A stretch of 63,537 bases of DNA from NCBI GenBank assembly GCA_009930425.1, contig RZYE01000001.1, forward strand, positions 1-63,537, in the 5' to 3' direction. The stretch's first letter is position 1; each line of letters starts with the position of its first letter. The notes under the pieces were generated by a model. It made no database searches. It worked only from the letters and a program-made list of their open reading frames with translations, and was not told where the DNA came from. Shown piece by piece: positions 1 to 63,537 of the stretch. Source of the DNA: Actinomycetota bacterium (GTDB lineage: Bacteria > Actinomycetota > Actinomycetes > Actinomycetales > Actinomycetaceae). A program made the position numbers and the translations under genes.

Positions 1-133
1 GGCGCCCACCCGAGGCGGCACCCGGGCAGCGTGTCGCACCCCGATGCGAGAATCGGAATCAGACCGTCGCGAAGTGCCGGTCCCCACCCCGCACGGCCGG
101 GTCATGAAAGATCCGGGCTACCGGGGCTGTGGG

Positions 134-294
134 TCATGAGGAGAGTGACGCGAACCGGCTCAGGGCCGCGGCCATGGCATCCCGAGCGATCGGCTCCCAC
201 GGAAAGAACGTATTCGACCGTCCGCCTCGGTCCACCCCTTCGTGATCCCCTTCCCGGCAAGCCACGTGACCTCCTCATAGAACGAGGAATTCGG
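134..294 (-). pseudogene. Frameshifted C-terminal remnant of a cell-wall-binding (SLH-like) repeat protein
   Basis: Minus-strand translation reads PNSSFYEEVTWLAGKGITKGWTEADG (294 to 217). Shifted by one base at about 217 it reads SNTFFPWEPIARDAMAAALSRFASLSS-stop (217 to 134). Joined, these resemble the FYxEIxWLxxxGIxxGW...FxPxxPIxRxxMAAFLxRF wall-anchoring repeat. No intact ORF covers this in the track. Confidence 0.3.
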
Positions 295-595
295 GATTCC
301 TATAGGTGGAAAAGATCCACACCAATCGACCCGTCTCGATCGGTGGTGCGGTCGAGATCGACGGCGATACCCACGCGGCCCGGCTCGATTCTCGTGGCGC
401 GGGCGACGATGGAGGCGCCGGCCTGCTGCTCGTGGTGCCGTGACGGTGAGGAAGCCTGGCTAGTGTCCCGCAGCGCACACCCGGCGTCGGCGCGCTCAGC
501 AAGCGCTGGCCAACACAGTGATCATGCGAACTCGCCTGTGACCACGACGCGGTCGCGCAACCTCCGTTTCCGCCGGCGATGCTAATGTCCCGGCC

Positions 596-3352
596 ATGGA
601 GTCGGGACCGCATGCGGCGCTGATCGTTCTCGGTCCCTTCACAGACGAAGCGTCACGATTCCTCGACGCGGTCGCAGCGAAAGGCGTGGTTCTCGGCGAG
701 ATCGGCGAGTTTCCCGTCCCGGCGCCTCTCGTGGTGTGTGTGACCGATGCGGAGGCCGAGGACCCTCCTCAAGCGTTCACGTCCGATCGGGATGTCCTGC
801 CGGTCTCGTTCCTTGACGCGTTCTCAGCGGTATTGCCGGATCTCTCGCACCTAGCGCCCAGGGTGGAAGGTGTGGACGACGCCGTCGACCGACTGGTGCG
901 CGCGATCCACGTCGGCGGTGCGGCTCTCGCGGGGTGGGAGCGCCTCGTAGCGCGGGCGCGTGCATGGGAGCAGGACCCCTCCTCGTCCCGCTTGCTGAGC
1001 GACCGCGAGCAGACCGAGGCACTCTCGCTCCTCGCCGTGCCACCCGCGCATCTGGAGCCTGTGCTCGTGGAGGGTGTCCGGACGTACGTTGCCCAGAGCC
1101 AGCGTCATTCCCACGGACGACGGCGGAGGGCCCGTTCGATCGTGGCTGTCACCCTCGTACTGCTGGCACTTGTGACCGCGGTTGCCGGGGTTCAAAGTGT
1201 TCGGGCCGCGCAGGCGGCACGCGAGTCAACAGAGGCCGCCAACAGCGCGAATGCGCGCAGGCTTGCCGCCGACGCCGACTCGATGACCGGACGTGACCCG
1301 GACGTCCCGCTGACTCTTGCAGCAATCGCAACGTCGTTGTCCGACCATCCCGATGTCCGTAACGCCGTGGCAGGGATCATCGGTACTCACGTCCCTCACA
1401 AGTCGGTCGCTCTGGAGGTGGCGCCGCGGCACCTGGTCACCTCGTCCTCAGGCCGTTATGCATACAGCTCGATGACGGACACGGTGATTCGAGTGACGGA
1501 TCCCAGCGGAGTCGAAGTCGCTTCGTTCCCCTACGCCGGAGCCGAGGAAGAGTTTTTCGCCGTCGCGATATCGCTGAGCCCCTCCGGTCAGAGGGTTGTC
1601 GTCGCCTCTGAGGAGAGGACACCGCAGGTGTTCGACGTCGAGACGGGACAGGGTGTCGCTGCCGCCGGCGCCTGGAGCGGCGACTATGACACGTTGATCG
1701 AGTGGTGGGACGACGAGCGTGTTCTCGTAGGTATCTCGGGTGGTCTCGATCTGATGAACGTGGACACCGGAACGCGGTCGAGTCTGATTGAGGCGAGCGA
1801 TGGAGTCGGTCTCGTGACGGATGCCGCCCTCAGCCCGTCGAGGGCGATGATCGTGCTCACCGATGGCGCACGAGTGCAAGTGTGGGACCTGAACTCCGAG
1901 AGATTCCGTGGAGAAGCCAGCATCGACGCCGTAACGGACCTGGCGGTCAATGATGCGGGAACCGTGGTGTTTGGGGCTCGCTTCCCCTCACTCGTCCGCA
2001 TCGATGTGAGCGATGGAGAGGCAACGATCACCGAAGATCGGGGCGACCACGCGAGCGTTGGCGTCGAGGCCCTGGCGGAAGGCTATTTCGTCGGCTCCGA
2101 TCGCCGGGGCCGCATCGCCATCTACCTGGAGACCACGGGAGCTGATCCCGTTGCCCGGTTCCAGGCGCATCTTGTCGATAGTGTGAGGATCGCGGCGGAC
2201 CCGATGGGTACCACACTTGGTTCCGTTTCACTCGATGGTTATCTGCGAATCTGGCAGCTCGACGGCCTCGACCTCATTGGAGACTTCACGGTTGCGGGCC
2301 CAGTGGATGCGGGCCTCGTCGGAGGTTCCCTCGATATGAGTGATATGGGCTCGGCTGCCTTTCCGAAGTCCACGCTTCGCCATCAGGTCCGCGTCGCTGG
2401 CCCGGCGTCGCTTGCCGTGAGTCTTGTCGGGCGTGGTGGACTACTCGTCGATTCCTCCGACGCTGCTGAAACATACGAGTCCATGGGGCTCTCACAGATT
2501 GGGATCCCCGGGCGCGTCATGGTGACCGCCGATGGCGGGCACATGGTACGCGCGCTCTATGTCGAAGCGGACCAGGGATTCGCGATTGAGATCTGGCCTA
2601 TCGATGCGGATGGGCAAGGTTGGGGTTCGGAACCGAGCACCCGCTTCGATGTGGAGCTTCCGGTGACCGTTCTCGGCCCGGCTCCGTTCCTCGTGGACGT
2701 GAGCGACGATGGCGTGGTGGCGCTCGCCTCCAGCTCTTCGCTCGTGAGCTATGACGCCACCGGAAACTCCGCGGGGGAAGAGATCGCGTACCGGAGCCCC
2801 TCGCCTCCCTTGGCTCTCGCATTCGATAGCGACGGAGTCCCGGCAGTACTCACCTCGGACGGCTGGCTTCACGGGGCAGGCGGCAGCGCCGTCGATCTCG
2901 GCTCTCTCGTGGACACCGAACTCGCCACCACGATTGCGGCCGCGGAGTTCGACGGCGAACTCTGGCTCCTCACCGACTCCGGAGCGATCTTGCGATACGC
3001 CTCGGGCGAGCTGGAGGTGATCTCACAGCCTGCGACCGTCACAGGAGAGGGGACCCTGCGCGTGTCGCCCGACGGCGCCCGGATCGCTCACATGGGCGCG
3101 AACGCGTTGACGGTGCTCGACTCCGAGACGGGCGGCATTCTCGCTCAGCAGCCAAACCCACCCGGAGTGCAGGTGGATGACGTGGCATTCGGGGACGATC
3201 CGTGGACATTCTTCGTGGTGACGGAGATGGGGACCCTTGCATCCTGGGTTCTGAGTGATACTCCGGGCGAGAGCGGGAGCGCGGTTGCTCCACGCCCCTT
3301 GACAGCGGACGAAATGCTTGCATTCGACGTCACGGAGGAGATGAATGGCTGA
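596..3352 (+). CDS. Single-pass membrane protein: non-canonical N-domain, TM helix, large C-terminal beta-propeller-like region
   Basis: 918-aa ORF. Basic patch HGRRRRARS is followed by the hydrophobic helix IVAVTLVLLALVTAVAGV. The C-terminal ~700 aa are rich in short strand repeats (ISLSPSGQRVVVASEE, AALSPSRAMIVLTDGARVQVWD, SVSLDGYLRIWQL, RVSPDGARIAHMG). The N-domain lacks the TIR (F/I)SY and Glu motifs. It overlaps the next gene by 8 nt. Confidence 0.7.
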   Translation: MESGPHAALIVLGPFTDEASRFLDAVAAKGVVLGEIGEFPVPAPLVVCVTDAEAEDPPQAFTSDRDVLPVSFLDAFSAVLPDLSHLAPRVEGVDDAVDRLVRAIHVGGAALAGWERLVARARAWEQDPSSSRLLSDREQTEALSLLAVPPAHLEPVLVEGVRTYVAQSQRHSHGRRRRARSIVAVTLVLLALVTAVAGVQSVRAAQAARESTEAANSANARRLAADADSMTGRDPDVPLTLAAIATSLSDHPDVRNAVAGIIGTHVPHKSVALEVAPRHLVTSSSGRYAYSSMTDTVIRVTDPSGVEVASFPYAGAEEEFFAVAISLSPSGQRVVVASEERTPQVFDVETGQGVAAAGAWSGDYDTLIEWWDDERVLVGISGGLDLMNVDTGTRSSLIEASDGVGLVTDAALSPSRAMIVLTDGARVQVWDLNSERFRGEASIDAVTDLAVNDAGTVVFGARFPSLVRIDVSDGEATITEDRGDHASVGVEALAEGYFVGSDRRGRIAIYLETTGADPVARFQAHLVDSVRIAADPMGTTLGSVSLDGYLRIWQLDGLDLIGDFTVAGPVDAGLVGGSLDMSDMGSAAFPKSTLRHQVRVAGPASLAVSLVGRGGLLVDSSDAAETYESMGLSQIGIPGRVMVTADGGHMVRALYVEADQGFAIEIWPIDADGQGWGSEPSTRFDVELPVTVLGPAPFLVDVSDDGVVALASSSSLVSYDATGNSAGEEIAYRSPSPPLALAFDSDGVPAVLTSDGWLHGAGGSAVDLGSLVDTELATTIAAAEFDGELWLLTDSGAILRYASGELEVISQPATVTGEGTLRVSPDGARIAHMGANALTVLDSETGGILAQQPNPPGVQVDDVAFGDDPWTFFVVTEMGTLASWVLSDTPGESGSAVAPRPLTADEMLAFDVTEEMNG

Positions 3353-5879
3353 TCTCGCAATCTCCTACGCCCACAACTCCTCGCGGCACGCCGTTGCGCT
3401 GCGTGACTCGCTGATCGGCGCCGGTTTCAGCGTGTGGATGGATGCTCCGGGGGATGACGACGGCGCCATCGTGGGTATTCCAGTGGGTCAATCGCACTGG
3501 GCTGTGATCGAGCGTGAGCTTGCGAGCGCTCTGGTCGTTGTGGCGTTGGACACGCAGGACTGGCGCGAGCGGGAGTACTGCCAGCGGGAGTACCGGCTGT
3601 GCCGCAATCTTGGAAAGCCGATCGAGTTCGTTTCTCCGGCCGAGATTGAGGAACGTGTTCAAGACATCGCGCGCAGCGTCAACGGCAATGCCGCGCACCT
3701 GGCCGCTCACGCACGCCTCGCCGCGCGGGTTGTCACCCCGCAACAGACGCGCGAGTCCTGGATCCACCGCGTGCTCTTCGGCCGTTCGGCCGGCGATGCG
3801 ACTACCGTGATCGAGGCTCGGGAGGCACCCTTCATGCTCACCCCCGCTGTTCGCGAGGTCGCCGACGCGGACCTGGCGCGAGCGGAGGCTGGACGGCGCC
3901 AGTTCAGGCGCGCCATGTCGTCTGTGGTCGCCGGGTTCACAGGGATCGCGCTTGTTGCCTCGGTTGCATGGCTCTTCTCTGGGTTGTGGTCGCGCGCTGC
4001 ATCGGACGATCGCGCACGGGCTGAAGCACTCGAACTCAGCAGCAGGGCGTCGTCGTCCGTGGATACGGTCCAGGCGCTCGCGATGGCGAGGCAGGCGGCT
4101 AGTCTCGATTCGAGTCCTCGGATCTCCGACGCGCTCGCCGCAGCCGAGCGTCGTGATCGGCGCATGCGCGTAATCGAGCTTCCTCCCGACACTTATCGGG
4201 GAGCAGCGTGGTCCGCCGACGAAGACCTCGTCTATGCCTACTCACACACATCGGTTGTCACGATCGATCCTCAGACGGGCGATGTGAGTGATCCCGTGCG
4301 GCTCGATCACCGCATCCGCACCGGCACGGCGGTGGCGTCGTCGATCACCGGTTTCGCGTACGTGGACACCACGAATCAGCTTCGGACGCTCGACATGCGC
4401 AGTGGAGTCTCGAGCGTGATGCTCGACGGCGTCTCCACTCTTGCGCTCGGTGTGGACGAAACCCTCGTCGCGTCCGGCCGTGCTGGGTCTGTCCTCACCT
4501 TGGTACGGTCGCCCGAGGGTCTCCTTGATGTGGAGCATTCGCTGCCGCTCCCGGCGCATGCCCGATCGATCGATGTGGACGGGCAGACGATCGGGCTGAT
4601 CGACGATGACGGGTGGTTGCGCACCGTCAACATAGCGGCTGGAGGCCTCACTCTGGGTGACTCCGTCCAGGTGGGCGAGGGCAGCCTCGCGGAGAGCGGG
4701 AGTTGGGTCAGATCCACGGTGACAGTGTGCGGCGATAGTCTCGCCGGTTCCTTCGTGCCCAGCCTGATGGGGAGCGTTTTCGAATGGGATCTCGCCACCG
4801 GCGAGCTGGTGACCGAGCGAAGCGTCCAGCAGGTTGCCTCGGTTTGTTCGCCGGAAGGTGCACTCACGGCAACCTTTTCTGGGGGCGAGATCCAAGAGCA
4901 GTTCGGCGGATTCATCATTGCGTTGCCGTCCGGGGTTGAACATGTGTGGAGCGTGCGCGATCCTCACCACGCCCGCGCCGCATTCATCTCCTCCGTACCC
5001 GGTCGCCTCGTCGTGGTTGATCCTGCCGCTGCGGTGACGGCACGCGACATTGGCGTCTCCCAACTGGTCCTGCCGTTCACCGAAGCAACACTGAGTATTG
5101 GCGACGACGGCGCGGTCGTCGATCTCGAGTCTGCCGCGCCGCACGGACGCATTCCGGGGACCCCCGTATTCTGGGCGATCCAGGGTTGCAACGCCCTGGT
5201 GCAATCATGGGAGGGATCTTTCCACGTGGGCTGCGACGCGGACGCTGAACTGGTCCGGGAGCCCACGGCGACTGCTGGCCTTCGTCCGGCATCCGATGGC
5301 GAGCGCTTCGTGGTGACGAGGCAGGACGGCGTCGAGATACGCGGCGCCGACGGGAGCCTTGAGCGGGATGTCCTGATCGAGTTGGAGGGGCAGAGCATCG
5401 TTGTGGAGGCGGATCTCTCACCGGACGGCTCGATGCTTCTCTTGGCGAAGTCTGACGGTTCTATTGTGGAGGCGGACGTTGACGGCGTCGGCGAACCGGT
5501 CACGATCGCCGCCGTTCCCAGTAGTTGGGCCACGCTGGTCGCGTACCGCCCGGATGGTTCGGTCCTCGTGCTCGGTGCCGATAGCCGGTTGCGGCTCTAC
5601 GATCTCGATCGCGAGCTTGCGAGTTCGGTGCAGCTCGATATCATTGGCGATTTCCTCCTCGTTGACGATGACGAGATTCTCGTGACGTCGCTCGAGGGAG
5701 GGGCCGTGTTGCTCGATTCCGAGACCATGCGCATTCTTGAGAGGTTGGACCAGGGCGTCTTCTTCGCGAGCGCGAGCCCGCAGGATCCTCGGCTCGGTCT
5801 TCTTGTCTACAGCTATGGCGCAGGGGTCGTGTCGAGCTCCAGTCTGCTCACAACTCCCCGCGTGGACGACGAGAGCTGA
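3345..5879 (+). CDS. TIR domain - TM - beta-propeller receptor-like membrane protein
   Basis: N-terminus LAISYAHNSSRHAVALRDSLIGAGFSVWMD ... ALVVVALDTQDWREREYCQREY carries the TIR betaA motif and the conserved Glu in CQRE. RRQFRRAMSSVVAGFTGIALVASVAWLF is a TM helix with a positive-inside flank. C-terminal repeats include LSPDGSMLLLAKSDGSIVEADV and YRPDGSVLVLGADSRLRLYDL. Confidence 0.8.
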   Translation: MADLAISYAHNSSRHAVALRDSLIGAGFSVWMDAPGDDDGAIVGIPVGQSHWAVIERELASALVVVALDTQDWREREYCQREYRLCRNLGKPIEFVSPAEIEERVQDIARSVNGNAAHLAAHARLAARVVTPQQTRESWIHRVLFGRSAGDATTVIEAREAPFMLTPAVREVADADLARAEAGRRQFRRAMSSVVAGFTGIALVASVAWLFSGLWSRAASDDRARAEALELSSRASSSVDTVQALAMARQAASLDSSPRISDALAAAERRDRRMRVIELPPDTYRGAAWSADEDLVYAYSHTSVVTIDPQTGDVSDPVRLDHRIRTGTAVASSITGFAYVDTTNQLRTLDMRSGVSSVMLDGVSTLALGVDETLVASGRAGSVLTLVRSPEGLLDVEHSLPLPAHARSIDVDGQTIGLIDDDGWLRTVNIAAGGLTLGDSVQVGEGSLAESGSWVRSTVTVCGDSLAGSFVPSLMGSVFEWDLATGELVTERSVQQVASVCSPEGALTATFSGGEIQEQFGGFIIALPSGVEHVWSVRDPHHARAAFISSVPGRLVVVDPAAAVTARDIGVSQLVLPFTEATLSIGDDGAVVDLESAAPHGRIPGTPVFWAIQGCNALVQSWEGSFHVGCDADAELVREPTATAGLRPASDGERFVVTRQDGVEIRGADGSLERDVLIELEGQSIVVEADLSPDGSMLLLAKSDGSIVEADVDGVGEPVTIAAVPSSWATLVAYRPDGSVLVLGADSRLRLYDLDRELASSVQLDIIGDFLLVDDDEILVTSLEGGAVLLDSETMRILERLDQGVFFASASPQDPRLGLLVYSYGAGVVSSSSLLTTPRVDDES

Positions 5880-6126
5880 CCTCTCGACGCCCAACGCGGA
5901 ACTGTGCGGATGACGTCGTCGGCAGGGTTGTTGTCGAGCAGGCGTATCTGCGTTTGCCCCTAAAGCCCCCTCGTCGATGAAGGTGATCATTCGTCCAGAG
6001 ACGTCGACCCCCATTTCGGATGTCGAGGCCGTCTGACCAGAGCACGTCACCCGTCACCCGATCGAGTCGGCGCCCGCCCGAGCACCGGGTAGCCACGCTC
6101 CAACTTCAACCGCTCCAGGCCTCAGG

Positions 6127-6831
6127 GTGGGAATTATCCCTTTCCCACCCTTTACCCAGCATTCGCAGGAAGGGGTCGGACCCGCGGGGCTCTACGTCAA
6201 CCTGCTCGACGCCTACGGTCGCACCAACGGCGTCGAGGTGAAGTACCGCAACATCACGAACGAGCAGTCGAACAGGCTTCTCCGCGACGGAACACTCGAC
6301 GTCGTCGCCTGCCTCTACCGCACCCCTCGCCGTGAACGGGACTTCGACTTCGCTGCTTGTCTATTCGCTGCGACCATCGGAGCGGTCGTCCGTGCATCTG
6401 ACGATCGTTTCACGGGCTACGGCGATCTGATGAAGTCCGATGTCCGAATCGCTGCCTGCCTGGGCGAGATAGGCGCGGAGCTTGCAGTAGACCAGTTCGG
6501 GGCGGAGCGCGGGTCACCACGGCTGGTGGAACTGGACACAGTGGATGTAGCCCACATCGGTTACATGGTGGCCGCCGGGGTCGCCGATGTGGCAATCACG
6601 GACAACATCACCTGCAGGCAGATAGTGGACCGGGTAGGGCCAGCTGTGAAGCACGCCTTCAACGTCTTCCCCCTCTACGTCGGCCAGATCGGGCTCCTCC
6701 TTATGCGCGACCGAGAGGAACTGCGCGACCACCTCACGGCAGAGCTGAAACGGCTCCGCACCGGCACCGAACTGACCGAGGAAGAGCGCCAGGTCTTCGA
6801 GAGCTACGACGGAATGCTGCAGGCACTCTGA
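6127..6831 (+). CDS. Leaderless type-2 periplasmic-binding-protein fold (SBP_bac_3-like) ligand-binding protein
   Basis: GTG start. IIPFPPFT...GLYVNLLDAYGRTNGVEVKYRNI...LLRDGTLDVVACLYRTPRRERDFDFAACLF follows the amino-acid-type SBP pattern. No signal peptide or lipobox is present. The stop overlaps the next start (TGATG). Confidence 0.55.
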   Translation: MGIIPFPPFTQHSQEGVGPAGLYVNLLDAYGRTNGVEVKYRNITNEQSNRLLRDGTLDVVACLYRTPRRERDFDFAACLFAATIGAVVRASDDRFTGYGDLMKSDVRIAACLGEIGAELAVDQFGAERGSPRLVELDTVDVAHIGYMVAAGVADVAITDNITCRQIVDRVGPAVKHAFNVFPLYVGQIGLLLMRDREELRDHLTAELKRLRTGTELTEEERQVFESYDGMLQAL

Positions 6832-7736
6832 TGACGAATGTCCTCCTGTCCGGGCCACTCGCCGAGGCTGTCGCTTCCCGCTTGGTGACTGCCGGAGGCT
6901 TCACTGCTCGTGTTTCCAACGAACCCAGCGACGCCGAAATCAGGTGGGCAGACTGCTTCTCTGCCTTCAGGTGGCCCTCCGCCGTGACAGTCACGCCGCC
7001 GTGGATCCATTCCATGGGCATCGGTGTCGACGGCTTCCTCGCCAACGGGCCCGTGCCTGAGTTACTGACGAACACGGTGGGTCAGATGCCGCAGCGCATG
7101 GGCCAGTTCGTGCTCTCGGTCATCCTGTCGCACGTTCACCGGCTCGGCGAGTACGCAAGCCTCCAGCACAGACACAAATGGGAACCGCGGGATCACCGGG
7201 CCTGGCCGGCCGCCGTGCTGTTGCTGGGTACGGGTGCCGCCTCCCAAGGTGTCGCCCGTGCTCTCAAAGCGCACGGGACGACGATCGTCGGGATGAACAG
7301 AAGGGGCACACCAACAGAGGGTTTTGACGAGGTCGTGACGTGGGAGCAGGCGTGCGGCCGAGCAGCCAGCTTCGCCGTCGTTGTCGGTGTCCTACCCCTC
7401 ACCGGAGCTACGCGCAGGATGGTTGACCAGCGACTTTTGTCGGGTCTGGATGGGGCTCTACTCGTCAATGTTGGACGCGGAGCCACGATCGATGAGACCG
7501 CGCTCCGTGTCGCGCTCGACGGAGGCACTGTGGAGGCAGCCCACCTGGATGTCCACGTCCACGAGCCGCTCCAGCCCCTCTCTTGGATGTGGGACCATCC
7601 GGGGGTTCGGATCACGCCCCACGTCGCAGCCCTCACGACTCCTGAGGAGGCCGCGCTTGCACTCCTCGAAGCGGCATGGTCCATCAGAGCGGGTCGCGAG
7701 CCGCAGTCAAAGCTGGTCCCTGCGGACTACACATAA
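6831..7736 (+). CDS. D-isomer-specific 2-hydroxyacid dehydrogenase family protein (NAD-binding)
   Basis: VLLLGTGAASQGVARALKAHGTTIVGMNR is a Rossmann-type segment. LVNVGRGATIDETAL, HLDVHVHEPL and ITPHVAA match the family's conserved Arg/Glu/His contexts. Confidence 0.8.
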   Translation: MTNVLLSGPLAEAVASRLVTAGGFTARVSNEPSDAEIRWADCFSAFRWPSAVTVTPPWIHSMGIGVDGFLANGPVPELLTNTVGQMPQRMGQFVLSVILSHVHRLGEYASLQHRHKWEPRDHRAWPAAVLLLGTGAASQGVARALKAHGTTIVGMNRRGTPTEGFDEVVTWEQACGRAASFAVVVGVLPLTGATRRMVDQRLLSGLDGALLVNVGRGATIDETALRVALDGGTVEAAHLDVHVHEPLQPLSWMWDHPGVRITPHVAALTTPEEAALALLEAAWSIRAGREPQSKLVPADYT

Positions 7737-7794
7737 CGCCTAGTGTGCGATGCGGCGCCTCGGACCCCGCAACAGCACCGATAACGGAGATGAC

Positions 7795-8198
7795 ATGTTG
7801 ATCAAGTGCCCCGTGAATCCCGGAGATGTCGACAGCCTTCTGGCTCTCTACGCGCAGGCATGGTGGACGAAGGATCGGTCCAGGGATGAGGTCGCAGCCA
7901 TGCTCCTCGCGAGCGACCTGACCGCGTGTGTGATGGACGACCACGGCACCATGGTGGGATTCGTACGGGCTCTGACGGATTGGCGCTACAAGGCGGTCGT
8001 TATGGATCTCATCGTCGACGAGGAGCACCGGGGTCAAGCCATCGGAAAGCTCCCTGCGAAAGCCTCCTCCGAGACGAGAGAGTGGCTCAAATCCAGGACG
8101 TCGAACTCTACTGTCACCCTGACTTGGTCCCCTATTACGAAGAAGTTGGATTCCGTGAGCCGCCAGATACGCGCTTCATGCGACTCACACGTGCCTGA
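7795..8198 (+). pseudogene. GNAT-family N-acetyltransferase with an apparent frameshift near 8050
   Basis: Frame 1 (ATG 7795 after GGAGATGA) gives MLIKCPVNPGDVDSLLALYAQAWW...VMDLIVDEEHRGQAIGK, then drifts into low-complexity sequence. A second frame (track ORF 7926..8198) supplies the expected GNAT C-terminus ESLLRDERVAQIQDVELYCHPDLVPYYEEVGFREP. The two halves join only with a 1-nt shift at about 8047-8058. Confidence 0.55.
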
Positions 8199-8204
8199 TC
8201 CGCC

Positions 8205-9152
8205 TCAATCCCCCAAGCTCTTCAGTTGCTCGTGGACTGCACGCCCAAAGCGATCGGCGGCGCCGTCCGACCACATGGTGAAGTAGTTGGGCTCGAAAAG
8301 CTCGGCTTCCAAGACGGTCGGGCTGCCGTCGTCGTCGCGCGCGATGTCGATCCGTGTGTAGAGCGGGGTTGCCGCAGGTTCCGGGACTCCCCACGCCGTC
8401 GCCAGACGACGCACAGTCTCCATACACCGCTCGGCCAACACGACCTCGTCCTTGTCTGCCTCCACCGGAGTGAGGATCTCTGTGTACCGACCTCCGAGGA
8501 GTCCGCCACCGAGTTCGAGGATCGGCCCCTTGCGCACAGCGTGAGAGTAGCGACCGTTGAAGAGCACGAGAGCATGCTCGCCATCCCGGGAGACGGACGG
8601 AAGTGCGCGCTGAATCATCGCGACCTTCCCGAGGGCAGTGATCCGGTCCACGAATTCGAGGATCGCGGGGTCTTCCCTGCGAAACAAGGCGGTGTCCCTT
8701 GAGCCGGCAGACACGGTGGGCTTCACGACCACCTCACTGGACCCGAGCGAGACCAAGGCAGTCATCGCCTCCGCCCGAGTGGTAGCCAAGCCGTACTGAG
8801 GCACCGGAATGCCGCAACCCCTGAGGTCTGAGAGATAGCGCTTGTCAAAATTCCAACGAATGACACCAGGGTGGTTGCGAATCTGGGCGACCTCTTCCAC
8901 GGACCTGAACCACGCTAGGAACTCCTTGCTTCGCAGCGAGTAGTCCCATGGCGATTTGACCACCAGCAGGTCGTAAACTGCCCAGTCCCGCGGCTCACTC
9001 CAGATCGGCGCATCAGTGATCAAGCCCATCGCGTTCAGCGCAGTGACGAGCGCGCCAATCTCCGGATCCGGATGGACGCCGGGAGATGTCTCGTCACATG
9101 TAACAAGTCCCACACGGGGCGCCATTCCCGAACCTCCGGCCAACGTCGTCAT
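8205..9152 (-). CDS. ATP-grasp family ligase (RimK/glutathione-synthetase-like)
   Basis: 315-aa ORF with VVVKPTVSAGSRDTALF (phosphate-binding strand), GKVAMIQRALP, and PLYTRIDIARDDDGSPTVLEAELFEPNYF (Mg-ATP binding E-x-E/N region). Confidence 0.7.
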   Translation of the reverse strand: MTTLAGGSGMAPRVGLVTCDETSPGVHPDPEIGALVTALNAMGLITDAPIWSEPRDWAVYDLLVVKSPWDYSLRSKEFLAWFRSVEEVAQIRNHPGVIRWNFDKRYLSDLRGCGIPVPQYGLATTRAEAMTALVSLGSSEVVVKPTVSAGSRDTALFRREDPAILEFVDRITALGKVAMIQRALPSVSRDGEHALVLFNGRYSHAVRKGPILELGGGLLGGRYTEILTPVEADKDEVVLAERCMETVRRLATAWGVPEPAATPLYTRIDIARDDDGSPTVLEAELFEPNYFTMWSDGAADRFGRAVHEQLKSLGD

Positions 9153-9466
9153 CAGCCAGATGAGCCTACCCCAAGTGACAGTTCCGGCTGTTCTTCGCGG
9201 GAGCCCTCGGTGCAGCGGTTTGGTGACACGACCCTGACGCTGGGGCTCTCAGGACTTGGGGAAGGCGTTGCCACAGTCATTGGGGCCTTGGAGTAGACCG
9301 TTGGCGATCACGTCCCGCGGAACACCAGTCAGAATCCCTGAGGGGGACCAAATGCCCACCTCGTGTCCCCTTTTTGGGTGACAGGAAACGTGGACACCCG
9401 ATTTGCCCGACCGCGTCCGCCGATAGCATCGCCGCGGAGGACGGAACCCTGGGGGATGGACAGGCA

Positions 9467-10219
9467 ATGAGGATCTGCGGGCGCTGCGGCGCGACGGTCA
9501 CGGCAGACCGTTGCGGCCTCTGCGGCGCGCCGGCCTCCGACGCTCAGCCGGCACCCGCCGCCCCGAGGACCGCAACCCGCCCCAACCCGGCGGCAGGCCT
9601 CCCCTCTCCCTCGGTTACGGCGAGCCGTCCCCCTGCGGTCCCGACGACGGCGCCTCCCCTCCCCGCGCCCGCCGCGCCCGCCGCCACCGCCTCCACGCCG
9701 TTGGCGGCGTCGACGGCGACAAGCGCGAGGCGTCCACCGATCGCCATGATCGCAGGCGCCGCCGTCCTGACCGTCGCCCTGGTGGCGGGCTGGGCCCTGA
9801 CCCGTGACCAACCCGGGCAGCCGGTAGCCGCGCCATTCGGCTCCACCGGAACGGAGGGCACGACGCCCGCATCAGGCGCGGGGGCCACGGCCGCGCAGTC
9901 CCCGGAGACCTTCCCGGACGTGGTGGTCCCACCGGGATCCAAGGAGTGCGGCCGGTTCGGAAGCGGGCCCCTCGCGGCAGTCGGCACCGCCAACGAGACC
10001 ACGAGCTGCCCGTTCTCCCTCAACGTCCACACCGAGTACCTCGCGTCCGGCCTGGACGGCACGCCAGGGCAGGTCACCGCGTGGTCCCCCGTGACGGAGA
10101 AGTGGTACACCCTCGATTGCTCCGGATCGCAGCCGGTGCTGTGCACGGGTGGAGTCGCCGCGCGGGTGATCCTCTACGGCGGGAGCCTGGTGATCTCCGC
10201 GGACGCGGCGGAGTGGTGA
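9467..10219 (+). CDS. Zinc-ribbon - Pro-rich linker - TM - Cys-containing ectodomain protein
   Basis: Internal ATG of track ORF 9374..10219. MRICGRCGATVTADRCGLCG (CxxC...CxxC) is followed by a Pro/Ala-rich stretch and the TM helix IAMIAGAAVLTVALVAGWAL. A ~130-aa C-terminal domain carries four Cys. Confidence 0.7.
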   Translation: MRICGRCGATVTADRCGLCGAPASDAQPAPAAPRTATRPNPAAGLPSPSVTASRPPAVPTTAPPLPAPAAPAATASTPLAASTATSARRPPIAMIAGAAVLTVALVAGWALTRDQPGQPVAAPFGSTGTEGTTPASGAGATAAQSPETFPDVVVPPGSKECGRFGSGPLAAVGTANETTSCPFSLNVHTEYLASGLDGTPGQVTAWSPVTEKWYTLDCSGSQPVLCTGGVAARVILYGGSLVISADAAEW

Positions 10220-10228
10220 GGAGCTGGG

Positions 10229-13200
10229 ATGTCCGCTGACGATCGGCAGCGCCGGGGGCGCCGGATCCACGTCGAGGGCGTGGGCTCCAACTGGGAGGCG
10301 CCGAGCCCACCGGCAGGCACGCCACGCCCACCGGGAAGCCCGACGACGCCGCGCACCCAGGACAACCCCGCCAACCCCCACCGGCCGCTCATGCCGCCCG
10401 ATCACGGTCGCGACGCCGCCGGTCGCCCTGCCACCGGCTCCCGGCCTGCCACCGACTCGCTCGCTGGCGCGGCCGCCGCGCACCGCGTCGAGGCGGAGCG
10501 CGCCAACGTCCAGCAGCGGATGACCTCGATCGCCCGCCGGCTCACCGCCCTGCGGACCGCGCTTCCGGACCTGCGGGAAGCCGAGATCGCCGCCGCCGAG
10601 GACAAGGTCATCGCCATGCGCGCCGACGCCGAGGCCAGGCGTGCCGACGCCGTCGCGGCAGCCGAACGGATCCACCTCTCAACCCTCACAAGCACGAGCG
10701 ATCGGCTCCGTGCCCTCGTCGCCGAGCTCGCCCCGGGTCCGGCCGCAGCGGACTTCACTGCCCCCGACTTCACCGCCCAGGAAGGCCCGCCCACCTCCAC
10801 CGCCCCCGCGAGACACACCCGCTTCGGCCACCTGGGCGAGGCCCCGAGCACGGTCCCGGCTGTCGCGCCACTCATCGACCACCCGGGCTGGTACGTGTCC
10901 GCACCAGACCGGCAGGGAGTCGACCTCGCGTTCGCCGCCACGGTGCGGGTCCTCGCGCAGGCCCCGGTCAAGCACGTCGTGGTGGACGTCTTCGACCCAC
11001 GCCTCACCGGCGCGTTCGGCCGCCTCGCCCCGCTGCGGGCCGTCAATGGCGCCACGTTCCCGATCCCTGCCTCGGACGCGCGGTCCTTCGCGGACCGGCT
11101 CGGCTCAGTCCTGGACGTCGCTGTCCGGAACGTCGAACTCGTGGTGGCCAACGGCGCCCGATCGCTGACAGACCTGTGGCGTCGGCAGGGCATCCCGGAG
11201 GGGACGCTTCGGCTCGTCGTCGTCCTCGGGTACCCGTACGGCGTGGACGGCCCGCTGCACGAGCTGCTCGTCCGCACCGCGTCCGCGGCCGGCATGTCCG
11301 GAACCACGCTGCTCGTGGTCGAGGACCCCGGCGCCCGGGCCGCCCAGGACGTCTCCCCGGACCAGTTGCGGCAGGCGCTCCACCGGATCTCCGCGTCCGA
11401 CGGCGCTTGGCTCGCGGATGGCTTCCCCCTCCCCGTGACACCCGACGGCGCAGCCCCCGACTCCGTCGTCGCCGCCGTCCTCGGCAACGCCTCCGAGGCG
11501 GCGCGCTCAGTCACCGGGCCGGTGGTCCCGCTGCGAGGCCTCCTCCGCAGCGACCTCGAGAACCCGTGGTGCCACGACTCCGCCGAGTCGCTGGAGGCCG
11601 TGATCGGGGAGGCGAACCGGCAACCCCTCGAGCTGTCGCTGCGGACCGAGAACCCACCGCACCCGAACGTGCTCATCGGCGGCGCCGTCGGGCAGGGGAA
11701 GTCGAACCTCCTCCTCGACATCATCTACTCCCTCGCCGTGAGATACGGCCCGGACCAGCTCGAACTCCACCTCCTCGACTTCAAGCGCGGCCTCGAGTTC
11801 AAGCGCTTCGACGCCGGCCCGGACGGCACGGGCTGGCTCCCCCACGTCCGCGTCCTCAGCCTCGAGTCCAACCAGGAGTTCGGGATCGCGGTGCTCCGGC
11901 ACATCGACGAGGAGATGGTCCGCCGTTCGCACCTGTTCAAGGCGGCGGGCGCCAACTCGATCAACGCCTACCGGGAGGAGACCGGGCAGGTCCTCCCGCG
12001 CGTCCTCCTCGTGATCGACGAGTTCCACATCCTGTTCGAGGGCGAGGACGAGATCGTCGAGCAGGCGGTGGAGTTGATGGACCGCCTCGCGAAGCAGGGC
12101 CGCGCCTACGGCATCCACCTCCTGCTGGCCTCCCAGACCACCTCGGGCGTCAGGGGCCTGGCGCTGAAGGGCGACTCGATCTTCGCCCAGTTCCCGCTGC
12201 GGATGTCGCTGAAGAACACCCCGCAGGAGTCACAGGCGATCCTCTCGGAGGGAAACAAGGCGGCAGCGGACCTGACCTACCGCGGCGAGGTCATCCTCAA
12301 CCGGAACTACGGGTCGGACCCCGCCGGCTCGAACATCCGCGGCATCGCGGCCTTCGCCGAGCCCGAGGACATGTCCTCCATCCAGCGAGCCCTCTGGGAA
12401 CGCTCCGCCGGGGCCCCGCCGCTGGTGTTCGCAGGCCGGGACTACGCCCGCTGGGACGAGGACCAGTTCACCGCCCACCGCGCCGCCTCCGCCGAGTCCG
12501 CCGACGACGGCGCGCTCACCCTCTGGGTGGGCCGTCCCATCGCGATCACGTCCGAGCCGTTCACGCTCACGCTCGAGGCAGACGCGGACCAGGCGGTCGC
12601 GGTCGTCGGCCCGGGAGGCGAGGTGGCTGCAGCGGGGCTGCGATCCATGACCCTGACCGCGTGCCACTCCCTCGCACCGCGGGGCGGCTCGCTCGTGATC
12701 CTCGACGGCCTCGGCACGGCCGGCTGGACCGCCGAGGTGATGGCCCACGCCCAGGACCTCGGGATGGAGACCTGGGTCGTCGAGCGGGACCACATCGCAG
12801 CGTGGCTGCGCACGGAACTGCCCGGCCGGCTGGCCGAACGCCGGGCGAGCGCGCCGATGCTGGTGCTCGGCCTGGGACTGCAACGCGCCCGCGAGATGGA
12901 CGTGAGCGACGCCGTCGACGAGGACTCGTTCGAGGCCTCCCCCACGGCGCGTGACCAGCTCCGCCGCCTCGCGACCGAGGGCGCGCTCGCGGGCGTGCAC
13001 CTCATCGGGTGGTGGTCGACCCTGCGCGCGCTCGAGGCGGACCTCGGGCCGATGCTGGAGGGGATCGCCCACGTGGTCACCGCTGACCTGGGACGCGACG
13101 AGCTCCGCTCGATCGCTGGGCCCACCGTGCAAAGGGTCTCCGGCAGTCCCCGGCTCGGGGTCCACAGTCGCGACGGCGAGGGCGCGCTCGTGACCGTGGT

Positions 13201-13243
13201 GCCGTTCGATCCGTACGGCCGGACCGGAGGAGGCAACGAGTGA
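10229..13243 (+). CDS. FtsK/SpoIIIE-family P-loop ATPase, soluble, apparently tri-modular with one intact module
   Basis: GAGGAG SD lies 5 nt upstream. Walker A GGAVGQGKS is at 11678-11704; Walker B is RVLLVIDEFHILF; the family motif is GIHLLLASQT. Flanking modules look degenerate (HVVVDVFDPRL...; AVAVVGPGGEVAAAG). The N-terminal ~130 aa are disordered or coiled-coil. No TM helix. Confidence 0.85.
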   Translation: MSADDRQRRGRRIHVEGVGSNWEAPSPPAGTPRPPGSPTTPRTQDNPANPHRPLMPPDHGRDAAGRPATGSRPATDSLAGAAAAHRVEAERANVQQRMTSIARRLTALRTALPDLREAEIAAAEDKVIAMRADAEARRADAVAAAERIHLSTLTSTSDRLRALVAELAPGPAAADFTAPDFTAQEGPPTSTAPARHTRFGHLGEAPSTVPAVAPLIDHPGWYVSAPDRQGVDLAFAATVRVLAQAPVKHVVVDVFDPRLTGAFGRLAPLRAVNGATFPIPASDARSFADRLGSVLDVAVRNVELVVANGARSLTDLWRRQGIPEGTLRLVVVLGYPYGVDGPLHELLVRTASAAGMSGTTLLVVEDPGARAAQDVSPDQLRQALHRISASDGAWLADGFPLPVTPDGAAPDSVVAAVLGNASEAARSVTGPVVPLRGLLRSDLENPWCHDSAESLEAVIGEANRQPLELSLRTENPPHPNVLIGGAVGQGKSNLLLDIIYSLAVRYGPDQLELHLLDFKRGLEFKRFDAGPDGTGWLPHVRVLSLESNQEFGIAVLRHIDEEMVRRSHLFKAAGANSINAYREETGQVLPRVLLVIDEFHILFEGEDEIVEQAVELMDRLAKQGRAYGIHLLLASQTTSGVRGLALKGDSIFAQFPLRMSLKNTPQESQAILSEGNKAAADLTYRGEVILNRNYGSDPAGSNIRGIAAFAEPEDMSSIQRALWERSAGAPPLVFAGRDYARWDEDQFTAHRAASAESADDGALTLWVGRPIAITSEPFTLTLEADADQAVAVVGPGGEVAAAGLRSMTLTACHSLAPRGGSLVILDGLGTAGWTAEVMAHAQDLGMETWVVERDHIAAWLRTELPGRLAERRASAPMLVLGLGLQRAREMDVSDAVDEDSFEASPTARDQLRRLATEGALAGVHLIGWWSTLRALEADLGPMLEGIAHVVTADLGRDELRSIAGPTVQRVSGSPRLGVHSRDGEGALVTVVPFDPYGRTGGGNE

Positions 13244-13782
13244 CCACCACCCATGATCCCGCCTTCAGCGAGTACCTCGAGGCGTTGGGTGCCCTCGTCG
13301 AGTTGCCCGGGCACCGGGACGAGTCGCTCGCGCAGGCGCGCCTGGTGGGCCGGGCCGAGGTGGACTCGGCGATGGCCGAGCTGCGTGACCTGCGCACCGC
13401 CCTCGCCAGCTGCGAGGACGACGTCGCACGGCTCACGTCCCGGATGGCGCGCCTGGGCGCGCGCACGCGGATGGACCTCGACGACGACGCACCACCCGAG
13501 GCGCCGGTCGGCAGCGTGGCCGAGGCCTGCCGCCTCGTGGAGGCCCTGCGAGCCGACCTGTCCGCGGCCGAGGGGGCCTGGAGCTGGGTGGAACGGGCCC
13601 TGCCGCAGCTCGAACGACAGCCGGATCCGGGACCGGTCGCCCCCGTGCCAAACGTGACGGGGCACGGCACCCCACCTGTCGCCGCGCAGGAGCCGCCCGG
13701 ACGTCCCGGCACCCGCGTGTGGGGTGTGCTCGCCGCAATCGCGCTCGTCCTCGCCGTCATCCTCGTCCTGTTGGTCCTCTGA
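13240..13782 (+). CDS. Coiled-coil protein with a C-terminal tail-anchor TM helix
   Basis: GTGA start/stop overlap with the FtsK-like gene. Helical heptad-like N-terminal part. The C-terminus is VWGVLAAIALVLAVILVLLVL. Confidence 0.6.
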   Translation: MTTTHDPAFSEYLEALGALVELPGHRDESLAQARLVGRAEVDSAMAELRDLRTALASCEDDVARLTSRMARLGARTRMDLDDDAPPEAPVGSVAEACRLVEALRADLSAAEGAWSWVERALPQLERQPDPGPVAPVPNVTGHGTPPVAAQEPPGRPGTRVWGVLAAIALVLAVILVLLVL

Positions 13783-13792
13783 GGGAGTCACA

Positions 13793-14251
13793 ATGCAGCA
13801 ATCACGCCAGCGCCGCCGCCTCGTGCAGCAGGAACCGCTGCCTGCCGTCCAGGCCAACGCGGTGACGCAGTCGGCCGCCGACTCCCTCGTGATGCGCAAG
13901 CGCAAGGTGCGGCGTTCGGCGGACCTCGTGCGCGCGATCACCCAGGTGGACGTCACCACAGACCCCGCCGCCCAGCGTGAGCTGATGGAGTGGATCGAGG
14001 GCGCCTACGCCGAACGAGGCAGCGGCGTGCTGATCGGCCTGTTCAGCCACTGCTACCTGGGGCATCCGTACGTCGACCACCAGCTGGACCTCTCCGGCCG
14101 GATCATCACGCACTTCACGGCCTCCGATACCGTCCCACCGGGCTTCGACCTTGCCCGGCCGCTGGCCCGCTCGACCGCCTACGCCTTCATCGAGGTGTAC
14201 GGGGACGGCCAGGTCGTACCGGTACGGAACGACGGCACGTCAGCAATCTGA
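13793..14251 (+). CDS. Hypothetical 152-aa protein with a His/Cys cluster
   Basis: ATG follows a GAGGGAG SD, 10 nt after the upstream stop. The SHCYLGHPYVDH cluster (HCx3Hx4H) suggests metal binding. No family recognised. Confidence 0.5.
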   Translation: MQQSRQRRRLVQQEPLPAVQANAVTQSAADSLVMRKRKVRRSADLVRAITQVDVTTDPAAQRELMEWIEGAYAERGSGVLIGLFSHCYLGHPYVDHQLDLSGRIITHFTASDTVPPGFDLARPLARSTAYAFIEVYGDGQVVPVRNDGTSAI

Positions 14252-14276
14252 AGCAAGGAACAAGGAGAAACACCGA

Positions 14277-16025
14277 ATGACTGAAACCGTACGAATCGAC
14301 TTGTCGCCACTCGTCCGTGAGATCGAGGGCATGGGTCGCGTCCTCGGCAGGGCCATCGAGGAGGTCGGATCGGAGGTCGGCGTCGTCAGGCGTGACATCC
14401 GCCTGACCAGCGACGAACTGCAGCAGCTCCGCAAGGAGTTCGAGAACTACGTGCAGCAGGCCACCCGCACCGCCGCCGTGCAGCAGTCGGAGGTCCGGGT
14501 CGGCAACCTGAAGAGCCAGCTCGACCGCGAGTTCGGGCACCACTCCATCGTGCGGCGCACCTCAGTGGGCCTCCTCCAGGCCTTCGACATCGGCAACGTG
14601 TCCAACACGACTGCCACGTCGGTCGCCGAGGAGCTGATGATCCAGACACCTCGGTACTGGCTCGCGCCCGTACTCGTGGCCCTCGCCGCCTGGTCCCACG
14701 ACAACGAGGAAATGGCCGAGAAGTCTGTCCAGGAGGCGTACTCACGGGACAAGAACAAGACCAGCCTGTTCTTCGCGCTCGTGCTCAGGAGGCAGGGACG
14801 GCAGGAGGCCGCGGTGCGGTGGCTGCGGCACTACCTCACCTCCCTCGACCCGGCCGCCCTGACCCGCGAGTTCGCCATCATCCTCGAGGCCACCTCACAC
14901 GACGCGTTCGGCACCTCCGGACAGGCGGTGCTGAGTGAGGTCATGGACACCTGGCGAGAAGAGTTGCGGAGCCGGCAGGAGATCGTCGAGTCCCAGATCC
15001 AGCAGTGGGCCGGAGAGATCGGCATGCACCGCCAGATCCTCGCCCGCTCGGCCTATCCCACCCTCGAAACCCTGGCCTCGGAGTGGACGTGGATCAAGCG
15101 CCAACTCGAGTCCGCGTCCGCGCTTCCGGAGGTGATCGACAAGTACGAGGCGATCCGAGAGTTCGACTCCCCCCTTCCCCGCGTCCTTGAGGACCTGCTG
15201 GACGACATCCTCGACCGGCTGGTCACCGACTATGACGAGGAGGAACTGCCACTGCGCCGCGAGGTGGTCTTCCACGAGGCCGTCGTGGAAGAGGCCGGAG
15301 ATCTCGACCGTGCCCGGGCGCGTGCCGACCTGGTGCAGGAGGCGCTCGAGGAGACCACCGACGTGGTGTCCCTCCAGACGAGCGCCGCAATCCACCCCGA
15401 GACCATCGGCGTGAGCACCCAGACGCAGCGCATCGCCATCGGGCTCGGGCAGGACGACTTCCGGACCGCGGTGGGACGGTACTGCGCCGCGTACCGCGGA
15501 GAGGCCATCTCCACCGTCACCTACACCTTCGGGTCCGGCCACTCCAACTACGCGAAGACCTACGGCTTCAAGGGGTGTTCGGTCCGCTCCGACACCCCGG
15601 AGGAGACGGGCATCGACCGCATCACGCAGACATGGATGGACACCCTGCGCGAGCACATCCAGAACATCTCGTTCAAGAACTCCTGGTACACCAAGCCCTC
15701 GATCATCGCCGGTGCCATCGCCCTCCTCCTGCTGCTCATCCCCGCCTTCCGCGTGGCCGGAGTGGTCGCGCTGATCATCGGCGCCGGCATCGTGTACTAC
15801 CGAGGCGAGCAGGAGAAGAAGAGGTGCGCGCAGGCGGTGCGAGCGGTCGAGCAGGTCCGCCAGCAGGCGATCGACCACTCCATCTCCCTCTACCGGGACG
15901 CGAACGCACAACTCGTGGACGCGATGCTCGTCTACGAGGAACTGGATGCCCAGGAGTCCGACCTCCTGCGGCTCATCGAAACCTGGCCGACCGCGAAGAG
16001 CACGATCGAAGGAGCAGTCCTGTGA
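14277..16025 (+). CDS. Hypothetical 582-aa helical protein with a C-terminal TM hairpin
   Basis: ATG follows an AAGGAG SD. The amino-acid composition is coding-like. The C-terminal KPSIIAGAIALLLLLIPAFRVAGVVALIIGAGIVYY forms two TM helices. No family recognised. Confidence 0.7.
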   Translation: MTETVRIDLSPLVREIEGMGRVLGRAIEEVGSEVGVVRRDIRLTSDELQQLRKEFENYVQQATRTAAVQQSEVRVGNLKSQLDREFGHHSIVRRTSVGLLQAFDIGNVSNTTATSVAEELMIQTPRYWLAPVLVALAAWSHDNEEMAEKSVQEAYSRDKNKTSLFFALVLRRQGRQEAAVRWLRHYLTSLDPAALTREFAIILEATSHDAFGTSGQAVLSEVMDTWREELRSRQEIVESQIQQWAGEIGMHRQILARSAYPTLETLASEWTWIKRQLESASALPEVIDKYEAIREFDSPLPRVLEDLLDDILDRLVTDYDEEELPLRREVVFHEAVVEEAGDLDRARARADLVQEALEETTDVVSLQTSAAIHPETIGVSTQTQRIAIGLGQDDFRTAVGRYCAAYRGEAISTVTYTFGSGHSNYAKTYGFKGCSVRSDTPEETGIDRITQTWMDTLREHIQNISFKNSWYTKPSIIAGAIALLLLLIPAFRVAGVVALIIGAGIVYYRGEQEKKRCAQAVRAVEQVRQQAIDHSISLYRDANAQLVDAMLVYEELDAQESDLLRLIETWPTAKSTIEGAVL

Positions 16026-16294
16026 GCGAGAATGACACCACCCTCATGACCACGCCGGCCGAGGACGGCGCTCCGACCGTCGTCGTGCGCCGTCCACGCA
16101 GCAGCGGGAAGTTCGTCCCGCGGAGCACACCCACCCCCGATTCCGACGAGGTCATCATCGGGCGCAACCTGCTCACCTCACGAAACCGCGACGGCAAGGA
16201 GCAGACGCCGCGGGAGCGGCGGATCGCGGGCGACTTGCCGGCGTGGGAGCCGCTTCCACCCGGCGAGTTGTTCGTCAGGCGGGGCCGTCACTGA
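16022..16294 (+). CDS. Small (about 90 aa) disordered basic protein
   Basis: An in-frame GTG overlaps the upstream stop (GTGA). An alternative ATG lies at 16046. Placement inside a coupled operon is the only support. Confidence 0.4.
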   Translation: MSENDTTLMTTPAEDGAPTVVVRRPRSSGKFVPRSTPTPDSDEVIIGRNLLTSRNRDGKEQTPRERRIAGDLPAWEPLPPGELFVRRGRH

Positions 16295-16296
16295 CC

Positions 16297-16935
16297 GTGC
16301 ACCCGAATCCCCGACTGCAGGGCTCCAGCCCGTACGAGACCTGGGTGATGACGATGCGGGCGTGGGAGGCCGACCCGACCACCCCGCTCGATCACCTTCC
16401 CGTCCTGACGGACGAGACGTTCACGCCGGAGACCTTCTCCCGCCTCTTCGCACACGTGCTGAAGGCCATGCAGGCGGTCTCGGACCGGTGGCAGCATCTG
16501 CTCGTGCAGGCGTGGGCGACGTCGTCGAACTCCTTCGAGTTGGGGCGCGAACTCGTCCAGTTGCGAGCGACCCTCTCGCGCCGGCTGCAACTGGCAGGAC
16601 ACCCGTCGCTCCCGGAGAAGGCTCGCGAGATCCTGCTTCGGGACACTCGGGCGGCGATCTCGAGGTACCAGCGGGACCTCGAGGACAACGTCCGACGCCT
16701 CCACTCCTCGGGACACGTGGACCGCAAGGAACTCGACCGGATGCTCATGGTGGTTCGGGAGAACTCGTTCGAAGGCCTCCTGACCTACAACGTCAGCCAC
16801 GACGGGAGCCGGGCCATGGCCGCTCCGCTGCCGCCCCCGGGACCGCACCACCACGAGCCCACCACCATCCGCGCCACCAGGTGGGACCACCGCCGCGTGG
16901 TTCCCCTCCCCTCCGAAGAGAGCCAGACCCCCTGA
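16297..16935 (+). CDS. Hypothetical helical protein (about 212 aa)
   Basis: The GTG at 16297 lies 2 nt after the upstream stop; alternative starts are at 16345 and 16348. The stop overlaps the AAA+ start (TGATG). Composition is helical and no family is recognised. Confidence 0.55.
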   Translation: MHPNPRLQGSSPYETWVMTMRAWEADPTTPLDHLPVLTDETFTPETFSRLFAHVLKAMQAVSDRWQHLLVQAWATSSNSFELGRELVQLRATLSRRLQLAGHPSLPEKAREILLRDTRAAISRYQRDLEDNVRRLHSSGHVDRKELDRMLMVVRENSFEGLLTYNVSHDGSRAMAAPLPPPGPHHHEPTTIRATRWDHRRVVPLPSEESQTP

Positions 16936-18482
16936 TGCCAAACCAGGCCGAGACCCAAGAGATCGTCCACCGCTACCTGAGCGCGCGGGTGCCGCTCATC
17001 GTCATCCGCTCGATCGAGCCGAACCGGGCGATGAGCATCCTCACCTCCTGCGCGTCACGGCTGCGCTCGATGTCCTACTACGAGCACTCCCGCACCGAAG
17101 GCCTGCGGGAGCTGCTGAGTGGCCACAACCTGGTGGACGAGACCTCATTGACGGTGGCGCTCGAGCACGCGCGCACCACCTTCAAGTCCAGGACGAACGT
17201 CAACTTCGTGTTCACGGACGTCGAGGACCTCGACCAGGAGAGTTCCACCTCACGGCACTTCGCCGAGATGGTGCGACTGGCGGAATCGCGGCAGGGAACG
17301 ATCGTCCTGGTTGTCTCGAACCCCGTCTGGAACGGTCTCGGGCGGCTCGGGATGAGCGTGGTGCTCGACCTGCCCACCACGGACGAGCTCGCGGAGGTCC
17401 TCGGCGGCATGGTGGATGACCACCGGGGAGTGGTGCAGATCGAGTGGCAGTACGACGAGTTGCGGCGCGCGGCGGAGATCCTCTCGGGCATCACCGAGAT
17501 GGAGGCAATCAACGTGCTCGCCACCATGCTGGCAAAGGGGAGTCTCCACAACTCGGACCTCGCGGAACTCTCCACCTTCAAGGACCGCATCTTCGGGGAC
17601 CTGAACGGGGTCGAGCGCGTCCGGTTGAAGGAGGACTACAAGACGGGAGGTCTCCGCAACCTGCGGAAGTGGTTGGTGCACCGCGAGGTGCTCATGAACT
17701 CCGACCTGTCGCACACCACGCTGCGCCCCCCGAAGGGGGTGCTCCTGGTGGGCGTGCCGGGCTGCGGGAAGTCGCTCTCCGCCAAGGCGATCGCCTCCGA
17801 GTGGCGGCTCCCGCTGTACCGGCTGGACATGTCCGGGGTCCTCGGCATGTACGTCGGCCAATCGGAGAGCCGCCTGCGCGAGGCGCTCGAGACCGCCGAC
17901 CGGGTGGCACCCTGCGTCCTCTGGATCGACGAGATCGAGAAGGCACTGGCGACGGGTCCCGGGGATTCCGGGACCTCACGCCGGCTGATCGGGCAGTTCC
18001 TCTTCTGGCTGCAGGAATCGACCGCCAAGGTCTTCCTCGTGGCGACCTCCAACGACGTCAGTTCTCTGCCCCCCGAACTCCTCCGGAAGGGCCGGTTCGA
18101 CGAGATGTTCTTCGTTGACCTCCCCGATGAGGCCGACCGCGAGGAGATCCTCCGGATGTACTTCGAGAAGTACCTCCGGTACGACGTCCCACCGGACCTC
18201 ATGCGCCGCCTCGTGGAGGCCTCGGCAGGCTTCTCCGGCGCGGACATCGAGTCAACCGTGCACGACATGGAGGCGTCCCGGTTCGCCACTGGTCGGACCG
18301 GCCTCCCATCCGACGCCGAGTTGATGGCGTACTTCCAGAACGTCGTGCCCTTCAGCCAGACCAACGCCGAGGAGGTCGCCGCGATCCGGCAGTGGGGTCT
18401 CAGCCGCTGCGTGCCGGCTGGGAGCGCGCCGGCCGGAGGAACCCCTGGCACCAGCACGAGCCGCCGTGTCGTGATCGTGTAG
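16935..18482 (+). CDS. AAA+ ATPase, classical (Cdc48/FtsH-like) clade, with a P-loop-less N-terminal domain
   Basis: Walker A GVPGCGKS at 17751-17774. Walker B is CVLWIDEIEKA. VFLVATSNDVSSLPPELLRKGRFDEMFFVDLP is the second region of homology. The N-terminal ~230 aa (PLIVIRSIEPNRAMSIL...IVLVVSNP) look like a degenerate AAA-like module. Confidence 0.85.
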   Translation: MPNQAETQEIVHRYLSARVPLIVIRSIEPNRAMSILTSCASRLRSMSYYEHSRTEGLRELLSGHNLVDETSLTVALEHARTTFKSRTNVNFVFTDVEDLDQESSTSRHFAEMVRLAESRQGTIVLVVSNPVWNGLGRLGMSVVLDLPTTDELAEVLGGMVDDHRGVVQIEWQYDELRRAAEILSGITEMEAINVLATMLAKGSLHNSDLAELSTFKDRIFGDLNGVERVRLKEDYKTGGLRNLRKWLVHREVLMNSDLSHTTLRPPKGVLLVGVPGCGKSLSAKAIASEWRLPLYRLDMSGVLGMYVGQSESRLREALETADRVAPCVLWIDEIEKALATGPGDSGTSRRLIGQFLFWLQESTAKVFLVATSNDVSSLPPELLRKGRFDEMFFVDLPDEADREEILRMYFEKYLRYDVPPDLMRRLVEASAGFSGADIESTVHDMEASRFATGRTGLPSDAELMAYFQNVVPFSQTNAEEVAAIRQWGLSRCVPAGSAPAGGTPGTSTSRRVVIV

Positions 18483-18491
18483 GAGGCTCTC

Positions 18492-19577
18492 ATGGGAATC
18501 TGCGAACGGTGCGGCGCCACGGTCACGGGAGACAGGTGCTCCCTGTGCGGGTCCACCAAGATCGTCACCCGCAACCTCCCGCCGGTGCGGCCACCGGCAC
18601 CAGGCCCTGTCACCCCGCCGAGGGCGGTCACGCCGCCCGCGCCCACCACGCCTCCCCCACCACCAGTCATGACAGCCGCTCCGGTTCCGCCCCCACCGAG
18701 TGGGTCTCGCGATTCCGCCGGCACCTCGACGCCGGGCGGGGGCAGGCGTCCGTTGCTCGTCGTGGGAGGCCTCGCCGTACTCGCCGTCGCTGTGGGCGCG
18801 TTCGCCCTCAGTGGCGTCGGATCCGACGACGTCGCCACGCAACCGACGCAACCGGCCGCCAATGCGGTGGCGACAGTCCCGGCGGTCGCGGCCGAGCAGC
18901 CGGTTGTCGAGCCCACCCCCGCACCGTCTCCCGAGGTGACCGTGCCTGCGGCTCCTCAGCTCTCCGGCTGCTGGGACGTCGAGGCGGATGCAGCAGGACT
19001 GGCGAGCTACGCCGCAGCACTCGGCACTGCCGCGTCGAGCCCGGTTGCGATCAGCCAGTTCGACTCCAGCCTCGCCGCGATGGAGGGCACGTGCGGCGTG
19101 GTCTACACGACCGACGTCGCCGTCTCCGTGGCGCGTCAGCCGGGCATTCCGGGTGGGATCCAGGAGGCGGCCGACTCGTACGTGGCCGCCCGGGTCCGAT
19201 TCCCCGCACCGGACGGCTCACTGGTACGGCAGCGGATCGACTCGCCCGAGAAGAACATCTCCTGCGAACTGGAGGAGTCCTCGGTGGGCTGCTCGATCCT
19301 CGAGCGGAGCTACCCGGTTGCGGAGGACTGCCCGGACAGGCTGTTCTCGGCGGTCCTCGTCAACGGGGACGCGGAGAAGGCCTGCGGCACCCAATGGCTG
19401 GGTGAGGTGGGCGACGACTTCTACCACATCGACTACGGCGAGACCGTGCAGTTCGGCTTCATGGCGTGCACCGTCGAGGCGGACGGGCCGCGCCGCGGGA
19501 TGACCTGCTGGGACACCCGCACGGGGCACTCGCTCCGGCTTTCGCGCGCGTTGTTCCAGATCGACAACACGCTGTAG
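18492..19577 (+). CDS. Zinc-ribbon - Pro-rich linker - TM - Cys-rich ectodomain protein
   Basis: AGGAGG SD. MGICERCGATVTGDRCSLCG is followed by a Pro-rich stretch and the TM helix LLVVGGLAVLAVAVGAFAL. A ~220-aa domain carries eight Cys. The architecture matches 9467..10219. Confidence 0.75.
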   Translation: MGICERCGATVTGDRCSLCGSTKIVTRNLPPVRPPAPGPVTPPRAVTPPAPTTPPPPPVMTAAPVPPPPSGSRDSAGTSTPGGGRRPLLVVGGLAVLAVAVGAFALSGVGSDDVATQPTQPAANAVATVPAVAAEQPVVEPTPAPSPEVTVPAAPQLSGCWDVEADAAGLASYAAALGTAASSPVAISQFDSSLAAMEGTCGVVYTTDVAVSVARQPGIPGGIQEAADSYVAARVRFPAPDGSLVRQRIDSPEKNISCELEESSVGCSILERSYPVAEDCPDRLFSAVLVNGDAEKACGTQWLGEVGDDFYHIDYGETVQFGFMACTVEADGPRRGMTCWDTRTGHSLRLSRALFQIDNTL

Positions 19578-19596
19578 GGGACGGGATCTCCGGCGG

Positions 19597-20175
19597 TCAG
19601 GCCTTCGGCTTCCAGAGCCGGGGACCTGCAGCCGGGGGCGGCGGTCGGGTGTCGGAGTAGAGCGGCTTGGCGATGGGTTCGCCAACCATCTCGTCACGTG
19701 TCTTCAGCGCCTCGGCGTAGGTGTCGAAACCTGTGTGGACACCCTCCACCAACCTGACTCCTGCATCCTTGACGCCGGCATCCAGGGGCAGCGCGCTCAT
19801 GATGGCGGGCGGGACGTCACCCCCGGACAGTGCCACGATGACCACCGTCCCACCGGCCACGGCGACCGTCTTGACGCCGCCGACCACTGATCGGACTGCG
19901 CCCCCGAAACCGCCGGAACCACCCGCGAGCCGCTTGGCGAAGGCGTCGGCCTTCGAATCGAACCTTGCCAGCGCTTCGTCCGCCGCCCGGCACCGGCGCT
20001 CGGCCTCGGCGAGTGCGGCGACGACGGCGGAGCCCGACTGGCCGCCGTGGCGCGGCACCGACTGGCCGAGCGATCGGGCGAGCCTCGCTGCCTCGGCGAG
20101 TTCGCGGCGCGTGGGCCCGGCGGCATCCCCGACCGCGCGAACGCCCTCTGCCAGCCGCTGGAGGTCAGACGCCAT
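19597..20175 (-). CDS. Hypothetical protein: N-terminal helical hairpin, Gly-rich hydrophobic segment, small C-terminal domain
   Basis: The ATG lies 5 nt after the upstream stop. MASDLQRLAEGVRAVGDAAGPTRRELAEAARLARSLG is helical. GGSGGFGGAVRSVVGGVKTVAVAGGTVVIVALSGG is a Gly-zipper-like segment. Confidence 0.6.
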   Translation of the reverse strand: MASDLQRLAEGVRAVGDAAGPTRRELAEAARLARSLGQSVPRHGGQSGSAVVAALAEAERRCRAADEALARFDSKADAFAKRLAGGSGGFGGAVRSVVGGVKTVAVAGGTVVIVALSGGDVPPAIMSALPLDAGVKDAGVRLVEGVHTGFDTYAEALKTRDEMVGEPIAKPLYSDTRPPPPAAGPRLWKPKA

Positions 20176-20180
20176 GGCTG

Positions 20181-20468
20181 CTACTTCGCCTTTCCCTTGG
20201 ACTTGCGGGCCGCCTCGCGCTGCGCGGCCTCAGCCGCCGCTCGACGTGCCGCCTGTGCGGCCCGGGCGTACGACTGTGCAGCCTGCCGAGCACGTGCAGC
20301 AGCTTGTTGGGTGAGGTCGAGCATGGCCCGGTCCTCCCCGGACGCGGTGCCACCGATCTGCTGCGAGACCGCGGCGCCGAGGGAGCCGAGGCGGCGCGCC
20401 ACCTCGGTCATCGAGGACGCAGACTGCTGAGCCCGGCGCGCGATGCTCTCGAATTCCTGGGCGGACAC
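20181..20468 (-). CDS. Small helical-hairpin protein, paralogue of 20476..20736
   Basis: The GTG at 20468 lies 7 nt after the upstream stop. The central IGGTASGED turn is flanked by Ala/Gln-rich helices. The C-terminus is a Lys-rich tail. Confidence 0.55.
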   Translation of the reverse strand: MSAQEFESIARRAQQSASSMTEVARRLGSLGAAVSQQIGGTASGEDRAMLDLTQQAAARARQAAQSYARAAQAARRAAAEAAQREAARKSKGKAK

Positions 20469-20475
20469 GGTCCCG

Positions 20476-20736
20476 CTACAACGACTGCCCGTAGCTCGAG
20501 GCGATCCTCGAAGCATTGGCGAGCGCGGCAGTCGCCTGCTTCACGGCCTTGGAGGCCTGTTGCAGCGCTGCCACGACCTCCTGGTCCTTGCGCTGCGCGC
20601 TGCCACCGATGGCCGCCTGCACCTGCTGCGTCTGCTGCCCGAACTGCTTCTCGAACTGAGCCAGGTTCGACCCGGTCCTCTTCGCAGATTCGGCAAGACC
20701 GTTGACCGTCTGCTTGAGCTGGTTCAATTGCGACAC
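20476..20736 (-). CDS. Small (86 aa) helical-hairpin protein, WXG100-sized but without WXG
   Basis: GGAAGGAG SD upstream. Two predicted helices are joined by IGGSAQRKD. Its size and Gln/Ala richness resemble ESAT-6-like hairpins. Confidence 0.65.
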   Translation of the reverse strand: MSQLNQLKQTVNGLAESAKRTGSNLAQFEKQFGQQTQQVQAAIGGSAQRKDQEVVAALQQASKAVKQATAALANASRIASSYGQSL

Positions 20737-20938
20737 GTCCGCACTCCTTCCACGCCTATGACCGTGGCATCATGGCACTAATGACGTCCCAAACAGCATC
20801 TCAGCCACAGGCCGGACAGGACGGTCGAGGGTTCGTGAATTGAAGGCCCACCAGTTTTCGGATTGATAGTCTGTCCCCAGAGATGCATTCGCCGCCGGCA
20901 GCACCCAATCGGGCCTCCTGCGAGTTCCCTAGTCCCGC

Positions 20939-20952
20939 GGTTGCTCGCAACC
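20939..20952. promoter_or_regulatory. Inverted repeat GGTTGC-TC-GCAACC upstream of the IMPase/TIR operon
   Basis: 6-bp arms with a 2-nt spacer, 24 nt upstream of ATG 20976, in the divergent intergenic region 20737-20975. Candidate operator only. Confidence 0.2.
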
Positions 20953-20975
20953 TGCCGCCGGGGAAGGAAGGGGTA

Positions 20976-21743
20976 ATGGTGCCAGAGTCGTGGGCCGCGG
21001 AGGCCGAACTCGCTCTCCGAGCGGCCCAAGCAGCCTCGAGGCACGCTCAGGAACGACGGGACTCCCTACAGGTCGTCTCAATCGCCGCGCACGATGTCAA
21101 GCTCGAACAAGATATTGAATGCCAGCGGGTTGCTGCTGACCTGATTCGAGCCTCTCGTCCAACCCACACGATCCTCGGCGAAGAACCGGGCAGCGATGTC
21201 GAGCAGTCAACACACTCTTGGCTGATCGATCCCATTGATGGAACCTTCAATTACTCCCGAGGACTTCCCTACTGGTGCACGTCCGTAGCTCTGCGGAGCG
21301 CCGGTCACACCGTCGCCGGCGCAGTAGTGGCGCCAGAGTTGGGACTCACCTTCACTGCCACCTCCACCGGGCCAAGCTCGGTCAACGGTCGCGTCCTCCC
21401 CCCGATCGCGACAAGAGAGCCGCAGTTCGCGTCTTTGCACATTTCTCTGTCGGACGCTCCCGAAGCGGGAGATTTCCTTTCACTTGCTGCATCGAGATTC
21501 CAGAAGATCCGACTCATGGGATCCATCGCACTAGATCTCTGTTTCGTGGCGCTGGGTGCAGCCGATGCGATGGTCGCTCTCCGCGCCTTCCCCTGGGACT
21601 CTGAGGCAGGCCTGCTCATAGCCGGTAGGGTGGGAGCCCGTACCGTCGTCATCGATCGCCCAAAGGGTCAAGTCCTTCTCTGCGGTAGCGCCAAGCTCTT
21701 GACCCTCCTACGAGAGTTCCCGTTCGGCGTGATGCCAGAATGA
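20976..21743 (+). CDS. Inositol-monophosphatase-family (IMPase/CysQ-like) phosphatase
   Basis: ATG follows GGAAGGAAGGGG. Motifs are ILGEEPG, WLIDPIDGTFNY and PWDSEAGLLIA. The stop overlaps the next start (ATGA). Confidence 0.85.
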   Translation: MVPESWAAEAELALRAAQAASRHAQERRDSLQVVSIAAHDVKLEQDIECQRVAADLIRASRPTHTILGEEPGSDVEQSTHSWLIDPIDGTFNYSRGLPYWCTSVALRSAGHTVAGAVVAPELGLTFTATSTGPSSVNGRVLPPIATREPQFASLHISLSDAPEAGDFLSLAASRFQKIRLMGSIALDLCFVALGAADAMVALRAFPWDSEAGLLIAGRVGARTVVIDRPKGQVLLCGSAKLLTLLREFPFGVMPE

Positions 21744-23035
21744 CGCAGGTCGTCTTCATCAGCCACTCGAGCATGGACGCGGAGACGGCCCGAGAACTGG
21801 CGGATGCGCTCCGGTCGCGCGGGATGGATCCGTGGCTCGCGTCGGAGAGGGTGACGCCGGGAGGATACTACGCGTCCGAGATCACCCGAGCCATCGCGCA
21901 AGCGGACGCTGTCGTTGTCCTGCTCTCACGGGCGTCCATCACCTCTCCACAGGTGAAGCGGGAGGTGGACAGCGCTGTCTCCGCCGACCGACCCTTGATT
22001 CCTCTGGACCTGCACGGCATCCGGACTCTCTCAGAGCTACCCGACGAGTGGCAGTACCTGCTGCGACTCACGCAATGGCACCGTCACACTCACGCCTCGG
22101 ACACCGCGCATCATCTGGAACGGATACTTCTCGGTGAAGCCTCCTCGGGGCCCACCGTCCGAGCCAGTGCACCTCGCGCAGAACCCGCAACGGTGACGAT
22201 CGCCGACAGCAACCTGCTCGTGGTGAAGGCGTTCCTACTCGCATCGCGTCTGGCCAACGAACTAGGCGCTCTGGGTGCCGCGCCTCACATGGTCAACGCC
22301 CCCTGGTCCAGCAACCTATTGGACCGGGCGGTCGACGGCGAGCTCGACTTCCTGATCTACAACGAAGTCGCTGCACGCAGCTTCGCTGAAAGGCACCCTG
22401 ACGAACTTGTCGTCGTTGCACACGCCGGTCATTCGATGGGGGGCAACAACTTCGGAGTTCTCGTCAGCAACGATTCACGGTGGCGAGATGTGGATCTGGG
22501 AACGCTGGGAACGCTTCTGGATCACGGTGTCCGCATCTACCTCGGGCTAAACAGCGACCGGGCTCGCAACTTCTCGCTTGCGACCGGGCTGACGTTGCTC
22601 GAATTGCGGGAGCGCGGAGTCGTGGTAGTGAACGCAGGCGAACCGGGCCTTGAGATCCTGGCGAGCGATCCCGACGCCATCATCGTCACCGGTCAGAACG
22701 CGCGGTTCGAAGCTCGCTTGAGCGGCGCGGCGTACGAGGTGGGAGGCTTTGAGAGGCTGCCACCTCAGACTCGAAAATCCCTTCGCCAAGGGTCCTCAAA
22801 TGTCCTGCTCGCTCGACTTGAGACCGCCAACCAACTAGGACTTGATCTCCCTAGTCTTGGGGCCCGTGTCAAGCGGAATGCCGCTGAGTGCTGGGCAGAC
22901 GACTCCGAGTTTGAGTCGCTAGTGAGTACGTTGGCTGGATGCTGCGACTTCCAGTTCGCGCGTCGACAAGATCGAATCTTGATCACAAAGCACGTCCTGT
23001 ACGAGACATACCGGGCAGGTGAACCAGTCCTGTGA
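21740..23035 (+). CDS. TIR domain fused to a type-2 binding-protein (NMT1/SsuA-like) fold
   Basis: VFISHSSMDAETARELADALRSRGMDPWLASERV...AVVVLLSRASITSPQVKREV is a TIR domain with the conserved Glu. The C-terminal ~290 aa (TIADSNLLVVKAFLLASRLANELGALGAAPHMVNAPWSSNLLDRAVDGELDFLIYN...) follow the SBP pattern. No signal peptide. Confidence 0.75.
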   Translation: MTQVVFISHSSMDAETARELADALRSRGMDPWLASERVTPGGYYASEITRAIAQADAVVVLLSRASITSPQVKREVDSAVSADRPLIPLDLHGIRTLSELPDEWQYLLRLTQWHRHTHASDTAHHLERILLGEASSGPTVRASAPRAEPATVTIADSNLLVVKAFLLASRLANELGALGAAPHMVNAPWSSNLLDRAVDGELDFLIYNEVAARSFAERHPDELVVVAHAGHSMGGNNFGVLVSNDSRWRDVDLGTLGTLLDHGVRIYLGLNSDRARNFSLATGLTLLELRERGVVVVNAGEPGLEILASDPDAIIVTGQNARFEARLSGAAYEVGGFERLPPQTRKSLRQGSSNVLLARLETANQLGLDLPSLGARVKRNAAECWADDSEFESLVSTLAGCCDFQFARRQDRILITKHVLYETYRAGEPVL

Positions 23036-23877
23036 GTGCACTGCGATACCTCGTGGTCGGGAGTTTCAACCTCGACACGGTGATCCGGCTCAGATCCTTT
23101 CCGCCACCGCACTCGAAGGTCCAGGCTGAGGAGATCTGGCGAGGCCCAGGCGGGTCTGCGGCCATCACCGCCGCCTGGCTCGCTCGACAGGGCTCCGCGG
23201 TATCTCTCGTCGCGGCGTCAGGGGGAGATCACGAGGCGCACGAGGCGATTGGGCGACTCACGGCTACCGGAGTCAACTGCCGGTTCGTGACAACCACCAG
23301 CCCTGAGTCATCGAGAGCCTACTCACTTGTCACCGAGACAGAGAAGAGGATCATCACACGCCCGTCCGGTCAGCGGCTCCCAGCCCTAAAGTCAGCCGAA
23401 GAGGTCCTACACGAGTTCGACGCCGTTCACATCGCGTCGGCAGCCAGCCCGGAACTAATGGCGTTCGCTACCACCTGCAGAGAGAGACGTATCCCCTTCA
23501 GCGTCGAACTCGCAGGGCGCCGAATGCCGGAAATCACATGCATGGCGGAACGCACCTTCTTGAATTCAGATGAACTCAGCCTCCTCTTTCCGTCGGGATG
23601 GAGTGACTTCCGGACGGACGTAGGGGGCACGCTCGTCGCTCGCAATGGGCGCCTAGTCGTCACCCGCGGTCGTATCGGGGCATCCGAACACGGCGAAGAC
23701 CTGACGGTGACGGCGCCGACCGTGGCTGTGACCTCCGTCGACCGTACCGGGGGAGGAGACGCGTTCAACGCCGGATACCTCTACGAGTGGCAGACCGGCG
23801 GGACGCCGGAGGAGTGCCTTCAGGCCGGGCTACGATTGGCGACATCGGCAATCACCAGAATGGGGGGCCTACCGTGA
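23032..23877 (+). CDS. PfkB-family (ribokinase-like) carbohydrate/nucleoside kinase
   Basis: GTGA overlap with the upstream stop. N-terminal motif VVGSFNLDTV. C-terminal signature VDRTGGGDAFNAGYL. Confidence 0.85.
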   Translation: MSALRYLVVGSFNLDTVIRLRSFPPPHSKVQAEEIWRGPGGSAAITAAWLARQGSAVSLVAASGGDHEAHEAIGRLTATGVNCRFVTTTSPESSRAYSLVTETEKRIITRPSGQRLPALKSAEEVLHEFDAVHIASAASPELMAFATTCRERRIPFSVELAGRRMPEITCMAERTFLNSDELSLLFPSGWSDFRTDVGGTLVARNGRLVVTRGRIGASEHGEDLTVTAPTVAVTSVDRTGGGDAFNAGYLYEWQTGGTPEECLQAGLRLATSAITRMGGLP

Positions 23878-24485
23878 CACTGACAGGCATCGCGCTTCTT
23901 CCGCGAGACGACCTTCGCGAAGCACTGGTGGAGTTCCGAGCTCGCCATTCGAGTTCGATCGCCGGACCCGAACTCGGCCTTGAAGTCAACCTGCCGCACA
24001 TGTCGATCCTGCAGTGCCCGTTCACCGACGGTCTGGATCACCAGTTGGTAGTCGACGTGTTGGCAGACAGAGTCCTCAGCAGCCGGACACCGCTTCGTTT
24101 CGCAGGACTCAGCTATCAACCGCGAGCGTGGATCTTCGCGGACCTGGAGAAGCCCAGATGGCTGGTGGATCTACAACGGACCGCCCTCGCACTCAGCCAA
24201 GCCCATATCGACCTCTCATCAATCGGCAACCGAGCCGGCGACGAATTGACCCCCGCGGAGGTCGAGAGCTACCGCACCTATGGGTACAGGTATGTAGGAG
24301 ACGCCTTCCGACCGCACATCACCTTGGGTCGGACCCCGGACCGCGCCGAGAATCTCGCTGCTGGCCTTGCAGCCGAATTCTGGAGCGAATTCGCAGATTC
24401 CGAGGTGACCTTCAGTTCAGTGGTGTTCTACGAAGCTGGGGAGTCAGGCGTGCTCGCACGCCGGCTGGCCGAACGTCAGATCTGA
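23874..24485 (+). CDS. 2H (LigT/cyclic phosphodiesterase-like) phosphoesterase
   Basis: GTG start overlaps the PfkB stop (GTGA). It has two H-x-S/T motifs (PHMSILQ and PHITLGR) about 110 aa apart, as in 2H-superfamily enzymes. Confidence 0.7.
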   Translation: MTLTGIALLPRDDLREALVEFRARHSSSIAGPELGLEVNLPHMSILQCPFTDGLDHQLVVDVLADRVLSSRTPLRFAGLSYQPRAWIFADLEKPRWLVDLQRTALALSQAHIDLSSIGNRAGDELTPAEVESYRTYGYRYVGDAFRPHITLGRTPDRAENLAAGLAAEFWSEFADSEVTFSSVVFYEAGESGVLARRLAERQI

Positions 24486-24530
24486 GGTTCTCAGCCTGAA
24501 TGAGAACCGGCCGATTCAGAGTTCATCGGC
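24486..24530 (+). terminator. Two consecutive stem-loops immediately after the 2H gene stop
   Basis: GGTTCTCA (24486-24493) pairs with TGAGAACC (24501-24508). GCCGAT (24510-24515) pairs with ATCGGC (24525-24530). An alternative pairing CTGAAT/ATTCAG spans both. There is no U-tract. Confidence 0.35.
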
Positions 24531-24627
24531 GTGACTCGGGTCCGGAATGTGGTCTGGGCAGGCAGCCAACTGAATCTCCGGGAATGCTGGATCCATATTC
24601 CGCCCCGGGGAGGAGCGCGAGGAAGCG

Positions 24628-25860
24628 ATGAGCGGACCAAAGGGCTACGGCTACACGGTGGTCTCGGCGGAGGAACTCGCCCGGAGGGAGGCCGAGAGCG
24701 CTCGCAACGCCCTCATGGCCGCGCAGAGCCGCCTTCGAGAACTCCGGACACGTGCCACCGGGTTGAGAATCCAGGCCTCCGTCCCCGAAGCGCAGGCGCG
24801 CGTTCCCGCCGGCGCCACCGCCGCCGAGATCCGCGCCGTCATCGCGACCGTCGAGCAGGCCCACAGCCGCCTCGAGGCGGCGATGCGGGAACGCCGCCAG
24901 GAGCTGGCCCGCGCCGAGCTGGCCCGCGCCGTCGGGCAGCTGGACCTGTCGCAACTCGGCACGGTCACCTCCATGCCGCGGTCCACCAAGGCCCGAGTCC
25001 AGCGCAGCACCCAGGACCACCGAACCGCCCAGGACCACCGCGATGCCCAGGACCACCGCGATGCCGAGCGGCAGCGGACCGAGCAACTCCGGGCACGCCT
25101 CATCAAGGCGACGGACGCGGCCAGGGTGCTCGGCGACTCCGAGCTCACGCGGATCGGCACGCTCGCGGCTGCGGTGTCCGCCACGCTGGAGGGCGCCACG
25201 GATGCCGGGCTCCCCCCGGCCCTGGCGGTCAGCCGACTGGAGGCCGCCGTCGTCGACGCCGTGACCGCCCAGCGGCAGCGGGACGCGAACGACCGCCGGC
25301 GCGCCACGATCGCGGTGGCGAACGCGGACCTGGCCGGCAGCGCCGCCGAGGAGATCCGCGAACGGCTCGCCGCCGCCACGACCCCGGAGGACTTCAGCCG
25401 CGTCGAGGCGGAGTTCGCGGCACTGCGGGAGGAGGTCCGCGCCGAGGCCGACCGTGCGTTCGTGCTCGCCACCTCGCTCGCGGTGCTCCGGGAGATGGGC
25501 TACCAGGTGAGCGAGACGCTGTCGGGCGGGCGGGCCCCCACCCTGACCGTCAGCGACGTCCACTGGCCGAGCCACCGGCTCCGGATCGTCCTCGATCCCG
25601 ATTCGGCCGCGCTGCACACCAGCCCGGTCGCGATCGCCCCCACCGATCCCCGCGATGACGTCCGCTTCGAGGAGTCCTCCTGCAGGGCGCTTGCCCGGTT
25701 CACCGAGAGCCTGCGGGCCCGAGGGGTCGCCACCACCCTGGACCGGCACCGCGCTCCCGGTGAGGTGGCCCTACTGCACGAGCACGCCGCCACGGCCAGC
25801 GGCCACACAGTCAGCGGCCACACAGCACGCCCACGCGAGCGCACGCTGGGAGACCGGTGA
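24628..25860 (+). CDS. Coiled-coil protein (410 aa) with a globular C-terminal part
   Basis: GAGGAAG SD. Long Ala/Glu/Arg heptad-like helices. It contains an internal QDHR(T/D)A x3 repeat. The stop overlaps the next start. No family recognised. Confidence 0.7.
   Translation: MSGPKGYGYTVVSAEELARREAESARNALMAAQSRLRELRTRATGLRIQASVPEAQARVPAGATAAEIRAVIATVEQAHSRLEAAMRERRQELARAELARAVGQLDLSQLGTVTSMPRSTKARVQRSTQDHRTAQDHRDAQDHRDAERQRTEQLRARLIKATDAARVLGDSELTRIGTLAAAVSATLEGATDAGLPPALAVSRLEAAVVDAVTAQRQRDANDRRRATIAVANADLAGSAAEEIRERLAAATTPEDFSRVEAEFAALREEVRAEADRAFVLATSLAVLREMGYQVSETLSGGRAPTLTVSDVHWPSHRLRIVLDPDSAALHTSPVAIAPTDPRDDVRFEESSCRALARFTESLRARGVATTLDRHRAPGEVALLHEHAATASGHTVSGHTARPRERTLGDR
25012..25065 (+). 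repeat. In-frame 18-nt tandem repeat x3 (CAGGACCACCG[A/C][A/G][A/T][C/G]CC)
   Basis: cag gac cac cga acc gcc / cag gac cac cgc gat gcc / cag gac cac cgc gat gcc encodes QDHRTA QDHRDA QDHRDA. Confidence 0.8.
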
Positions 25861-27656
25861 TGCGTGACCTCTCCGAACACCCGATCTGGCTGAGGGACAT
25901 CGACGCCGCACTACCCGTGACTGCGTCGTTCGTGGTCAGCGGGAACATCCGCGACCTGTACCTCCTCCCGCACTCGAGCCGGCCCAAGGACGCCTACGCG
26001 GCACTGTGGGACACCCTGCGGCGCAGCGGCTTCGAGGCGATCGTGCTGCACACGCCGAGCGCCCTGCGGGTCCTCCCTCTCGGCGATTCGGCGGCGATGG
26101 AGGCGGCCTGCCAGGTCCTGGGCACCAAGGAGGAGGACTTCGACGCCCCCGTCGGCCCGGATGAGCTCGCACGCCACGTCCGCAGCGTCCTCGGGACGTC
26201 CGCACGGCGCGTGGCGCTCGTGGTCGACTACGTGTCCCAGTGGAACACCAGCGGCGAGTCGGTGGCCCCCGCGGACCTCGCGCTCTTCCGCACCGCCCTC
26301 GAATCCATCCACGCGGCGCACTCGTTCCGGTACGGCAGCGCACGCCGGTCCGCGCTGTACAACCCCCTCATCTGGCTGGTGGACCGGCCCGCCGACCTCC
26401 CGGAGTGGCTGGTGGGCGGCTCCGACCTGATCCGCCAGGTCCCGATCCCCTCCCCCGACCTCGACGACCGGCTGGACCTCACGCGCCGGCTCACGGCCGG
26501 CATGTCCCCCGACGGCGCCGCCGCCGAGGCGGGTGCGCGCCGGTTCGCCGAGCTCACCGAGGGCATGACGCTGCGGTCCCTCCTCGAGATCCGGCAGCTC
26601 TCGATGGACCAGGAGATCGGCCTCGACCACATCGACGACGCCGTGCGCGCCTTCCGGATCGGCGTGGTGACCAACCCGTGGGCGCGCCGGGAGCTCCAGC
26701 AGCGGATCCGCGACGGCGCCGCCCACCTCACCCGGCGCGTCAAGGGCCAGGACCGCGCCGTCCGTCACGCGTTGGACATCCTGCTCCGGTCCACCACGGG
26801 CATGACGGGGGCGGAGACCGGCCGGCCGGTCAGCGGCCCGCGCGGCATCCTCTTCTTCGCCGGGCCCACCGGCGTGGGCAAGACGGAACTCGCCAAGGCC
26901 ATCACGGCCCTCGTGTTCGGGGACGAGCGCGCCTACATCCGTTTCGACATGAGCGAGTTCGCCTCGGAGCACACCGAGGCCCGGCTCATCGGGTCCCCAC
27001 CCGGCTACGTCGGCCACGGGCAGGGCGGCGAGCTGACCAACGCGGTGCGGCAGAAGCCCTTCGCGCTCATCCTCTTCGACGAGATCGAGAAGGCCCACCC
27101 CCGCATCCTGGACAAGTTCCTCCAGATCCTCAGCGACGGCCGCCTCACCGACGGCAGCGGCGCCACCGTGCACTTCAGCGAGTCCCTCATCGTGTTCACC
27201 TCGAACCTGGGCGTGCCCCCGGTCCCCGACGGGGAGGAGCCGCCGCGCGGCCGCGAGCTCGAGGAGACGGTGCAGGCCGCCATCACGGACGCCTTCGAGC
27301 ACGACCTCCACCGCCCGGAACTCCTGGGGCGGATCGGGGACAACATCGTGGTCTTCGACTACATCAGCCCCGACATCGCGCGCGTCCTCGCCTCGGACTT
27401 CATCGACAACATCCTCGCCCGTGCCCACCAGACCCGGGAGGTCAGGCTCCGGATCACCGACGACGTCCGGGCGCACCTGGTCGAGGAGGCGATCGCCGAC
27501 CTCTCCAAGGGCGGCCGGGGCATCGGCCGGAACCTCGAGCGGATCCTCGTGAACCCGTTGGCTCGCGCCCTGTTCGACCTCGAACCCGGCCGGTCGGCCA
27601 CCATCACGGACGTCAGGCGGGAGGAGGCCGGGTGGTACACGGTGAGCCTCGCCTGA
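25857..27656 (+). CDS. Clp/Hsp100 D2-type AAA+ ATPase with a P-loop-less N-terminal AAA-like module
   Basis: ILFFAGPTGVGKTELAKAI (Walker A at 26862-26885). The Clp AAA_2 hallmark is present: RFDMSEFASEHTEARLIGSPPGYVGHGQGGELTNAVRQKPFALILFDEIEKAHP. The N-terminal half (FVVSGNIRDLYL...VALVVDYVSQ) lacks a Walker A. Confidence 0.85.
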   Translation: MMRDLSEHPIWLRDIDAALPVTASFVVSGNIRDLYLLPHSSRPKDAYAALWDTLRRSGFEAIVLHTPSALRVLPLGDSAAMEAACQVLGTKEEDFDAPVGPDELARHVRSVLGTSARRVALVVDYVSQWNTSGESVAPADLALFRTALESIHAAHSFRYGSARRSALYNPLIWLVDRPADLPEWLVGGSDLIRQVPIPSPDLDDRLDLTRRLTAGMSPDGAAAEAGARRFAELTEGMTLRSLLEIRQLSMDQEIGLDHIDDAVRAFRIGVVTNPWARRELQQRIRDGAAHLTRRVKGQDRAVRHALDILLRSTTGMTGAETGRPVSGPRGILFFAGPTGVGKTELAKAITALVFGDERAYIRFDMSEFASEHTEARLIGSPPGYVGHGQGGELTNAVRQKPFALILFDEIEKAHPRILDKFLQILSDGRLTDGSGATVHFSESLIVFTSNLGVPPVPDGEEPPRGRELEETVQAAITDAFEHDLHRPELLGRIGDNIVVFDYISPDIARVLASDFIDNILARAHQTREVRLRITDDVRAHLVEEAIADLSKGGRGIGRNLERILVNPLARALFDLEPGRSATITDVRREEAGWYTVSLA

Positions 27657-27676
27657 CCCTCCGCGTCGCCCGCGTG

Positions 27677-28291
27677 ATGTCCCCCGTGACCGTGCTGGGA
27701 CCGGGACGGCGGGTGGTCCTGTGGGTGCAGGGCTGCGGCATCGGGTGCCCGGGGTGTGCCTCCGTGGACACCTGGGATCCCGACGGCGGCACGCGCCTCG
27801 ACGTCGTCGCCCTCGTCGGCCAGATCGGTGACCTCATCGGCCGGGACGGACTCGACGGCCTCACCATCACCGGGGGCGAGCCGACCGACCAGGGCGAGCC
27901 GCTGCACGAGCTCGTCACGCTGCTGCGGGCGCGCCGCCCCGACCTCGACGTCCTCGTCTTCACCGGACGCACGCACCGGGTGGCCGCGCGGCGGGCGCCC
28001 CGCCTCCTCGAGGCCACCGACTGCGTGGTCGCCGGTCCGTACCGGCGGGACCTGCCGCCGAACGGGCCCCTGGTCGCGTCCGCCAACCAGACCGTCCACC
28101 TCAGGTCCGGCGCGGCGCGGGAACGCTACGCGGCCCTGCTGGAGGACTCGCTGGCGCCCGGGCTCCAGGTGTGCGTCGAGGACGGTGAGATCCTGCTCGT
28201 GGGGTTGCCCCGGGCCGGGGACCTGGATCGGTTCGAGGCCGGCCTCGCCGCGGCGGGGGTTCGACTGGAGGGAGTGACGTGGCGACCATGA
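27677..28291 (+). CDS. NrdG/PflA-like radical-SAM activase-family protein
   Basis: VVLWVQGCGIGCPGCASVDTW carries the CxxxCxxC cluster at 27734-27757. LTITGGEPT is a SAM-binding GGE motif. At 204 aa it is the size of small activases. Confidence 0.8.
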   Translation: MSPVTVLGPGRRVVLWVQGCGIGCPGCASVDTWDPDGGTRLDVVALVGQIGDLIGRDGLDGLTITGGEPTDQGEPLHELVTLLRARRPDLDVLVFTGRTHRVAARRAPRLLEATDCVVAGPYRRDLPPNGPLVASANQTVHLRSGAARERYAALLEDSLAPGLQVCVEDGEILLVGLPRAGDLDRFEAGLAAAGVRLEGVTWRP

Positions 28292-28913
28292 TGCGACACG
28301 GGTGCGGCACGGTGGTGGATGCCGACGAGATCCTCTGCCCGGGCTGTGGCGGAGCGGTCACCGAGGAGACGCTGAGCCCGCTCGAGGAGGCGGCGACCAC
28401 GGTCCTGCCTGCCGGCGCCGCTGCCCCTCCCCCCGCGGTTGGCCCGAGCGAGGGAGAGCGGCTCTGCCCCACCGAGTGGTGCCGCCGTCCCCTGCTCCCC
28501 GGGGCGACCGTTTGCGACGGCTGCCACCGTCCCGTCCCGCCCGCCACCCCGCAGCCAGGCCCAGGACCGTCCGTGCCGGCGCCCACCGGACGGCCCGCCC
28601 TCGCCACCGCGACGTACGCGCTCGTCCTGCCCGGGGCGGTGCGGCTCGTCCTCCGTGCCGGCGAGACGCTCGAGTTGGGGCGTGAGGCGGGCCCCGCCGT
28701 CGTCAGGGCCACGCTCGCCCCCCTCGACACGGTCTCGCGGCGCCACGCCAGCGTGACCGCCGCGCCGGACGGGGCGGTGGTACGCGACCTGAACTCCGCC
28801 AACGGCACGTTCGTGGACGATGTGGCCGTCTCGGCGGCGATCACCGTCCGGCCGCCCGTGGTGCTGCGGCTCGGGCAGACGGTCAGGATCGGTCTCGTGG
28901 AAGGGGAGGGGTC

Positions 28914-28917
<4 letters not shown>
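28279..28917 (+). CDS. Double zinc-ribbon - FHA domain protein
   Basis: CGTVVDADEILCPGCG and CPTEWCRRPLLPGATVCDGC are the two ribbons. The FHA core is LELGRE...VSRRHASV...NSANGTFVDD (GR, SxxH, NG). It overlaps both neighbouring genes. Confidence 0.8.
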
Positions 28918-31565
<2,648 letters not shown>

Positions 31566-31574
31566 GAGAATCCG

Positions 31575-32309
31575 ATGGATGTCAGGTACGCCGCTGTCAC
31601 CAACGTTGGCAGTGTGAGGAGCGAGAACCAGGACGCGATCCTCATCGACGGCCTCGCCAGCACCCAGGATGTGCTGTACAGGGACAAGGGCGGCACCCGC
31701 GACGGTGACGCCCCGCTCGTCTTCGCGGTGTTCGACGGCATGGGGGGCCATGCCGGCGGGGGCACCGCATCGCGCATCGCGGCGATGGTGGTGGGGGCGG
31801 CACCCAGCCCCCGGACGGAGGCAGAGGTGGTGGAGCGGCTCCGTCGCGCCAACGCCCTCATCCTGGAGGAGACCCGGCTGCGGCCGGACCTCACCGGGAT
31901 GGGGACAACCGCCGTCGTCGTCTCGGTGTCGGCGGACGGCTTCGTCGTCGCCAGCGTGGGCGATTCGGCCGTGTTCCGCGTGCTCGGGACGAGCCTCGGC
32001 GAGCTGACGGCACCCGACCGCGTCCCCGACCCCAGGCGCCCGGGCGCGTGGCTGCTGACCGCAGCCCTGGGGCCCAGCGCGTCGGTGACACCCCACACGG
32101 ACGTCTACCCCGTGGCAGCGCCCACGCGGCTCGTGCTCGCCTCCGATGGGCTGACGGACGTGGTGGACAGGGGCGAACTCCGCCGCATCGCCACGGGGAC
32201 GGATGACCCCGAAGCGGCCGCCCTCGCCCTGACGGCCGCGGTGCTGCGGGGAGGCGGTCCGGACAACGTCTCGGTCATCGTGCTCGACCTCGAATCAGGC
32301 CTCGATTAG
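31575..32309 (+). CDS. PP2C-family Ser/Thr phosphatase
   Basis: AGGAGAA SD. Motifs are GSVRSENQDA, FAVFDGMGGH, GMGTT, LASDGLTD and GGPDNVSVIVL. Confidence 0.9.
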   Translation: MDVRYAAVTNVGSVRSENQDAILIDGLASTQDVLYRDKGGTRDGDAPLVFAVFDGMGGHAGGGTASRIAAMVVGAAPSPRTEAEVVERLRRANALILEETRLRPDLTGMGTTAVVVSVSADGFVVASVGDSAVFRVLGTSLGELTAPDRVPDPRRPGAWLLTAALGPSASVTPHTDVYPVAAPTRLVLASDGLTDVVDRGELRRIATGTDDPEAAALALTAAVLRGGGPDNVSVIVLDLESGLD

Positions 32310-32366
32310 GGGCACAACCGAAACCCGAGTCGAAGCATCGGTGAGTTGGCTACCGGCTGAACCGAC

Positions 32367-32849
32367 TCAGTCGCGCATGAAGGACCAGAGATGCACCGGG
32401 GACGAGTCATTGATGTAGTCGATCAGTGGGGACCCGTCCCAGTCGGCGGTGAGACTGCCCTGGGAGATGATGGCGTACTTCGACCTGGCTGGGTTCCCCA
32501 TGTAGTTGCCGGTGCTCAGAGCAGTCCGCACGGCATCCCACTCGGTGTTGATGGCGTCGTTTATCCGAGACGTCCCAGAGGGTTCCAATCCCCACGCGGT
32601 CAGTCCACCACCCCATGGTCCCTGTATGGCGGTGAGCATCAGAGTCTCGTCCTTGTCGAAGTAGAAGCCAACGTCGGAAACCTCAAGCTCCGTCCTGTCG
32701 AGGTCGAGGAGTTCGAGTACGTACGCGATCAACGTGTCGAGGGGCGCTTCCGTGGTGTACCAGGTGATGCTCTCACCCGCTCGTAAGTTGGCGACGTACA
32801 TGCTGCGCGGGTGATCGTCTGGCAGGTTCGGGCTTTGCAGAATGCTCAT
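32367..32849 (-). CDS. Hypothetical 160-aa protein in a visibly less GC-rich patch
   Basis: GAAGGA SD. Composition is acidic and Trp/Tyr-rich (WYTTEAPLDTLIAYVLELLDL..., PWGGGLTAWGLEP). It is the only minus-strand gene between 20976 and 43066. No family recognised. Confidence 0.6.
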   Translation of the reverse strand: MSILQSPNLPDDHPRSMYVANLRAGESITWYTTEAPLDTLIAYVLELLDLDRTELEVSDVGFYFDKDETLMLTAIQGPWGGGLTAWGLEPSGTSRINDAINTEWDAVRTALSTGNYMGNPARSKYAIISQGSLTADWDGSPLIDYINDSSPVHLWSFMRD

Positions 32850-33062
32850 TCCTTCACCCTAGAGCAATGACCAGAACCAGTGAATGTTCCTCGGCGAGGG
32901 TGACGTGAGAGAGCCACCCTACCGGGGATGACCTGGAAATTGGCGAACATCTTGCCAGGAACCGGTGCTGAAGCCTGGTTCGGAAACGCGCGCCCAAGTA
33001 CTTGTGGTGGTCCACGTGGAGCTGCGACAATCGTGCTCCGCGAGACAACAAAGGAGTTTGGG

Positions 33063-33206
33063 ATGTTCAAGGCCGAAGCGAAGAAGACACAGCAGGGCAA
33101 CTACAACGTTGCCGGCACTTGTCGCAATGGGCACACCTCGTTCAAGAAGGCCGGAGACACCTCAACTGCCTACAAGTGCCCCTACTGCGGACACGACGTT
33201 CCCTGA
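33063..33206 (+). CDS. 47-aa zinc-ribbon-like peptide
   Basis: An AAAGGAG SD lies 7 nt before the ATG. MFKAEAKKTQQGNYNVAGTCRNGHTSFKKAGDTSTAYKCPYCGHDVP has the pattern Cx4H...CxxC. Confidence 0.5.
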   Translation: MFKAEAKKTQQGNYNVAGTCRNGHTSFKKAGDTSTAYKCPYCGHDVP

Positions 33207-33371
33207 GGCAAGCGTGCGCGCTGGCTGAACAGGGCTGGACTCCGACGATCTCGATCGACCGCCACGGATCGCCGGGAGGTCCACACAAGTCCGATCCGAT
33301 AGGCCCCACGCAGCCACGGTCTGCGGGAGCAGAATCGGATGCACTTGGACGTCCCTGCACGGAGGTGACCC

Positions 33372-34412
33372 ATGGCCGTCTTCATCAGCTATCACAACAG
33401 CCGCAGCGAGACCGTGGAACATGTGGTCCGGTATTTGCAACGGCACGGCATTGAGGCGTGGTACGCGCCGCGCAACATCCCGCCCGGCGCCACGTGGGAC
33501 GAGGCAATCGTCTCCGCGATCCGGTCCTCCGAGGCACTGGTGCTGCTCTTCGACGCGTCTGCCGATGCCAGCAAGCAGATCAAGCGCGAGATCCACACCG
33601 CGGACGAGCACGGGATCCCCATCCGTTGGCTCCGCCTTGAACAGATCCAGCCGAGCGGTCTCGAGTTCTTCCTGGGCATGACCCAGTGGATCGACTGGCT
33701 GGATGCGAGGGACGAGGCCCTTGAGCAGCTTGTCGCTTCGCTTCCCAGCCGCAAGGACGCTCCCCCACCGATCCCAGTACACGTCCCGGTGGAACCCGAG
33801 GAGGAGGCGCCCGGTGAGGAAGCACGCGCCGAGGAAGCCGAGGAAGCCGGACCAGCCGGCGAGTCCGGCGGGGTGGACCGGGACGTCACCACGGAGCCGG
33901 TCTCGACGGCCCCGGTGCTGGCCCCCTACACCGAGTGGACACCGCATCCGCTGCCGCCGATGAACGAAGCGTCGTGGGACGACGTCGTGGACGGTCTCGT
34001 GGAGATCATCGGCGTCGAGGGACCGGTGCTCGCCCACCGCGTCTTCCAGCTCTACACCCGGGGCATGGGTGGCCATCGGATGGGGAGCACGACAACCGAG
34101 GAGCTCCAGTACGCACTCGAGCGCGGACTGCGCCAGGGCCGGATCGCGAAGGTCAAGGACTACCTCCGTGGCCAGCTGAACAAGACGCTCTACATCCCCG
34201 GCACTCCCCCGGCCGTGCCCCGGCAGCTCGGCCCCCGGCAACTGGCCGAGGTGCCCCGCTCCGAGATCCAGCAACTCGTGCGGAACCGCGGGCTCGAGTT
34301 CGACTCGCCCGACGTTCCCCGAGCGGTGCAGGAACAGCTCGGGTTGAAGCGGCTCACCGACAAGACCGTCGAATTCGTCAGCGAGTGCATGGAGTACCAC
34401 CACCGGGTGTGA
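33372..34412 (+). CDS. TIR domain - acidic linker - C-terminal wHTH-like (DUF3320-like) domain
   Basis: GGAGGTGA SD. VFISYHNSRSETVEHVVRYLQRHGIEAWYAPRNI...ALVLLFDASADASKQIKREI is a TIR domain with the conserved Glu. The C-terminus VDGLVEIIGVEGPVLAHRVFQLYTRGMGGHRMGS...LERGLRQGRI resembles the DUF3320-type tail. Confidence 0.75.
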   Translation: MAVFISYHNSRSETVEHVVRYLQRHGIEAWYAPRNIPPGATWDEAIVSAIRSSEALVLLFDASADASKQIKREIHTADEHGIPIRWLRLEQIQPSGLEFFLGMTQWIDWLDARDEALEQLVASLPSRKDAPPPIPVHVPVEPEEEAPGEEARAEEAEEAGPAGESGGVDRDVTTEPVSTAPVLAPYTEWTPHPLPPMNEASWDDVVDGLVEIIGVEGPVLAHRVFQLYTRGMGGHRMGSTTTEELQYALERGLRQGRIAKVKDYLRGQLNKTLYIPGTPPAVPRQLGPRQLAEVPRSEIQQLVRNRGLEFDSPDVPRAVQEQLGLKRLTDKTVEFVSECMEYHHRV

Positions 34413-34550
34413 CAGTCGGCCCCCCAACCGACGAGTCGGAGCGATCGATCTCCCACACGCCTCCGCGTTCAGGATCAGGGAGTCGCATGACGGCAGGGCG
34501 CCGTCAAGTAGTCTCGCAGTTGGCGGCGGACGTGCTGCAACCCCCTGGGT

Positions 34551-35801
34551 TTGGGAATCGGGATGACTCGGAGAACATGGATGGAAGCGCCGACGACCGC
34601 TGATGCCGTGGAGACGTTCTTTCGACGCGATGTCATCGGCGGAGTCATCCCGGGAATCCTGGTAATCACCGAATTCTGGTTGTTCGGCGTCGTGCTCTCT
34701 GGTGGAGATCCCAAGGCCGCTTTCAGTGGCACACTCGCCATCCTCCAAGGTGCCAATTTCGCCACCGGGGCAGTCCTCCTCGTGGGATTGGCCGCCGGTG
34801 GATGGGTCCTTGGTTGGACGGCCCGCAAGCTCGGCTTCGTCCTGATGGACCTCTCCGTGGTGAAGTGGGCTGCACGAAGGGTGAAATCCCTGCCCGCCAC
34901 CACCCGGGACACGCTCCGACAGTTGAAGACCGAGGACCCCATCTCCTACCGGGCAATGACCACACGCCACGATTGGTGGCCGTTCGATCCGGAGTGCGTC
35001 GACGACGATCGGATGACGATCTTCCATCATGCGAAGCAGTGGCTCATCCGGAATGATCCCCAGAGCGCCGCACTGGACAAGGAAGCCACGATCAACGCGC
35101 TGGCTGGAGTCGCAGTCGCGGGGTTGGGAACTCTGCTGTTGGTGCACTGGGTTCCCCCGCTGCTCGTCGCCACTGCCGTGGCCTTTGCCATCCTGCTCAT
35201 CGTGCTCGGAGCTCGCGAGCGCCGCTACGAGGAGATGGACGTGCTGCGCGCAATGATGTATTCCGTCACCTTCGAGGACCGGCCGGATACGACGACTCAC
35301 CGAATCCCGTGGGGCCAGTTCGAGACCATCTTCAAGCCGATCATCAGGGCGGAACTGGACTGGGAGGCAGCAGCAGGTTCGTCTGTCTGGTTGGAGGTCC
35401 TCGATTCCCTGCCCGGAGATTGGCACACCGTGTGGTACCTCGTGGGGCGGGGAACCGAGTGGGGCCGGCTCGGGGCACACCACGAATCGAACGCGGTTCC
35501 CTTGACCGTGAGTGAGGCTGCTCGAGAGGTGGCGAGTGAATCGGGGCCACTGAAGGACTTTGACAAGGTCAGAGAGATCGCCGCAGCCTTCGCGAGCCAC
35601 GGGAGCGCGGACCTGTTGCTCGCAGCCTGGCGAACGCGGACAGGTCGAACGATCATCCTGGACGGCAACCATCGCGTGGTTGCCGCAGCATTGGCCGGCG
35701 TTCCCGTCCGAACGGTCGCCATGGTGATCCGGGCTCCTGCCGACTGCACGGTACTCCCCGATCTGGTCCATCACTTGCCGGACCAGTCGCCTTGCCGCTA
35801 G
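34551..35801 (+). CDS. Multi-TM protein with a C-terminal ParB/Srx-like domain
   Basis: TTG 34551 or ATG 34563. About five hydrophobic helices (VIPGILVITEFWLFGVVL, GAVLLVGLAAGGWVLGW, LAGVAVAGLGTLLLV, LLVATAVAFAILLIVLGA). The C-terminal RTIILDGNHRVVAAALAGVPVRTVAMVI contains a DGxHR-type ParB N-domain motif. Confidence 0.6.
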   Translation: MGIGMTRRTWMEAPTTADAVETFFRRDVIGGVIPGILVITEFWLFGVVLSGGDPKAAFSGTLAILQGANFATGAVLLVGLAAGGWVLGWTARKLGFVLMDLSVVKWAARRVKSLPATTRDTLRQLKTEDPISYRAMTTRHDWWPFDPECVDDDRMTIFHHAKQWLIRNDPQSAALDKEATINALAGVAVAGLGTLLLVHWVPPLLVATAVAFAILLIVLGARERRYEEMDVLRAMMYSVTFEDRPDTTTHRIPWGQFETIFKPIIRAELDWEAAAGSSVWLEVLDSLPGDWHTVWYLVGRGTEWGRLGAHHESNAVPLTVSEAAREVASESGPLKDFDKVREIAAAFASHGSADLLLAAWRTRTGRTIILDGNHRVVAAALAGVPVRTVAMVIRAPADCTVLPDLVHHLPDQSPCR

Positions 35802-35962
35802 GCGCTCCGGTGGCTCGAAAGTCCTCCGTTGCCGGGCCTCGTCGACGTCCGCGAGCTCGTGCGTCGTTATCAGCGAGCGCCATTCGGGATGCGCGCAGCC
35901 GACATGATTTCGGGGTCTGACAGGATGTCCCCAGACGATCTCGTCCGGCGAAGGGGCACGCG

Positions 35963-38914
35963 ATGACCGACCAGTTCGAGCTGTTCATCTCCTACTCCCG
36001 CAGGGATGACGAGAACGGATGGGTGAAAGGCCTCCGGGATTTCATCCTCGCGGACCACCGGCGCTTCTCCTCCGAGCCGATGCGGATCTTCCTGGACCGG
36101 TCCGAGATCCACACCATGGATGACTGGCGTCACCGGATCCTCGGCGCGCTGCGCTCGTCGAGCGTGCTCCTCGTCTGCCAGTCGCCTCACTATTACGGGT
36201 CCGCCTACTGCCGGTGGGAGTTCGAGGAGTACCTGCGGATGCAGGCCCGTGTGCCCGTGGGGGGCGACCCGATCGCTGTCGTGTACTTCGTCGAGGTCCC
36301 CGGGGCGGACCCCACGATCGACCAGCGGTGGCGCGAGGAGATCGCCCGCCACCACCACGTCGACCTGCAACCGTGGTTCCCCCGCGGCACGGAGGCGCTC
36401 GAGGACGCCGACGTCGCCACCCGTCTCGCCCGGCTCGGCGAGGACGTCTGGGACCGGCTGTCGCGTACCCGCCGCGCCGCGTCGGTGCGGGGGAATGTGC
36501 GCCGTCCTTCGCCCACGTTCGTGGGCCGCCACGCAGAGGTACGGCGCCTCCACGAGCAGGTGGCGTTGGGGCAGGTGGGCGTGATCACCGCCCTGCACGG
36601 ACTTGGCGGGCTGGGGAAGACCGAGCTGGCAGTGGCCTACGCGCACGCCTACGCGGACCAGTACCGGGGCGGGGCGTGGTCGGTGGCCGCGGAGGGCAAG
36701 ACGGACCTGCTGGCCCTCATCGGGGAGCTCTCGACTGCGCCAGAGCTGGGCTACGCCCGCACGGCCGCGGACGAGGCGGATCTGCGGCTCGCGGGCCGGA
36801 ACGTGCTCGCGCACCTGGAGCGTCTCGCCACGGATGGTGACGGATCCGACGGTGCCCACGCGCTGGTGATCGTGGACAACGTTGACCACCCCCAACTGCT
36901 CGCGGCGCGCCAGGTGGCGGAGTTGCCCAACCGGGACGCGGTGCGGGTGATCGCGACCACGCGCCTGGGCGCGGACCGGCTGGCGGCCCGGGCCTCGCTG
37001 GCGTTCGTGCCGGTGGACGCGCTGACACCCGATGACGCCCTCGAGCTGATCCGATGGCACCAACTCCCGCGCGATCCGGAGGGCCGCCACCCGGATTTCG
37101 TCTCGCAGGAGGAGGAGGCCGCGGCCAAGGAGATCGTGGAGCTGCTGGGAGGCTTCACCCTGGCGGTGGAACAGGTGGCGGTCTTCCTCGGGCTGCATCC
37201 CGAGATCGCGCCCTCCCGCTACCTGGGCTGGTTGCAGTCCGAAGGCCTCGCCCTCCCAGACCACCACAGCTCCGACGACGTGCGGGAAGCGTTGCTGCAC
37301 CAGCAGGGCCTGCTGTCCGTGGTCCTGTCCTCCACCCTCGACGCGCTCGCCGCGCCAGACCGGTTCGCACTGCACGCCGCCGCGCACCTTCCCGCGGACG
37401 AGGTGCCATGGCCGTGGCTGGAGGCGCTCACCCGCGCACGGTTCCCAGAACTGGCCGCGGCTGCGGAGGGCCCGGACCCGTGGCTGGGCATACGCCGCCG
37501 GCTGGAGGGCCTGCGGTTCCTGACCCCGGGCGAGCACCCGGCGACCGCCCGGATGCACCGGATGGTGGCCGCCCACCTGCGCGCCACAGGGGGCGACGGC
37601 GCTGCCGAGGGCGCCGTGATCAGTCACCTCGCCGCGCGAGCACAGGCGTTGTCCCAACAAGGAACCATCGAGGCGTGGGAACCTGCCGCGCTCGCTCACG
37701 CGACCGTACTCCTCACCGCAGCCCACCCGGAACTCGCACGACCGGTCGGGAACTCGCTCCGACGGTTGGCCGGCTACGTCGTCGATGGTTCAGTGGAGAC
37801 CCTCGCTCACGACCACCTCGCGCACTTCCGGAGCATGGCCGAGGCAATGCCCGGCAGCAGGGAGGCCGCCCGCGACTTGTCCGTCTCCCTGAGCAACGTC
37901 GCCTACCTGACCCAACCCACCGACCCGGCCGCCGCACTGGCCCTGTACACCGAGTCCTTGACGATCACCCGGGAACTGGCCAAGGCAATGCCCGGCAGCA
38001 GGGAGGCCGCCCGCGACGTGTCCGTCTCCCTGAGCAACGTCGCCTACCTGACCCAACCCACCGACCCGGCCGCCGCACTGGCCCTGTACACCGAGTCCTT
38101 GACGATCACCCAGGAACTGGCCAAGGCAATGCCCGGCAGCAGGGAGGCCGCCCGCGACGTCTCCATCTCCCTCAACAACGTCGCTCGCCTCACCCGGCAC
38201 ACCGACGCCATCAGAGCGCTGGCCGCGCAACAAGAGTCCCTTGTCATCCTTAGAGGGCTGACAGAGGCGATGCCCGGTGACTCGGACCTCGCCCGCAACA
38301 TCTCCGTCTCCCTCGACAACGTCGCGGACCTGACCCAGCGCACCGACCCGGCTGCCGCCCTGGCCCTCTACCAAGAATCCCTCACCATACGCCGAGGCCT
38401 TGCGCAGGCCATGCCCGGCAACCTGGACCTCGCCCGAGACATCTCCGTCTCCCTCGACAACGTCGCAGACCTGACACAACGCACCGACCCGGCCGCCGCC
38501 CTGACCCTCTACCAGGAATCCCTCACCATCGCCCGGCGCCTGGCCGAGGCCACGCCCGGCAATCTGGATGCCGCCCGGGACGTGTCCGTCTCCCTGGACA
38601 GGGTCGCGGACCTAACCCAACGCACCGACCCGGCCACCGCCCTGACCCTCTACCAGGAATCCCTCACCATCGCCCGGCGCCTGGCCGAGGCCACGCCCGG
38701 CAACCTTGAGGCCCACAGCGATCTGGTGGTGAACCTGTTGAAGGTCGCCGCCCTCATCGAGGAAACCGCTGGCTCCACCGGCAGCTCGCCGCGCTCGGCG
38801 GTCCCACTCTGGACGGAAGCCTGTGCCCTCATGCGTGGCCTCGAGGCCCGTGGCCACCTTCCAGCAGGATGGGACAGATTCCTCCAGATCGCATGTGAGA
38901 AGGCCGACCGATGA
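35963..38914 (+). CDS. TIR - NB-ARC (STAND NTPase) - TPR-like repeat protein
   Basis: FELFISYSRRDDENGW...VLLVCQSPHYYGSAYCRWEFEEY is the TIR domain. FVGRHAEVRRL...ALHGLGGLGKTELAVAYAH is the P-loop (from about 36601). ALVIVDNVD is the Walker B and RVIATTRL is present. The C-terminus has about 6.5 copies of a 47-aa repeat. Confidence 0.9.
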   Translation: MTDQFELFISYSRRDDENGWVKGLRDFILADHRRFSSEPMRIFLDRSEIHTMDDWRHRILGALRSSSVLLVCQSPHYYGSAYCRWEFEEYLRMQARVPVGGDPIAVVYFVEVPGADPTIDQRWREEIARHHHVDLQPWFPRGTEALEDADVATRLARLGEDVWDRLSRTRRAASVRGNVRRPSPTFVGRHAEVRRLHEQVALGQVGVITALHGLGGLGKTELAVAYAHAYADQYRGGAWSVAAEGKTDLLALIGELSTAPELGYARTAADEADLRLAGRNVLAHLERLATDGDGSDGAHALVIVDNVDHPQLLAARQVAELPNRDAVRVIATTRLGADRLAARASLAFVPVDALTPDDALELIRWHQLPRDPEGRHPDFVSQEEEAAAKEIVELLGGFTLAVEQVAVFLGLHPEIAPSRYLGWLQSEGLALPDHHSSDDVREALLHQQGLLSVVLSSTLDALAAPDRFALHAAAHLPADEVPWPWLEALTRARFPELAAAAEGPDPWLGIRRRLEGLRFLTPGEHPATARMHRMVAAHLRATGGDGAAEGAVISHLAARAQALSQQGTIEAWEPAALAHATVLLTAAHPELARPVGNSLRRLAGYVVDGSVETLAHDHLAHFRSMAEAMPGSREAARDLSVSLSNVAYLTQPTDPAAALALYTESLTITRELAKAMPGSREAARDVSVSLSNVAYLTQPTDPAAALALYTESLTITQELAKAMPGSREAARDVSISLNNVARLTRHTDAIRALAAQQESLVILRGLTEAMPGDSDLARNISVSLDNVADLTQRTDPAAALALYQESLTIRRGLAQAMPGNLDLARDISVSLDNVADLTQRTDPAAALTLYQESLTIARRLAEATPGNLDAARDVSVSLDRVADLTQRTDPATALTLYQESLTIARRLAEATPGNLEAHSDLVVNLLKVAALIEETAGSTGSSPRSAVPLWTEACALMRGLEARGHLPAGWDRFLQIACEKADR
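37847..38692 (+). repeat. Six in-frame tandem 141-nt repeats (47-aa TPR-like units); copies 1-2 are nearly identical
   Basis: Units start at 37847, 37988, 38129, 38270, 38411 and 38552, with a partial seventh at 38693. Units 1 and 2 (MPGSREAARD[L/V]SVSLSNVAYLTQPTDPAAALALYTESLTIT[R/Q]ELAKA) differ at only a few nucleotides. Units 5 and 6 are also very similar. Confidence 0.9.
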
Positions 38915-39864
38915 CAACCGCGCACAACGCGCACGAGGGTGAACGCCTCGCGGACGAGGCGACTCGATCCTTGGCCTTCCGCGATCCCAACGACCTCCCA
39001 CTCCTCTACCGCTGCGCCGACACGTCGTCGATGCTCACCCAACGGCGGTTCTTCCGAGCCCTCCGGTTGCGGCTGGCAGGCTTGCTTGGCGCAGTCGTGG
39101 GTGCCGCTCTCACCTCGTTGACGGTGGCCGGCGTCAACGTCGGCGGGCTGATCGCCCTCGCCTCGTTCGCCGTCGCGCTCGCAGCGGAACTGTACGTGGC
39201 GATCATGCGCCCGGAGCGCGCCTGGTACGAGGGCCGTGCCGCCGCGGAGTCCGCGAAGACGCTGGCGTGGCGCTACATGGTGCGTGGGGAGTCGTTCGAG
39301 GACATCGACGATCCCCGAGCCGATCGCCTGTTCACCTCCGAACTCAGGGAGATCCTGCGGTGCATGGACCTCACGCTGGATGCCGCCGATTCCCGCGGCG
39401 CGCAGATCACCGACGCCATGCGGGCGGTCCGGGGCGCCGACTTCCCCACGAGGCGCACCCTCTACCTGGAGCAGCGCATCGAGGACCAGAAGGCCTGGTA
39501 CAGCCGCAAGGAGAAGTTCAACGCGACCCGCGGCCACCAGTGGCTGGTCGCCACGATCACGCTCGAGATCCTCGGCCTGCTCGGCGGCGCCGTGTGGGCG
39601 TTCGGCAGCGTCTCGTTCGACTTCATCGGCGTGTTCGCGGCCCTCGCTGCCACCATCACCGCGTGGTCCCAGGCGAAGCAGCACCAGACCCTCGCCACGG
39701 CCTACGGGATCACGGCCCAGGAACTCGGGATGGTGCTGACGGAGGCTGAGAGCGTGACGAGTGAGGCCGACTGGGCGACATTCGTCGGCGAGTCCGAGGA
39801 GGCCATCTCGCGGGAGCACACGCTCTGGCGGGCCTCCCGGGGAATCCGGCCCCGGCCCGCGTGA
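38911..39864 (+). CDS. SLATT/DUF4231-like membrane protein (two 2-TM modules)
   Basis: ATGA overlap with the upstream stop. TM helices are LRLAGLLGAVVGAALTSL / GGLIALASFAVALAAELYVAI and WLVATITLEILGLLGGAVWAF / FIGVFAALAATITAW. The motifs AWYEGRAAAESAKTLAWRYM and QKAWYSRKEKF are typical of SLATT-type modules. Confidence 0.6.
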   Translation: MTTAHNAHEGERLADEATRSLAFRDPNDLPLLYRCADTSSMLTQRRFFRALRLRLAGLLGAVVGAALTSLTVAGVNVGGLIALASFAVALAAELYVAIMRPERAWYEGRAAAESAKTLAWRYMVRGESFEDIDDPRADRLFTSELREILRCMDLTLDAADSRGAQITDAMRAVRGADFPTRRTLYLEQRIEDQKAWYSRKEKFNATRGHQWLVATITLEILGLLGGAVWAFGSVSFDFIGVFAALAATITAWSQAKQHQTLATAYGITAQELGMVLTEAESVTSEADWATFVGESEEAISREHTLWRASRGIRPRPA

Positions 39865-39943
39865 CGGGACCCCGGAAGCACTCAGCCAAGATCGCCGCCC
39901 TGAGACAATCCGGTTGAGGTGCAGCACCAACCTGGAGACTCAC

Positions 39944-42900
39944 GTGATCGACGGTCGCTACGAACTGTTCATCTCCTACTCACGCAAGGACGACGCGAAC
40001 GGCTGGGTCACCGGCCTGCGTGACCAGATCCTCACGGATCACCGCCGGCTCGCCTCGGACCCGATGCGGATCTTCCTGGACCTCGAGGAGATCCGTGACA
40101 TGGACGACTGGCGCCACCGCGTCCTCGGCGCCCTCCGATCGTCGAGCGTGCTCCTCATCTGCCAGTCGCCGGACTACTACCGCTCACCCCACTGCAAGTG
40201 GGAGTTCGAGGAGTACCTGCGCAGGAAGGTGCCGGTGCGGCTGGGTGGTGATCCGATCGCCGTCGTGTACTTCGTCGAGGTCCCGGGGACGGACCCGGAC
40301 CTCGACGAGCGCTGGCGTGACGAGGTGACCCGTCACCAGCACACCGACCTTGCGCCGTGGTTCCCCGCCGGCGCCCGGGCTCTCCAGGACGCCGAGGTCG
40401 CCGCCCGAATCGCACGTCTGGGTGACCAACTGTGGGAACGCGTGGGACGGGCACGACGAGCGGAGACGGTACGCGGCAACGTGCGCCGCCCGTCGACGAC
40501 GTTCGTGGGCCGCCACGAGGAGTTGCGCCGCGTCCACGAACAGGTCGCGCTGAGCGAGGTGGGGGCGGTCACCGTCCTGCACGGGCTGGGAGGACTCGGG
40601 AAGACCGAACTCTCCGTGGCGTACGCGCACGTGTTCGCCGACCACTACCGGGGCGGCGCATGGACCGTCTCGGCCGAGGGCAGGACGGATCTCCTCGCGC
40701 TGATCGGCGAGCTCGCCAACGCCCCGGAGCTGCACTATGTCCGGACCGAGGCCGAACAAGCCGATCCGCGTCTCGCGGGACGCGGAGTGCTGGAGCAGTT
40801 GGTCCAGTCGGCCACCGCCCCTGATCCGGTCGACTCCTGGACGAGCGGCGGGCGCCACGCGCTCCTGATCCTGGACAACGTGGACAAGGCAGCGCTGCTG
40901 TCGAAGAGGCAACTCGCCGAGCTGCCCGCCGGTGACGCCGTGCGGGTCCTGGTGACGACACGGCTGGGGCCCAACCAGCTGCGCAACCGGACGACGATGA
41001 CCTTCGTCCCCATCGATTCCCTCGCCCCGGACGACGCCCTCGAGCTGATTCGCTCGCACCAGCCTCCCAGGGACCCCGAGGGCGGGCGTCCTGACTTCAC
41101 CTCTCCAGCCGAGGAGGCGGCAGCCCGGATGATCGTGAAGTTGCTCGGTGGATTCACCGTTGCCGTGGAACAGGTGGCCGTCCACCTGGGCCTGAACCCC
41201 GATGTGTCACCCTCCCGGTACCTGGCGCAGTTGCAGCGAGAGGGACTCGCCGTGCCGGACCCGAACAGCGCCACGGGAGTGCGTGAGGAGATGCACCACG
41301 ACGGGCTCGCCGTCGTCCTGGACTCCACGATGGCCGGGCTCGACCCGCCAAGCCAGTTCGTGATGTGCGCCGCCTCGCTCCTCCCTCCCGACGGCGTACC
41401 CTGGCCCTGGCTCCGCGACCTCGCCGTGGCCGCGTTCCCCCATCTCGCTGCAGACGACGACGCCGGCCCGGACCCGTGGCTGCGGGTGCGGCGGACCCTC
41501 GAAGGGCTGCGACTGCTGACCCCGGCGGACTCGCCAGAGATCGCATGCATCCACCGACTCGTGGCCGCGCATCTGCGCCGGGCGGATGCGAGCTCGATTG
41601 CCTCCGACGCAGTGGCGAGTCACCTCGTCGACCGGGGATGGGAGATCTCGGCGGGCCGCATCGCGGGGGCCTGGGAGTGCACGGCCTTCACCCACGCCGC
41701 TCTCGCGCTGCTGGACGAGTTTCCGGAGATCACGAGGCCCGCGCGGCACGCGGTATCGAACCTCGCGCGCTACGTGACCGACAGTTCCGTCCGGACGCTC
41801 GCGGAACGGCTCCTGGACCGTGCCCGCGGGGAGGCTGCTGCCCGGCCGGGTGATCCTGACGCCGTCCGAGGGCTCGCCGTCGCGCTCGACAAGCTGGGGA
41901 ACGTGCTGCGACGGATCGATCCGGACGCAGCACTCGGCCTCTACGCGGAGGCCCTCGAGATCGCCCGAGAGTTCCACGCGTTCACGAACGAGAGCCCCTG
42001 GGCGGCAAAGGATCTCGCCGTCTCCCTGGACAAGACGGGCAGCCTCCTCCGGCGCAGTGATCCTGCCGCGGCACTTGCCCTGCACGAGGAGTGCCTCGCC
42101 ATCTCGAGGTCACTGGCCGACTCCAACCCCGGCGATCCCCAGGCTGCTCGCGACCTCTCGATCGCCCTGATCAAGGTGGGAGACCTGACGCGACATGCTG
42201 ACGCCGTCGGCGCCCTCACGCTGTACGAGGAGGCGTTGGACCTCGCGCGCACCATCGCACGCGCCGAACTGGGCAGCCACGAGGCAGACCGCCACCTCTC
42301 GGTGGCCCTCAACAAGACCGGAAGCGTGATGCGGCAGTTCGACGCCGAGTCTGCCGCCGAGCTGTACGGCGAGTCCCTCGCCCTCTCCCGGCGTCTCGCC
42401 TTGGCCCGGCCCGGCAGCCGCGAGGCGGAACGCGACCTCTCCATCGCCTTGGACCGCGTGGCGAGCGTGAGCATCGATCCTGTCGAGGCCCTGGCACTCC
42501 TCCGGGAATCGCTCGCGATCCGCCGCAAGCTGGTCGAGTCCATGCCCCATGACCTCGAGGCGGCTCGAGACCTCTCCGTGTCCCTCGACCTCGTTGCCAA
42601 CGCAATCCGGGATGACGATCCCGGCGCAGCATCCGCGCTGGACCGGGAAGCTCAGTCCATCCGGCAGCGGTTGGCCTCGGCGCTTCCGGCTCCACCCCGA
42701 CCCCAACAGGACCGGGGCCGGCGCGGTCCGAGCCCAAGTCCGTACGGTGGCCTCTCTAACGACGTCTTCCTGACCCGGCCACCGGCCTTCATGGAGCCGC
42801 GGCCCCGGCTCCCGGAGCGCGCGCCACAGCCCGCTGAGAGGTCCTCATCGGCACCCACCGCGGAGCAGTTGAGCCTCGCGGCGAACCTGATCGGCACTGC

Positions 42901-43066
42901 GTCGCGCGCCGACGCCCAGGACGCTTCGGATTCCTCAGCAACCGGGACGATCGAGAGCCTCTGGAGTGGGGCATGCTCCATCCTCCGTGACCTCGACGAG
43001 CGCGGGCAGTTGCCACCGAGCATGCAGCCGCTCCTCGATCTGGCCCTCGAGAAGGCTGGTCATTGA
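39944..43066 (+). CDS. TIR - NB-ARC (STAND NTPase) - TPR-like repeat protein, paralogue of 35963..38914
   Basis: GTG start inside track ORF 39761..43066. YELFISYSRKDDANGW...CKWEFEEY is the TIR domain. VLHGLGGLGKTELSVAYAH is the P-loop, with LLILDNVD and RVLVTTRL. It has diverged 47-aa repeats (AARDLSIALIKVGDL...) and a Pro-rich, low-complexity tail. Confidence 0.9.
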   Translation: MIDGRYELFISYSRKDDANGWVTGLRDQILTDHRRLASDPMRIFLDLEEIRDMDDWRHRVLGALRSSSVLLICQSPDYYRSPHCKWEFEEYLRRKVPVRLGGDPIAVVYFVEVPGTDPDLDERWRDEVTRHQHTDLAPWFPAGARALQDAEVAARIARLGDQLWERVGRARRAETVRGNVRRPSTTFVGRHEELRRVHEQVALSEVGAVTVLHGLGGLGKTELSVAYAHVFADHYRGGAWTVSAEGRTDLLALIGELANAPELHYVRTEAEQADPRLAGRGVLEQLVQSATAPDPVDSWTSGGRHALLILDNVDKAALLSKRQLAELPAGDAVRVLVTTRLGPNQLRNRTTMTFVPIDSLAPDDALELIRSHQPPRDPEGGRPDFTSPAEEAAARMIVKLLGGFTVAVEQVAVHLGLNPDVSPSRYLAQLQREGLAVPDPNSATGVREEMHHDGLAVVLDSTMAGLDPPSQFVMCAASLLPPDGVPWPWLRDLAVAAFPHLAADDDAGPDPWLRVRRTLEGLRLLTPADSPEIACIHRLVAAHLRRADASSIASDAVASHLVDRGWEISAGRIAGAWECTAFTHAALALLDEFPEITRPARHAVSNLARYVTDSSVRTLAERLLDRARGEAAARPGDPDAVRGLAVALDKLGNVLRRIDPDAALGLYAEALEIAREFHAFTNESPWAAKDLAVSLDKTGSLLRRSDPAAALALHEECLAISRSLADSNPGDPQAARDLSIALIKVGDLTRHADAVGALTLYEEALDLARTIARAELGSHEADRHLSVALNKTGSVMRQFDAESAAELYGESLALSRRLALARPGSREAERDLSIALDRVASVSIDPVEALALLRESLAIRRKLVESMPHDLEAARDLSVSLDLVANAIRDDDPGAASALDREAQSIRQRLASALPAPPRPQQDRGRRGPSPSPYGGLSNDVFLTRPPAFMEPRPRLPERAPQPAERSSSAPTAEQLSLAANLIGTASRADAQDASDSSATGTIESLWSGACSILRDLDERGQLPPSMQPLLDLALEKAGH

Positions 43067-43140
43067 TGTGATGCTTTCGGAGCTCGAGGACCGCCGACGC
43101 CCCCGTTTGGGGGACATGCGGAGTAGCTCGACTGGTTGGG

Positions 43141-45246
43141 TCAGGCAAGCCCGCCATCGAGGCCGACCTGAAGCCGCTGCTCCAGAATCGCCACACGATC
43201 CTCGAAGGAAGCAAACGCCAATTCTGTGCTCAGCGAAAGCACTTCACCGTCCCGGGTGACAACCATCACCTCGGTCTCATCGGGGTTGAAGGCCGCGCCC
43301 CTGATCTCGCTGCCGGTCGGAGAGGTGATCAGTCGGGTCGAGTAGAGCGCAGTGTCGAAGAACCACAACTCCCCGCTTGCCCAGCCTGTCACGAGCACCG
43401 AGTCATCCAAACTCCACGTTGCGGTGCGCACATACGCGAGCTCGCGATCACCGACGGCAAAGATGCGACTGGTCGGCAGTGACGCCGCAGGATCCCGCAG
43501 GAGAGTCGCGCATCCGTAGTAGCCCTGACCGCCTACAAAGAAGCTTCCGTCATCGTGCGAAGACGCCAGCGTTGTGGTGCCAGTCGCACAAACCGAGACC
43601 CCCGTATTGACCCACTCCGGTTCCCCGGAGTCCGGAACGCGCAGTATCGACATCCCGGGAGCGACGGCCAGTATCGATCCGTCCTCGCGGCGCGCCACTG
43701 TGTCCATCCAGAAGGGGAGGACGATCGCCCGCGACCTTCCGGTGTCGAGATCGAATGTCCGGAGCGTGGAGTCACGACAAGGAAAGACCACGGTGGCGTC
43801 CTCGCCGGGGACGATCGACATGGGCATGCAGTCCTCGACAGGCCACGACCGCTCCAAGGTTCCGTCCAGCCCGACCACCGAGAGCGTACCGGCCCCGTTC
43901 TCGTCCACTCCGCCAACCACCCAATGCTCGTGCGCCCAGGCGACCTCATAGGCGTGGGCCACGCCAGGCAAGGGTTGCGGCGCCTCGACGTCTCTGCCCA
44001 CGATCAGGGTGTAAGTCCCCTCACGGCCCACGGCGAGGACACGTGAGCCGTCCGGGCTGGCGGCGAGGTCCATGTACCACGAACCGGTCAGGGCGAGGGG
44101 TTCGCCCTCGAGACGCCATCGAGCGGTGATCGCGCCGGCTGTGGCCTCGACAGTACTCGCGTCCGCCCATCGCAGGGAGTCGACAGCGCCGTCCAGGCCA
44201 CGCAACACCGTGATCGTGGTCCCTTGCGGGAGCCGGATCACCGAGACGCCCCCAGAGTCCGCGACGGCGAGACGGTCGCCGTCAACGGACACGGCGAGCG
44301 CAGTTACCGCCCCGCGAGCACGGATCGTAGTGAGACCTGCCGCGTCGCTGACCCGCACGGCGTGCGTGACGGCGTCATAGGACGCGGCAATTGACCCCTG
44401 CGAGATCTGGGCACCGTCAGGCAAGGGCTCAGCTGGCCGCGGTGGACTGCCGACAGGGTTGTCGATCGAGAAGGGCAGGTTCGTCTCCAGTCCCAACCTG
44501 AGCGCTTCCGCCATAGCCCAGGAACTGCCACGTTCCCGCGCGCTTGCGATGATCTCCTCCAGAGCCGGGTAAGGATCGCGAGCAAGATCGCCCATGACCG
44601 CGGACGGCACCGCCAACTCAGCAGCTCGCTCCTGGTCATGGACGTCCAGCTCATCCTGCAAGTCTCGCCCCACGTCGAATCCGACGTAGAGAAGCCACGT
44701 GAAGAGAGCAGCGATACCTCGCCGCAACCGAACCCGATTCGTGGCTCGCCTGCCCTGGAGGACGAAGTCCTTGGCAAGATCATCCAGCCCCGTGCCCTCC
44801 TGCGCGAGCGCACGGTAGACGCGCAGCACGCGCCCGGTCGGGAGGTGATGTCGCTGTCTCCCGGCGGACTGCCACCTGAAGCTGTCCCCAAGCAGTTGCG
44901 CGCGCATCATCTCGGCAGCGGTCAGCTGCTCATAGCGGTGCCGAATCCTCTCCTGCCAGTCATCCGGGGTCGTGGAATCGAGGTAGACGATTTCCTTGCC
45001 GAGCTCGCGCGCAAGCTGGAATTCCTTCTGACAGTTCGGGGACCCACGCCATGCTGGCGAGTCGACCACCAGCACGAGTTCGGCCTGTCTCACCGCCTTG
45101 GTGATCTCGTCGAACCACGGGACGGAGACTGGGATGGACGTCTGGTCGAGCCAAGGATCCAGGCCGACAGAACGAAGCCAATCGACTAGCGGAACAGCGA
45201 GTTCATGGTCGGTGCGCGAGTATGAGATGAAGACCGGGTTGGACAT
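43141..45246 (-). CDS. TIR domain - TM - beta-propeller receptor-like membrane protein
   Basis: VFISYSRTDHELAVPLVDWLRSVGLDPWLDQ...LVLVVDSPAWRGSPNCQKEF is the TIR domain. The TM region is RRATNRVRLRRGIAALFTWLLYVGF. Propeller repeats include AVSVDGDRLAVADSGGVSVIRL and ASPDGSRVLAVGREGTYTLI. The start overlaps the upstream stop (TGATG). Confidence 0.85.
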   Translation of the reverse strand: MSNPVFISYSRTDHELAVPLVDWLRSVGLDPWLDQTSIPVSVPWFDEITKAVRQAELVLVVDSPAWRGSPNCQKEFQLARELGKEIVYLDSTTPDDWQERIRHRYEQLTAAEMMRAQLLGDSFRWQSAGRQRHHLPTGRVLRVYRALAQEGTGLDDLAKDFVLQGRRATNRVRLRRGIAALFTWLLYVGFDVGRDLQDELDVHDQERAAELAVPSAVMGDLARDPYPALEEIIASARERGSSWAMAEALRLGLETNLPFSIDNPVGSPPRPAEPLPDGAQISQGSIAASYDAVTHAVRVSDAAGLTTIRARGAVTALAVSVDGDRLAVADSGGVSVIRLPQGTTITVLRGLDGAVDSLRWADASTVEATAGAITARWRLEGEPLALTGSWYMDLAASPDGSRVLAVGREGTYTLIVGRDVEAPQPLPGVAHAYEVAWAHEHWVVGGVDENGAGTLSVVGLDGTLERSWPVEDCMPMSIVPGEDATVVFPCRDSTLRTFDLDTGRSRAIVLPFWMDTVARREDGSILAVAPGMSILRVPDSGEPEWVNTGVSVCATGTTTLASSHDDGSFFVGGQGYYGCATLLRDPAASLPTSRIFAVGDRELAYVRTATWSLDDSVLVTGWASGELWFFDTALYSTRLITSPTGSEIRGAAFNPDETEVMVVTRDGEVLSLSTELAFASFEDRVAILEQRLQVGLDGGLA

Positions 45247-47510
45247 CAGCCGTCCTCACAGATGGAGACCCCGAGTTCCGTCAGGATTCGTGCGGGGATT
45301 GGTACTCCGATGTCCTCGGGGTAACAGGCCAGCTGTCGTTCAGTGACCGCGGCCACCAGAGCGCCAAGATTCTCTGAGCAACCTTGACAGAAGGGGACCT
45401 CCCACGTTGCGGTTGTCGTCGTTATCGTCGCCCTTCCACCCGTCAGCGCGATGTTGACCACCGGAGACTGATCTGGCGCCGTCCACCGTGCCGTGCTTCG
45501 CAGACTCCCGTCATCGTGCACGTCGGCGACAACTACGTCGCCCGCCGTGGTCCCTACCGCCACCGCGTCACTCGTCGCCGTCACCGCCACGGCGCTGAGG
45601 TGACCGACGAGACGCAACGCCGTCGGCGTCGACGCAGTGAGTCCCCCGGTGCGCGTATCCGCACCTGATAGGTCCCAAAGGTGCGCCGCCCCGTTCTGTG
45701 TGACTTCGAGTTGCCCCGCCATCGTGATCCGGGCTGCGAGCGGACCACCGACGATCTGGTTCTGTTGCTGGCCAGCGCCATCGGGTCCAGCCACGGGCCT
45801 GATCTCGTCCAGATTCCACAGCGCAAAGTCACTCACGTAGCCACAGACCAGCCAGCGCCCGTCGGGTGAGAGCGTCAGATCCTGCGCCGTGTCCTCCCGG
45901 CACGTCTCCGCCAGGGGAATCCCGCGGATAAGGTCGAACACCCGGGTGTGGTAGCCAACGGGAGTGTAGAGCAACTCGTTGCGGGAGGTGATAGTCATGC
46001 TGGCGAGCAGGTCCGGCACCCGAACGCCGGTCGGCGCGATTTCCGCGCCGTCAGCTGCCGCCCAGAGTTGCCCGTCCGCTCCGTGCACGACAACCCAGCC
46101 GTCTCCTCCCATCGCCGCCGTTGACAGGGGTCCGCTCACATCGGGGAAAGTCCTCAGCGGCACATCTCCCACCATGCTGGACAGCTCGAGCACTCCGTCG
46201 TCACTCCGGCGCAGCATGCGCACGTCACCCTCGACGAAGGCTGTGGCCAGGACCCCGTCATGCTTCTCCCCACCGCTGATCACGTCTTCGCCGAGGTCGA
46301 AGATGCGTACGCCGTCGGCAACCCGGACGACCAGGTGTGTGCCATTCCCGCTGACGTCGACGCCGTGCACTGGGTCGGTAAGACTCAGTTCGGAGCGTTC
46401 ACCGGCACGGACAACCACCACCCGATGTTCGTCGGCAACCACCACCACCTCAGCGCCGTCGGAAGTTGAGAGGTAGTAGCCAGGGGAGTCGAGGATCCTC
46501 TCGTACCTGCTGGTCCTCGTCCGATCAGCGTCGGAGCCCCATAGCACCCCGCCGCCATCGATCCACCTGACGAAACCGTCATCGTCCACCGCGGTGTCGT
46601 TGATTGGCATACCGTCGGGGCTCACCTGGAAGCGGGCGTGCGCCCAAGGGTCCGACAGCATCCCGATCAACTTGTCAACGGTCGATTCGGGGGGAGTATC
46701 GCCGTGTCCCGTCATCACCACGATCAGCGCTGCGAGCTTCACCGCGTTGACAGCGGGTAACCCATCCGCGATGGGCGTGGAGGCGACCAGTTCGAGCTTG
46801 CTGCGGTCCTGTGCATAGCCGATCCAGTCCAGGACAGAGACCGCACCGATAGCAATCCCTATCGCGAAGAAGGCCCGGAAGATCCCGCGGCTGATAGCCC
46901 GTCTAGTCTGTGTCCGTGTTGCTATCCGTGAGGCCGCCATGTACTCGCCGAGGAGCGGGAAAGAGGTGTCTCCCCTGAGATGCCGAAGAGCGTCGACCGA
47001 GTCATGCAACTGGCGCCGGTTACTGATCAGGTCGGCAGCTTGGCGGCCCGCGAGATCCCACCCTTCGGCCCTGGCCACGAGCGCCTGCGCAACCCGGTAG
47101 CTGTGCAGGTCGGTGGAGCAAGCCTCAACCACCAGCTCCAACGCGCTGCGGGGGTCGTCGGCACTCCAGTGAATCCAGTTGAGCGACGCCAGGTCTGCTG
47201 GCACAGCATGGTCGTCCACCTGTGCGGCCAGGACTGGGACAAGGCGCGCGTCCGGGATCTCGGACATCGAGGGCAGCGAGAGTCCCGCGGCCAGAATTGC
47301 GGGCGAAAGCACGACCACCACAGCAGCATCCGAACGCGTCCACTCGCCGTATCTCACGAACACGCCCGCCCGCTGCAGGCCGGCACAGATCGCCAGTCCG
47401 ACGGCTTCGTCGTCGGGATGCGCGATTACACTCACCAAGATCGGGATATCGCCGGTCAGCGACCCCCCGCCCTCAGCCCGCGCACGCGTCCGCTGGGTCA
47501 TGAGGATCAC
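45246..47510 (-). CDS. Degenerate TIR-position N-domain - TM - beta-propeller membrane protein
   Basis: GTG 47510 (or ATG 47501) directly abuts the upstream stop. The N-domain PILVSVIAHPDDEAVGLAICAGLQRAGVFVRYGEW...AVVVVLSP has a flavodoxin/TIR-like strand pattern without the Glu motif. The TM region is RRAISRGIFRAFFAIGIAIGAVSVL. It has C-terminal strand repeats. Confidence 0.75.
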   Translation of the reverse strand: MILMTQRTRARAEGGGSLTGDIPILVSVIAHPDDEAVGLAICAGLQRAGVFVRYGEWTRSDAAVVVVLSPAILAAGLSLPSMSEIPDARLVPVLAAQVDDHAVPADLASLNWIHWSADDPRSALELVVEACSTDLHSYRVAQALVARAEGWDLAGRQAADLISNRRQLHDSVDALRHLRGDTSFPLLGEYMAASRIATRTQTRRAISRGIFRAFFAIGIAIGAVSVLDWIGYAQDRSKLELVASTPIADGLPAVNAVKLAALIVVMTGHGDTPPESTVDKLIGMLSDPWAHARFQVSPDGMPINDTAVDDDGFVRWIDGGGVLWGSDADRTRTSRYERILDSPGYYLSTSDGAEVVVVADEHRVVVVRAGERSELSLTDPVHGVDVSGNGTHLVVRVADGVRIFDLGEDVISGGEKHDGVLATAFVEGDVRMLRRSDDGVLELSSMVGDVPLRTFPDVSGPLSTAAMGGDGWVVVHGADGQLWAAADGAEIAPTGVRVPDLLASMTITSRNELLYTPVGYHTRVFDLIRGIPLAETCREDTAQDLTLSPDGRWLVCGYVSDFALWNLDEIRPVAGPDGAGQQQNQIVGGPLAARITMAGQLEVTQNGAAHLWDLSGADTRTGGLTASTPTALRLVGHLSAVAVTATSDAVAVGTTAGDVVVADVHDDGSLRSTARWTAPDQSPVVNIALTGGRATITTTTATWEVPFCQGCSENLGALVAAVTERQLACYPEDIGVPIPARILTELGVSICEDG

Positions 47511-50174
47511 TCACCGATCCCTGCGTGACTCGACGGGCCGCTCGTGCGGAGTCATCGACACACGCACTGCCACGTCGGTGACCCTCTCGGTCACTGCTAT
47601 CCCATCGCGCCGGGAGGCGCTCACGAACACGTGGTGCTGGGTGGCGACGACGGGCCCCGGATGCATCCCGGCGTCCTCCCCGGCGGCATAGGACTCCCCC
47701 GCCGTGACGATCTCCTCCATGAACGCGTGCGCTGTGAGCGTGTCGCACTCCGCGGGATCGCTGATTCGTGGCACGCGGACGTCACGGCCGGCCAGAGTCA
47801 TTCTCGTGTCCCTGACGAGCTGCGCCAGGTGGCGGCGCCGGGACCGCTCCTGCGGCTCGCCACCCTCGAGCTCCCTGACCAACCTGTCGAGGGGACCGGA
47901 TACGAACCCCAGGTCGCCCACCAACGAGTCCATGTCCTTCACGCTGGTGGCCATCTCCACGAGCGACTGGAGTTCCTCACGCCTCCAGCCCGCGGAGGCA
48001 CCGTGCTCCGCCATCGCGCGCATCAGGTCCCGCTCCTCGATCACCGGCTCGGCGAAGCGGAGGGCTGCGGGCAGGACCGGCAGGCCCAACCCCTCCGCAG
48101 GTTGTTCCCCTGTCCGCGCCTCCAGCACAGACCCCAGCACCCGGCACCACCGTGCGAGGATCGCGTCCACGTTGGTCAGCCGGTTGTAGGCCGTCCACGC
48201 CTCCCGCGCGTTCACCTCGAGCCCGCGCCGGGCCTCCAACAGCCGGCGTCCACGTTCCAGGAACGCCGTGTAGGCCCCGTACAGCCTCATGGCTGCCACC
48301 AGCGCTCCGACCACCAGCACGAGCGCTGCGACCACGAAGCCGAACCACACCGGGATGACCCAGCCCACGGTGTTCGCGAAGAAGTCCTGGACGTGCTCCC
48401 GGGCCCAAGTCCAGAGCGCCAGCAACCCGAGGGCCAGTCCAGCTGCAAGTCCCACCCGACGCCGGAACCGACCCTCGTCGTCACGCAGCGCCTCCGACGG
48501 CGAGTCGGCGCTCCATCCTGTGACGGCGAGTCCGGCACCCACCGGCGCCGTCGCCATCCTCGTCCAGCGCTCCGCGTCGAGGAGTGCGGAGAGCCTGTCC
48601 CCGAGGACGCGCTCCCGGATGCGGTCCAGCAACGACGGCGTCGCCAGCGGTCGTTCCTCGGCTGCCGCGGGATCCTCCGCGAGCTGTGCTGCCGCCGCCG
48701 GCGGATCCATGGCCAGTCCACCGGACTGCTGCTCTCGTGACTCCCTGTCGGTGCGGGCCAGATCCGCACACAACCGCACCGCGGTGCGGGACACCTTGTC
48801 CGGATCGATCGCGAGCGGTGGATCGGCCTCGGCGAGCGCTCGTTGGGCGCGCCGCAGGGCCCGCCTTGCGACGCCGTCGCCCACCAGTGCGGCACTGTGC
48901 CGTCCGTCCGGGGGCAGGGGCGTCGATCCCCGACCCTGTTGTGCGGGCGTCACGCAATCGGGTGGGACGACGACGACCTGTCCACGCTCCCGCGTCGTCG
49001 GGCAACCCAGCGGGAGGCTGCCGCCGTCGACGACGCCGCACGCCGCCTCCGCCAGCGCCTCCCACATACGCTCCGGCGGGACGGTGTCGGTGCCGGCCTC
49101 GTCCTCGGCCTCGTCCAGCGAGGCGCGGATCCGGGCGCGCAACGCGGCGTCCTGCGACGCCCAGTCCGGCAGGTCCGATTCCTCGATCCGGACCTCGCGC
49201 TCGATGCGATACCCCTGATCCTCGGAGTCGAGGGGATGGTTGGCGGTCGCCCAGTGCCGAGCATCCGCAGGTGTGAAGCGGAACAGGCTCTGGACGGCCC
49301 AGGCGGAGAAGGTCGCCACGTTGCGGAGGTGCTGCGTGAGCCGGATCTTCTCCGGGGGCGCGAGCTGATGCGACGGCGGCCGGCGGTAGGCGGCCACGCC
49401 ATCGGCCTCCCCGGTCCACCAGTCGGCCACGGAACTCAGCAGGTCCTCCGCGTCCTCCGACCTCCCGCCCACGAACCGCGGATCCTCGATCTCCGCAGCC
49501 GACCACGTCGGCAGGACCCGGTCGCGGAAGTCCGCCGCCGCCTGGGCCAACCTGTCGCCGCCTCCCACGAGCCGGCTGAACGCGTGCATGTTCCAGACCG
49601 GCTGCTGGTCGGCCTGTTCGAGCCCGTCGACCTGGGCGGCGGTGCCGCCGAGGATCCCCGCGAGCGCTGCTGCCGCATGCATCGCGACGGCGATGCGCGG
49701 CTCCCCCGCGGGGAAGCCCGCATCGGCGAGGGCGGGTGCGGGACGGTCCTCCGGGGTGACGCGGAACTGCTGCCATTCAGGGGGTGCCTCGGGAACGTCC
49801 TGGTCCGCAGCGTCGGTCGGTACGACGAGGTCGACGAACCGGGCGTCACACCCCGCCTTGGGAACGCGCCTCCGGATCCATTCCTTGAGCTCATCCATCG
49901 CACCGGAGTCCGCCCCGTGGGGGGAGTCCCGCACCCACACGACGCGCACGTCGGTGAGGTCGCGCGTGTCGGCGAGTTCGGCGGCGAGCGAGCGTTCCGC
50001 CGGTTCGCGTCCCGGCCCGAGCAGGAGGGCAGGCACGCGAGTCGGATTGGCGATGTCAAGCCCAAGTGAATCGGCGTCGAGCCAGAGCGCGTCACCGATC
50101 AGCCCGGCCGCCGCCCATCCCATTGCGGCCGAGGTGATCTCGGACCGGCCCACCAGGATGACGCGATGCGCCAC
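47511..50174 (-). CDS. Hypothetical 887-aa protein with a central TM hairpin
   Basis: GTG start shares one nt with the upstream TAG. The TM hairpin is VGLAAGLALGLLALWTW ... VIPVWFGFVVAALVLVVGALVAAM. No family recognised. Confidence 0.7.
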   Translation of the reverse strand: MAHRVILVGRSEITSAAMGWAAAGLIGDALWLDADSLGLDIANPTRVPALLLGPGREPAERSLAAELADTRDLTDVRVVWVRDSPHGADSGAMDELKEWIRRRVPKAGCDARFVDLVVPTDAADQDVPEAPPEWQQFRVTPEDRPAPALADAGFPAGEPRIAVAMHAAAALAGILGGTAAQVDGLEQADQQPVWNMHAFSRLVGGGDRLAQAAADFRDRVLPTWSAAEIEDPRFVGGRSEDAEDLLSSVADWWTGEADGVAAYRRPPSHQLAPPEKIRLTQHLRNVATFSAWAVQSLFRFTPADARHWATANHPLDSEDQGYRIEREVRIEESDLPDWASQDAALRARIRASLDEAEDEAGTDTVPPERMWEALAEAACGVVDGGSLPLGCPTTRERGQVVVVPPDCVTPAQQGRGSTPLPPDGRHSAALVGDGVARRALRRAQRALAEADPPLAIDPDKVSRTAVRLCADLARTDRESREQQSGGLAMDPPAAAAQLAEDPAAAEERPLATPSLLDRIRERVLGDRLSALLDAERWTRMATAPVGAGLAVTGWSADSPSEALRDDEGRFRRRVGLAAGLALGLLALWTWAREHVQDFFANTVGWVIPVWFGFVVAALVLVVGALVAAMRLYGAYTAFLERGRRLLEARRGLEVNAREAWTAYNRLTNVDAILARWCRVLGSVLEARTGEQPAEGLGLPVLPAALRFAEPVIEERDLMRAMAEHGASAGWRREELQSLVEMATSVKDMDSLVGDLGFVSGPLDRLVRELEGGEPQERSRRRHLAQLVRDTRMTLAGRDVRVPRISDPAECDTLTAHAFMEEIVTAGESYAAGEDAGMHPGPVVATQHHVFVSASRRDGIAVTERVTDVAVRVSMTPHERPVESRRDR

Positions 50175-53100
50175 TACCTGACCCCGTTTCGCTGCCGCTG
50201 CCGAGCCGCCGCGCGAATGCCGTCCAGCGCTCCAAGGATGTCCTTCGTGAGCTCGAGCGACGGGTTCTTCTGCGCCTCCCGGACCTGGTCGAGGTGCTCC
50301 GGGAGGACGTCCTCCCGGAAGGTCTGCTCGAGGTCGTCGCAGGCCTCCAGCAGCGCAGCAAGGCGCTCCTTGTCCGACGGCAGCAGCGTGAGGATGGCTT
50401 CGTCCTCGTCCCCGAATCCACTCCCCTCCCAGACCCAGCGGGTGACGGCGTTCTTCTTCCCGTCCAGGCCGGCGCCCAGCCGGATCACCTCGCCGAACGG
50501 CTCCAGCGGAGCGAGATCGGTGTTCTGGTAGGCGTCGAGCATCGCGACCGGGAGCGCCTCGAGGAGGTTGCCGACCGCGGCGGCACTGGAGACCGGCCGG
50601 ATGGCGCCGGCACCGATGCTGCCCCAGCTGCCGTCGCTGAGCAGCTGGAGGGCCGGCTCACCACCGTTCTCCACCACCCTGGTCAGGCCGAGGAGGCGCC
50701 CGACGAACCATCCGGCCACGAGTGCACGCCGGGCATTGGGACCGAGCGGAACCCAGTCGGTCAGCGGACGGGTCCGCCGCCACTCCCAGAAGCCGGCGTT
50801 CTGCGTCTGCGCACCCCACTGGCTCACCATCGGCCGCATCACGCTGTCGATCTCGAGCATGTGGTGCGCCGAGTCGAGCAACGTCATCACCTGGACGTGC
50901 TGGCTGGGTTCGGTGGCGTGCTGGATGGTGCTGCCCGGTCCGACGATCTGGGCCGCGACGCCGTTGAGCTGCTGTTCGAGCTGGTTGTCCCCCGCGGGGA
51001 TGTTGAGGGGTGCCATCTTGAACTCGTAGGCGGGGGACGGAAGGCCGTGGACCTTCTGGATCATGGTGGGGTTGAGTGCGACCAGCGGGCTGGAGGCCCG
51101 CAGGGTGGCGGCGAACTGCGCGACGAGCCGACTGCTGCGGTCCTTGCGGACACTCGCCAGGACCGTATCGTCCAACAGGTAGTCGGCGAGGGACTGGCGG
51201 AGGTAACGGCCGATGTACTTCTCGGAGTCGGAGGCCCAGGCCCTGACGCGGTCGTGCAGGTGCGTCATCTTGACCCTGATCAGCAGCTTCGCCCGTGCCG
51301 GCTGCTGCTCCGGCGGACGCGCTTCGGATGCCTTCGGCGACCAGCGCGAGAGGTAGGTGATGACGGGATCCGGGGCGTTGACGGTCACCTCGTCCGGGCC
51401 CATGATGATCTCCGAGACGGCCCGGGAGATGGCGTTGTGGGCCCCTCCAGCGTTCTCCACGGAACGTACGACCACGTCCTCGAAGTCCTGGGGGAAGTGC
51501 TCGATGTCGTCCAGCAGGAACTCGACCGGGCTCGGACGCAGGTACTGCGGCACGCCCTCGTCGCGCGGCCAGATGTCGAGGACGGAGGTCTTGCCCTTCG
51601 GCCGGGCCTCGTCCCGGAGCAACGACTCGGCGTTGCGGAGCTCGTGCAGCCAGGGGACGAGGAGGTTCTTGTGGAGGTCCTCGATCAGCCTCGAGGCGAT
51701 CTCGAAGTTGTCGACGATGAGCGTCCGCCGGATCGTGACCCGCGCGCGCTTGATGATCTCCGAGATCTTGTCGACATCGCCCTCCCGGAGGGTGCGCGGG
51801 AGGGCGGGATCGGGGTTGGGAAGGGTGGCCAGGTTCCGCTCGGCCTCGACGCGCCGCCGCGTCCACTCGGACGCCACGTCGGCGATCGAGCGCTTCACCT
51901 CGTCCACGAGGCGCTCCATGAGGACGATCGTCACCGGGAGCCCGTACTCGGCCATGGTCGCGCGCACCAGCAGCGCCAGCCGGTCCTGGATCTCCGACTG
52001 CCACACCCTGGCCCGCTGCGCTGCGAGGTCTGCCGACCTGCCACGCAGTGCGGTGTGCGCGAGTTGGTCCCGCGTGGACTGCGCCACCGTGAGGCACACC
52101 TCCCCCACGGGGATCCTGCGCCGCGCCTGGTTGCGGATCGAGGCGAGGAGTTCCTCCTGCCACGCCAGGATCTCGGGGCGCAGTTCGTCCCCGGCGTCGA
52201 GCATGGACGTGATGTCGTTGGCGTCCTCCCCGACCTCGTCGAGCCCCGAGGCGTCGAGGAACGTTCCCCACACCTCATCGGCCGACTCGCGCAGCAGGTC
52301 CTCGTCGGAGGACGGGTCTCCGGGTTGGCGCCGTTCGAGGTGACGGTCGAGCAACCGCAGGATCACGAGGCGCTCCAGGCGATGCGTCGCGTAGGTGCGG
52401 AAGATGTCCCGGCCGATCGTGAGGCGCGCGAACCCGAGCGCGCGGAACTGCGCGAGGTCGCGGAAGCCGTCGACGCTGAGCGGAAGGCTGTCCGGCATGC
52501 CTGCCACGTTCTGGCGGGCGTTCCCCTTCATGTAGGCCGTGAGATCGGACTCCAGCGCCTCGTTGGTCGCGACCTCGGCGAGCGCCTGCCCCATCACCTT
52601 GTAAATCTCGTCGGTGTTGCCGAGCGTGATGGATGCGTTCCGCCGCCCCACGAGGAACACGGTCTCCGGACCGGCGTAGTCGACAGCGGGGACAACGCCG
52701 GCGCGCCGGAAGAGCACGTCGCGGGCGTCGGGAGCGTCCTTCGGGCTGCTGATCCACATCGAGTTCGCCAACTCGTTGAGGGCCATGAACGTGTTGGGGG
52801 CGATGCCGGGCTGCAACGCCCCGTTCGCACCCTCGAACACCTCGGGCGTGAAGAGCAACGCCGTCATGTCCGTGATCCCATGCGATCGGAGGATGTCGCA
52901 GACGTCGAGGATCCCACCAGATCCCGAGCCACCGGCGACCGACGAGATCACGTACACCTCGGGTCGCGAGGCCGTCAGCGAGGGGTTCTTGGCCCCGAGG
53001 CGCTCCTGCACGGCGAAGAGCTGCCCGGCCACCTCGGGAGCGCTCGCCGCTGCGACCGCCTGCGCGATGCGGTCGCTGACGGCACGCAGGCTCGCGAGCA

Positions 53101-53491
53101 TCATCACGCGGCCGACCGCCCGGTACTGGCCGGCGCCGTTCCGCACGTTGATCTTCACCTCGTGCGGGAGGTAGGGCCGCCACGAATCCCAGGCGAGGTA
53201 GTGGTCGAGGGAGCCGGCCCCGGTCCGGCCCACGGCGCCGTCGGCGTTCACGTACGTCGAGGACGCGTTGCTCAACGGGAAGTAGTCCGAGTCGGGGAGC
53301 GTGTACGGCAGGTTGCTGTCGATGCCATCGGCCTTGGCCGGCACGTCGATGTGGAGGAACTGCCAACCGGCCGGGAACGGACCCGTCCAGCCTGCTGCGT
53401 CGAGCATCTCGAGGAGCTGGTGCCGGATGACGCGCAGCGTCTTGCCGCCCGAACCTCCCAAGCCGATGAAGACGAAGGGCCTGAATGACAT
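50174..53491 (-). CDS. Tubulin/FtsZ-like GTPase-domain protein (Tubulin_2-like), 1105 aa
   Basis: GAGAGGAA SD. The N-terminal FVFIGLGGSGGKTL is T1-like. VYVISSVAGGSGSGGILDV at about 52913-52936 resembles the tubulin signature GGGTGS/TG. A long helical C-terminal extension follows. Confidence 0.7.
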   Translation of the reverse strand: MSFRPFVFIGLGGSGGKTLRVIRHQLLEMLDAAGWTGPFPAGWQFLHIDVPAKADGIDSNLPYTLPDSDYFPLSNASSTYVNADGAVGRTGAGSLDHYLAWDSWRPYLPHEVKINVRNGAGQYRAVGRVMMLASLRAVSDRIAQAVAAASAPEVAGQLFAVQERLGAKNPSLTASRPEVYVISSVAGGSGSGGILDVCDILRSHGITDMTALLFTPEVFEGANGALQPGIAPNTFMALNELANSMWISSPKDAPDARDVLFRRAGVVPAVDYAGPETVFLVGRRNASITLGNTDEIYKVMGQALAEVATNEALESDLTAYMKGNARQNVAGMPDSLPLSVDGFRDLAQFRALGFARLTIGRDIFRTYATHRLERLVILRLLDRHLERRQPGDPSSDEDLLRESADEVWGTFLDASGLDEVGEDANDITSMLDAGDELRPEILAWQEELLASIRNQARRRIPVGEVCLTVAQSTRDQLAHTALRGRSADLAAQRARVWQSEIQDRLALLVRATMAEYGLPVTIVLMERLVDEVKRSIADVASEWTRRRVEAERNLATLPNPDPALPRTLREGDVDKISEIIKRARVTIRRTLIVDNFEIASRLIEDLHKNLLVPWLHELRNAESLLRDEARPKGKTSVLDIWPRDEGVPQYLRPSPVEFLLDDIEHFPQDFEDVVVRSVENAGGAHNAISRAVSEIIMGPDEVTVNAPDPVITYLSRWSPKASEARPPEQQPARAKLLIRVKMTHLHDRVRAWASDSEKYIGRYLRQSLADYLLDDTVLASVRKDRSSRLVAQFAATLRASSPLVALNPTMIQKVHGLPSPAYEFKMAPLNIPAGDNQLEQQLNGVAAQIVGPGSTIQHATEPSQHVQVMTLLDSAHHMLEIDSVMRPMVSQWGAQTQNAGFWEWRRTRPLTDWVPLGPNARRALVAGWFVGRLLGLTRVVENGGEPALQLLSDGSWGSIGAGAIRPVSSAAAVGNLLEALPVAMLDAYQNTDLAPLEPFGEVIRLGAGLDGKKNAVTRWVWEGSGFGDEDEAILTLLPSDKERLAALLEACDDLEQTFREDVLPEHLDQVREAQKNPSLELTKDILGALDGIRAAARQRQRNGVR

Positions 53492-53503
53492 GCGTGGTTC
53501 CTC

Positions 53504-56059
53504 TCAGAGGTTGAAATCGTCGTCGTAGGACCTGGATTGCGTGGGGGAATCCCAGTCGTCAACGGGGGATGCATCGTCACTGGAGCCCCCGCTTGCGGCC
53601 GTGGACTCGTTGCGCTCGCGGGACTCGTCGACGATCGCGCCCCACGGGAAGGCTCCGCGGACGAAGCGCTCATAGCCGGGATCCGCGATCGCGGTCGAGA
53701 GGAGCACGAGAGTCGCGTGTGGCCTCCTCGGCTGCGACTGCGTGACCGGGACGATCAGCAGCGCGAGAAGCCCGAGGCCCGGCGTGGCCCGTGCCGTGGC
53801 ACCCGATTCACCGGTCCCTGAGTCACTCGTACCCGCCGAGGAGTAGATGAACGTTCCAGCCGGCGCAACGGCCAGGAAACGCGGCACCCCGAACACGCCC
53901 CTGGGAGCACGCGCCACCAGCCTGGCCCCATCGGAATTCGGCACGGTGAATTCCCTGGCGAGCCTGCGGCCCCAGAAGCCCGGCAGGCGGGAGGTCCGGA
54001 ACCCCGCCAGGCTGGCGGTCCGGAAGTCGGCGGCGTTGACGAGGGCATCGGGGCGGTTCGGGATCGGGCTGACGCGCCGTGGCCCCGTCTCGTCGATCTC
54101 CACCGGGAAGGCCATGGTCCGCAGTCCGTGGACGTCGAATCGGGAGGTGAGCCGGTTGGCCAGCCAGATCGCGAGGAGGGGCAGGGCGGAGAGCAGGACC
54201 GAGCCGACGATCAGAGCCCAGAGCAGGATGATGTGAGGTGGGCTGGAGAACCGCCACACCACGGGCAGCTCGTAGGACGCCTCCGCAGGCGGCGCGCCGT
54301 CGACCGACGCACTCACCAACCGGATCGGGATGCTGGCAGAGCCGTTGCCCTCCGTCGGTTCCGGTGCGGTGACCGACACCTCGATGGTGCGGCTCTCCGC
54401 CACGTCGAGGTCGATGCAGCCGGTGGGATAGTCGAGCCCGGTTCCGGCGATCTCGTCCGGCACCTGGACGTCCTGCGCGGGCTCGAGGCAGACCTGGGTC
54501 GGGCCGTCCGGGGAGCCCATGAGTTCGAGCGTCCCGATCGCCGGGGCGGTGCGGACGGCGAGTCCGAGGTCGAGGTGGTCGGCGGGCCGCACCACGGGGA
54601 AGGCGCTGCTCAGCGCCACGGCTGCGCCCTGCTTCAGGACGAGCGGCGTCAGTGCCAGGCCGGAGGCCGTCTCCAGCCGGACCGTCAGCTCGTAGTCGAG
54701 GCGCGCGTCAGTCGGCTCGGGGGTGACGGTCACGGTGGTGCGGCCGGCGGGGAGGTCCAGCTCCGCCGTCGAGAGCCGAGGCGTGCCGTCCGGGCCGACT
54801 GCGGTGGCGCCGGCGGTCACGGAGCCGTAGACGCTCAGGTCAGCGGGGGCGCCCGCGGGATCGACGGCGAGCACCGGGATCCCGCCGGCCATACCCGCCC
54901 GCAGGGTGGGGGCAGCGGAGTCGGCAACCAGGTGCAGGTCGGAGAAGACGCAGTACTCGATGTCCTCGGGTGGCACGGCGACGTCCGGGGTCACGCGCCA
55001 CGTTCCCGCGCCCTCCCCCGGAGGGAAGGCCACGACCATCGAGACGTAGAAGTCGTCGCTGACGGACGTGGTCGAGTACCCGTCCTGGGAGTAGTTGCCG
55101 GAGGCGGGCGCCTGGATCGCGACTCCCGACGGCGTGTCCAGGCGGACGGCGTCGACCTTGCGTGGCGTCATGATCGTGATCCGGACCCGCCGGATGCCGG
55201 GATCGATCGTGGCTCCCAGGCTGCCGGTGGGCGTGCAGCCCTCCACGAGGTTGCTGACCTGGCCGAGGAGGCGCTTCAACCCGGCGGCGTCGTCCGCGCG
55301 GAGGTAGATTCCGGGCGCCCATCCCTCGGGGATCGGAGAGGTGCCGCAGGTGCGGCCCCCCTCCTCGCCGAGGACCATCCACGGCAGCGTGGTCGGCACG
55401 GGCAGGCCCGTCTGCGTCAGCTGGAGGCCGACGACGACTATCCCCTCCTCGCGGAAGCGGTCGACGATCCCGCCGGGAGCGCACATGCGGGCACTCGCCA
55501 CGTCGACCCCGGCCGCGTTGTTCTGGAACTCGCCGTCCGTGAACCACAGGACGATGCGGCAGCTGCCGGGGCCACCCCTGTCCGTGATGTCGTTGAACCC
55601 GCCCTCCAGTGCAACCTCGAAGTCCGTGCCGGCGTTCCTCTCCTGTCGAGTCGCCTTCCGCACCGTGTCGATGACCTCCGCGATCTCCTCGCCGGTGTCG
55701 CCGTCGTTGATCCGGGTCCAGTCGAGGACGTCATCGACCCCGCGGTACCCGTGGTCGAAGGCGCTGACTGCCACCTCGACCGCGAGCTCAGAGCCGTCCG
55801 GCCTGCGAAGCTTCGCGAGCTCGGTGATGGCGGTCTGCAGGCCCTCGTATCGGACGTTGTCCGGGTCCGTGACAGCGAGGCTGCCGGAACGATCGAGGAT
55901 GAAGAGGGCGCTCAGCGAGCGCGCCGACTGCATGCAGGCGGCGAGGTACTGCGAACCTGAGACGGTGTTGTTGGGAGGGTCAGCCGTGGCAGCCCCGGGA
56001 AGGAGCATTGAGAGTGCCGCCGCCATGGCGGCGAGCAGGATGGCGAGTAGGCGCCTCAT
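53504..56059 (-). CDS. Secreted vWA-domain protein with a C-terminal TM anchor and cytoplasmic tail
   Basis: I place the start at MRRLLAILLAAMAAALSMLLPGAATA (signal peptide). This ATG overlaps the stop of the upstream small gene. The MIDAS motif is LFILDRSGSLAV (about 55877-55891) plus VLWFTDGEF. A beta-rich middle region is followed by the TM helix HIILLWALIVGSVLLSALPLLAIWL. Confidence 0.8.
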   Translation of the reverse strand: MRRLLAILLAAMAAALSMLLPGAATADPPNNTVSGSQYLAACMQSARSLSALFILDRSGSLAVTDPDNVRYEGLQTAITELAKLRRPDGSELAVEVAVSAFDHGYRGVDDVLDWTRINDGDTGEEIAEVIDTVRKATRQERNAGTDFEVALEGGFNDITDRGGPGSCRIVLWFTDGEFQNNAAGVDVASARMCAPGGIVDRFREEGIVVVGLQLTQTGLPVPTTLPWMVLGEEGGRTCGTSPIPEGWAPGIYLRADDAAGLKRLLGQVSNLVEGCTPTGSLGATIDPGIRRVRITIMTPRKVDAVRLDTPSGVAIQAPASGNYSQDGYSTTSVSDDFYVSMVVAFPPGEGAGTWRVTPDVAVPPEDIEYCVFSDLHLVADSAAPTLRAGMAGGIPVLAVDPAGAPADLSVYGSVTAGATAVGPDGTPRLSTAELDLPAGRTTVTVTPEPTDARLDYELTVRLETASGLALTPLVLKQGAAVALSSAFPVVRPADHLDLGLAVRTAPAIGTLELMGSPDGPTQVCLEPAQDVQVPDEIAGTGLDYPTGCIDLDVAESRTIEVSVTAPEPTEGNGSASIPIRLVSASVDGAPPAEASYELPVVWRFSSPPHIILLWALIVGSVLLSALPLLAIWLANRLTSRFDVHGLRTMAFPVEIDETGPRRVSPIPNRPDALVNAADFRTASLAGFRTSRLPGFWGRRLAREFTVPNSDGARLVARAPRGVFGVPRFLAVAPAGTFIYSSAGTSDSGTGESGATARATPGLGLLALLIVPVTQSQPRRPHATLVLLSTAIADPGYERFVRGAFPWGAIVDESRERNESTAASGGSSDDASPVDDWDSPTQSRSYDDDFNL

Positions 56060-56409
56060 CGGGTCGCCAGCTCCCATGCGATCACGAGGCCGTTCAGCAT
56101 GCACGCCGCGACCATCGCCGCGATCGCGGCCTTCTCCGCCACGCTGGCGCGCGTGACCCCGACGGCGCCCGCCGCCCGCGTCGCGACGACCCCGTTCACG
56201 CGGTGAAGGAACATCAGGACCGATCCGACGACGAGCACGAGGCCGTAGGCGACTGCGCTCCATTCGAATACTCGGAAGGGAGCAACCACGAGCGCCCCGG
56301 CGCTGAGCAGGAGCACGACGAGGATCGGCCATTGCGGCTGCCGGACCGCCGAGAGGGTGGAGGTCGGGCCGTGGTCGAGGAAATCGGCGTCGAAGGTCCT
56401 CTGGCTCAT
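56056..56409 (-). CDS. Small (117 aa) three-TM membrane protein
   Basis: Hydrophobic segments are WPILVVLLLSAGALVVAPF, AVAYGLVLVVGSVLMFL and AAIAAMVAACMLNGLVIAW. It is the first gene of the minus-strand operon. Confidence 0.6.
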   Translation of the reverse strand: MSQRTFDADFLDHGPTSTLSAVRQPQWPILVVLLLSAGALVVAPFRVFEWSAVAYGLVLVVGSVLMFLHRVNGVVATRAAGAVGVTRASVAEKAAIAAMVAACMLNGLVIAWELATR

Positions 56410-56693
56410 CTGCGGCGCCTCCCTGCCCCGTCAATCGCCGGCGAATATCGCCTCCGGATTCAGGGCGAACCTATCGAGTACCACCCTGCCCGCGGGAAAT
56501 CGTCTCAACAGGTGCGACGGCAACCCCGGGGCCAAAGGCCCACATCGCCGGATCCGTGCCACGCTTGAATCTGGTGGGAGACTGCCGTGGAATCGCAACA
56601 TTTCACGTCAGACCGAATTCGCTCGGACGATATGGGCTGCGCAGCCGGCGCCCCCTGAGCGCCAGTTCCGGCGGACCAGGACGGGGACAGTCG

Positions 56694-58985
56694 ATGGAGA
56701 CAGGAAACCAGGGCGAGGCCGTCTCCGCGTTGCGCCGGGCAGCGGCACGGTGGGCCTTCTGGCCGACGCTGGTGGTCTTCGTTGCCGCCACGGTGGCGCT
56801 CGCGGCCGCGGAGCGGCGCCTGACGACTGCGACGCTCTCCCCCCTGCAGACCGCGCTCATCCTCGCCGGCTATTTCACGCTGCCAACCGCCGTGGTCCTG
56901 GCGTACCGCTGGATGCGGCACGGGACGGCCTCGTACACGCCCCTGGTTGCGGGCCTCGTGGGAGGCGCGTCCGCGGTGGTGCTCGCCGGGGGCGCCTACT
57001 GGCACTGCTCCGGAACGGGAACGCAAGTCCTCACACAGATCGTGTGGATCGGGGAGTTGTTCTTCGGGACGGCCTCCATGCCATTCGGCGACGTTCCCGG
57101 CTGCCCCGCCCAACCTCCGATCTCGCTCGCGATCGCGCAGGTCATGGCTCTCGGCGTTCTCTCGCTCGCAGCTGTGAAGTTGGTCCTCAAGTTCTCGGAG
57201 GGCTTCGTCCAGCGCCGCAAGGTGCGCCGGGCCCGCAACCTGGCGCTGATCGTCGGAAGCAGCGACCGCGTCGCGTATGCCGACGCGATCGCCGCCGACT
57301 GCGAGCCGGACGCGCTGACCGTGTCGATCGGCGAGGACGCGATCGACCACAAGGTCTCCGTGCCACAGCGGGCAGTCCTCCACCTCTCGGGGCAGCTCAC
57401 CAACCCCGACTTCTTCCGGTCCCTGCTCGGCAGGCGCCGGGAGGCCAACCTCCGCGAGATCCACCTCGTGGACCCCGACGCGACGACCAACCTGCGCTGG
57501 TTCGACGCGGTGCGCGACGCCGTCGGCGACCCACCGGAGGGACGCGCGGTCCGCGCGCTGGTCCGGATCGAGAACCCGTGGGCCGCGGAGGAGTGGCGGC
57601 GCTCCGCGCTCGACACGGGCGGCTGGATCGTCGATGCGATCTCGTCCTACGAGACTACCTCCTACGAACTCCTCCGCCAGATCACGAACAGGAAGCACGA
57701 CCGGATCATCCTGTGTGGCAGCGGAGCGCTCGCGCTGGCCGTGTGTGAGGTCGCATCCCAGGTGCGCCGTGAGCTTGCCGGCGTCACTCAGGCCCTGGCG
57801 GAGAAGGACAGGCCCGCCCCGGACGGGTACGTCCCCGAGGTGACACTCCTCGGGCCGGCTGCGCGAGCCCTCAGCGAGAACCATGCCGTGCACCAACGCC
57901 GGTTCGGCAATGCGGAGACGAGCTTCGACGTCGTCGAGGCGCCGGTGACCCGCGAGTGGGTGGAGCGGGTGGCCGGCACCGCGGCGTCACCCGCGATCGT
58001 GTTCACCGAAGCGGAGGAGACACTGCCGATCGAGGTCGCGGCGCGCCACGAACACTGGGCCATCTTCGCGTTCGACGACGGCGCCACCGGCATCGCGGAG
58101 CGCGCGCTCGTCGGGGGGTGCCGGACCTTCGGGTTGGCCCTCCACCATGCGGAGGACGAGCCAGTCGGGGAGTGGGAGCGGATGGCCCGGCAGGTCCACG
58201 AGGTGTACCTCGCCACGACGACGAACCTGACACGGCCGACTGCCAAGCCGTGGGCGAAGCTCTCGAGCTTCTACCGCGAGAGCAACATCCGCCAGGTCAC
58301 GAACCTCATCGCCACCGTCAGGAGCATGGGCTTCTCCTGGGGTGCGAACGAGGATGGCGCACCTGCGGGGAGTGGCATCCTGACCGACTCCCAGATCCTG
58401 CGCCTCGCGGAGGCGGAACACACCTCATGGCGCGAGTACTACGAGGGTCACGGCTGGGTGCGGGGCCCCCGGGACGACGCGAACAGGAGACACCCGTCCC
58501 TCGTCTCGTGGAATGAGCTGGACCAGATCGACCGGGACATCACGGTCACAGGCGTGCGGGCGTCCCTCGTCATGCTCGAGAGCTTCGGGTACACGCCGCA
58601 CGTGCCGTGGCAGCCCTTCGAACGCAGCGGCGAGGTCACCGCCGTCCGGTTGGAGGAAGAGCTCACCTGGACCACCGATGACGGCCAGTCCCTGACCGGG
58701 CATGCCGGAGACTGGCTCGTCACCGGTCCGGACGGCAAGCAGTGGACCATCGGGGACCACCAGCTGCGCGAGACGTACCGGCACGTGGACGGGGATGTGT
58801 GGCGCCGGTCCGGGGAGGTGTCCGCACGGCCCGCCGTCCACGGGGAGGCGATCCTGACCCGGGAGGGCCGGCTCATCGCCTCGGCGGGGGACTGGATCGT
58901 CAAGGACGCCGAGGGCAACGTGTGGGCCGTTCCGGCGGACCACTTCGCAGCGAACTACCGCAGGGCCGAGCCAGCAGGCGACTGA
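56694..58985 (+). CDS. Multi-TM protein with a Rossmann-like segment, a RyR domain and two C-terminal GDW(L/I)V beta repeats
   Basis: Internal ATG of track ORF 56556..58985. It has about six N-terminal TM helices. RIILCGSGALALAVCEVA is the Rossmann-like segment. The RyR-like core is ILRLAEAEHTSWREYYEGHGWVRGPRDDANRRHPSLVSWNELDQIDRD. Repeats are GHAGDWLVTGPDGKQW and SAGDWIVKDAEGNVW. Confidence 0.65.
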   Translation: METGNQGEAVSALRRAAARWAFWPTLVVFVAATVALAAAERRLTTATLSPLQTALILAGYFTLPTAVVLAYRWMRHGTASYTPLVAGLVGGASAVVLAGGAYWHCSGTGTQVLTQIVWIGELFFGTASMPFGDVPGCPAQPPISLAIAQVMALGVLSLAAVKLVLKFSEGFVQRRKVRRARNLALIVGSSDRVAYADAIAADCEPDALTVSIGEDAIDHKVSVPQRAVLHLSGQLTNPDFFRSLLGRRREANLREIHLVDPDATTNLRWFDAVRDAVGDPPEGRAVRALVRIENPWAAEEWRRSALDTGGWIVDAISSYETTSYELLRQITNRKHDRIILCGSGALALAVCEVASQVRRELAGVTQALAEKDRPAPDGYVPEVTLLGPAARALSENHAVHQRRFGNAETSFDVVEAPVTREWVERVAGTAASPAIVFTEAEETLPIEVAARHEHWAIFAFDDGATGIAERALVGGCRTFGLALHHAEDEPVGEWERMARQVHEVYLATTTNLTRPTAKPWAKLSSFYRESNIRQVTNLIATVRSMGFSWGANEDGAPAGSGILTDSQILRLAEAEHTSWREYYEGHGWVRGPRDDANRRHPSLVSWNELDQIDRDITVTGVRASLVMLESFGYTPHVPWQPFERSGEVTAVRLEEELTWTTDDGQSLTGHAGDWLVTGPDGKQWTIGDHQLRETYRHVDGDVWRRSGEVSARPAVHGEAILTREGRLIASAGDWIVKDAEGNVWAVPADHFAANYRRAEPAGD

Positions 58986-58987
58986 TC

Positions 58988-61105
58988 GTGGTCACTGACG
59001 GCAGCCACGACGACGCGGGTGACCCGCGCGGTGCGGGCGGTGCAGGCGACGCCGGACCTGACGAGTCCCGCGCGCGCGACGCCGCCCTCCTCCAGGCCTT
59101 CGCGTGGGCGGTGCGTGCCGAGGCGCGCGTGCTCGCACGCTACCCCGAGCTGACCTGGCAGCAGCTCCACAACCGGCTGCAGTGGGAGGACGACGACGTC
59201 CGCGCCGCCCTGGCACCCCAGCTGGCCCGCCGTCTCACGCCCGGGTCCACGCCGTGGCTGCGCCTCCTCAGCCCCACCGCTGCCGGCGCCGTCCCGCACC
59301 GCACGTTCTCCGGTCACGCCGGATGGGTCACCTGCTGCGCCGTCAGCCCGAACGGTCAGTGGGTGGTGTCCGGGAGCGCCGACGAGACCCTGTGCGTGTG
59401 GGACGCGGACAGCGGCAGGATCGTGCGGTGGCTGTCAGGCCATCGCGGCACCGTCTGGGGCTGCGACATCTCCCGTGACGGCGCCCTGATCACCTCGGCG
59501 GGCGCGGATCGCACCCTCCGGGTGTGGAGCGCAGGCACCGGCGCGGAACTCGCGGTCCTCACCATCCACGATGCCACGATCACGAGCTGCGCCTTCATCC
59601 CCGACGGCGAGCGCGTGGTCTCCGCGAGCGCCGACCACGCCGTACGGGTGACCGCGTGGCGCGCCCCCAGCGACTCCCTCCTCCTCGCGGGCCACGAGGG
59701 GCCCGTGGAGTCGTGTGCGGTCAGCCCGGACGGCCACCGGATCGCCTCAGCCGGCTGGGACGGGACGGCGCGGGTCTGGGACGCTGGGACGGGCGCGATG
59801 CTGGCCGTCCTGCCGCACGGCTCCACCTGGGTGAACGCCTGCGCCTTCAGTCCCGACGGCGCCCGGCTCGCCACCGCGAGCGACGACCACCTGGTCCGGA
59901 TCTGGGACCTGGACGCGCGTCCCGGGACTGGGCCGCTGCTGCTCGCCGGGCACTCCGGGGAAGTCCTCGGCTGCGCGTTCAGCCCCGACGGTGCACTGCT
60001 CGCATCGGCGAGCGCCGACCTCAGCCTCCGCCTCTGGGACGCGCGCGACGGCCGGCCGCTCACGCCCCTGCCCGGCCACACCGGCTGGGTCTCCGCATGC
60101 ACGTTCGCCCCCGACGGCGGGCTCGTCTCCGCGGGCTACGACGCCACCGTTAAGGCCTGGGAGATCGGGCATGCTCCCGGCCGCGCCGCCCACGAGCACG
60201 ACGGGTGGGTGCACGCCTGCGCCATCAGCCCGGACGGCGCCCTGATCGCGTCGGCGGGCTACGACGCCACGCTCCGCCTCCGGGACCTCACCACCGGGGC
60301 ACCCACCCGCGAGCCGTGGCGCCACGCGGGCGAGGTCCGCAGCTGTGCGTTCAGCCCCGACGGGACCGTGGTGGCCGCCGCGTGCGACGACGGCCCCGTC
60401 ACCCTGCGCCGCGCCGGCGCGGGTGCCGGCGCCACCGACTCCGCCGGAACCGCCACCGAGGAGTGGACCCTGCCCGAGGAGCAGGCCAACTCGTCCGTCC
60501 TCGCGTTCAGCCGCGACGGCACGCACCTCCTCACCGCCCGGCAGGACGGCACGCTCGTGCTCTGGGACATCGCCGCGCCCTCCCCCACGGTCGCGCTGCT
60601 CCTTCCCACCCACCTCGCCGCGCTCTCCACCGCAGCCCTGGCCCCGAACGGCGGGTGGGTGGCGGCGGCGAGCTGGTCCGGTGAGCTGCGGCTCTGGGAC
60701 ACCACCATCGGGGCTGTGTCCCACGAACTCGTGGGCCACGCCGGAGGGGTCACCCGGCTCGCCTTCTCCCCCGACGGCGCGCACCTCGCCTCCGCCGGCC
60801 GGGACGCCACGGTGCGGGTCTGGGACGTGGCCACCGGCGCCGTCGTGCACGTCCTGGAGGGCCACGCGGACGCGGTGATGGGGTGCGCCTTCACGGCGGA
60901 CGGCACCCACGTGGCCTCCGCCGGCTGGGACGGCGAGGTGCGGCTGTGGGACCGGGCCACCGGGGCCCTCGTCGGGCAGGCGGTGCTGCCGGCCTCCGCC
61001 ACGTGCGTGGCGGCCCACCCGCACCGCCCTCTCCTCGTGGTCGGTGACACCGATGGCCAGGTCCACCGGCTCGAGGCGGCGGGAGACGGCTTCAGCGCCG
61101 CGTGA
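58988..61105 (+). CDS. WD40 repeat protein, 14 blades, with an N-terminal STAND-linker-like helical segment
   Basis: The GTG lies 2 nt after the upstream stop. There are fourteen GHxxxVxxCAFSPDGxxxASAxxDxTxRxWD-type repeats. The N-terminus is FAWAVRAEARVLARYPELTWQQLHNRLQWED. Confidence 0.9.
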   Translation: MVTDGSHDDAGDPRGAGGAGDAGPDESRARDAALLQAFAWAVRAEARVLARYPELTWQQLHNRLQWEDDDVRAALAPQLARRLTPGSTPWLRLLSPTAAGAVPHRTFSGHAGWVTCCAVSPNGQWVVSGSADETLCVWDADSGRIVRWLSGHRGTVWGCDISRDGALITSAGADRTLRVWSAGTGAELAVLTIHDATITSCAFIPDGERVVSASADHAVRVTAWRAPSDSLLLAGHEGPVESCAVSPDGHRIASAGWDGTARVWDAGTGAMLAVLPHGSTWVNACAFSPDGARLATASDDHLVRIWDLDARPGTGPLLLAGHSGEVLGCAFSPDGALLASASADLSLRLWDARDGRPLTPLPGHTGWVSACTFAPDGGLVSAGYDATVKAWEIGHAPGRAAHEHDGWVHACAISPDGALIASAGYDATLRLRDLTTGAPTREPWRHAGEVRSCAFSPDGTVVAAACDDGPVTLRRAGAGAGATDSAGTATEEWTLPEEQANSSVLAFSRDGTHLLTARQDGTLVLWDIAAPSPTVALLLPTHLAALSTAALAPNGGWVAAASWSGELRLWDTTIGAVSHELVGHAGGVTRLAFSPDGAHLASAGRDATVRVWDVATGAVVHVLEGHADAVMGCAFTADGTHVASAGWDGEVRLWDRATGALVGQAVLPASATCVAAHPHRPLLVVGDTDGQVHRLEAAGDGFSAA

Positions 61106-63537
61106 CCTCCCCAGCTTCCGGGAGCAGGGCGAGGGCGTCGTCGAGGGCGACGAGCAGGTGGTGGACGCCGGCATGCAGGACCGCACCCGTGTTGTCATGC
61201 TGCCGTTCCGCGCCGCCCACGAGGGTGGCCGTGGCGGCGGCGCGGTCCAGGTCCGTCAGCGCGGCGACGGCGTCGCCCCACCTCCCCGCGCGGGTCAGGT
61301 GGTACGGGAGCTCCCCGATCCCGCGCACGTCCCAGGTCCGGAAGTAGTCGGCCAACCGGGAGTGCAGCTCCCGCCCAGCCGCGCCTGAGGCGAACAGCTG
61401 GGTGGCGGCGTCGTCGAGCTCGCGGTGGCGGAACACGAGCAGGTCCCCCGTCTCGTGCCGCCGGTGGGCGAGCCACGGGTCGAGGTCGGAAAGAAGGCGG
61501 GACCAGACCGCCACGGGCAGGCGCGGCCCATCGGGATGGGCCACCACGGGAGCGAGCAGGGCGCGCAACTCCGCCCGGCGCGCCGGATCGCGGCGCAGCT
61601 CCTCGACGCGGTCCGGGTCCAGGAGCTCGCGCAGGTCGGGGGGCACGCTGACGGCGTCGGCGACGAACTTCGCGTACACGTCCAGGTCCCGGGAGAGCAG
61701 GTCCACGAGCTCGTCCTCCGCCAGCCCGTGGCGGGCGAGAGCGAGGTAGCCGAGGGCGTGGGAGACCAGCAGGCGCCCGTGCTGGTCCTCGCGCTGCAGG
61801 CGGTCGAACATGTTGCCGCGCAGGAGCGCGCGGAGGTCCGGGCCGAGCACCTCCGGGGGCGCGCCTGAACCGGAGCGCCAGCGCCGCGCCTCCTCGAACG
61901 CGAGCCGCAGGTGGAGGGGGTTGCCGCCGCCGCGTTCCACCACCTCCAGCACGTGGGCCCGCTGGGCGGGCTGCAGGGTGCGCCCGGCGTCCGCGAGGAG
62001 GGCGTCGAGGGCGGTGGCCTGCTCCGCCGCGGTGAGTCCGCGCAGTTCGAGGAGCCGTGTGGTGGCCCGCAGCGCGTCCAGGATCTCGCCGAGCCGTGTG
62101 GAGACGATCAGCGTGGCGTGGTCGGGCAGGCGTGCCGGGATCCACGAGAGGTCGGGGACGGCGCCGGCAGCCGCGAGTTGGTCCAGCGAGTCGACGACCA
62201 CGAGGATCGGGCGGTCCGCGGTGGCGCGGGCGAGGCGCTGCCGGAAGTCGGCCACCAGCTCGCCGAGGGTGGCCGGGACGGCGGCCTCGGCGTCGCCGGT
62301 GCGGCGGGCGAGTTCCCGGGTGATGTTCGCGAGCAGCGCCCGGGGATCCGGGGACGACGGCGTCGCCCCCACGTACCGCGCCACCACGATCCCGGTGGGC
62401 CGATCCGCGACGGCGCCGGCCGCGAACGCGGCGAGGAGGGCGGACTTCCCGGCGCCGCCGTCGCCGTGGACGACGAGCGGCCGGGGATCGCTACCGTCCC
62501 GGTGGCCGCGGAGTGCGGCGAGTTCGGCCGCGCGGCCCACGAAGAAGCGGGCGCGCTCGCGGGCGAAGGCGCGGTGGTCCCGCCCCTCGCGGTCGAGGTG
62601 GGGATCGCCGTCCGACTCGTCGGGGTGGCGGGGGTGGGCGAGTTCCTCGGCGATGCGCTCGCGGAGCATGGCGAGCACTTGGGTGGCGAAGCGGTCCAGG
62701 TAGGCGGCGTGGTCGCGCTCGTGGGCGCCCCACGGCACGAGCTCCTCGATGATCCGGTCCGGCCCGAGGGCGGTGCGCACGCGGGCGCGGAGGTCCTCGA
62801 GGGGGGCCTGGTCGTCGTCGTAGTGGTCGACGGCGTCGGGGGCCACGGAGCCGTCATCCGTGCGCGGGACGCCGGCGAGGTGCCGGAGGAAGCACACCAC
62901 CTGGTCCGGGTCCTCGGACCGCAGGGCGCCGAGCTCGATCTCCTGCTCGGTGGCCGAGAGGAGGTAGGAGGCGGCGCGCTCCGGCGGGAGGCCGAGGCCG
63001 GCGACGGCGCGTTCGAGGAGGGTGCGGAGCCGGCGCTCGACGGCGTCCCACGCAGCCGGGTCGAGGAACTCGCCCGTGCGGGCGCGCAGGAGGTACACGG
63101 GTGGGGCGGCGTTGGAGTCGCGCTCGTACCACCGCGTGAGGAGGGAGCGCTCGTCCGGGGTGAGACGAGGCAGGATCAGGTCCCATTCCCCGGCCGGGAT
63201 GCGCGGCGGTGGGGGCATCCAGCCGCGGCGGTTGCCGAGTAGCAGGAGGAAGTTGGGGCGCGGCGTGGTGGCGTGGCAGCGGACGATCTCGCCGAGGCAG
63301 ATGTTCATGGTCTGCTGGTCCACGGCCGCCTCGGCGCTCACGCCCCACCGGAGGTCGATCTCCTGGAAGCGGGCGCCGCGCGCGGCGCAGTAGGCGCGGA
63401 GTTCCGGCCAGACGCGGGTGCGGAGCACGTTCCGCTCGGTGGCGAAATCCGAGAAGGTGGAGGAGACGAAGACCCGGAAGGTCCGGGCGCGGGGGCCGGG
63501 TGGGGGGAGCGGGCTGGCGGGTGTCGCGGGGTGGGCG
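61092..63537 (-). CDS. DUF4062 (TIR-like) - NACHT/STAND P-loop NTPase, 5' end beyond the window
   Basis: The reading frame stays open to the window edge. RTFRVFVSSTFSDFATERNVLRTRVWPEL is the DUF4062 motif. The P-loop is LVVHGDGGAGKSALLAAF (about 62441-62473) and the Walker B is ILVVVDSLDQL. The 3' end overlaps the WD40 gene by 14 nt. Confidence 0.8.
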   Translation of the reverse strand, partial: AHPATPASPLPPPGPRARTFRVFVSSTFSDFATERNVLRTRVWPELRAYCAARGARFQEIDLRWGVSAEAAVDQQTMNICLGEIVRCHATTPRPNFLLLLGNRRGWMPPPPRIPAGEWDLILPRLTPDERSLLTRWYERDSNAAPPVYLLRARTGEFLDPAAWDAVERRLRTLLERAVAGLGLPPERAASYLLSATEQEIELGALRSEDPDQVVCFLRHLAGVPRTDDGSVAPDAVDHYDDDQAPLEDLRARVRTALGPDRIIEELVPWGAHERDHAAYLDRFATQVLAMLRERIAEELAHPRHPDESDGDPHLDREGRDHRAFARERARFFVGRAAELAALRGHRDGSDPRPLVVHGDGGAGKSALLAAFAAGAVADRPTGIVVARYVGATPSSPDPRALLANITRELARRTGDAEAAVPATLGELVADFRQRLARATADRPILVVVDSLDQLAAAGAVPDLSWIPARLPDHATLIVSTRLGEILDALRATTRLLELRGLTAAEQATALDALLADAGRTLQPAQRAHVLEVVERGGGNPLHLRLAFEEARRWRSGSGAPPEVLGPDLRALLRGNMFDRLQREDQHGRLLVSHALGYLALARHGLAEDELVDLLSRDLDVYAKFVADAVSVPPDLRELLDPDRVEELRRDPARRAELRALLAPVVAHPDGPRLPVAVWSRLLSDLDPWLAHRRHETGDLLVFRHRELDDAATQLFASGAAGRELHSRLADYFRTWDVRGIGELPYHLTRAGRWGDAVAALTDLDRAAATATLVGGAERQHDNTGAVLHAGVHHLLVALDDALALLPEAGEVTRR

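Follow-up and report, generated by a model that had tools for sequence, protein, structure and literature searches.

Structure of the locus

What could a compact run of nine plus-strand genes, with both an FtsK/SpoIIIE-like ATPase and an AAA+ protein among its products, be doing in an actinomycetotal genome? The genes, here named g1 to g9, occupy positions 9467-19577 of the DNA stretch analysed (63,537 nucleotides, hereafter the window). The initial annotation had treated all nine as one operon, possibly for translocation, secretion or conflict. A synteny survey of more than 85 related loci showed instead that the locus is composed of two separable modules that have been joined, plus two local genes (g1 and g9), and that the conserved unit does not end at 19577 but reaches on to three minus-strand genes at 19597-20736 (Table 1). 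The locus does not correspond to a canonical ESX locus, to a described type VII secretion system (T7SS) subtype or to a known defence system, and its gene content points to a new effector-deployment machine in microbial conflict.

The nine plus-strand open reading frames are real and tightly packed: the spacing to the preceding gene, from g2 to g9, is 9, -4, 10, 25, -4, 2, -1 and 9 nt, and GC3 ranges from 0.85 to 0.92. The Shine-Dalgarno strings and the GTGA and TGATG overlaps reported earlier were found in the sequence. The start of g7 is most likely GTG 16297, 2 nt past the g6 stop, since homologues retain a YETWV motif encoded 5' of ATG 16348. A hydropathy scan supported the predicted tail anchor of g3 (residues 156-180) and transmembrane (TM) hairpin of g5 (residues ~470-507), and found g2, g4, g6, g7 and g8 to be TM-free. 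EccB, EccD, MycP, integrase and relaxase were absent from the operon products and from those neighbours and large ORFs of the window that were scanned, in agreement with the earlier view that this is neither an ESX locus nor a conjugative element.

Table 1. Position and main features of the genes at the locus.
Gene	Coordinates	Strand	Product
g1	9467..10219	+	250-aa membrane protein; N-terminal zinc ribbon, Pro-rich linker, TM helix, Cys-containing ectodomain
g2	10229..13243	+	1004-aa soluble EccC-like FtsK/SpoIIIE ATPase
g3	13240..13782	+	180-aa tail-anchored coiled-coil protein; GTGA overlap with g2
g4	13793..14251	+	152-aa core protein; disordered Arg-rich N-terminus, three helices, five-strand beta unit
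g5	14277..16025	+	582-aa core scaffold; TM hairpin
g6	16022..16294	+	90-aa disordered core protein
g7	16297..16935	+	~212-aa helical core protein; disordered tail ending RR[VI][VI] (alignment A4)
g8	16935..18482	+	515-aa AAA+ protein; C-terminal RRVV tail
g9	18492..19577	+	361-aa bitopic protein; zinc ribbon, Pro-rich linker, one TM helix, Cys-rich ectodomain
protein C	19597..20175	-	192-aa effector-type protein; N-terminal hairpin domain, Gly-rich hydrophobic segment, short tail
hairpin B	20181..20468	-	95-aa paralogue of hairpin A; IGGTA turn
hairpin A	20476..20736	-	86-aa helix-turn-helix protein; IGGS turn, YGQSL tail

A five-gene AAA+ membrane core

Genes g4 to g8 are an uncharacterised AAA+ membrane core that occurs across Actinobacteria. 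Their order and strand are constant in nearly all of the 80 genome loci, which belong to many actinobacterial orders and include Streptomyces, Mycobacterium, Actinomyces and Gardnerella, among others; for these five genes, the lack of conserved order that would have spoken against the operon was therefore not seen. Even the small g6 was recovered by tblastn at an unchanged position in 79 of the 80 loci. The core is carried by 197 of the 185,579 species genomes scanned, and in Streptomyces herbicida it is present on two scaffolds. No model in Pfam, NCBIfam or PADLOC matched g4, g5, g6 or g7.

The earlier assignment of g8 to the classical AAA+ proteins was borne out by a Pfam AAA match (E=6.2e-32), and p97/Cdc48 D2 ranked best among its relatives in the PDB. 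This AAA module looks active, judging from its Walker motifs (GVPGCGKS and VLWIDEIE), YVG pore loop and second region of homology. The conserved N-domain (residues 1-235) is probably a P-loop-less AAA-like domain, as it aligned in register with the AAA domain by hhalign (E=0.04); alignment A8 gave no sequence match in the PDB.

In the scaffold g5, a helix of 95 residues at the N-terminus and TPR-like repeats of helices are combined with a long helix at the C-terminus and a conserved acidic segment (LEDLLDDILD..DEEELPLRREV). At least 617 homologues were found (alignment A1), and the family comprises 764 clusters at 50% identity. Its AlphaFold2 model (pLDDT 82.6) had no Foldseek match in the PDB at E<0.01. 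The family was not found in viral contigs, which is neutral as to a defence role. For g4, the model (pLDDT 84.6) retrieved nothing from the PDB or BFVD at E<0.5 and the sequence had no PDB match; residues C87, D95, H96, H107, R122, E134 and Y136 are invariant in alignments A2 and A7. The invariant C-terminal motif of g6, LPxWEPLPPGE..V.R, is preceded by an upstream [VI][VI]RR element (A3).

A short RR[VI][VI] motif links several of these proteins. Its frequency in the terminal residues is 95% among g8 homologues, 77% among those of g7 (counted over the last 30 residues) and 41% among those of g4, compared with 1-3% for the other proteins of the loci. A related RR[VI]x[VI] element is carried by g2.

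The FtsK-like cassette and its hairpin partners

Residues 449-638 of g2 match Pfam FtsK_SpoIIIE (E=5.6e-21), and the best solved relatives are EccC (4nh0, 5e-31), EccC5 and YukB, confirming the FtsK/SpoIIIE call. This central module retains intact Walker A (GGAVGQGKS), Walker B (LLVIDEFH) and GIHLLLASQT motifs and has its greatest similarity to EccC D1, while the N-terminal part of the protein is disordered and coiled-coil. The two flanking modules, described earlier as degenerate, are probably degenerate P-loop modules: both aligned with the central module by hhalign (E=3e-4 for the N flank, 6e-3 for the C flank), with their P-loop, Walker B and GIHLLLASQ positions in register, whereas the profile search against the PDB matched the central module only, so that this part of the annotation stands weakly.

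Translationally coupled to g2 through the GTGA overlap, g3 keeps its position behind every sampled g2 homologue (L081, L082, L084-L089 and L091), and TM segments were confirmed in all seven of these counterparts that were scanned. It is a putative membrane anchor for g2.

The EccC-type motor that works alongside an AAA+ protein and small helical partners proved a good analogy. The small helical proteins, however, are not among the operon products previously listed as unknowns but are encoded by the three convergent minus-strand genes just beyond g9. Hairpin A, hairpin B and the N-terminal domain of protein C (~90 residues, MASDLQRLA...) are paralogous helical hairpins. A and B aligned in register (E=0.004), and the hairpin A HMM matched the hairpin B counterparts in L014, L071 and L001 with 23-35 bits. 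The g2 family has hairpin A as its invariant partner, also in g2 loci that have no core. It is weakly WXG100-like, with subthreshold PF06013 matches in 6 of 12 members (best E=0.004), and WXG100 membership of the hairpins is subthreshold; their sequences gave no match to Esx proteins in the PDB.

Protein C would be the effector, with a C-terminal domain that varies by genome: a nuclease, a tRNase-type toxin or, here, a hydrophobic segment. The HMM of its N-domain matched residues 1-88 of a Kribbella protein ending in CdiA_C, which is followed by paralogous immunity-like genes, and the Gardnerella homologue contains Endonuclea_NS_2 (1.7e-15). These toxin domains occupy the same position as the hydrophobic segment and tail of protein C, in which no toxin domain was recognised. 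At L090 the second gene downstream of hairpin A is a Gln_amidase gene.

Two separable modules and two local genes

A g2 gene was found upstream of the core in only about a quarter of the ~80 core loci, and roughly three quarters have neither g2 nor the hairpin genes. Conversely, g2, g3 and the hairpin genes are found elsewhere without the core. Since each set occurs alone, neither needs the other, and the absence of g2 from most core loci indicates that secretion through g2 is not the primary role of the core. Hairpin genes are confined to loci with a detected g2 homologue, except L034, where the contig ends upstream of the core. In Mycolicibacterium tusciae the FtsK-like gene, g3, g4-g8 and the three hairpin genes are co-directional, all ten in one run, and Rhodococcus pyridinivorans has the same run with the small g6 gene not called. 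In the core-free g2 loci, an Hsp70 gene takes the place of the AAA+ core, lying directly upstream of g2 and overlapping it, in four of the six sampled, accompanied in three of these four by GrpE and a DnaJ-like gene.

The zinc-ribbon ectodomain proteins at both ends are indeed present, but they do not bracket the system in a conserved manner. Only a 21-residue zinc ribbon is common to g1 and g9 (16 of 21 residues identical), and their ectodomains are unrelated. No homologue of g1 was found by tblastn in any of the 80 loci; its zinc ribbon is a subthreshold match to DZR (double zinc ribbon), and hydropathy indicates a TM segment at residue ~89, with a second, weaker hydrophobic stretch close to the threshold at ~224. 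It is a lineage-specific accessory gene outside the conserved system. In g9 a single TM helix lies C-terminal to the zinc ribbon. The slot after g8 is occupied by a variable single-pass membrane protein in at least seven unrelated loci, and g9 is possibly a surface sensor or accessory protein. Both genes are local additions rather than conserved parts.

Comparison with known systems

The cassette resembles ESX (T7SSa), with its EccC ATPase, EsxA/EsxB WXG100 pair and EccA AAA+ chaperone: g2, whose ATPase module is nearest to EccC D1 and which is probably multi-modular, is likewise paired with ~90-aa helical-hairpin proteins and an AAA+ protein. In contrast to ESX, g2 lacks TM helices, EccB, EccD, EccE and MycP are absent, the hairpins fall below the WXG100 threshold, and g8 is of the Cdc48/FtsH type rather than a CbbX-type EccA with TPR repeats, the TPR-like part being here a separate membrane protein (g5). 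The T7SSb systems that secrete LXG toxins with Lap targeting partners (PMC9600955, PMC10801868) differ in that the host phylum here is Actinomycetota, the partners are paralogues of the N-domain of the effector, and EssA, EssB, EsaA and EsaB are all absent; no Pfam match to LXG or Lap (DUF3130/DUF3958) was obtained.

Subtypes T7SSc to T7SSj (Garrett et al. 2024, PMC11217815) also combine an EccC/EssC homologue and a hairpin protein with subtype-specific accessory genes, and one of them, T7SSf, includes an unrelated AAA+ protein, but none has homologues of g3-g8, judging by their descriptions. The TsxC ATPases described so far all have four NTPase domains and sit in the membrane. T7SSd, which is the only other subtype from Actinobacteria, includes FHA domains, a kinase and a large protein with Ig domains (PMC11217815).

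The MoxR-vWA "FtsH ternary" and related NTP-dependent conflict systems (Kaur et al. 2020, PMC7159879) resemble the present core in being centred on an AAA+ chaperone, in their system-specific alpha-helical proteins and variable effectors (caspase-like, TIR and FtsK domains), and in their enrichment in Actinobacteria. Their FtsH-type protein is described as having two AAA domains, the N-terminal one inactive and the second active (PMC7159879), much like the arrangement predicted for g8. The core described here has neither MoxR nor a vWA component, and no effector-associated domains in common with those systems were detected. As for IetAS, the g8 AAA module matches the PADLOC and NCBIfam IetA/IteA models (1.7e-25 and 1.4e-21), and the core adjoins proteases in Streptomyces. 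However, g8 scores far under the curated cutoff (77 versus 510 bits) and no IetS subtilase is present; the similarity is at the level of a generic classical AAA domain.

Proposed function and alternatives

The explanation that we favour, with about an even chance of being right, is that an AAA+ chaperone stage tethered to the membrane acts as the gate for a type VII-like step of toxin deployment. One module (g4-g8) comprises a small alpha/beta protein whose Cys/Asp/His cluster is invariant (g4), a TPR-like membrane-hairpin scaffold (g5), the disordered g6 with its invariant LPxWEPLPPGE tail, the helical g7 and a Cdc48/FtsH-type AAA+ unfoldase (g8). The other is a type VII secretion-like cassette of the soluble EccC-like g2, the tail-anchored g3 and the three opposite-strand hairpin proteins. 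We infer that g5 could tether the g8 hexamer to the cytoplasmic side of the membrane, along with g4, g6 and g7, by binding the RRxVV tails, the docking being through the RR[VI][VI] tails common to g4, g7 and g8. In this scheme g8 would be a chaperone or unfoldase stage driven by ATP, comparable in role to EccA or Hsp70, and may prime or release the hairpin-effector complex; g2, anchored by g3, would recognise the hairpin partners and drive effector deployment across or into the membrane, and g1 and g9 may contribute surface input. The purpose would be inter-microbial conflict, either toxin delivery or defence. Against export stand the lack of a TM helix in g2 and the absence of a polytopic channel protein.

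A narrower reading, which seems unlikely to us, is that the ten conserved genes (g2-g8 and the three hairpin genes) are one new T7SS subtype that solely secretes antibacterial toxins, with g3 and g5 as the channel, g4, g6 and g7 as structural or accessory proteins and g8 as the EccA equivalent. The single ten-gene operon of Mycolicibacterium and its Rhodococcus counterpart agree with it, as do the similarity of g2 to EccC D1, the WXG100-like (subthreshold) hairpins, the polymorphic toxin domains in relatives and the make-up of published subtypes, which likewise have an EccC/EssC homologue, a WXG100 protein and subtype-specific genes (PMC11217815). It does not account for the three quarters of core loci devoid of g2 and hairpin genes, for g2 and hairpins existing without g4-g8, or for the lack in g2 of the TM helices present in all described EccC/EssC/TsxC proteins (PMC11217815).

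An intracellular abortive-infection (anti-phage) system would put the same genes to another use: g2 would sense or engage DNA that enters the cell as an invader, with the membrane-tethered core as a threshold switch, and a linked effector would then kill the infected cell or arrest it from inside. Depending on the genome, that effector would be a hydrophobic hairpin-domain protein, a nuclease, a caspase/CHAT protease or a TIR protein. The sporadic distribution of the core and its variable toxic partners (caspase, CHAT, RES, TIR) would fit such a system, as would the partial PADLOC matches of g2 (SspH, mad8, HerA) and g8 (IetA), the TIR-STAND and related conflict genes in which the window is dense, the HEPN-helicase-REase, SNF2 and Tubulin_2 neighbours at other loci, and the absence of an immunity gene adjoining the effector in the window, L014, L071 and L081. 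We nevertheless consider it rather improbable: g4-g7 match no PADLOC model, g2 is closest to the protein-translocating EccC and not to DNA pumps, with no FtsK gamma DNA-binding domain detected by Pfam, and the immunity-like paralogues in Kribbella are expected of secreted toxins. Lastly, the core could be a housekeeping machine for membrane-protein quality control or for the cell envelope and division, its adjacency to FtsK-like, caspase and TIR genes being incidental. A classical AAA+ unfoldase with a membrane scaffold would suit this role, and some loci adjoin infA/rpsM, argG or trpS, but only ~200 species genomes carry the core, S. herbicida has it on two scaffolds, and tight, repeated linkage to toxic effectors, including translational overlaps with the TIR gene at L006 and with the FtsK cassette, would be unexpected, making this very improbable.

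Gene neighbourhoods

Genes of the TIR-NB-ARC-TPR and Tubulin_2/VWA types, among others of this kind, make the window itself a conflict island. Elsewhere, neighbours of defence type are found at some loci and housekeeping genes, rpsM and trpS among them, at others. The core also adjoins caspase, CHAT and TIR genes, in L006 with a translational overlap between the core and the TIR gene. The caspase and CHAT adjacency was mostly seen in relatives from Streptomyces, and joint inheritance of one island could explain part of it.

Organization of the nine-gene region

The nine plus-strand ORFs (g1 to g9) that the initial annotation had described as an operon were recovered, with start and stop codons, Shine-Dalgarno strings and overlaps all matching. 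The intergenic gaps from g1 to g9 are 9, -4, 10, 25, -4, 2, -1 and 9 nt, and the third-position GC content (GC3) is 0.85-0.92 in each of the nine genes. The start of g7 is most likely the GTG at 16297, since the YETWV motif located 5' of a later ATG is conserved among homologues. The GC content differs between g2/g3 (0.73) and g5/g8 (0.66), which was considered as a sign of module fusion and rejected, since the uniform GC3 (0.87-0.92) attributes the contrast to amino-acid composition. A promoter and terminator scan gave a signal no higher than in shuffled sequence.

A hydropathy scan detected no transmembrane helix in g2, g4, g6, g7 and g8. Transmembrane segments were found in g3 (a C-terminal anchor), g5 (a two-helix hairpin), g9 (one helix) and g1, the last with a segment at ~89 and a weaker stretch at ~224. 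The g1 and g9 membrane proteins, which had been regarded as a zinc-ribbon pair bracketing the operon, do have a 21-residue zinc ribbon in common, but nothing else, and neither showed homologues in other loci (tblastn of all window proteins against 80 loci).

Conservation of the core and its separation from the FtsK cassette

A profile scan with one genome per species identified 197 loci with relatives of g5, the membrane-hairpin protein, of which 80 were fetched (L001-L080). These span Streptomyces, Mycobacterium, Gordonia, Rhodococcus, Corynebacterium, Actinomyces, Gardnerella, Microbacterium, Arthrobacter, Dietzia, Propionibacteriaceae and Acidimicrobiia. According to tblastn, conservation of the gene order holds for g4-g5-g6-g7-g8 (hereafter the core), whose order and strand were kept in essentially all 80 loci, but not for the whole operon: the FtsK-like gene g2 was directly 5' of the core in only ~18 of the 80, and g1 and g9 never accompanied it.

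The g2-bearing loci showed three more recurrent genes, found in either orientation and named here hairpin A, hairpin B and effector C (see the table). The conserved unit therefore does not end at 19577, as had been annotated, since the FtsK cassette continues into these three genes, which lie on the minus strand in the window. Mycolicibacterium tusciae has a single co-directional run of ten genes, composed of the FtsK-like gene, g3 (the tail-anchored coiled-coil protein), g4-g8 and genes for 86, 115 and 170 aa; Rhodococcus pyridinivorans has the same layout, with g6 uncalled. Therefore, in this clade the core is embedded within the cassette.

A more distant g2 clade (32-36% identity), with members in Kribbella, Nocardia, Nonomuraea, Streptosporangiales and metagenomes, has no g4-g8 genes. 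A g3-like membrane protein is retained there, and five of six loci sampled also have the 86-aa hairpin. Four of these six core-free loci carry an Hsp70 gene directly 5' of the FtsK-like gene and overlapping it, accompanied in three of the four by GrpE and a DnaJ-like (DnaJ/TPR) gene. To our knowledge, coupling of an EccC-like ATPase to an Hsp70 system of its own has not been described. Core and cassette are thus separable modules, and what argues most strongly for the core being a chaperone or unfoldase stage for the cassette is that an ATP-driven chaperone module takes its place in these loci.

Location of features noted in the text, in the window unless a locus is indicated
Feature	Location	Strand	Remarks
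g4 RR[VI][VI]-bearing disordered terminus	13793-13850		homologues in L001-L080
g7 RR[VI][VI]-bearing disordered terminus	16870-16935		homologues in L001-L080
g8 RR[VI][VI]-bearing disordered terminus	18450-18482		homologues in L001-L080
Effector C	20175-19597	minus	family 170-275 aa, N-terminus M(A/S)SDLQ.LA
Hairpin B	20468-20181	minus	family 95-115 aa
Hairpin A	20736-20476	minus	86 aa; convergent to the operon
WD40 beta-propeller protein and TIR_2 protein	596-5879	+	918 aa, overlapping the start of the 844-aa protein with N-terminal TIR_2
Four-gene run	20883-24485	+	inositol monophosphatase-family, 431-aa TIR_2 plus unassigned C-terminal domain, PfkB kinase, LigT/2',5'-RNA-ligase-like phosphoesterase
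410-aa gene and ClpB-type AAA_2 ATPase	24628-27656	+	overlapping; ATPase of 599 aa
Ser/Thr protein kinase	28686-31565	+	959 aa
TIR-NB-ARC-TPR (STAND/NLR-like) protein	35921-38914	+	tandem, paralogous-looking
TIR-NB-ARC-TPR (STAND/NLR-like) protein	39758-43066	+	tandem, paralogous-looking
Tubulin_2 (PF13809) protein and adjoining gene	50174-56470	minus	~1,100 aa; adjoining gene ~990 aa, weak vWA match
RyR protein	56307-58985	+	892 aa; RyR (ryanodine-receptor repeat) and PGDYG matches
Hsp70-coupled g2 homologue, no core	L085:6863-12673
Hsp70-coupled g2 homologue, no core	L088:3858-8748
Hsp70-coupled g2 homologue, no core	L089:149-4377
Hsp70-coupled g2 homologue, no core	L090:3810-9700

The EccC-like ATPase and the hairpin genes

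The assignments of g2 to FtsK/SpoIIIE and of g8 to the classical AAA+ proteins were corroborated by Pfam and PDB relatives. Residues 449-638 of g2 correspond to Pfam FtsK_SpoIIIE (E=5.6e-21), and its NCBIfam EccCa match (2.6e-27) falls well short of the equivalog cutoff; among solved structures it is nearest to Thermomonospora EccC (4nh0), EccC5 and YukB. The degenerate modules that had been proposed on both sides of the intact one are weakly supported by sequence comparison: with hhalign the flanks aligned with the centre at E=3e-4 and E=6e-3, keeping the P-loop, Walker B and GIHLLLASQ motifs in register, but in a PDB profile search the centre alone matched EccC. FtsK_gamma and FtsK_alpha had no Pfam match in g2.

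HMMs of the first and third hairpin families detect each other as well as the second family, indicating that the three are paralogous domains. Six of 12 members of the 86-aa family matched Pfam WXG100 (PF06013) below threshold (best E=0.004). The 86-aa hairpin of the window had no PF06013 match, and the hairpin profile found no Esx chain in PDB. The HMM of the effector N-domain recovered proteins ending in CdiA_C, Endonuclea_NS_2 or hydrophobic tails. In a core-linked Gardnerella locus the third protein bears Endonuclea_NS_2 (1.7e-15), in Kribbella a CdiA_C toxin domain forms the end of the third protein, whose gene precedes a pair of paralogous immunity-like genes, and one metagenome locus has a Gln_amidase toxin gene two genes 3' of the hairpin. 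[quoted passage not shown] ParB-like C-termini (G.HR..A) noticed by eye in the effectors of loci L014, L071 and L081 were not supported by Pfam.

Proteins encoded by the core

No match was obtained for g4-g7 in Pfam, NCBIfam or PADLOC. The g5 query retrieved more than 617 homologues with 52-79% identity, none with a name, and among 1.84 billion cluster representatives its family accounted for 764 clusters at 50% identity, of which 634 had E<=1e-10; almost all are 550-600 aa in length. A phage origin for this family was rejected, with zero relatives in 2.9 million viral contigs. The AF2 model of g5 (pLDDT 82.6) is all-alpha, with a 95-residue N-terminal helix, TPR-like repeats, the membrane hairpin and a long C-terminal helix; an acidic segment is invariant (E305, D309, D310, D320, E322 and E323). 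Foldseek comparison of this model with PDB gave nothing below E=0.027, the top matches being generic TPR proteins and AhlB/SmhB alpha-pore-forming toxins with low probability.

The g4 model (pLDDT 84.6) consists of three helices and a five-strand beta unit, and residues C87, D95, H96, H107, R122, E134 and Y136 do not vary in either alignment; no Foldseek match in PDB or BFVD fell below E=0.5. Profiles of the g4 family, the g8 N-domain and hairpin A had no meaningful matches to PDB sequences. The g6 protein is disordered except for an invariant LPxWEPLPPGE tail, and g7 is helical with a disordered tail. Single-linkage clustering hinted that g7 could be a paralogue of g5, which was discarded as BLASTP gave no alignment.

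The g8 protein matches PF00004 (classical AAA; E=6.2e-32), with p97, Cdc48 and NVL D2 relatives up to 3.8e-56, its closest solved relative being p97/Cdc48 D2. Its motifs are readable in the sequence (GVPGCGKS, VLWIDEIE, YVG and GRFD), and it has the Walker A and B motifs, the second region of homology with arginine fingers and the pore loop of the classical AAA+ clade. A YVG pore loop is typical of substrate-threading unfoldases. The N-domain of g8 is strongly conserved (mean column identity 60%), with no TPR match and no PDB sequence relative. In hhalign it gave a weak alignment (E=0.04) with the AAA module of the same protein, in which the Walker B, sensor-1 and 'DLP' positions stay in register, as if the N-domain were an AAA domain without a P-loop.

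An RR[VI][VI] motif was present within the last 30 residues of 95% of the g8 and 77% of the g7 homologues, and within the first 35 residues of 41% of the g4 homologues, against a background of 1-3% in other locus proteins. The N-terminus of g2 (10229-10290) has a related RR[VI]x[VI]xG element and g6 bears the reversed form, [VI][VI]RR. The sole large core protein without RR[VI][VI] is g5, which from this distribution and its invariant acidic segment could be the docking hub for the tails. We know of no docking or targeting motif like RR[VI][VI].

Other partners of the core

Other genes take the place of g2 in Streptomyces, Kitasatospora, Embleya, Micromonospora and Actinoplanes: a divergently transcribed Peptidase_C14 caspase and a 1,400-aa CHAT protein, often with a RES toxin gene, the gene preceding it (possibly its antitoxin) and a Macro-domain protein. 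CHAT genes flank the core in one Rhodococcus and one Propionibacteriaceae genome; in the latter locus a TIR gene overlaps the start of g4 and a second TIR gene follows g8. The hhalign comparison found no shared adaptor domain among the FtsK-like, CHAT, caspase, Macro and F10 families. In at least seven unrelated loci g8 is followed, as it is here by g9, by a gene for a single-pass membrane protein whose ectodomain varies.

In Streptomyces herbicida the core with caspase and CHAT genes was found on scaffolds 1 and 3 (L046 and L048) with identical layouts, representing either a recent duplication or assembly redundancy. Two very large genes adjoin the system in Mycobacterium and Rhodococcus genomes: L016:331-6744 (2,137 aa, HEPN_Swt1-DUF4011-helicase-REase_MTES_1575) and L087:473-4861 (1,462 aa, helicase-MTES_1575).

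Comparison with known systems

The likeness to ESX systems resides in g2, an EccC-family FtsK/SpoIIIE ATPase. EccB, EccD, EccE and mycosin had no Pfam or NCBIfam match among the 12 locus products, the scanned neighbours and the large window ORFs, and no relaxase or integrase was found near g2 among those neighbours and ORFs; the earlier view that this is neither a canonical ESX locus nor a conjugative element is thus sustained. ESX/T7SSa, whose ATPase is held in the membrane by N-terminal helices, was rejected, as g2 has no transmembrane helix and EccB, EccD, EccE and MycP were unmatched among the scanned products; the hairpins fall under the WXG100 threshold. The FtsK/SpoIIIE/TraB DNA translocases differ in having a gamma (winged-helix) domain for DNA recognition, a membrane anchor and ties to conjugation or division; g2 has no match to such a domain and no transmembrane helix. 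EccA is a CbbX-type AAA+ protein with an N-terminal TPR, whereas g8 gave no NCBIfam EccA match and has an N-domain without TPR.

The T7SSb LXG/Lap systems combine polymorphic toxins with small helical partners (PMC9600955, PMC10801868), and the cassette family shares this layout. It differs in the effector, since the window protein and eight relatives had no Pfam match to an N-terminal LXG domain (PF04740). Types T7SSc-j were discarded, as their ATPases are all membrane-bound with four domains and their accessory genes differ from those of the locus (PMC11217815). The MoxR-vWA FtsH-ternary system is defined by MoxR AAA+ and vWA proteins, and its FtsH-type protein has an inactive N-terminal and an active C-terminal AAA domain (PMC7159879). 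The theme is similar, and by description g8 may resemble this two-domain protein; the system was rejected, as MoxR and VWA were unmatched in g1-g9. Also rejected were the Esr threat-sensing pathway, built on a kinase and an FHA domain; the EACC1-caspase systems of Kaur et al., whose defining components are missing; and IetAS, for which there is a partial AAA-domain match alone, a generic similarity, and the IetS/S8 protease partner is missing.

Proposed function

The initial annotation had suggested a translocation, secretion or conflict machine; its observation was confirmed and this interpretation is in part supported. We give about even chances to a reading in which a membrane-tethered AAA+ chaperone core gates a type VII-like process whose EccC-type motor deploys a hairpin-domain effector in microbial conflict. 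A single new T7SS subtype, with the EccC-like motor as its ATPase, seems unlikely; the motor also occurs in loci without the core. An intracellular abortive-infection system is likewise improbable. Besides the window, defence-type neighbours were present in other loci and housekeeping neighbours in some; a housekeeping machine is very improbable.

Beyond the gating of effector deployment, it is possible, as a tentative proposal, that g4-g8 represent an unrecognized class of membrane-tethered AAA+ 'effector-deployment hub', scaffolded by g5, with interchangeable partners, and equivalent to and swappable with Hsp70/GrpE/DnaJ. In such a hub, the hairpin-anchored, TPR-like g5 would recruit the unfoldase and three orphan proteins through the RR[VI][VI] tails, and evolution would have wired it interchangeably to type VII-like toxin export, caspase/CHAT proteases and TIR enzymes. 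Of the five core proteins, four belong to no assigned family, and both modelled ones (g4 and g5) match no known fold; the orphan core may be categorically new, which we regard as a minority prospect.

If the effector-deployment reading is true, actinobacteria would perform type VII-like toxin deployment through a soluble EccC-like motor and a dedicated chaperone stage, outside all described T7SS subtypes, and the large orphan g5 family, present in Mycobacterium, Gardnerella, Actinomyces and Streptomyces, would gain a role. Chaperone modules that run on ATP, whether the AAA+ core or Hsp70, would then appear as exchangeable front ends for toxic effectors, tying secretion biology to caspase/TIR conflict systems, which are thought to foreshadow eukaryotic immunity. 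Several carriers are culturable and genetically tractable, so that the hypothesis is directly testable.

Genomic neighbourhood

The window is a conflict island (see the table). Tandem TIR-NB-ARC-TPR proteins, two of which it encodes, are typical of bacterial NLR-type conflict systems. The four-gene run that includes the 431-aa TIR_2 protein may be a cassette for making and degrading a nucleotide signal, and the TIR domain of this protein is 36% identical to that of the TIR protein just 3' of g8 in locus L006. A pair comparable to the Tubulin_2 gene and its neighbour was observed in a Propionibacteriaceae locus (L005:1102-7099), where Tubulin_2 and an 851-aa gene lie ~2.4 kb 5' of g4-g8.

Follow-up and report, generated by a model that had tools for sequence, protein, structure and literature searches.

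TIR domains fused to a small-molecule sensor are known from TIR-SAVED (CBASS Cap) and PycTIR (Pycsar), in which a TIR domain with a catalytic Glu forms the N-terminus and the sensor the C-terminus. Thoeris (types I-XI) comprises multigene operons with a TIR protein and a separate ThsA-type effector that carries a SLOG, Macro or other signal-binding domain, and in type III CRISPR systems CARF effectors combine one sensor with many outputs (HEPN, HD, HTH), with ligand-metabolising ring nucleases being co-encoded. Here we analysed a four-gene operon located in a 63,537-nt stretch of Actinomycetaceae DNA (contig RZYE01000001.1; in the following, the window), which encodes a TIR protein with a putative sensor domain, X, at its C-terminus, thus resembling TIR-SAVED and PycTIR in layout. 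On balance, the operon is best explained as a rare TIR-bearing, horizontally acquired variant of a conserved, undescribed conflict module, which probably constitutes a new defence switch triggered by a small molecule. Neither PADLOC and NCBIfam nor the papers searched yielded a description of the module.

Architecture of the operon

The genes lie on the + strand in the order IMPase, TIR::X, PfkB, 2H (20976-24485; Table 1) and form a single operon, successive genes sharing 4-nt start/stop overlaps (ATGA at 21740-21743, GTGA at 23032-23035 and 23874-23877). Reading of the sequence located the four genes, the three overlaps and all motifs as given by the first-pass annotation, and profile searches (Inositol_P, TIR_2, PfkB and DUF1045/LigT) bore out its four family assignments. 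As 4-nt overlaps abound in actinomycete operons of high GC content, they are weak evidence of linkage when taken alone; the same gene set in the same order was found again in dozens of genomes. For the IMPase gene the start at 20976 is preferred over an upstream ATG at 20883 because a Shine-Dalgarno-like stretch, GGAAGGAAGGGG, is located just 5' of it. The region around the hairpins that follow the 2H gene (24478-24545) folds with -26 kcal/mol at a z-score of only -1.8, and no T-tract follows the hairpins, rendering them weak evidence for the operon end.

The GC3 of the four genes is 0.65-0.72 as compared to 0.85-0.96 for the flanking genes, with the downstream gene, which starts at 24628, having a value of 0.90. 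This low shared GC3 indicates that the operon is a cassette acquired as one unit, and horizontal acquisition is its best explanation. Also encoded in the window are another five TIR proteins, one SLATT protein, NB-ARC/STAND NTPases and a tubulin-vWA pair.

Table 1. Coordinates of the operon genes, domains and 3' hairpins in the window
Feature	Position	Strand	Remarks
IMPase gene	20976-21743	+	255 aa; Inositol_P match; accessory module enzyme
TIR::X gene	21740-23035	+	TIR head and C-terminal X domain
TIR domain of TIR::X	21740..22120	+	~aa 1-127; TIR_2 match
X domain of TIR::X	22172..23035	+	aa 145-431; predicted type-II periplasmic-binding-protein fold (AF2, Foldseek)
PfkB gene	23032-23877	+	281 aa; ribokinase-like; Pfam PfkB match
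2H gene	23874-24485	+	203 aa; DUF1045 and LigT-like matches
Two hairpins	24487-24530	+	directly 3' of 2H stop; candidate operon end

The TIR domain and its fusion partner

In Pfam the TIR region matches TIR_2 (E = 2e-20, aa 5-95), CAP12-PCTIR_TIR (8e-6) and ThsB_TIR (4e-5), and its top match in PADLOC is SAVED_TIR (1e-11). The catalytic Glu75 within the VKREV motif is kept in 10 of 10 TIR::X proteins. The best profile matches (SAVED_TIR, CAP12/PycTIR) weakly suggest an effector-type TIR. Matches in PADLOC and NCBIfam were confined to the TIR region of TIR::X and no ThsA-type partner was found by these searches, in agreement with the earlier view that the operon is not Thoeris. The most likely role of the TIR is that of an exchangeable output which consumes NAD, and not that of a signal synthase, and the operon protein presumably has NADase activity.

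The X domain of TIR::X has no match in Pfam, even at E <= 5. Its AF2 model (pLDDT 94.3, pTM 0.89) gave SsuA (3ksj/2x26, TM 0.66), Thi5, TauA, ThiY and PqqT as top Foldseek matches, so that X is predicted to be a cytoplasmic type-II periplasmic-binding-protein (PBP) fold of the SsuA/NMT1 cluster; the NMT1-like fusion partner called previously is thus right at the level of the fold. The family is rare, with 78 representatives among 1.84 billion proteins, and its conserved residues are W189, N208, S232-M-G-G235, D273, G318-Q-N320, R322, E333, N354 and Y424. X is C-terminal in every case, lacks a signal peptide, and is preceded by TIR, TIR-like/DUF4062, DUF4145, HD-CE, protein kinase, OmpR/SARP-type wHTH or HTH_3, or by no head at all. 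The PBP-II fold, the C-terminal place and the varied heads correspond to the pattern of a ligand sensor with exchangeable outputs, and as judged from the model X is probably such a sensor. Counting against this reading, the SsuA/NMT1-fold set includes enzymes, e.g. Thi5, and also SCO4506, which we take to be an MqnA-like enzyme. As fold relatives include enzymes and X has many invariant polar residues, X might be catalytic rather than a sensor. All head types of X act as dimers or oligomers. DUF4145 is a HEPN RNase that is catalytic in RAZR (PMC13017515).

Accessory enzymes

The 2H protein matches DUF1045 (E = 1e-6; 29.1 bits, cut-off 24.3) and LigT_PEase (8e-4) in Pfam and contains the motifs HMS (aa 42-44) and HIT (aa 148-150), with H42 and H148 being invariant. 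Foldseek neighbours of its AF2 model (pLDDT 95.3) are YjcG, AKAP18, the Arabidopsis Appr>p cyclic phosphodiesterase and LigT. Members of the family that share 29-33% identity with the window protein follow phnJ-K-L-M in 12 cyanobacterial and Alicyclobacillus loci. In E. coli this place is occupied by phnN/phnP, and PhnP reportedly opens 5-phosphoribosyl 1,2-cyclic phosphate; the gene context is consistent with a PhnP-like role of the phn-linked 2H proteins. DUF1045 has been described as an optional gene of C-P lyase operons (PMC3266647).

The kinase matches PfkB in Pfam (E = 5e-26) and exhibits the motifs GSFNLD (10-15), NSDE (178-181) and GGGDAF (240-245). Its nearest NCBIfam models, all scoring below cut-off, are ribokinase (9e-24) and ribose-1-phosphate kinases (3e-23 and 2e-22), and sequence matches in the PDB are sulfofructose kinase and ribokinases. 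PfkB proteins encoded after X in other loci are 35-38% identical to it. The IMPase (Inositol_P, E = 1e-33; motifs GEE 68-70, DPIDGT 85-90 and WDSEAG 207-212) scores under the cut-off for the NCBIfam equivalogs HisN, SuhB, CysQ and FBPase/IMPase, and its top PDB sequence matches are SuhB/IMPase (E = 3e-24). Its gene is at the upstream end of the window operon and after the 2H gene in Streptomyces. The protein shares ~32% identity with the Streptomyces module IMPases, but as SuhB and HisN are at least as similar to it as the module IMPases are, its orthology is uncertain.

Distribution of the module and exchange of the N-terminal head

X and 2H form an invariant partnership, 2H being the obligatory partner: across ~55 loci the gene for X is without exception succeeded by a member of this 2H family, the count being 51 of 51 where sufficient downstream DNA was available. 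A PfkB gene occurs in 36 of 42 loci, mostly between X and 2H, and IMPase in 25 of 36. Most genome loci were obtained by the 2H-motif search, which biases these counts; the loci reached via X and not via 2H are free of that bias, and there the pairing is 15 of 15. The motif pattern, which may miss divergent copies, was scanned against 185,579 species-representative genomes, and in 46 of the resulting 76 loci 2H adjoins module genes. Nearly all of these 46 are from Streptomyces; in the 46 loci X bears a DUF4145/HEPN head instead of TIR, and in 28 of them all four genes lie within one 8-kb chunk. The Streptomyces arrangement, DUF4145::X-PfkB-2H-IMPase, occurs in ~45 species-representative genomes, with flanks varying from one locus to another. 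Each of the four window proteins shares 32-35% identity with its Streptomyces counterpart, and the similarity of these values fits co-divergence as a unit.

The closest relative of the operon consists of TIR::X and 2H only, lacking both kinase and IMPase. Some variants of the module add genes for a histidine phosphatase (His_Phos_1), others NUDIX genes, which adjoin TIR::X in two loci (L009 and L114). One relative lies beside a reverse transcriptase and three (L006, L008 and L010) occur with conjugation or plasmid replication genes. HTH::X-2H pairs are equally readable as ordinary metabolite-responsive regulators. None of the X loci encodes a signal-generating cyclase or nucleotidyltransferase, and the module was absent from the phage collections and the plasmid database (PLSDB) searched.

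Proposed mechanism and alternative explanations

We propose that the module is a ligand-gated switch. Its core would be X, as cytoplasmic PBP-fold sensor, and the 2H cyclic phosphodiesterase, usually joined by PfkB and often by a phosphatase, a slot taken by IMPase in the window and in Streptomyces and by a histidine phosphatase or NUDIX hydrolase elsewhere. X would bind a small phosphorylated ribose-type metabolite, candidates being ribose 1,5-bisphosphate, the 1,2-cyclic phosphates of the 5-phosphoribosyl or ADP-ribosyl type, and similar compounds derived from nucleotides; the occurrence of 2H in phn operons together with the NUDIX and histidine phosphatase variants points to a phosphoribosyl or cyclic-phosphate ligand. 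Closure of the X clamshell would lead to dimerisation or oligomerisation of the fused head, which in the window is the TIR, so that NAD+ would be degraded and growth of the infected cell stopped. 2H, PfkB and IMPase would set the ligand level, either making the ligand from an infection-linked precursor or clearing it. The Appr>p cyclic phosphodiesterase among the 2H neighbours and the ribokinase/ribose-1-phosphate kinases nearest to PfkB also fit this ligand class.

The first-pass annotation had suggested that the enzymes edit a product of the TIR, which would be a signal synthase generating an ADPR- or cyclic-ADPR-type molecule from NAD+. PfkB, 2H and IMPase would phosphorylate, de-cyclise and dephosphorylate this molecule; in this scenario as worked out here, X would bind it or deliver substrate, and the killing effector would be located elsewhere. 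The intact catalytic Glu, an enzyme set suited to ribose-phosphate chemistry, the NUDIX genes beside TIR::X, whose products could cleave ADPR-type molecules, and the great diversity among signalling TIRs (10.64898/2025.12.03.692087) agree with this idea, but the enzymes are kept with X when its head is DUF4145/HEPN, HD, wHTH or HTH, or is absent. As such heads make no NAD-derived signals, the activity of the TIR cannot be what supplies the enzymes with their substrate, and as the enzymes accompany X whatever its head they track the sensor and not the TIR. Moreover, the closest relative does without kinase and IMPase, the TIR::X loci share no conserved separate effector, and the profile matches of the TIR lean, if weakly, to effector-type TIRs. 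We consider this scenario quite unlikely; a ribose-phosphate small molecule as substrate is still probable, yet the TIR product as its source is not supported. It is likewise doubtful that the operon contains no killing effector, since the TIR, with its invariant Glu and its fusion to a sensor as in TIR-SAVED and PycTIR, is likely the effector itself. Least improbable among the alternatives, albeit still unlikely, is ordinary salvage or metabolite repair of a ribose cyclic phosphate (e.g. PRcP from PRPP decay, or Appr>p) with no defence role, where X is regulator or sensor of the pathway and TIR or HEPN heads are regulatory or degenerate. wHTH::X and HTH::X are indeed built like LysR-type regulators (DNA-binding head and PBP-II effector domain), the 2H family also occurs in the plain catabolic setting of phn operons, and the sources give only generic protein names. 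Conversely, such heads as HEPN RNase, TIR with intact Glu, HD-CE and protein kinase typically serve as toxic outputs, the module occurs in no more than ~46 of the 185,579 genomes (the motif may miss divergent copies), and it has variable flanks, low GC3 and neighbourhoods that are islands of defence-type genes or contain conjugation or plasmid replication genes, with transporter or additional catabolic genes being absent from it. A sugar or inositol catabolic operon without TIR or 2H partners had been named as the finding that would speak against TIR-product editing; the orthologues usually do lack TIR, but 2H is never missing and the gene set does not resemble such an operon.

Improbable, too, is an RNA damage-and-repair cassette, in which RNA cut by a HEPN or nucleic-acid-acting TIR head, with 2',3'-cyclic phosphate and 5'-OH left at the ends, is healed in a manner similar to that of fungal and plant tRNA ligases: 2H would open the cyclic phosphate, PfkB would phosphorylate and IMPase would strip the 2'/3'-phosphate. 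2H plus kinase is the standard pairing of Trl1-type healing and the 2H protein is similar to LigT and CPDases, but we know of no PfkB-family kinase that acts on polynucleotide 5'-OH ends and of no IMPase that acts on RNA ends. The commonest head is a HEPN RNase, and HEPN products end in cyclic phosphates (PMC3710099, PMC13017515); however, a ligase is absent, a PBP-fold domain is a binder of small molecules, and HTH/wHTH and head-less versions, which cut nothing, retain 2H and PfkB. We give least credence to a counter-defence module of mobile elements, where X sponges a host immune nucleotide signal that the enzymes degrade (Acb1-type 2H/Tad-like). Fusion of X to toxic TIR, HEPN or HD heads fits a sponge poorly, members are missing from phage collections and PLSDB, the Streptomyces module is chromosomal and locus L088 has no PHROG matches, even though immune-signal-degrading 2H enzymes (Acb1, poxvirus cGAMP PDEs) are among the distant structural matches, HTH::X-2H pairs occur alongside genes for conjugation or plasmid replication, and a single lone 2H relative lies amid small ORFs.

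Comparison with known systems

The ligand-gated switch proposed here shares features with several described systems. Like Thoeris, the operon contains a TIR gene and has surroundings that abound in defence-type genes, but it has no separate ThsA-type effector, its TIR carries a sensor-like domain on the same polypeptide, and the partner genes occur just as often without TIR; partners of the kinase, phosphoesterase or binding-protein kind go unmentioned in the text of a broad Thoeris survey. The organization of X recalls type III CRISPR CARF effectors and ring nucleases, although the folds are unrelated, X loci lack a Cas10-type synthase, and 2H, in contrast to the optional ring nucleases, is an obligatory partner. 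With the PhnP/DUF1045 step of the C-P lyase pathway the module shares the 2H family, DUF1045 being the top Pfam match, but the window lacks phn genes and identity to phn-linked 2H proteins is limited to the range given above. wHTH::X and HTH::X have the head-plus-clamshell layout of LysR-type regulators beside an enzyme gene; X, however, is a distinct family without Pfam model, and its head is a toxic enzyme in the window and most loci. RAZR, which combines a zinc finger with the DUF4145 HEPN RNase, shares the commonest X head of Streptomyces (PMC13017515), but is a single protein switched on by phage protein rings, without X or partner enzymes, and the window protein bears TIR in place of DUF4145. 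As compared to TIR-SAVED and PycTIR, the window sensor is PBP type II (SsuA/NMT1-like) by its predicted fold and not a SAVED or cNMP-binding domain, and the operon contains 2H, PfkB and IMPase instead of a CD-NTase or cyclase. The logic expected to be common to all three is that ligand binding causes TIR assembly and, in turn, loss of NAD+.

The operon and its enzymes

The four genes of the operon (20976-24485) are read from the plus strand, and the 4-nt overlaps that the first-pass annotation had claimed for all three junctions could be read in the sequence: a stop and a start codon share ATGA at 21740 and GTGA at both 23032 and 23874. GGAAGGAAGGGG is located 5' of the ATG at 20976. Scanning the ends of the operon for a sigma-70 promoter and an intrinsic terminator gave no convincing or consensus match, and the two hairpins found 3' of the last stop codon are weak (z = -1.8). 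The window has an overall GC content of 68.8%, and GC3 is 0.65-0.72 in the four operon genes as compared to 0.85-0.96 in those flanking them. By its base composition the window copy looks foreign, and the GC3 contrast to the flanks suggests that the cassette was probably acquired as one unit.

Profile searches confirmed the four family assignments made from the sequence alone, i.e. IMPase, TIR, PfkB and 2H, and the catalytic motifs of the operon proteins are intact. The IMPase matches Inositol_P (E = 1e-33; 117 bits, cut-off 27) and contains the metal-binding motifs GEE, DPIDGT and WD..AG; against the NCBIfam equivalogs SuhB, HisN and CysQ it remains far under all three cut-offs. The kinase matches Pfam PfkB (E = 5e-26; 92.2 bits, cut-off 25.8), with GGGDAF at residues 240-245 corresponding to the GG..DAF anion-hole and catalytic Asp motif, NSDE at residues 178-181 to NxxE, and the N-x-D ribose-binding motif being retained. 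Its nearest NCBIfam models are ribokinase and the archaeal ribose-1-phosphate kinases, the score against the ribokinase RbsK equivalog TIGR02152 being 84 bits at a cut-off of 300.

The 2H protein just passes the cut-off of DUF1045 (E = 1e-6; 29.1 bits, cut-off 24.3), matches LigT-like with E = 8e-4, and contains two H-x-T/S motifs, H42-M-S and H148-I-T, in which both His residues are invariant. Its AF2 model, computed from an alignment of homologues, has a pLDDT of 95, shows the duplicated 2H fold and matches YjcG, Appr>p CPDase, AKAP18 and LigT. Against TIGR03223, the C-P lyase-associated model, it scores 28 bits at a cut-off of 249, and phn genes are absent from the window. The source annotations of 2H proteins are no more specific than '2'-5' RNA ligase family', 'DUF1045' or 'hypothetical'. 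None of the enzymes reaches the cut-off of a named NCBIfam equivalog, each remaining within its superfamily, and searching the PDB sequences with PfkB, IMPase and 2H for a substrate clue resulted in generic family matches only.

A predicted binding-protein fold behind exchangeable heads

The C-terminal domain of the second protein, termed X (residues 145-431 of TIR::X), matched no Pfam family even at E <= 5, the NMT1, SBP_bac_3 and Phosphonate-bd models included. A word-index search, whose reach was five X relatives with the whole TIR::X and nine with an X-domain profile, returned a single full-length relative (P0002, 49% identity) and one free-standing X protein, and a profile search run exhaustively over 1.84 billion protein representatives gave a family of 78 members. 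The AlphaFold model of X, based on a 27-member alignment, has a pLDDT of 94.3 and a pTM of 0.89. Its best PDB matches in Foldseek are SsuA, Thi5/NMT1, TauA, ThiY, PqqT and NrtA, with TM values of 0.6-0.67 and E values of about 1e-10 for SsuA, Thi5, TauA and ThiY. As modelled, X is a type-II two-lobe periplasmic-binding-protein fold of the sulfonate/NMT1 (SsuA/NMT1) cluster. The earlier term 'NMT1-like binding protein' is thus appropriate at the level of the fold, but X is cytoplasmic, lacks transporter partners and constitutes its own sequence family. No transporter genes (ABC permease or ATPase) are present in the window operon.

In all fused members X is located C-terminal to cytoplasmic domains, an arrangement that lacks the signal peptide or lipobox typical of periplasmic solute-binding proteins. 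The preceding domains, or heads, comprise TIR, TIR-like/DUF4062-type, DUF4145, HD-CE, protein kinase, OmpR/SARP-type winged helix and HTH_3 domains as well as an unknown domain, and some members have a short tail only. DUF4145 belongs to the HEPN RNases as a divergent member (PMC3710099), and in the defence protein RAZR it has recently been demonstrated to form the catalytic domain (PMC13017515). Toxic or DNA-binding heads that are exchanged on a C-terminal domain which stays constant are the hallmark of ligand sensing by that domain, and by analogy to CARF, SAVED and LysR effector domains X would fulfil this function.

The TIR of TIR::X occupies the exchangeable output position. It matches TIR_2 (E = 2e-20, residues 5-95), and E75, the catalytic Glu, does not vary among the ten TIR::X proteins that were aligned. 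ThsB_TIR is matched as well (24.4 bits, cut-off 21.2), the best profile matches being the effector TIRs SAVED_TIR and CAP12/PycTIR, which precede ThsB by a small margin. The simplest reading is that TIR::X works in analogy to TIR-SAVED, as an NADase gated by a ligand. Once bound, the ligand would close the clamshell of X, promoting head-to-head assembly, and such a mechanism would be equally compatible with dimers of HEPN and of HTH heads.

X is linked to 2H in all loci with sufficient downstream DNA

Genome loci with X or 2H relatives were found with hand-made degenerate DNA patterns. Patterns derived from the first X alignment had no matches in genome contigs, and a pattern of the second 2H motif, scanned against one genome per species (185,579), yielded 76 loci. 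In 46 of these a local HMM scan detected further genes of the module (X and 2H, mostly with PfkB and often with IMPase) beside 2H, nearly all of the loci being from Streptomyces and the others from a Solirubrobacteraceae MAG, Citromicrobium and a termite-gut MAG. All four genes are found within one 8-kb chunk in 28 loci, on one strand and in the order X, PfkB, 2H, IMPase. Scanning metagenomes with an independent pattern from X resulted in 12 further true X loci, and in all 12 the 2H gene follows X directly or after X and PfkB. Altogether, among X loci whose downstream DNA was long enough, 51 of 51 contain 2H, as do 15 of 15 in the subset found through X. For PfkB the count is 36 of 42 loci, for IMPase 25 of 36.

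In L001, the locus of the closest relative, the gene after TIR::X encodes a 203-aa protein with 54% identity to the window 2H, and there is neither a kinase nor an IMPase gene beside TIR::X. HTH::X precedes the same 2H family in L006 and L008, two loci with conjugation or plasmid replication genes, and in L009 TIR::X is flanked by a NUDIX gene before and 2H after it. Accessory NUDIX genes also occur in L105 and L114, the latter with a histidine phosphatase gene directly after 2H. A contig with DUF4145::X contains X, PfkB, a 213-aa gene and IMPase, a wHTH::X locus X, PfkB and 2H, and a head-less X is followed by PfkB at a contig end.

The window operon, with TIR::X, PfkB and 2H on the same strand, fits this module. 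Between its four proteins and those of the Streptomyces module, identity is 32%, 32%, 35% and 35%, similar values being expected if the set diverged together, and its PfkB is a member of an X-linked clade of its own, sharing 35-38% identity with other module kinases. In the Streptomyces form the head is DUF4145, and a conserved protein of ~420 aa with two C-terminal TM helices and no Pfam match (e.g. L038:599-1906) is encoded directly upstream of DUF4145::X in at least 26 Streptomyces loci and downstream of IMPase in a few. This protein, which is absent from the window and L001, may be the membrane effector or sensor of the canonical system.

In five actinomycete, mostly Streptomyces, 2H loci with room upstream (L022, L053, L061, L078 and L069) X, PfkB and IMPase were undetected, and Ser/Thr kinase-like ORFs are close by in two of them. 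A lone 2H with 42% identity to the window 2H (L088:4597-5220) is located among many small same-strand ORFs, which gave zero matches in PHROG; it could belong to a mobile element.

Candidate ligand and link to C-P lyase loci

Twelve 2H-pattern loci from cyanobacteria and Alicyclobacillus lack X and contain recognisable phn (C-P lyase) genes beside 2H (L076, L051, L045, L015, L084, L026, L044, L068, L067, L087, L033 and L063). The gene order, judged by N-terminal sequence similarity, is phnJ-K-L-M-2H-phnF or near to it, with 2H directly after phnM or beside phnF in most of the 12 loci; in the other cyanobacterial 2H loci no phn genes were found inside the chunk. Identity to the window 2H is 29-33% for the phn-linked proteins, nearly reaching the value of about 35% for those of the Streptomyces module. 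In the E. coli gene order the slot taken by 2H in these loci is occupied by phnN/phnP, and PhnP reportedly opens 5-phosphoribosyl 1,2-cyclic phosphate (title of Hove-Jensen et al. 2011, listed among the references of PMC3266647). This position suggests that the phn-linked 2H may replace PhnP as 5-phosphoribosyl 1,2-cyclic phosphate diesterase. DUF1045 is a known optional member of C-P lyase operons (PMC3266647).

IMPases, histidine phosphatases and NUDIX proteins fit phosphorylated ribose or nucleoside-diphosphate-ribose substrates. Together with the phn context of 2H and the family relationship of the kinase, these phosphatase and NUDIX types point to a ligand of phosphoribosyl, ribose cyclic-phosphate or bisphosphate type, a class that we propose for X only tentatively. 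No cyclase or nucleotidyltransferase was found in any locus whose neighbours were examined, the neighbours in most of the ~55 X loci having been checked with the five module profiles only, and neither the window operon nor any of the X loci scanned or inspected was found to encode a CD-NTase or a pyrimidine cyclase.

Possible conflict context of the module

Of 185,579 species representatives scanned, only about 46 were found to carry the module, the flanks of which vary between loci. Its heads are toxic-type domains, and X relatives adjoin a reverse transcriptase or share loci with conjugation genes. The window also carries five other TIR proteins, a SLATT gene, STAND NTPases, a tubulin-vWA pair and an RyR protein (see table). 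The indirect evidence from heads, rarity, flanks, base composition and neighbours is consistent with the module being a conflict system; on the other hand, searches of viral contigs, INPHARED and PLSDB found no copy of it.

Features of the window, with positions on the forward strand
Positions	Strand	Feature	Remark
3345-5879		TIR-TM-beta-propeller-like protein	
6127-6831		SBP_bac_3 protein	apparently without signal peptide
6831-7736		2-hydroxyacid dehydrogenase	
10229-13243		FtsK/SpoIIIE-like ATPase	
16362-18482		Cdc48-type AAA ATPase ORF	true start probably later
19597-20736	-	three small genes	divergent to operon
20976-21743	+	IMPase	
21740-23035	+	TIR::X	
23032-23877	+	PfkB	
23874-24485	+	2H	
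24628-32309	+	410-aa unknown protein; ClpB-like AAA+ ATPase; small radical-SAM/Fer4_12 protein; zinc-ribbon-FHA protein; Ser/Thr kinase with C-terminal membrane region; PP2C phosphatase	six genes
33372-34412		TIR protein, 346 aa	
35963-38914		TIR-NB-ARC-TPR protein	
38911-39864		SLATT 2TM protein	between the two TIR-NB-ARC-TPR genes
39761-43066		second TIR-NB-ARC-TPR protein	
43141-45246	-	TIR-WD40 protein	TIR 35% identical to TIR of TIR::X
50174-53491	-	tubulin-like protein	adjoins vWA protein
53504-56434	-	vWA protein	
56556-58985		RyR-PGDYG protein	
61092-63428	-	NACHT/nSTAND NTPase	

The six genes at 24628-32309 are closely spaced, the first three or four junctions overlapping by a few nt. 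The last five recur ~5 kb from TIR::X-2H in L001, the only close relative, in inverted orientation and with 34-45% identity, so that the proximity of this five-gene run to TIR::X-2H is kept across considerable divergence. The low-GC region 3345-7736 contains another TIR that is paired with a cytoplasmic binding-protein fold, further TIR genes cluster at 33372-47510, and further conflict-type genes are located at 50174-63428. Lower-GC blocks hold the genes for the TIR-TM-beta-propeller-like, 346-aa TIR and TIR-WD40 proteins, and do not include the two TIR-NB-ARC-TPR genes. In the metagenome locus L093 an RyR-domain membrane protein adjoins TIR::X-2H. Besides the genes listed in the table, the region 10229-20736 upstream of the operon encodes several unknown proteins.

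Role of the enzymes and comparison with known systems

The first-pass annotation had proposed that the enzymes around the TIR could edit a NAD-derived TIR product. Its observation of the operon and its family and fold assignments hold, but the editing role is not supported, as the enzymes are linked to X rather than to TIR and are kept with non-TIR heads, and HEPN, HD and HTH heads make no NAD-derived molecules. A kinase and a phosphatase might also belong to an inositol or sugar catabolic operon; this candidate was rejected since genes for a transporter, a dehydrogenase or an isomerase are missing, and since the kinase and phosphatase genes accompany X and 2H. Assignment to a known defence system was rejected as well, with PADLOC matching the TIR region only and NCBIfam providing no specific family. 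PADLOC 2.0 and NCBIfam 20 have no model for X or the module gene set, and no account of the gene set was found in full-text searches or in the accessible text of a 2025 systematic TIR-signalling survey and a 2026 domain-centric screen.

On balance, we lean slightly towards the operon being a small-molecule-gated effector with co-encoded ligand-metabolising enzymes. We regard as speculative and rather unlikely the wider proposal that X-2H(-PfkB-phosphatase) represents a new immune/conflict signalling class without a nucleotide cyclase, in which a phosphoribosyl cyclic-phosphate-type alarm, or the product of its ring opening or phosphorylation, would act on a previously unrecognised cytoplasmic PBP-fold sensor gating TIR, HEPN, HD, kinase or transcription-factor heads. 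If the model of a small-molecule-gated effector holds, X would be a new sensor family for conflict systems, in the role of CARF, SAVED or SLOG, and TIR and HEPN would be controlled via sugar-phosphate or cyclic-phosphate metabolism instead of a nucleotide cyclase. The model would also provide a functional lead for the neglected 2H/DUF1045 family, which also occurs in C-P lyase operons, and Streptomyces would gain a candidate defence system. About 45 Streptomyces species representatives carry the module, with scattered occurrences in other phyla, and phage defence in these antibiotic producers has been charted less fully than that of E. coli or Bacillus. Being compact (2-5 genes), recurrent and composed of soluble enzymes throughout, the module is directly testable by a ligand screen and phage assays.

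The earlier view that the operon is not Thoeris was borne out. By Pfam, PADLOC and NCBIfam the other three genes are IMPase, PfkB and 2H only, and the operon scan found no separate Thoeris effector gene (SIR2-SLOG, Macro-TM, caspase-like and others) beside the TIR. Unlike Thoeris, the window operon has no ThsA-type partner, and the partners are independent of TIR. The module differs from CBASS, Pycsar and type III CRISPR in lacking a synthase and in the fold of its sensor, whereas X proteins probably work like the fused sensor-effectors of these systems. With TIR-SAVED and PycTIR the window protein shares a catalytic-Glu TIR and a fused domain of putative ligand-binding type, but X is neither SAVED nor cNMP-binding; the novelty here is the sensor domain together with the enzyme set.

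Follow-up and report, generated by a model that had tools for sequence, protein, structure and literature searches.

Results

Gene organization

The window, a 63,537-nucleotide stretch of DNA from an Actinomycetota bacterium (GCA_009930425.1 RZYE01000001.1:1-63537), carries at 24628-32309 six co-directional genes on the + strand. These encode a coiled-coil protein with an MSGPK N-terminus (24628-25860, 410 aa), an AAA+ protein (25857-27656, 599 aa), a radical-SAM protein, a zinc-ribbon (ZnR)-FHA protein (28279-28917, 212 aa), a Hanks-type Ser/Thr kinase (28914-31565, 883 aa) and a PP2C phosphatase (31575-32309, 244 aa). All six open reading frames have GC3 values of 0.87-0.96, typical for coding sequence in a high-GC genome, and are preceded by a Shine-Dalgarno-like purine run. 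The tight coupling described in an earlier note on this DNA was borne out at the coiled-coil/AAA+ junction (GTGA, 25857-25860), the radical-SAM/FHA junction (a 13-nt overlap, 28279-28291), the FHA/kinase junction (ATGA, 28914-28917) and the 9-nt gap between the kinase and PP2C genes, with GGAGAA before 31575. The 20-nt gap claimed before the radical-SAM gene, which presumes an ATG start (27677-28291, 204 aa, + strand), probably does not stand. A GTG at 27632 is situated 4 nt past a GAGGAGG Shine-Dalgarno site, the protein collection gives the protein (P0121) a length of 219 aa, and in relatives the radical-SAM and AAA+ genes share 25 or 4 nt at the AAA+ stop; the gap is therefore probably a 25-nt overlap, and the gene most likely starts at GTG 27632 (27632-28291, 219 aa, + strand). 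The cluster is set off on its 5' side by an AT-richer spacer of 143 nt, and the first gene 3' of it (32367-32849) lies on the opposite strand, so the six genes form one block. No promoter-like sites were found within this block, and two terminator-like matches were at chance level. The GC content of the cluster is 0.70-0.73 versus 0.62-0.65 in both flanks.

Features of the encoded proteins

Translation recovered every diagnostic motif previously listed (GPTGVGKT, GSPPGYVG, CGIGCPGC, FHA GR...SRRH...NGT, HRDLKPEN, DFG, DGMGGH and DN), and profile searches with all six proteins confirmed Pfam domains in five. The 410-aa protein had no match in Pfam, NCBIfam or PADLOC. An N-terminal beta-strand (residues 5-11) is followed by long helical hairpins (14-289), and an alpha/beta domain (293-372) forms the C-terminal part; the AlphaFold2 model (pLDDT 83) is composed mostly of long helices and gave weak Foldseek matches only, whilst the C-terminal domain is homologous to that of the proteobacterial partner protein (hhalign probability 99%). 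Its family comprises 2,120 representative clusters, with invariant residues M1 S2 G3 P4 K5, G291-Y292, D344/E348/C352, G366 and G378. The start [M/V/L]SGPK was present in 180 of 184 sampled members, and both this near-invariant N-terminus and the predicted standing of the protein as a core member of the system are points missed in the earlier note.

Another such point is the degenerate D1 ring that forms the N-terminal half of the AAA+ protein (residues 1-285), with SGNIRD in place of Walker A and DY for the Walker B DE. Residues 286-599 form a ClpB-D2-like ring containing GPTGVGKT, the GYVG pore loop and a D2-small lid, its Walker motifs and pore loop being intact. ClpN domain, M-domain and ClpP loop are all absent from the 599-aa protein. 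Pfam matches (AAA_2, 7.5e-46, and ClpB_D2-small) cover only residues 332-574, and the NCBIfam ClpB, ClpV and ClpA models match the D2 part only, far below their cut-offs. The AlphaFold2 model (pLDDT 88) aligned over approximately 630 columns with subunits of the ClpC, ClpB and ClpA hexamers (E 1e-29). Sequence and model together point to a two-ring Clp/Hsp100-type protein with a dead D1 and a D2 predicted to be active.

The radical-SAM protein contains GPGRR, CGIGCPGC, DTWDxxGG, TGGEP and NQ motifs together with a family-specific C-terminal extension of approximately 65 aa. Pfam identified Fer4_12 (1.5e-24) and Radical_SAM, and the NCBIfam matches were NrdG (1.9e-20; at 73 bits short of the cut-off of 126) and PFLA (1e-13). 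Residues 17-133 align with the pyruvate formate-lyase (PFL)-activating enzyme 3C8F (E 1.6e-06), and GPGxR, CX3CX2C, DTWD and GGE align with their PFL-AE counterparts. The putative enzyme keeps the PFL-activase peptide-loop motifs although, as the earlier note had held, no glycyl-radical enzyme is present: the fingerprint RVxG[FWY] is missing from every frame of the window, and neither NrdD nor PFL was found there or among the annotated neighbours of relatives.

The ZnR-FHA protein has CPGC at residue 20, CDGC at residue 79 and an FHA domain at approximately 120-205 (Pfam FHA 2e-09, DZR weak). Its orthologues follow the radical-SAM gene in the related loci L002, L085, L087, L088, L092 and L094; Pfam missed the FHA domain of the L004 and L093 proteins, where the translations show it. 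The kinase comprises an N-terminal tail, the kinase domain (79-325; Pfam Pkinase 5.9e-37), and a conserved post-kinase helical domain extending to approximately 450; a coiled coil rich in Glu and Arg follows, and the C-terminal part (approximately 650-883) is a multi-pass membrane region with five to six TM-like segments by hydropathy. It is 34% identical over 640 aa to an Ornithinimicrobium orthologue, and its kinase and post-kinase domains are 32% identical over 327 aa to a Pseudomonas kinase-helicase-nuclease protein. The N-terminal tail, encoded at 28938-29066 (+ strand), contains the repeat P-P-T-R-[IH]-E four times, its Thr falling at residues 11, 23, 35 and 48, a feature that had gone unnoticed. 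N-terminal T-x-x-[D/E] repeats in two to six copies occur in every FHA-linked kinase orthologue, for example PATRHE x6 in L002, PTTRE x5 in L088, PPTRYE x4 in L085, TTYE x3 in L087, TRRD in L092 and L093, and T-x-L/V-E in L094. These repeats are probably autophosphorylation and FHA-docking sites. The PP2C protein has DGMGGH and C-terminal DN metal-binding motifs and matches Pfam PP2C_2 (6.6e-10) and, under the cut-off, NCBIfam Stp1_PP2C (7.9e-34); an identical protein occurs on a Logan contig with the same neighbours. Pfam detected no vWA domain in any of the six proteins, in agreement with what had been noted.

Conservation and genomic context

In 22 independent loci with a full-length AAA+ gene, a small and non-randomly chosen sample, this gene adjoins a radical-SAM gene in 18, a coiled-coil gene in 17 and a kinase gene in 15. 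The proposed conservation of the Clp-like/radical-SAM pair thus holds, in shuffled gene order. The set recurs in nine or more additional loci from Actinobacteria, and also in Proteobacteria and Firmicutes, a spread beyond Actinobacteria that was not recognized before; it is present in only some genera, across three phyla. With the coiled-coil, radical-SAM and kinase genes denoted CC, rSAM and STK, the order is CC-AAA-rSAM-FHA-STK-PP2C in the window, ends ...FHA-PP2C-STK in Kribbella, and is STK-PP2C-CC-AAA-rSAM-FHA in Ornithinimicrobium, STK-CC-STK-AAA-rSAM-FHA-PP2C in Streptomyces and FHA-rSAM-AAA-PP2C-(STK) in Lachnospiraceae. A four-gene variant in Pseudomonas, Bradyrhizobium and Rhizobium reads AAA-rSAM-[2xZnR-STK-helicase-REase]-CC, with a single protein combining two zinc ribbons, the kinase, DUF4011, an SF1 helicase and the restriction-type nuclease REase_MTES_1575; conjugative plasmids of Rhizobium carry this variant too. 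Both halves of the set are found together in the window and in the loci listed above in which FHA follows radical-SAM; L006-L008, L012 and L089 have them in a fused or reduced form. The joining of an FHA/Hanks-kinase/PP2C triad to a Clp-D2-like AAA+ and an NrdG/PflA-like radical-SAM protein, pointed out earlier for the window, therefore recurs across loci and phyla, and the six genes form a conserved system rather than a chance neighbourhood. The conserved core would consist of the MSGPK protein, the dead-D1 Clp-type AAA+ protein, the activase-like radical-SAM protein and the Hanks kinase with post-kinase domain and zinc ribbons. This core is not strict, since the radical-SAM gene is missing from four of the AAA+ loci (L005, L009, L010 and L013, the last with STK, PP2C, AAA+ and coiled-coil-like proteins and a vWA gene in its place) and the Actinoallomurus locus, AAA-rSAM-ZnR-FHA with an RsbW/STAS-type module, is without kinase, PP2C and coiled-coil protein.

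The window itself encodes six TIR proteins, two TIR-NB-ARC-TPR proteins, one NACHT protein and one SLATT protein and is a TIR/NLR/SLATT conflict island; several relatives adjoin CHAT, RES, TIR and SNF2 genes. Flanking genes differ at every locus. All eight plasmid matches were to large replicons of Rhizobium or Caballeronia, and five of these replicons are conjugative.

Relation to known systems

Pfam, NCBIfam and PADLOC returned only generic domain matches and left the system without a name, a plasmid copy carries equally generic PGAP annotation, and full-text searches of the open-access literature yielded no description, consistent with the earlier view that the combination is undescribed. 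According to PMC10542128, TerY-P is composed of a TerY-like vWA protein, a PP2C and a Ser/Thr kinase fused to a zinc ribbon or OB fold, is a predicted phosphorylation switch, and has TerY-P-like modules reported as stand-alone anti-phage systems (citing Anantharaman 2012 and Gao 2020). The system in the window resembles it in encoding a Hanks kinase and PP2C with zinc ribbons in a conflict-island context, and the distant relative L013 has a vWA gene adjoining AAA+ together with STK and PP2C. It differs in having an FHA reader in place of vWA and in adding the Clp-type AAA+, radical-SAM and MSGPK coiled-coil proteins. The Esr epibiont-sensing pathway of Actinomycetes combines MoxR, vWA, a beta-propeller sensor, STK, a phosphatase and an FHA output protein (PMC13622651, 2026 preprint). 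Actinobacteria sense threats with it, and its type of read-out is shared here, with an AAA+ ATPase and threonine phosphorylation tied to an FHA protein, often with zinc-finger fusions. The AAA+ clade, however, is Clp in the window and MoxR in Esr; the vWA, transglutaminase and surface beta-propeller proteins needed by Esr are absent from the window system, and Esr has no radical-SAM enzyme or MSGPK protein.

The proteobacterial kinase orthologue, with its DUF4011, SF1 helicase and REase_MTES_1575 parts, resembles Mokosh, Hhe and PDC-S37, and its effector part matches the PADLOC models PDC-S37 (4.8e-148), Hhe (9e-65) and MkoA/MkoC. The window kinase domain matches MkoA (6e-20) but carries a membrane domain rather than a helicase-nuclease, and those systems are without AAA+, radical-SAM and MSGPK partners. 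The DolB (1.2e-15) and PDC-M37B (4.7e-28) models match approximately 120-165 residues of the AAA+ D2 core; Dodola (DolA and ClpB-like DolB) and the candidate PDC-M37B thus also place a ClpB-D2-like AAA+ in a defence or candidate-defence system, whereas the window has no DolA, and its D1-like half, radical-SAM, coiled-coil and kinase proteins have no counterpart there.

Type VI secretion has a threonine-phosphorylation pathway, exemplified by the Pseudomonas aeruginosa H1-T6SS, in which the kinase PpkA, the PP2C PppA and Fha1 act with the AAA+ protein ClpV. All four classes, Hanks kinase, PP2C, FHA scaffold and Clp/Hsp100-type threading ATPase, are encoded here. The logic of this pathway, in which a phospho-threonine switch licenses an AAA+-dependent machine, is the closest functional analogue. 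The window system differs in its dead D1, in having no ClpV N-domain and no T6SS structural genes, in its radical-SAM enzyme and MSGPK protein, and in hosts that include monoderm Actinobacteria. Similarity to NrdG and PflA/PFL-AE lies in the aligned CX3CX2C, GPGxR, DTWDxxGG and GGE(P) motifs and, for NrdG, in size and domain organization. Unlike those activases, the radical-SAM protein has no glycyl-radical partner, scores under family cut-offs, bears an extra C-terminal domain, is characteristically encoded next to AAA+ and kinase genes, and belongs to mostly aerobic hosts; glycyl radicals are destroyed by O2 (PMC13450708).

Discussion

With somewhat better than even confidence, we read the six genes as belonging to an uncharacterised conflict (defence-type) system that is widespread and horizontally mobile. 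This reading draws on the co-occurrence of the parts in 22 loci, the retention of content despite shuffled order and the spread across phyla; on the proteobacterial effector matching PDC-S37, Hhe and MkoA/MkoC and the conflict-island neighbours; on plasmid copies, variable flanks and a cluster GC above that of the flanks; and on the conserved kinase repeats, intact D2 motor and retained PFL-AE-like motifs. Against it stand the laxity of the core and the Kribbella and Microbacterium loci, which lie among housekeeping genes, the former between arc/mpa and dop-pup-prcBA proteasome genes and the latter adjoining glmU/prs. Together with an Actinomadura copy among ordinary genes, these loci would fit an actinobacterial housekeeping or stress-signalling module, for instance in envelope or proteotoxic-stress control, in which a ClpB-like remodelling chaperone would be under the control of kinase, FHA protein and PP2C, and some protein of the cell would be matured or repaired by the radical-SAM enzyme. 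FHA/STK/PP2C triads do perform housekeeping in Actinobacteria, as established for the Mycobacterium FhaA/FhaB-PstP-PknA/B cluster, and the best NCBIfam match of the FHA protein is FhaB/FipA (1.9e-09). Such a role is nevertheless unlikely given that scores fall well short of every NCBIfam equivalog cut-off, that RodA, PbpA and PASTA genes are absent nearby, that flanks vary and distribution is patchy across three phyla and conjugative plasmids, that the kinase of Proteobacteria is joined to a helicase-nuclease with matches to defence models, and that conflict genes are densely packed in the window and at several related loci.

Chance juxtaposition of two self-sufficient modules, CC-AAA-rSAM and FHA-STK-PP2C, would account for the Actinoallomurus locus and for the vWA gene of L013, and unrelated systems are often juxtaposed in defence islands. 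It is improbable, however, as the halves stay together in rearranged order in the window and L002, L085, L087, L088, L092 and L094, occur in fused or reduced joint forms, overlap by start and stop codons at 28279-28291, and include a kinase with post-kinase domain that is orthologous across phyla. More improbable still is a secretion-machine relic or regulator analogous to the type VI pathway, with the AAA+ protein recycling a coiled-coil polymer. The shared set of four protein classes, the NCBIfam VI_ClpV1 match to D2 (1.7e-61) and an FtsK/SpoIIIE gene approximately 9 kb upstream in L085 would fit it, but TssB/C, Hcp, VgrG, EccC-type and WXG genes are absent in or beside all loci examined, the ClpV N-domain is missing, the ClpV1 match reaches 209 bits where the cut-off demands 885, and the radical-SAM enzyme is left unexplained. 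There is very little likelihood that this enzyme is a genuine anaerobic ribonucleotide-reductase or PFL activase and its AAA+ adjacency incidental: NrdG and PFLA are its best family matches and JGI annotations give many homologues the name 'anaerobic ribonucleoside-triphosphate reductase activating protein', yet the sub-threshold NrdG score, the lack of NrdD, PFL or the fingerprint in the window and in the annotated neighbours of relatives, the 65-aa C-terminal domain, the AAA+ gene adjacent in 18 of 22 loci and the mostly aerobic hosts all argue otherwise.

For the defence-type system favoured here, a threat would activate the membrane-anchored kinase, which, as the conserved repeats suggest, would autophosphorylate the threonines of its own N-terminal P-x-T-x-x-E repeats. 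The ZnR-FHA protein may dock on these phospho-threonines, with PP2C resetting the switch, and the phospho-scaffold would then recruit or license the AAA+/radical-SAM/coiled-coil module. The D2 ring, with its intact GYVG pore loop, could engage the MSGPK N-terminus or a target protein, after which the radical-SAM enzyme would carry out 5'-deoxyadenosyl-radical chemistry on the presented peptide loop. The variable fusions suggest that output may pass through the kinase C-terminus, a multi-pass membrane domain in Actinobacteria and an SF1 helicase with REase nuclease in Proteobacteria; the actinobacterial membrane domain might instead have an anchoring or sensing role. The most likely role of the predicted system is defence against phages or other invaders, and the cluster is best read as representing a widely conserved, so far unnamed and putatively phospho-gated system of a new type.

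Organization of the six-gene block

The six open reading frames reported in the earlier note at 24628–32309 (+) were confirmed in the window sequence, and all motifs quoted there were found in the translations of the six proteins. In order, the genes encode a 410-aa coiled-coil protein starting with MSGPK, a 599-aa Clp-type AAA+ protein, a small radical-SAM (rSAM) enzyme, a 212-aa zinc-ribbon FHA (ZnR-FHA) protein, an 883-aa Hanks kinase (STK) and a PP2C phosphatase. GC3 was 0.87–0.96 for every one of the six genes and an SD-like purine tract was present 5′ of all six starts. The gene junctions were as previously described with one exception: the proposed 20-nt gap before the rSAM gene is more likely a 25-nt overlap, since the gene is called as 219 aa in the protein collection (P0121), a GTG at 27632 that could serve as its start sits 4 nt past GAGGAGG, and orthologous rSAM genes overlap the AAA+ stop codon by 25 or 4 nt. 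A 143-nt spacer lies 5′ of the block and the next gene 3′ of it is on the opposite strand; a promoter and terminator scan of the block gave results at chance level and was uninformative. The HMM and structure searches proposed earlier assigned domains by Pfam and pointed to a two-ring Clp fold for the AAA+ protein. Pfam matches were AAA_2 and ClpB_D2-small at residues 332–574 of the 599-aa protein, Fer4_12 and Radical_SAM in the small protein, FHA and a weak double zinc ribbon in the 212-aa protein, Pkinase at residues 79–325 of the 883-aa protein (5.9e-37) and PP2C_2 in the last protein (6.6e-10), with no Pfam match to the 410-aa coiled-coil protein.

Conservation of the system in other bacteria

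The window's gene order was also observed in L085/L086, whose AAA+ protein is 84% identical to that of the window, and in loci from Microbacterium (L088) and Gordonia (L094). In Kribbella (L002) the order differs from that of the window only in that the PP2C gene precedes the STK gene, in Ornithinimicrobium (L087) the order is STK-PP2C followed by coiled-coil, AAA+, rSAM and FHA genes, in Streptomyces (L092) STK genes stand on both sides of the coiled-coil gene ahead of AAA+, rSAM, FHA and PP2C genes, and in Actinomadura (L093) an STK gene precedes coiled-coil, AAA+, rSAM and ZnR-FHA genes. A Lachnospiraceae contig carries ZnR-FHA, rSAM, AAA+ and PP2C genes and the start of a kinase gene. In Pseudomonas, Bradyrhizobium, other Proteobacteria and a conjugative Rhizobium plasmid the arrangement is AAA+, rSAM, a giant protein and the coiled-coil protein, the giant protein consisting of two zinc ribbons, a kinase, DUF4011, an SF1 helicase and REase_MTES_1575. 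Among 22 independent loci with a full-length AAA+ gene, profile searches detected rSAM in 18, the coiled-coil protein in 17 and a kinase in 15; a distant form of the coiled-coil gene in a further locus (L013) is counted on top of the 17. The neighbourhood of the Clp-like and rSAM pair, which the earlier note had singled out as a check across Actinobacteria, is therefore kept in loci of many genera, and both halves of the proposed combination, a phospho-signalling triad and the pair of Clp-like AAA+ and activase-like rSAM proteins, recur together. The earlier observation was confirmed and its interpretation is supported.

Several loci depart from this arrangement. In Actinoallomurus (L004) the AAA+, rSAM and ZnR-FHA genes are followed by an RsbW/STAS-type pair: at 12471–16069 an RsbW-like HATPase_c_2 kinase, a STAS protein and a membrane protein with a weak receiver domain replace the Hanks kinase and PP2C. 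This locus has no coiled-coil protein, and its ZnR-FHA protein contains a 200-aa Gln/Pro/Gly-rich low-complexity linker. Evidently the AAA+/rSAM pair can be coupled to another phospho-signalling module. A more distant variant (L013, 4816–13558) encodes a beta-helix-fused kinase, a coiled-coil protein starting with MSGSP, the AAA+ protein and PP2C, with a vWA protein occupying the place of the rSAM gene, and may represent an evolutionary link to TerY-P-like triads. A single 870-aa ORF from a metagenome-assembled genome (P0097; L003, 10001–12613) was considered as an AAA+/rSAM fusion and rejected as a decayed chimera. It joins coiled-coil residues 1–225 to an AAA+ region without the C-terminal lid and an rSAM part without CX3CX2C. 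Apparently it is a system copy that has decayed by deletion, and it stands alone beside gyrAB; it is evidence of colinearity only, not of functional fusion.

The AAA+ protein resembles two-ring Clp ATPases with an inactive first ring

The N-terminal 285 residues of the AAA+ protein are matched by no Pfam AAA model. Across 120 homologues this region has its own conserved motifs (GNxRD, DYxSQ, NPxxW, DLPxW, PxPDxxxR, TEGMTL and DAVRxYR) and lacks a Walker A motif, with SGNIRD and DY present family-wide in place of GxxGxGK[ST] and DE. Profile searches against PDB sequences gave nothing for this region, and its likeness to a first AAA+ ring (D1) was seen only by structure comparison: the AlphaFold2 model (pLDDT 88) aligned by Foldseek over ~630 columns with D1 plus the second ring (D2) of ClpC, ClpB and ClpA subunits (E 1e-29 to 1e-26), consistent with two stacked AAA+ modules in one polypeptide. 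D2 retains GPTGVGKT, a Walker B motif and the GYVG pore loop. Taken together, the missing Walker A in D1 and the whole-length alignment predict a two-ring Clp/Hsp100-type ATPase in which D1 is dead and D2 active.

The protein nevertheless differs from ClpB, ClpC and ClpV in its dead D1 and in the absence of N- and M-domains: there was no Clp_N match, the protein beginning straight with the D1-like fold, and 599 aa is too short to hold an M-domain. It has neither the functional Walker A and B motifs in both rings nor the equivalog-level scores of Clp/Hsp100 proteins, as the NCBIfam ClpB, ClpV and ClpA models matched D2 only and far under their cut-offs (243 bits against 1232 for the ClpB equivalog). 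There are thousands of relatives at the level of D2, and the full-length family of ~600 aa is distinct, with members in Kribbella, Nocardioides, Actinoallomurus, Gordonia, Microbacterium, Agromyces, Ornithinimicrobium, Actinomadura and others. The conserved patterns chosen for a scan of genome contigs fell in D2, so that ordinary ClpB genes dominate the result and family members account for 9 of the 80 loci; a metagenome scan yielded 2 loci only. No homologues of the N-terminal domain were found in 50,697 phage genomes.

The radical-SAM enzyme is activase-like and has no evident glycyl-radical partner

The rSAM motifs CGIGCPGC, GPGRR, DTWDPDGG and TGGEP align with residues 11–127 of the pyruvate formate-lyase (PFL) activating enzyme 3C8F and are conserved at ≥90% among 60 family members. 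The protein thus has the CX3CX2C motif, N-terminal G-x-G-x-R loop and SAM-binding GGE of glycyl-radical enzyme (GRE) activases, together with a family-specific C-terminal extension of ~65 aa. Its best NCBIfam match was NrdG (TIGR02491), at 73.3 bits against a cut-off of 126.1, and it scored 51.2 bits against a cut-off of 231.75 for PFLA, so that the curated equivalog cut-offs for NrdG and PflA were not reached. Genuine NrdG and PflA also have a GRE partner. The GRE fingerprint is RVxG[FWY] (PMC13450708), and a regular-expression scan for R[VI][SCAT]G[FYW] in six frames of the window gave no match, bearing out the earlier statement that no GRE is encoded here; no Gly_radical, NrdD or PFL genes were present among the annotated neighbours in relatives. 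Hosts of the system are mostly aerobes, and in aerobes glycyl radicals lead to backbone cleavage (PMC13450708). Loss of the rSAM gene was examined for a link to change in the MSGPK start of the coiled-coil protein and no clean correlation was found: L005 (MSGPA) and L013 (MSGSP) are without rSAM, yet L006 (MSGPM) has it. The pairing of an AAA+ chaperone gene with a neighbouring GRE activase gene has a precedent in the benzylsuccinate synthase operon (bssE).

The kinase, ZnR-FHA and PP2C proteins

The kinase consists of an N-terminal tail with four P-P-T-R-[IH]-E repeats, a kinase domain with intact catalytic motifs, a post-kinase helical domain and a C-terminus with 5–6 hydrophobic segments. 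T-x-x-[D/E] repeats, in 2–6 copies, are present in the N-terminal tail of every kinase from FHA-containing loci and are kept while neighbouring tail sequence varies. As FHA domains are phospho-threonine readers with +3 specificity, these repeats are obvious candidate docking sites for the ZnR-FHA protein. The proteobacterial form has no FHA and no PP2C, its zinc ribbons being fused to the kinase; the kinase and post-kinase domains of the window and Pseudomonas proteins are orthologous (32% identity over 327 aa).

The MSGPK coiled-coil protein

In a confident AlphaFold2 model of the coiled-coil protein (pLDDT 83), an N-terminal strand is followed by long helical hairpins and then by a C-terminal alpha/beta domain. 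Searches with the family profile against PDB sequences and with Foldseek against PDB and viral structures found no significant relative, and the weak matches obtained (E ≥0.02), to helical bundles and a spermine-synthase N-domain/AdoMetDC-like fold, were not taken to assign a fold to the C-terminal domain. The family comprises 2,120 representative clusters at E ≤1e-3 and 778 at E ≤1e-30. Profile matches always began at residue 1, and the M-S-G-P-K start was present in 180 of 184 sampled members when alternative start codons were counted. Residues G291-Y292, G366 and G378 are invariant, as are D344, E348 and C352, spaced i, i+4 and i+8 on one helix. The C-terminal domains of the actinobacterial and proteobacterial proteins are homologous (hhalign probability 99%).

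Genomic context

The window is a mosaic conflict island of a type described for multicellular Actinobacteria (PMC7159879). It encodes six TIR-domain proteins (3345, 21740, 33372, 35963, 39758 and 43141(–)), two of which are TIR-NB-ARC-TPR proteins, together with a NACHT/nSTAND protein, a SLATT protein, WD40 proteins, an FtsK-like NTPase and a tubulin-like/vWA cluster. GC content is 0.70–0.73 in the six-gene cluster against 0.62–0.65 on either side. Some relative loci adjoin CHAT, RES, TIR or SNF2 genes and others sit amid housekeeping genes, and flanks differ between all loci compared, no two being alike. In Kribbella the system copy (L002, 4717–21824) also includes genes for a 732-aa protein, an ECF sigma factor and a NUDIX-APH protein. 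It lies inserted in a proteasome region, with arc/mpa, the proteasome ATPase gene, on one side and dop-pup-prcB on the other, a position that may be no more than an insertion site or may hint at a link to protein degradation.

Directly upstream of the block is a tight four-gene cluster (20883–24485, +) with overlapping starts and stops, encoding an inositol-monophosphatase-family protein (20883–21743), a 431-aa TIR_2 protein (21740–23035), a PfkB-family sugar/nucleoside kinase (23032–23877) and a 2H/LigT-like phosphoesterase (23787–24485). The cluster resembles a TIR enzyme grouped with enzymes potentially able to synthesize or break down a nucleotide-derived signal, and was not found adjoining the six-gene system in the relatives examined. 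Downstream, a small ORF of ~47 aa (33063–33206, +), likewise called as a 47-aa gene in a matching Logan contig, encodes a zinc-ribbon-like peptide (CRNGH...CPYCGH) and sits between a minus-strand gene (32367–32849) and the next TIR gene. A run of immune-type genes at 33372–43066 (+) encodes a TIR_2 protein (346 aa), a 416-aa protein, a TIR-NB-ARC-TPR protein (983 aa), a SLATT_3+SLATT_1 two-TM effector (321 aa) whose gene overlaps the stop of the 983-aa gene, and a second TIR-NB-ARC-TPR protein (1102 aa). The opposite-strand cluster at 43141–56434 (–) is another large conflict-type system of the island, encoding a TIR-WD40 protein (701 aa), a 1105-aa Tubulin_2 tubulin-like GTPase, 754- and 887-aa proteins without Pfam match and a 976-aa protein with a weak vWA_2 match. 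Finally, 56556–63428 encodes an RyR and PGDYG protein (809 aa), a WD40 protein (787 aa, ~10 or more repeats) and, on the minus strand, a NACHT/nSTAND1 NTPase (778 aa). Next to the Gordonia copy of the six-gene block (L094) there is likewise a gene for a PGDYG protein.

Comparison with known systems

The block shares features with several described systems. As in TerY-P, PP2C is found with a Ser/Thr kinase and an associated zinc ribbon, carried on the FHA protein in the window and on the kinase in proteobacterial relatives. However, TerY-P requires a vWA protein and, in agreement with the earlier reading, none of the six proteins has a Pfam vWA match, the sole vWA_2 match in the window being weak and located in the separate opposite-strand cluster (53504–56434). 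A Hanks kinase, PP2C, FHA protein and ClpV-type ATPase are encoded together as in the T6SS threonine-phosphorylation pathway, and VI_ClpV1 matched D2 (1.7e-61, under its cut-off), but sheath, Hcp, VgrG, baseplate and membrane-complex genes are absent from the Pfam annotations of the regions flanking the block in the window and in relatives. The SF1 (COG1112-type) helicase and nuclease of Mokosh, Hhe and PDC-S37 are present only in proteobacterial relatives, where the helicase-nuclease part of the kinase matches PADLOC PDC-S37 (4.8e-148), Hhe (9e-65) and MkoA/MkoC, and are absent from the window's kinase, which comprises Pkinase, the helical domain and TM segments. The mycobacterial FhaA/FhaB-PstP-PknA/PknB division cluster differs in that the block has no PASTA, RodA or PbpA genes, and equivalog scores were all under cut-off (FhaB 37.8/125 bits, PknB_PASTA 98.6/450, Stp1_PP2C 117/230). 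For Dodola, the DolB model covers AAA+ residues 286–451 only and DolA (DUF6414) had no match among the six proteins. Two further candidates, the Esr pathway (PMC13622651) and the FtsH ternary systems that use a radical-SAM effector (PMC7159879), were rejected because the window's system lacks the vWA and MoxR or FtsH components on which they depend.

The six-gene system therefore fails the defining features of every family compared. Neither the system nor its coiled-coil protein or D1-like domain is named by any model in PADLOC 2.0, NCBIfam 20.0 or Pfam, and PGAP labels on the plasmid copy are ‘AAA family ATPase’, ‘4Fe-4S single cluster domain-containing protein’, ‘AAA domain-containing protein’ and ‘hypothetical protein’. 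No description of the system was found in a search of open-access full-text literature, and the nearest texts (PMC7159879, PMC10542128 and PMC13622651) are all on different systems. The earlier failure to match the combination to a described system thus holds for these databases and the literature searched. We rate the system as categorically new at system level, with all domains from known superfamilies.

Proposed function and significance

We lean slightly towards a mobile, defence-type, phospho-gated system. Comparative genomics shows that a phospho-threonine switch, formed by the kinase, ZnR-FHA protein and PP2C, is coupled to a Clp-type threading motor, the rSAM enzyme and the MSGPK protein, and the kinase would provide the output through its variable C-terminus; we infer the order of events, chemistry and phenotype. 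Confidence in any specific radical chemistry is low. It is improbable, in our estimate, that the system is a protein-radical immune switch in which the rSAM enzyme acts on invariant Gly-containing sites of the coiled-coil partner or on a threaded target. The Clp-type unfoldase would then feed a near-invariant coiled-coil peptide (the MSGPK N-terminus or LGY loop), or alternatively a threaded invader protein, to the activase-like enzyme, and in mostly aerobic hosts reaction of the backbone radical with O2 would cleave the chain, giving an irreversible trigger or weapon licensed by phospho-threonine. This reading draws on the retained peptide-loop motifs, the lack of a GRE fingerprint in the window and the mostly aerobic hosts.

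The system poses a concrete biochemical puzzle: the substrate of a GRE-activase-like enzyme in aerobes without a GRE, and why the MSGPK N-terminus of its partner almost never changes. Were the radical-switch mechanism true, it would be the first glycyl-radical chemistry used outside anaerobic metabolism. The ~2,100 sequence clusters of the coiled-coil family are all without annotation, and characterizing one member would extend annotation to thousands of genes in Streptomyces-like bacteria, Pseudomonas, rhizobia and gut Firmicutes. If this is a defence system, a GRE-activase-type rSAM enzyme with a Clp-type threading motor would be a new component class in bacterial immunity, and would illustrate how such a machine can be gated by a eukaryote-like kinase/FHA/PP2C switch.
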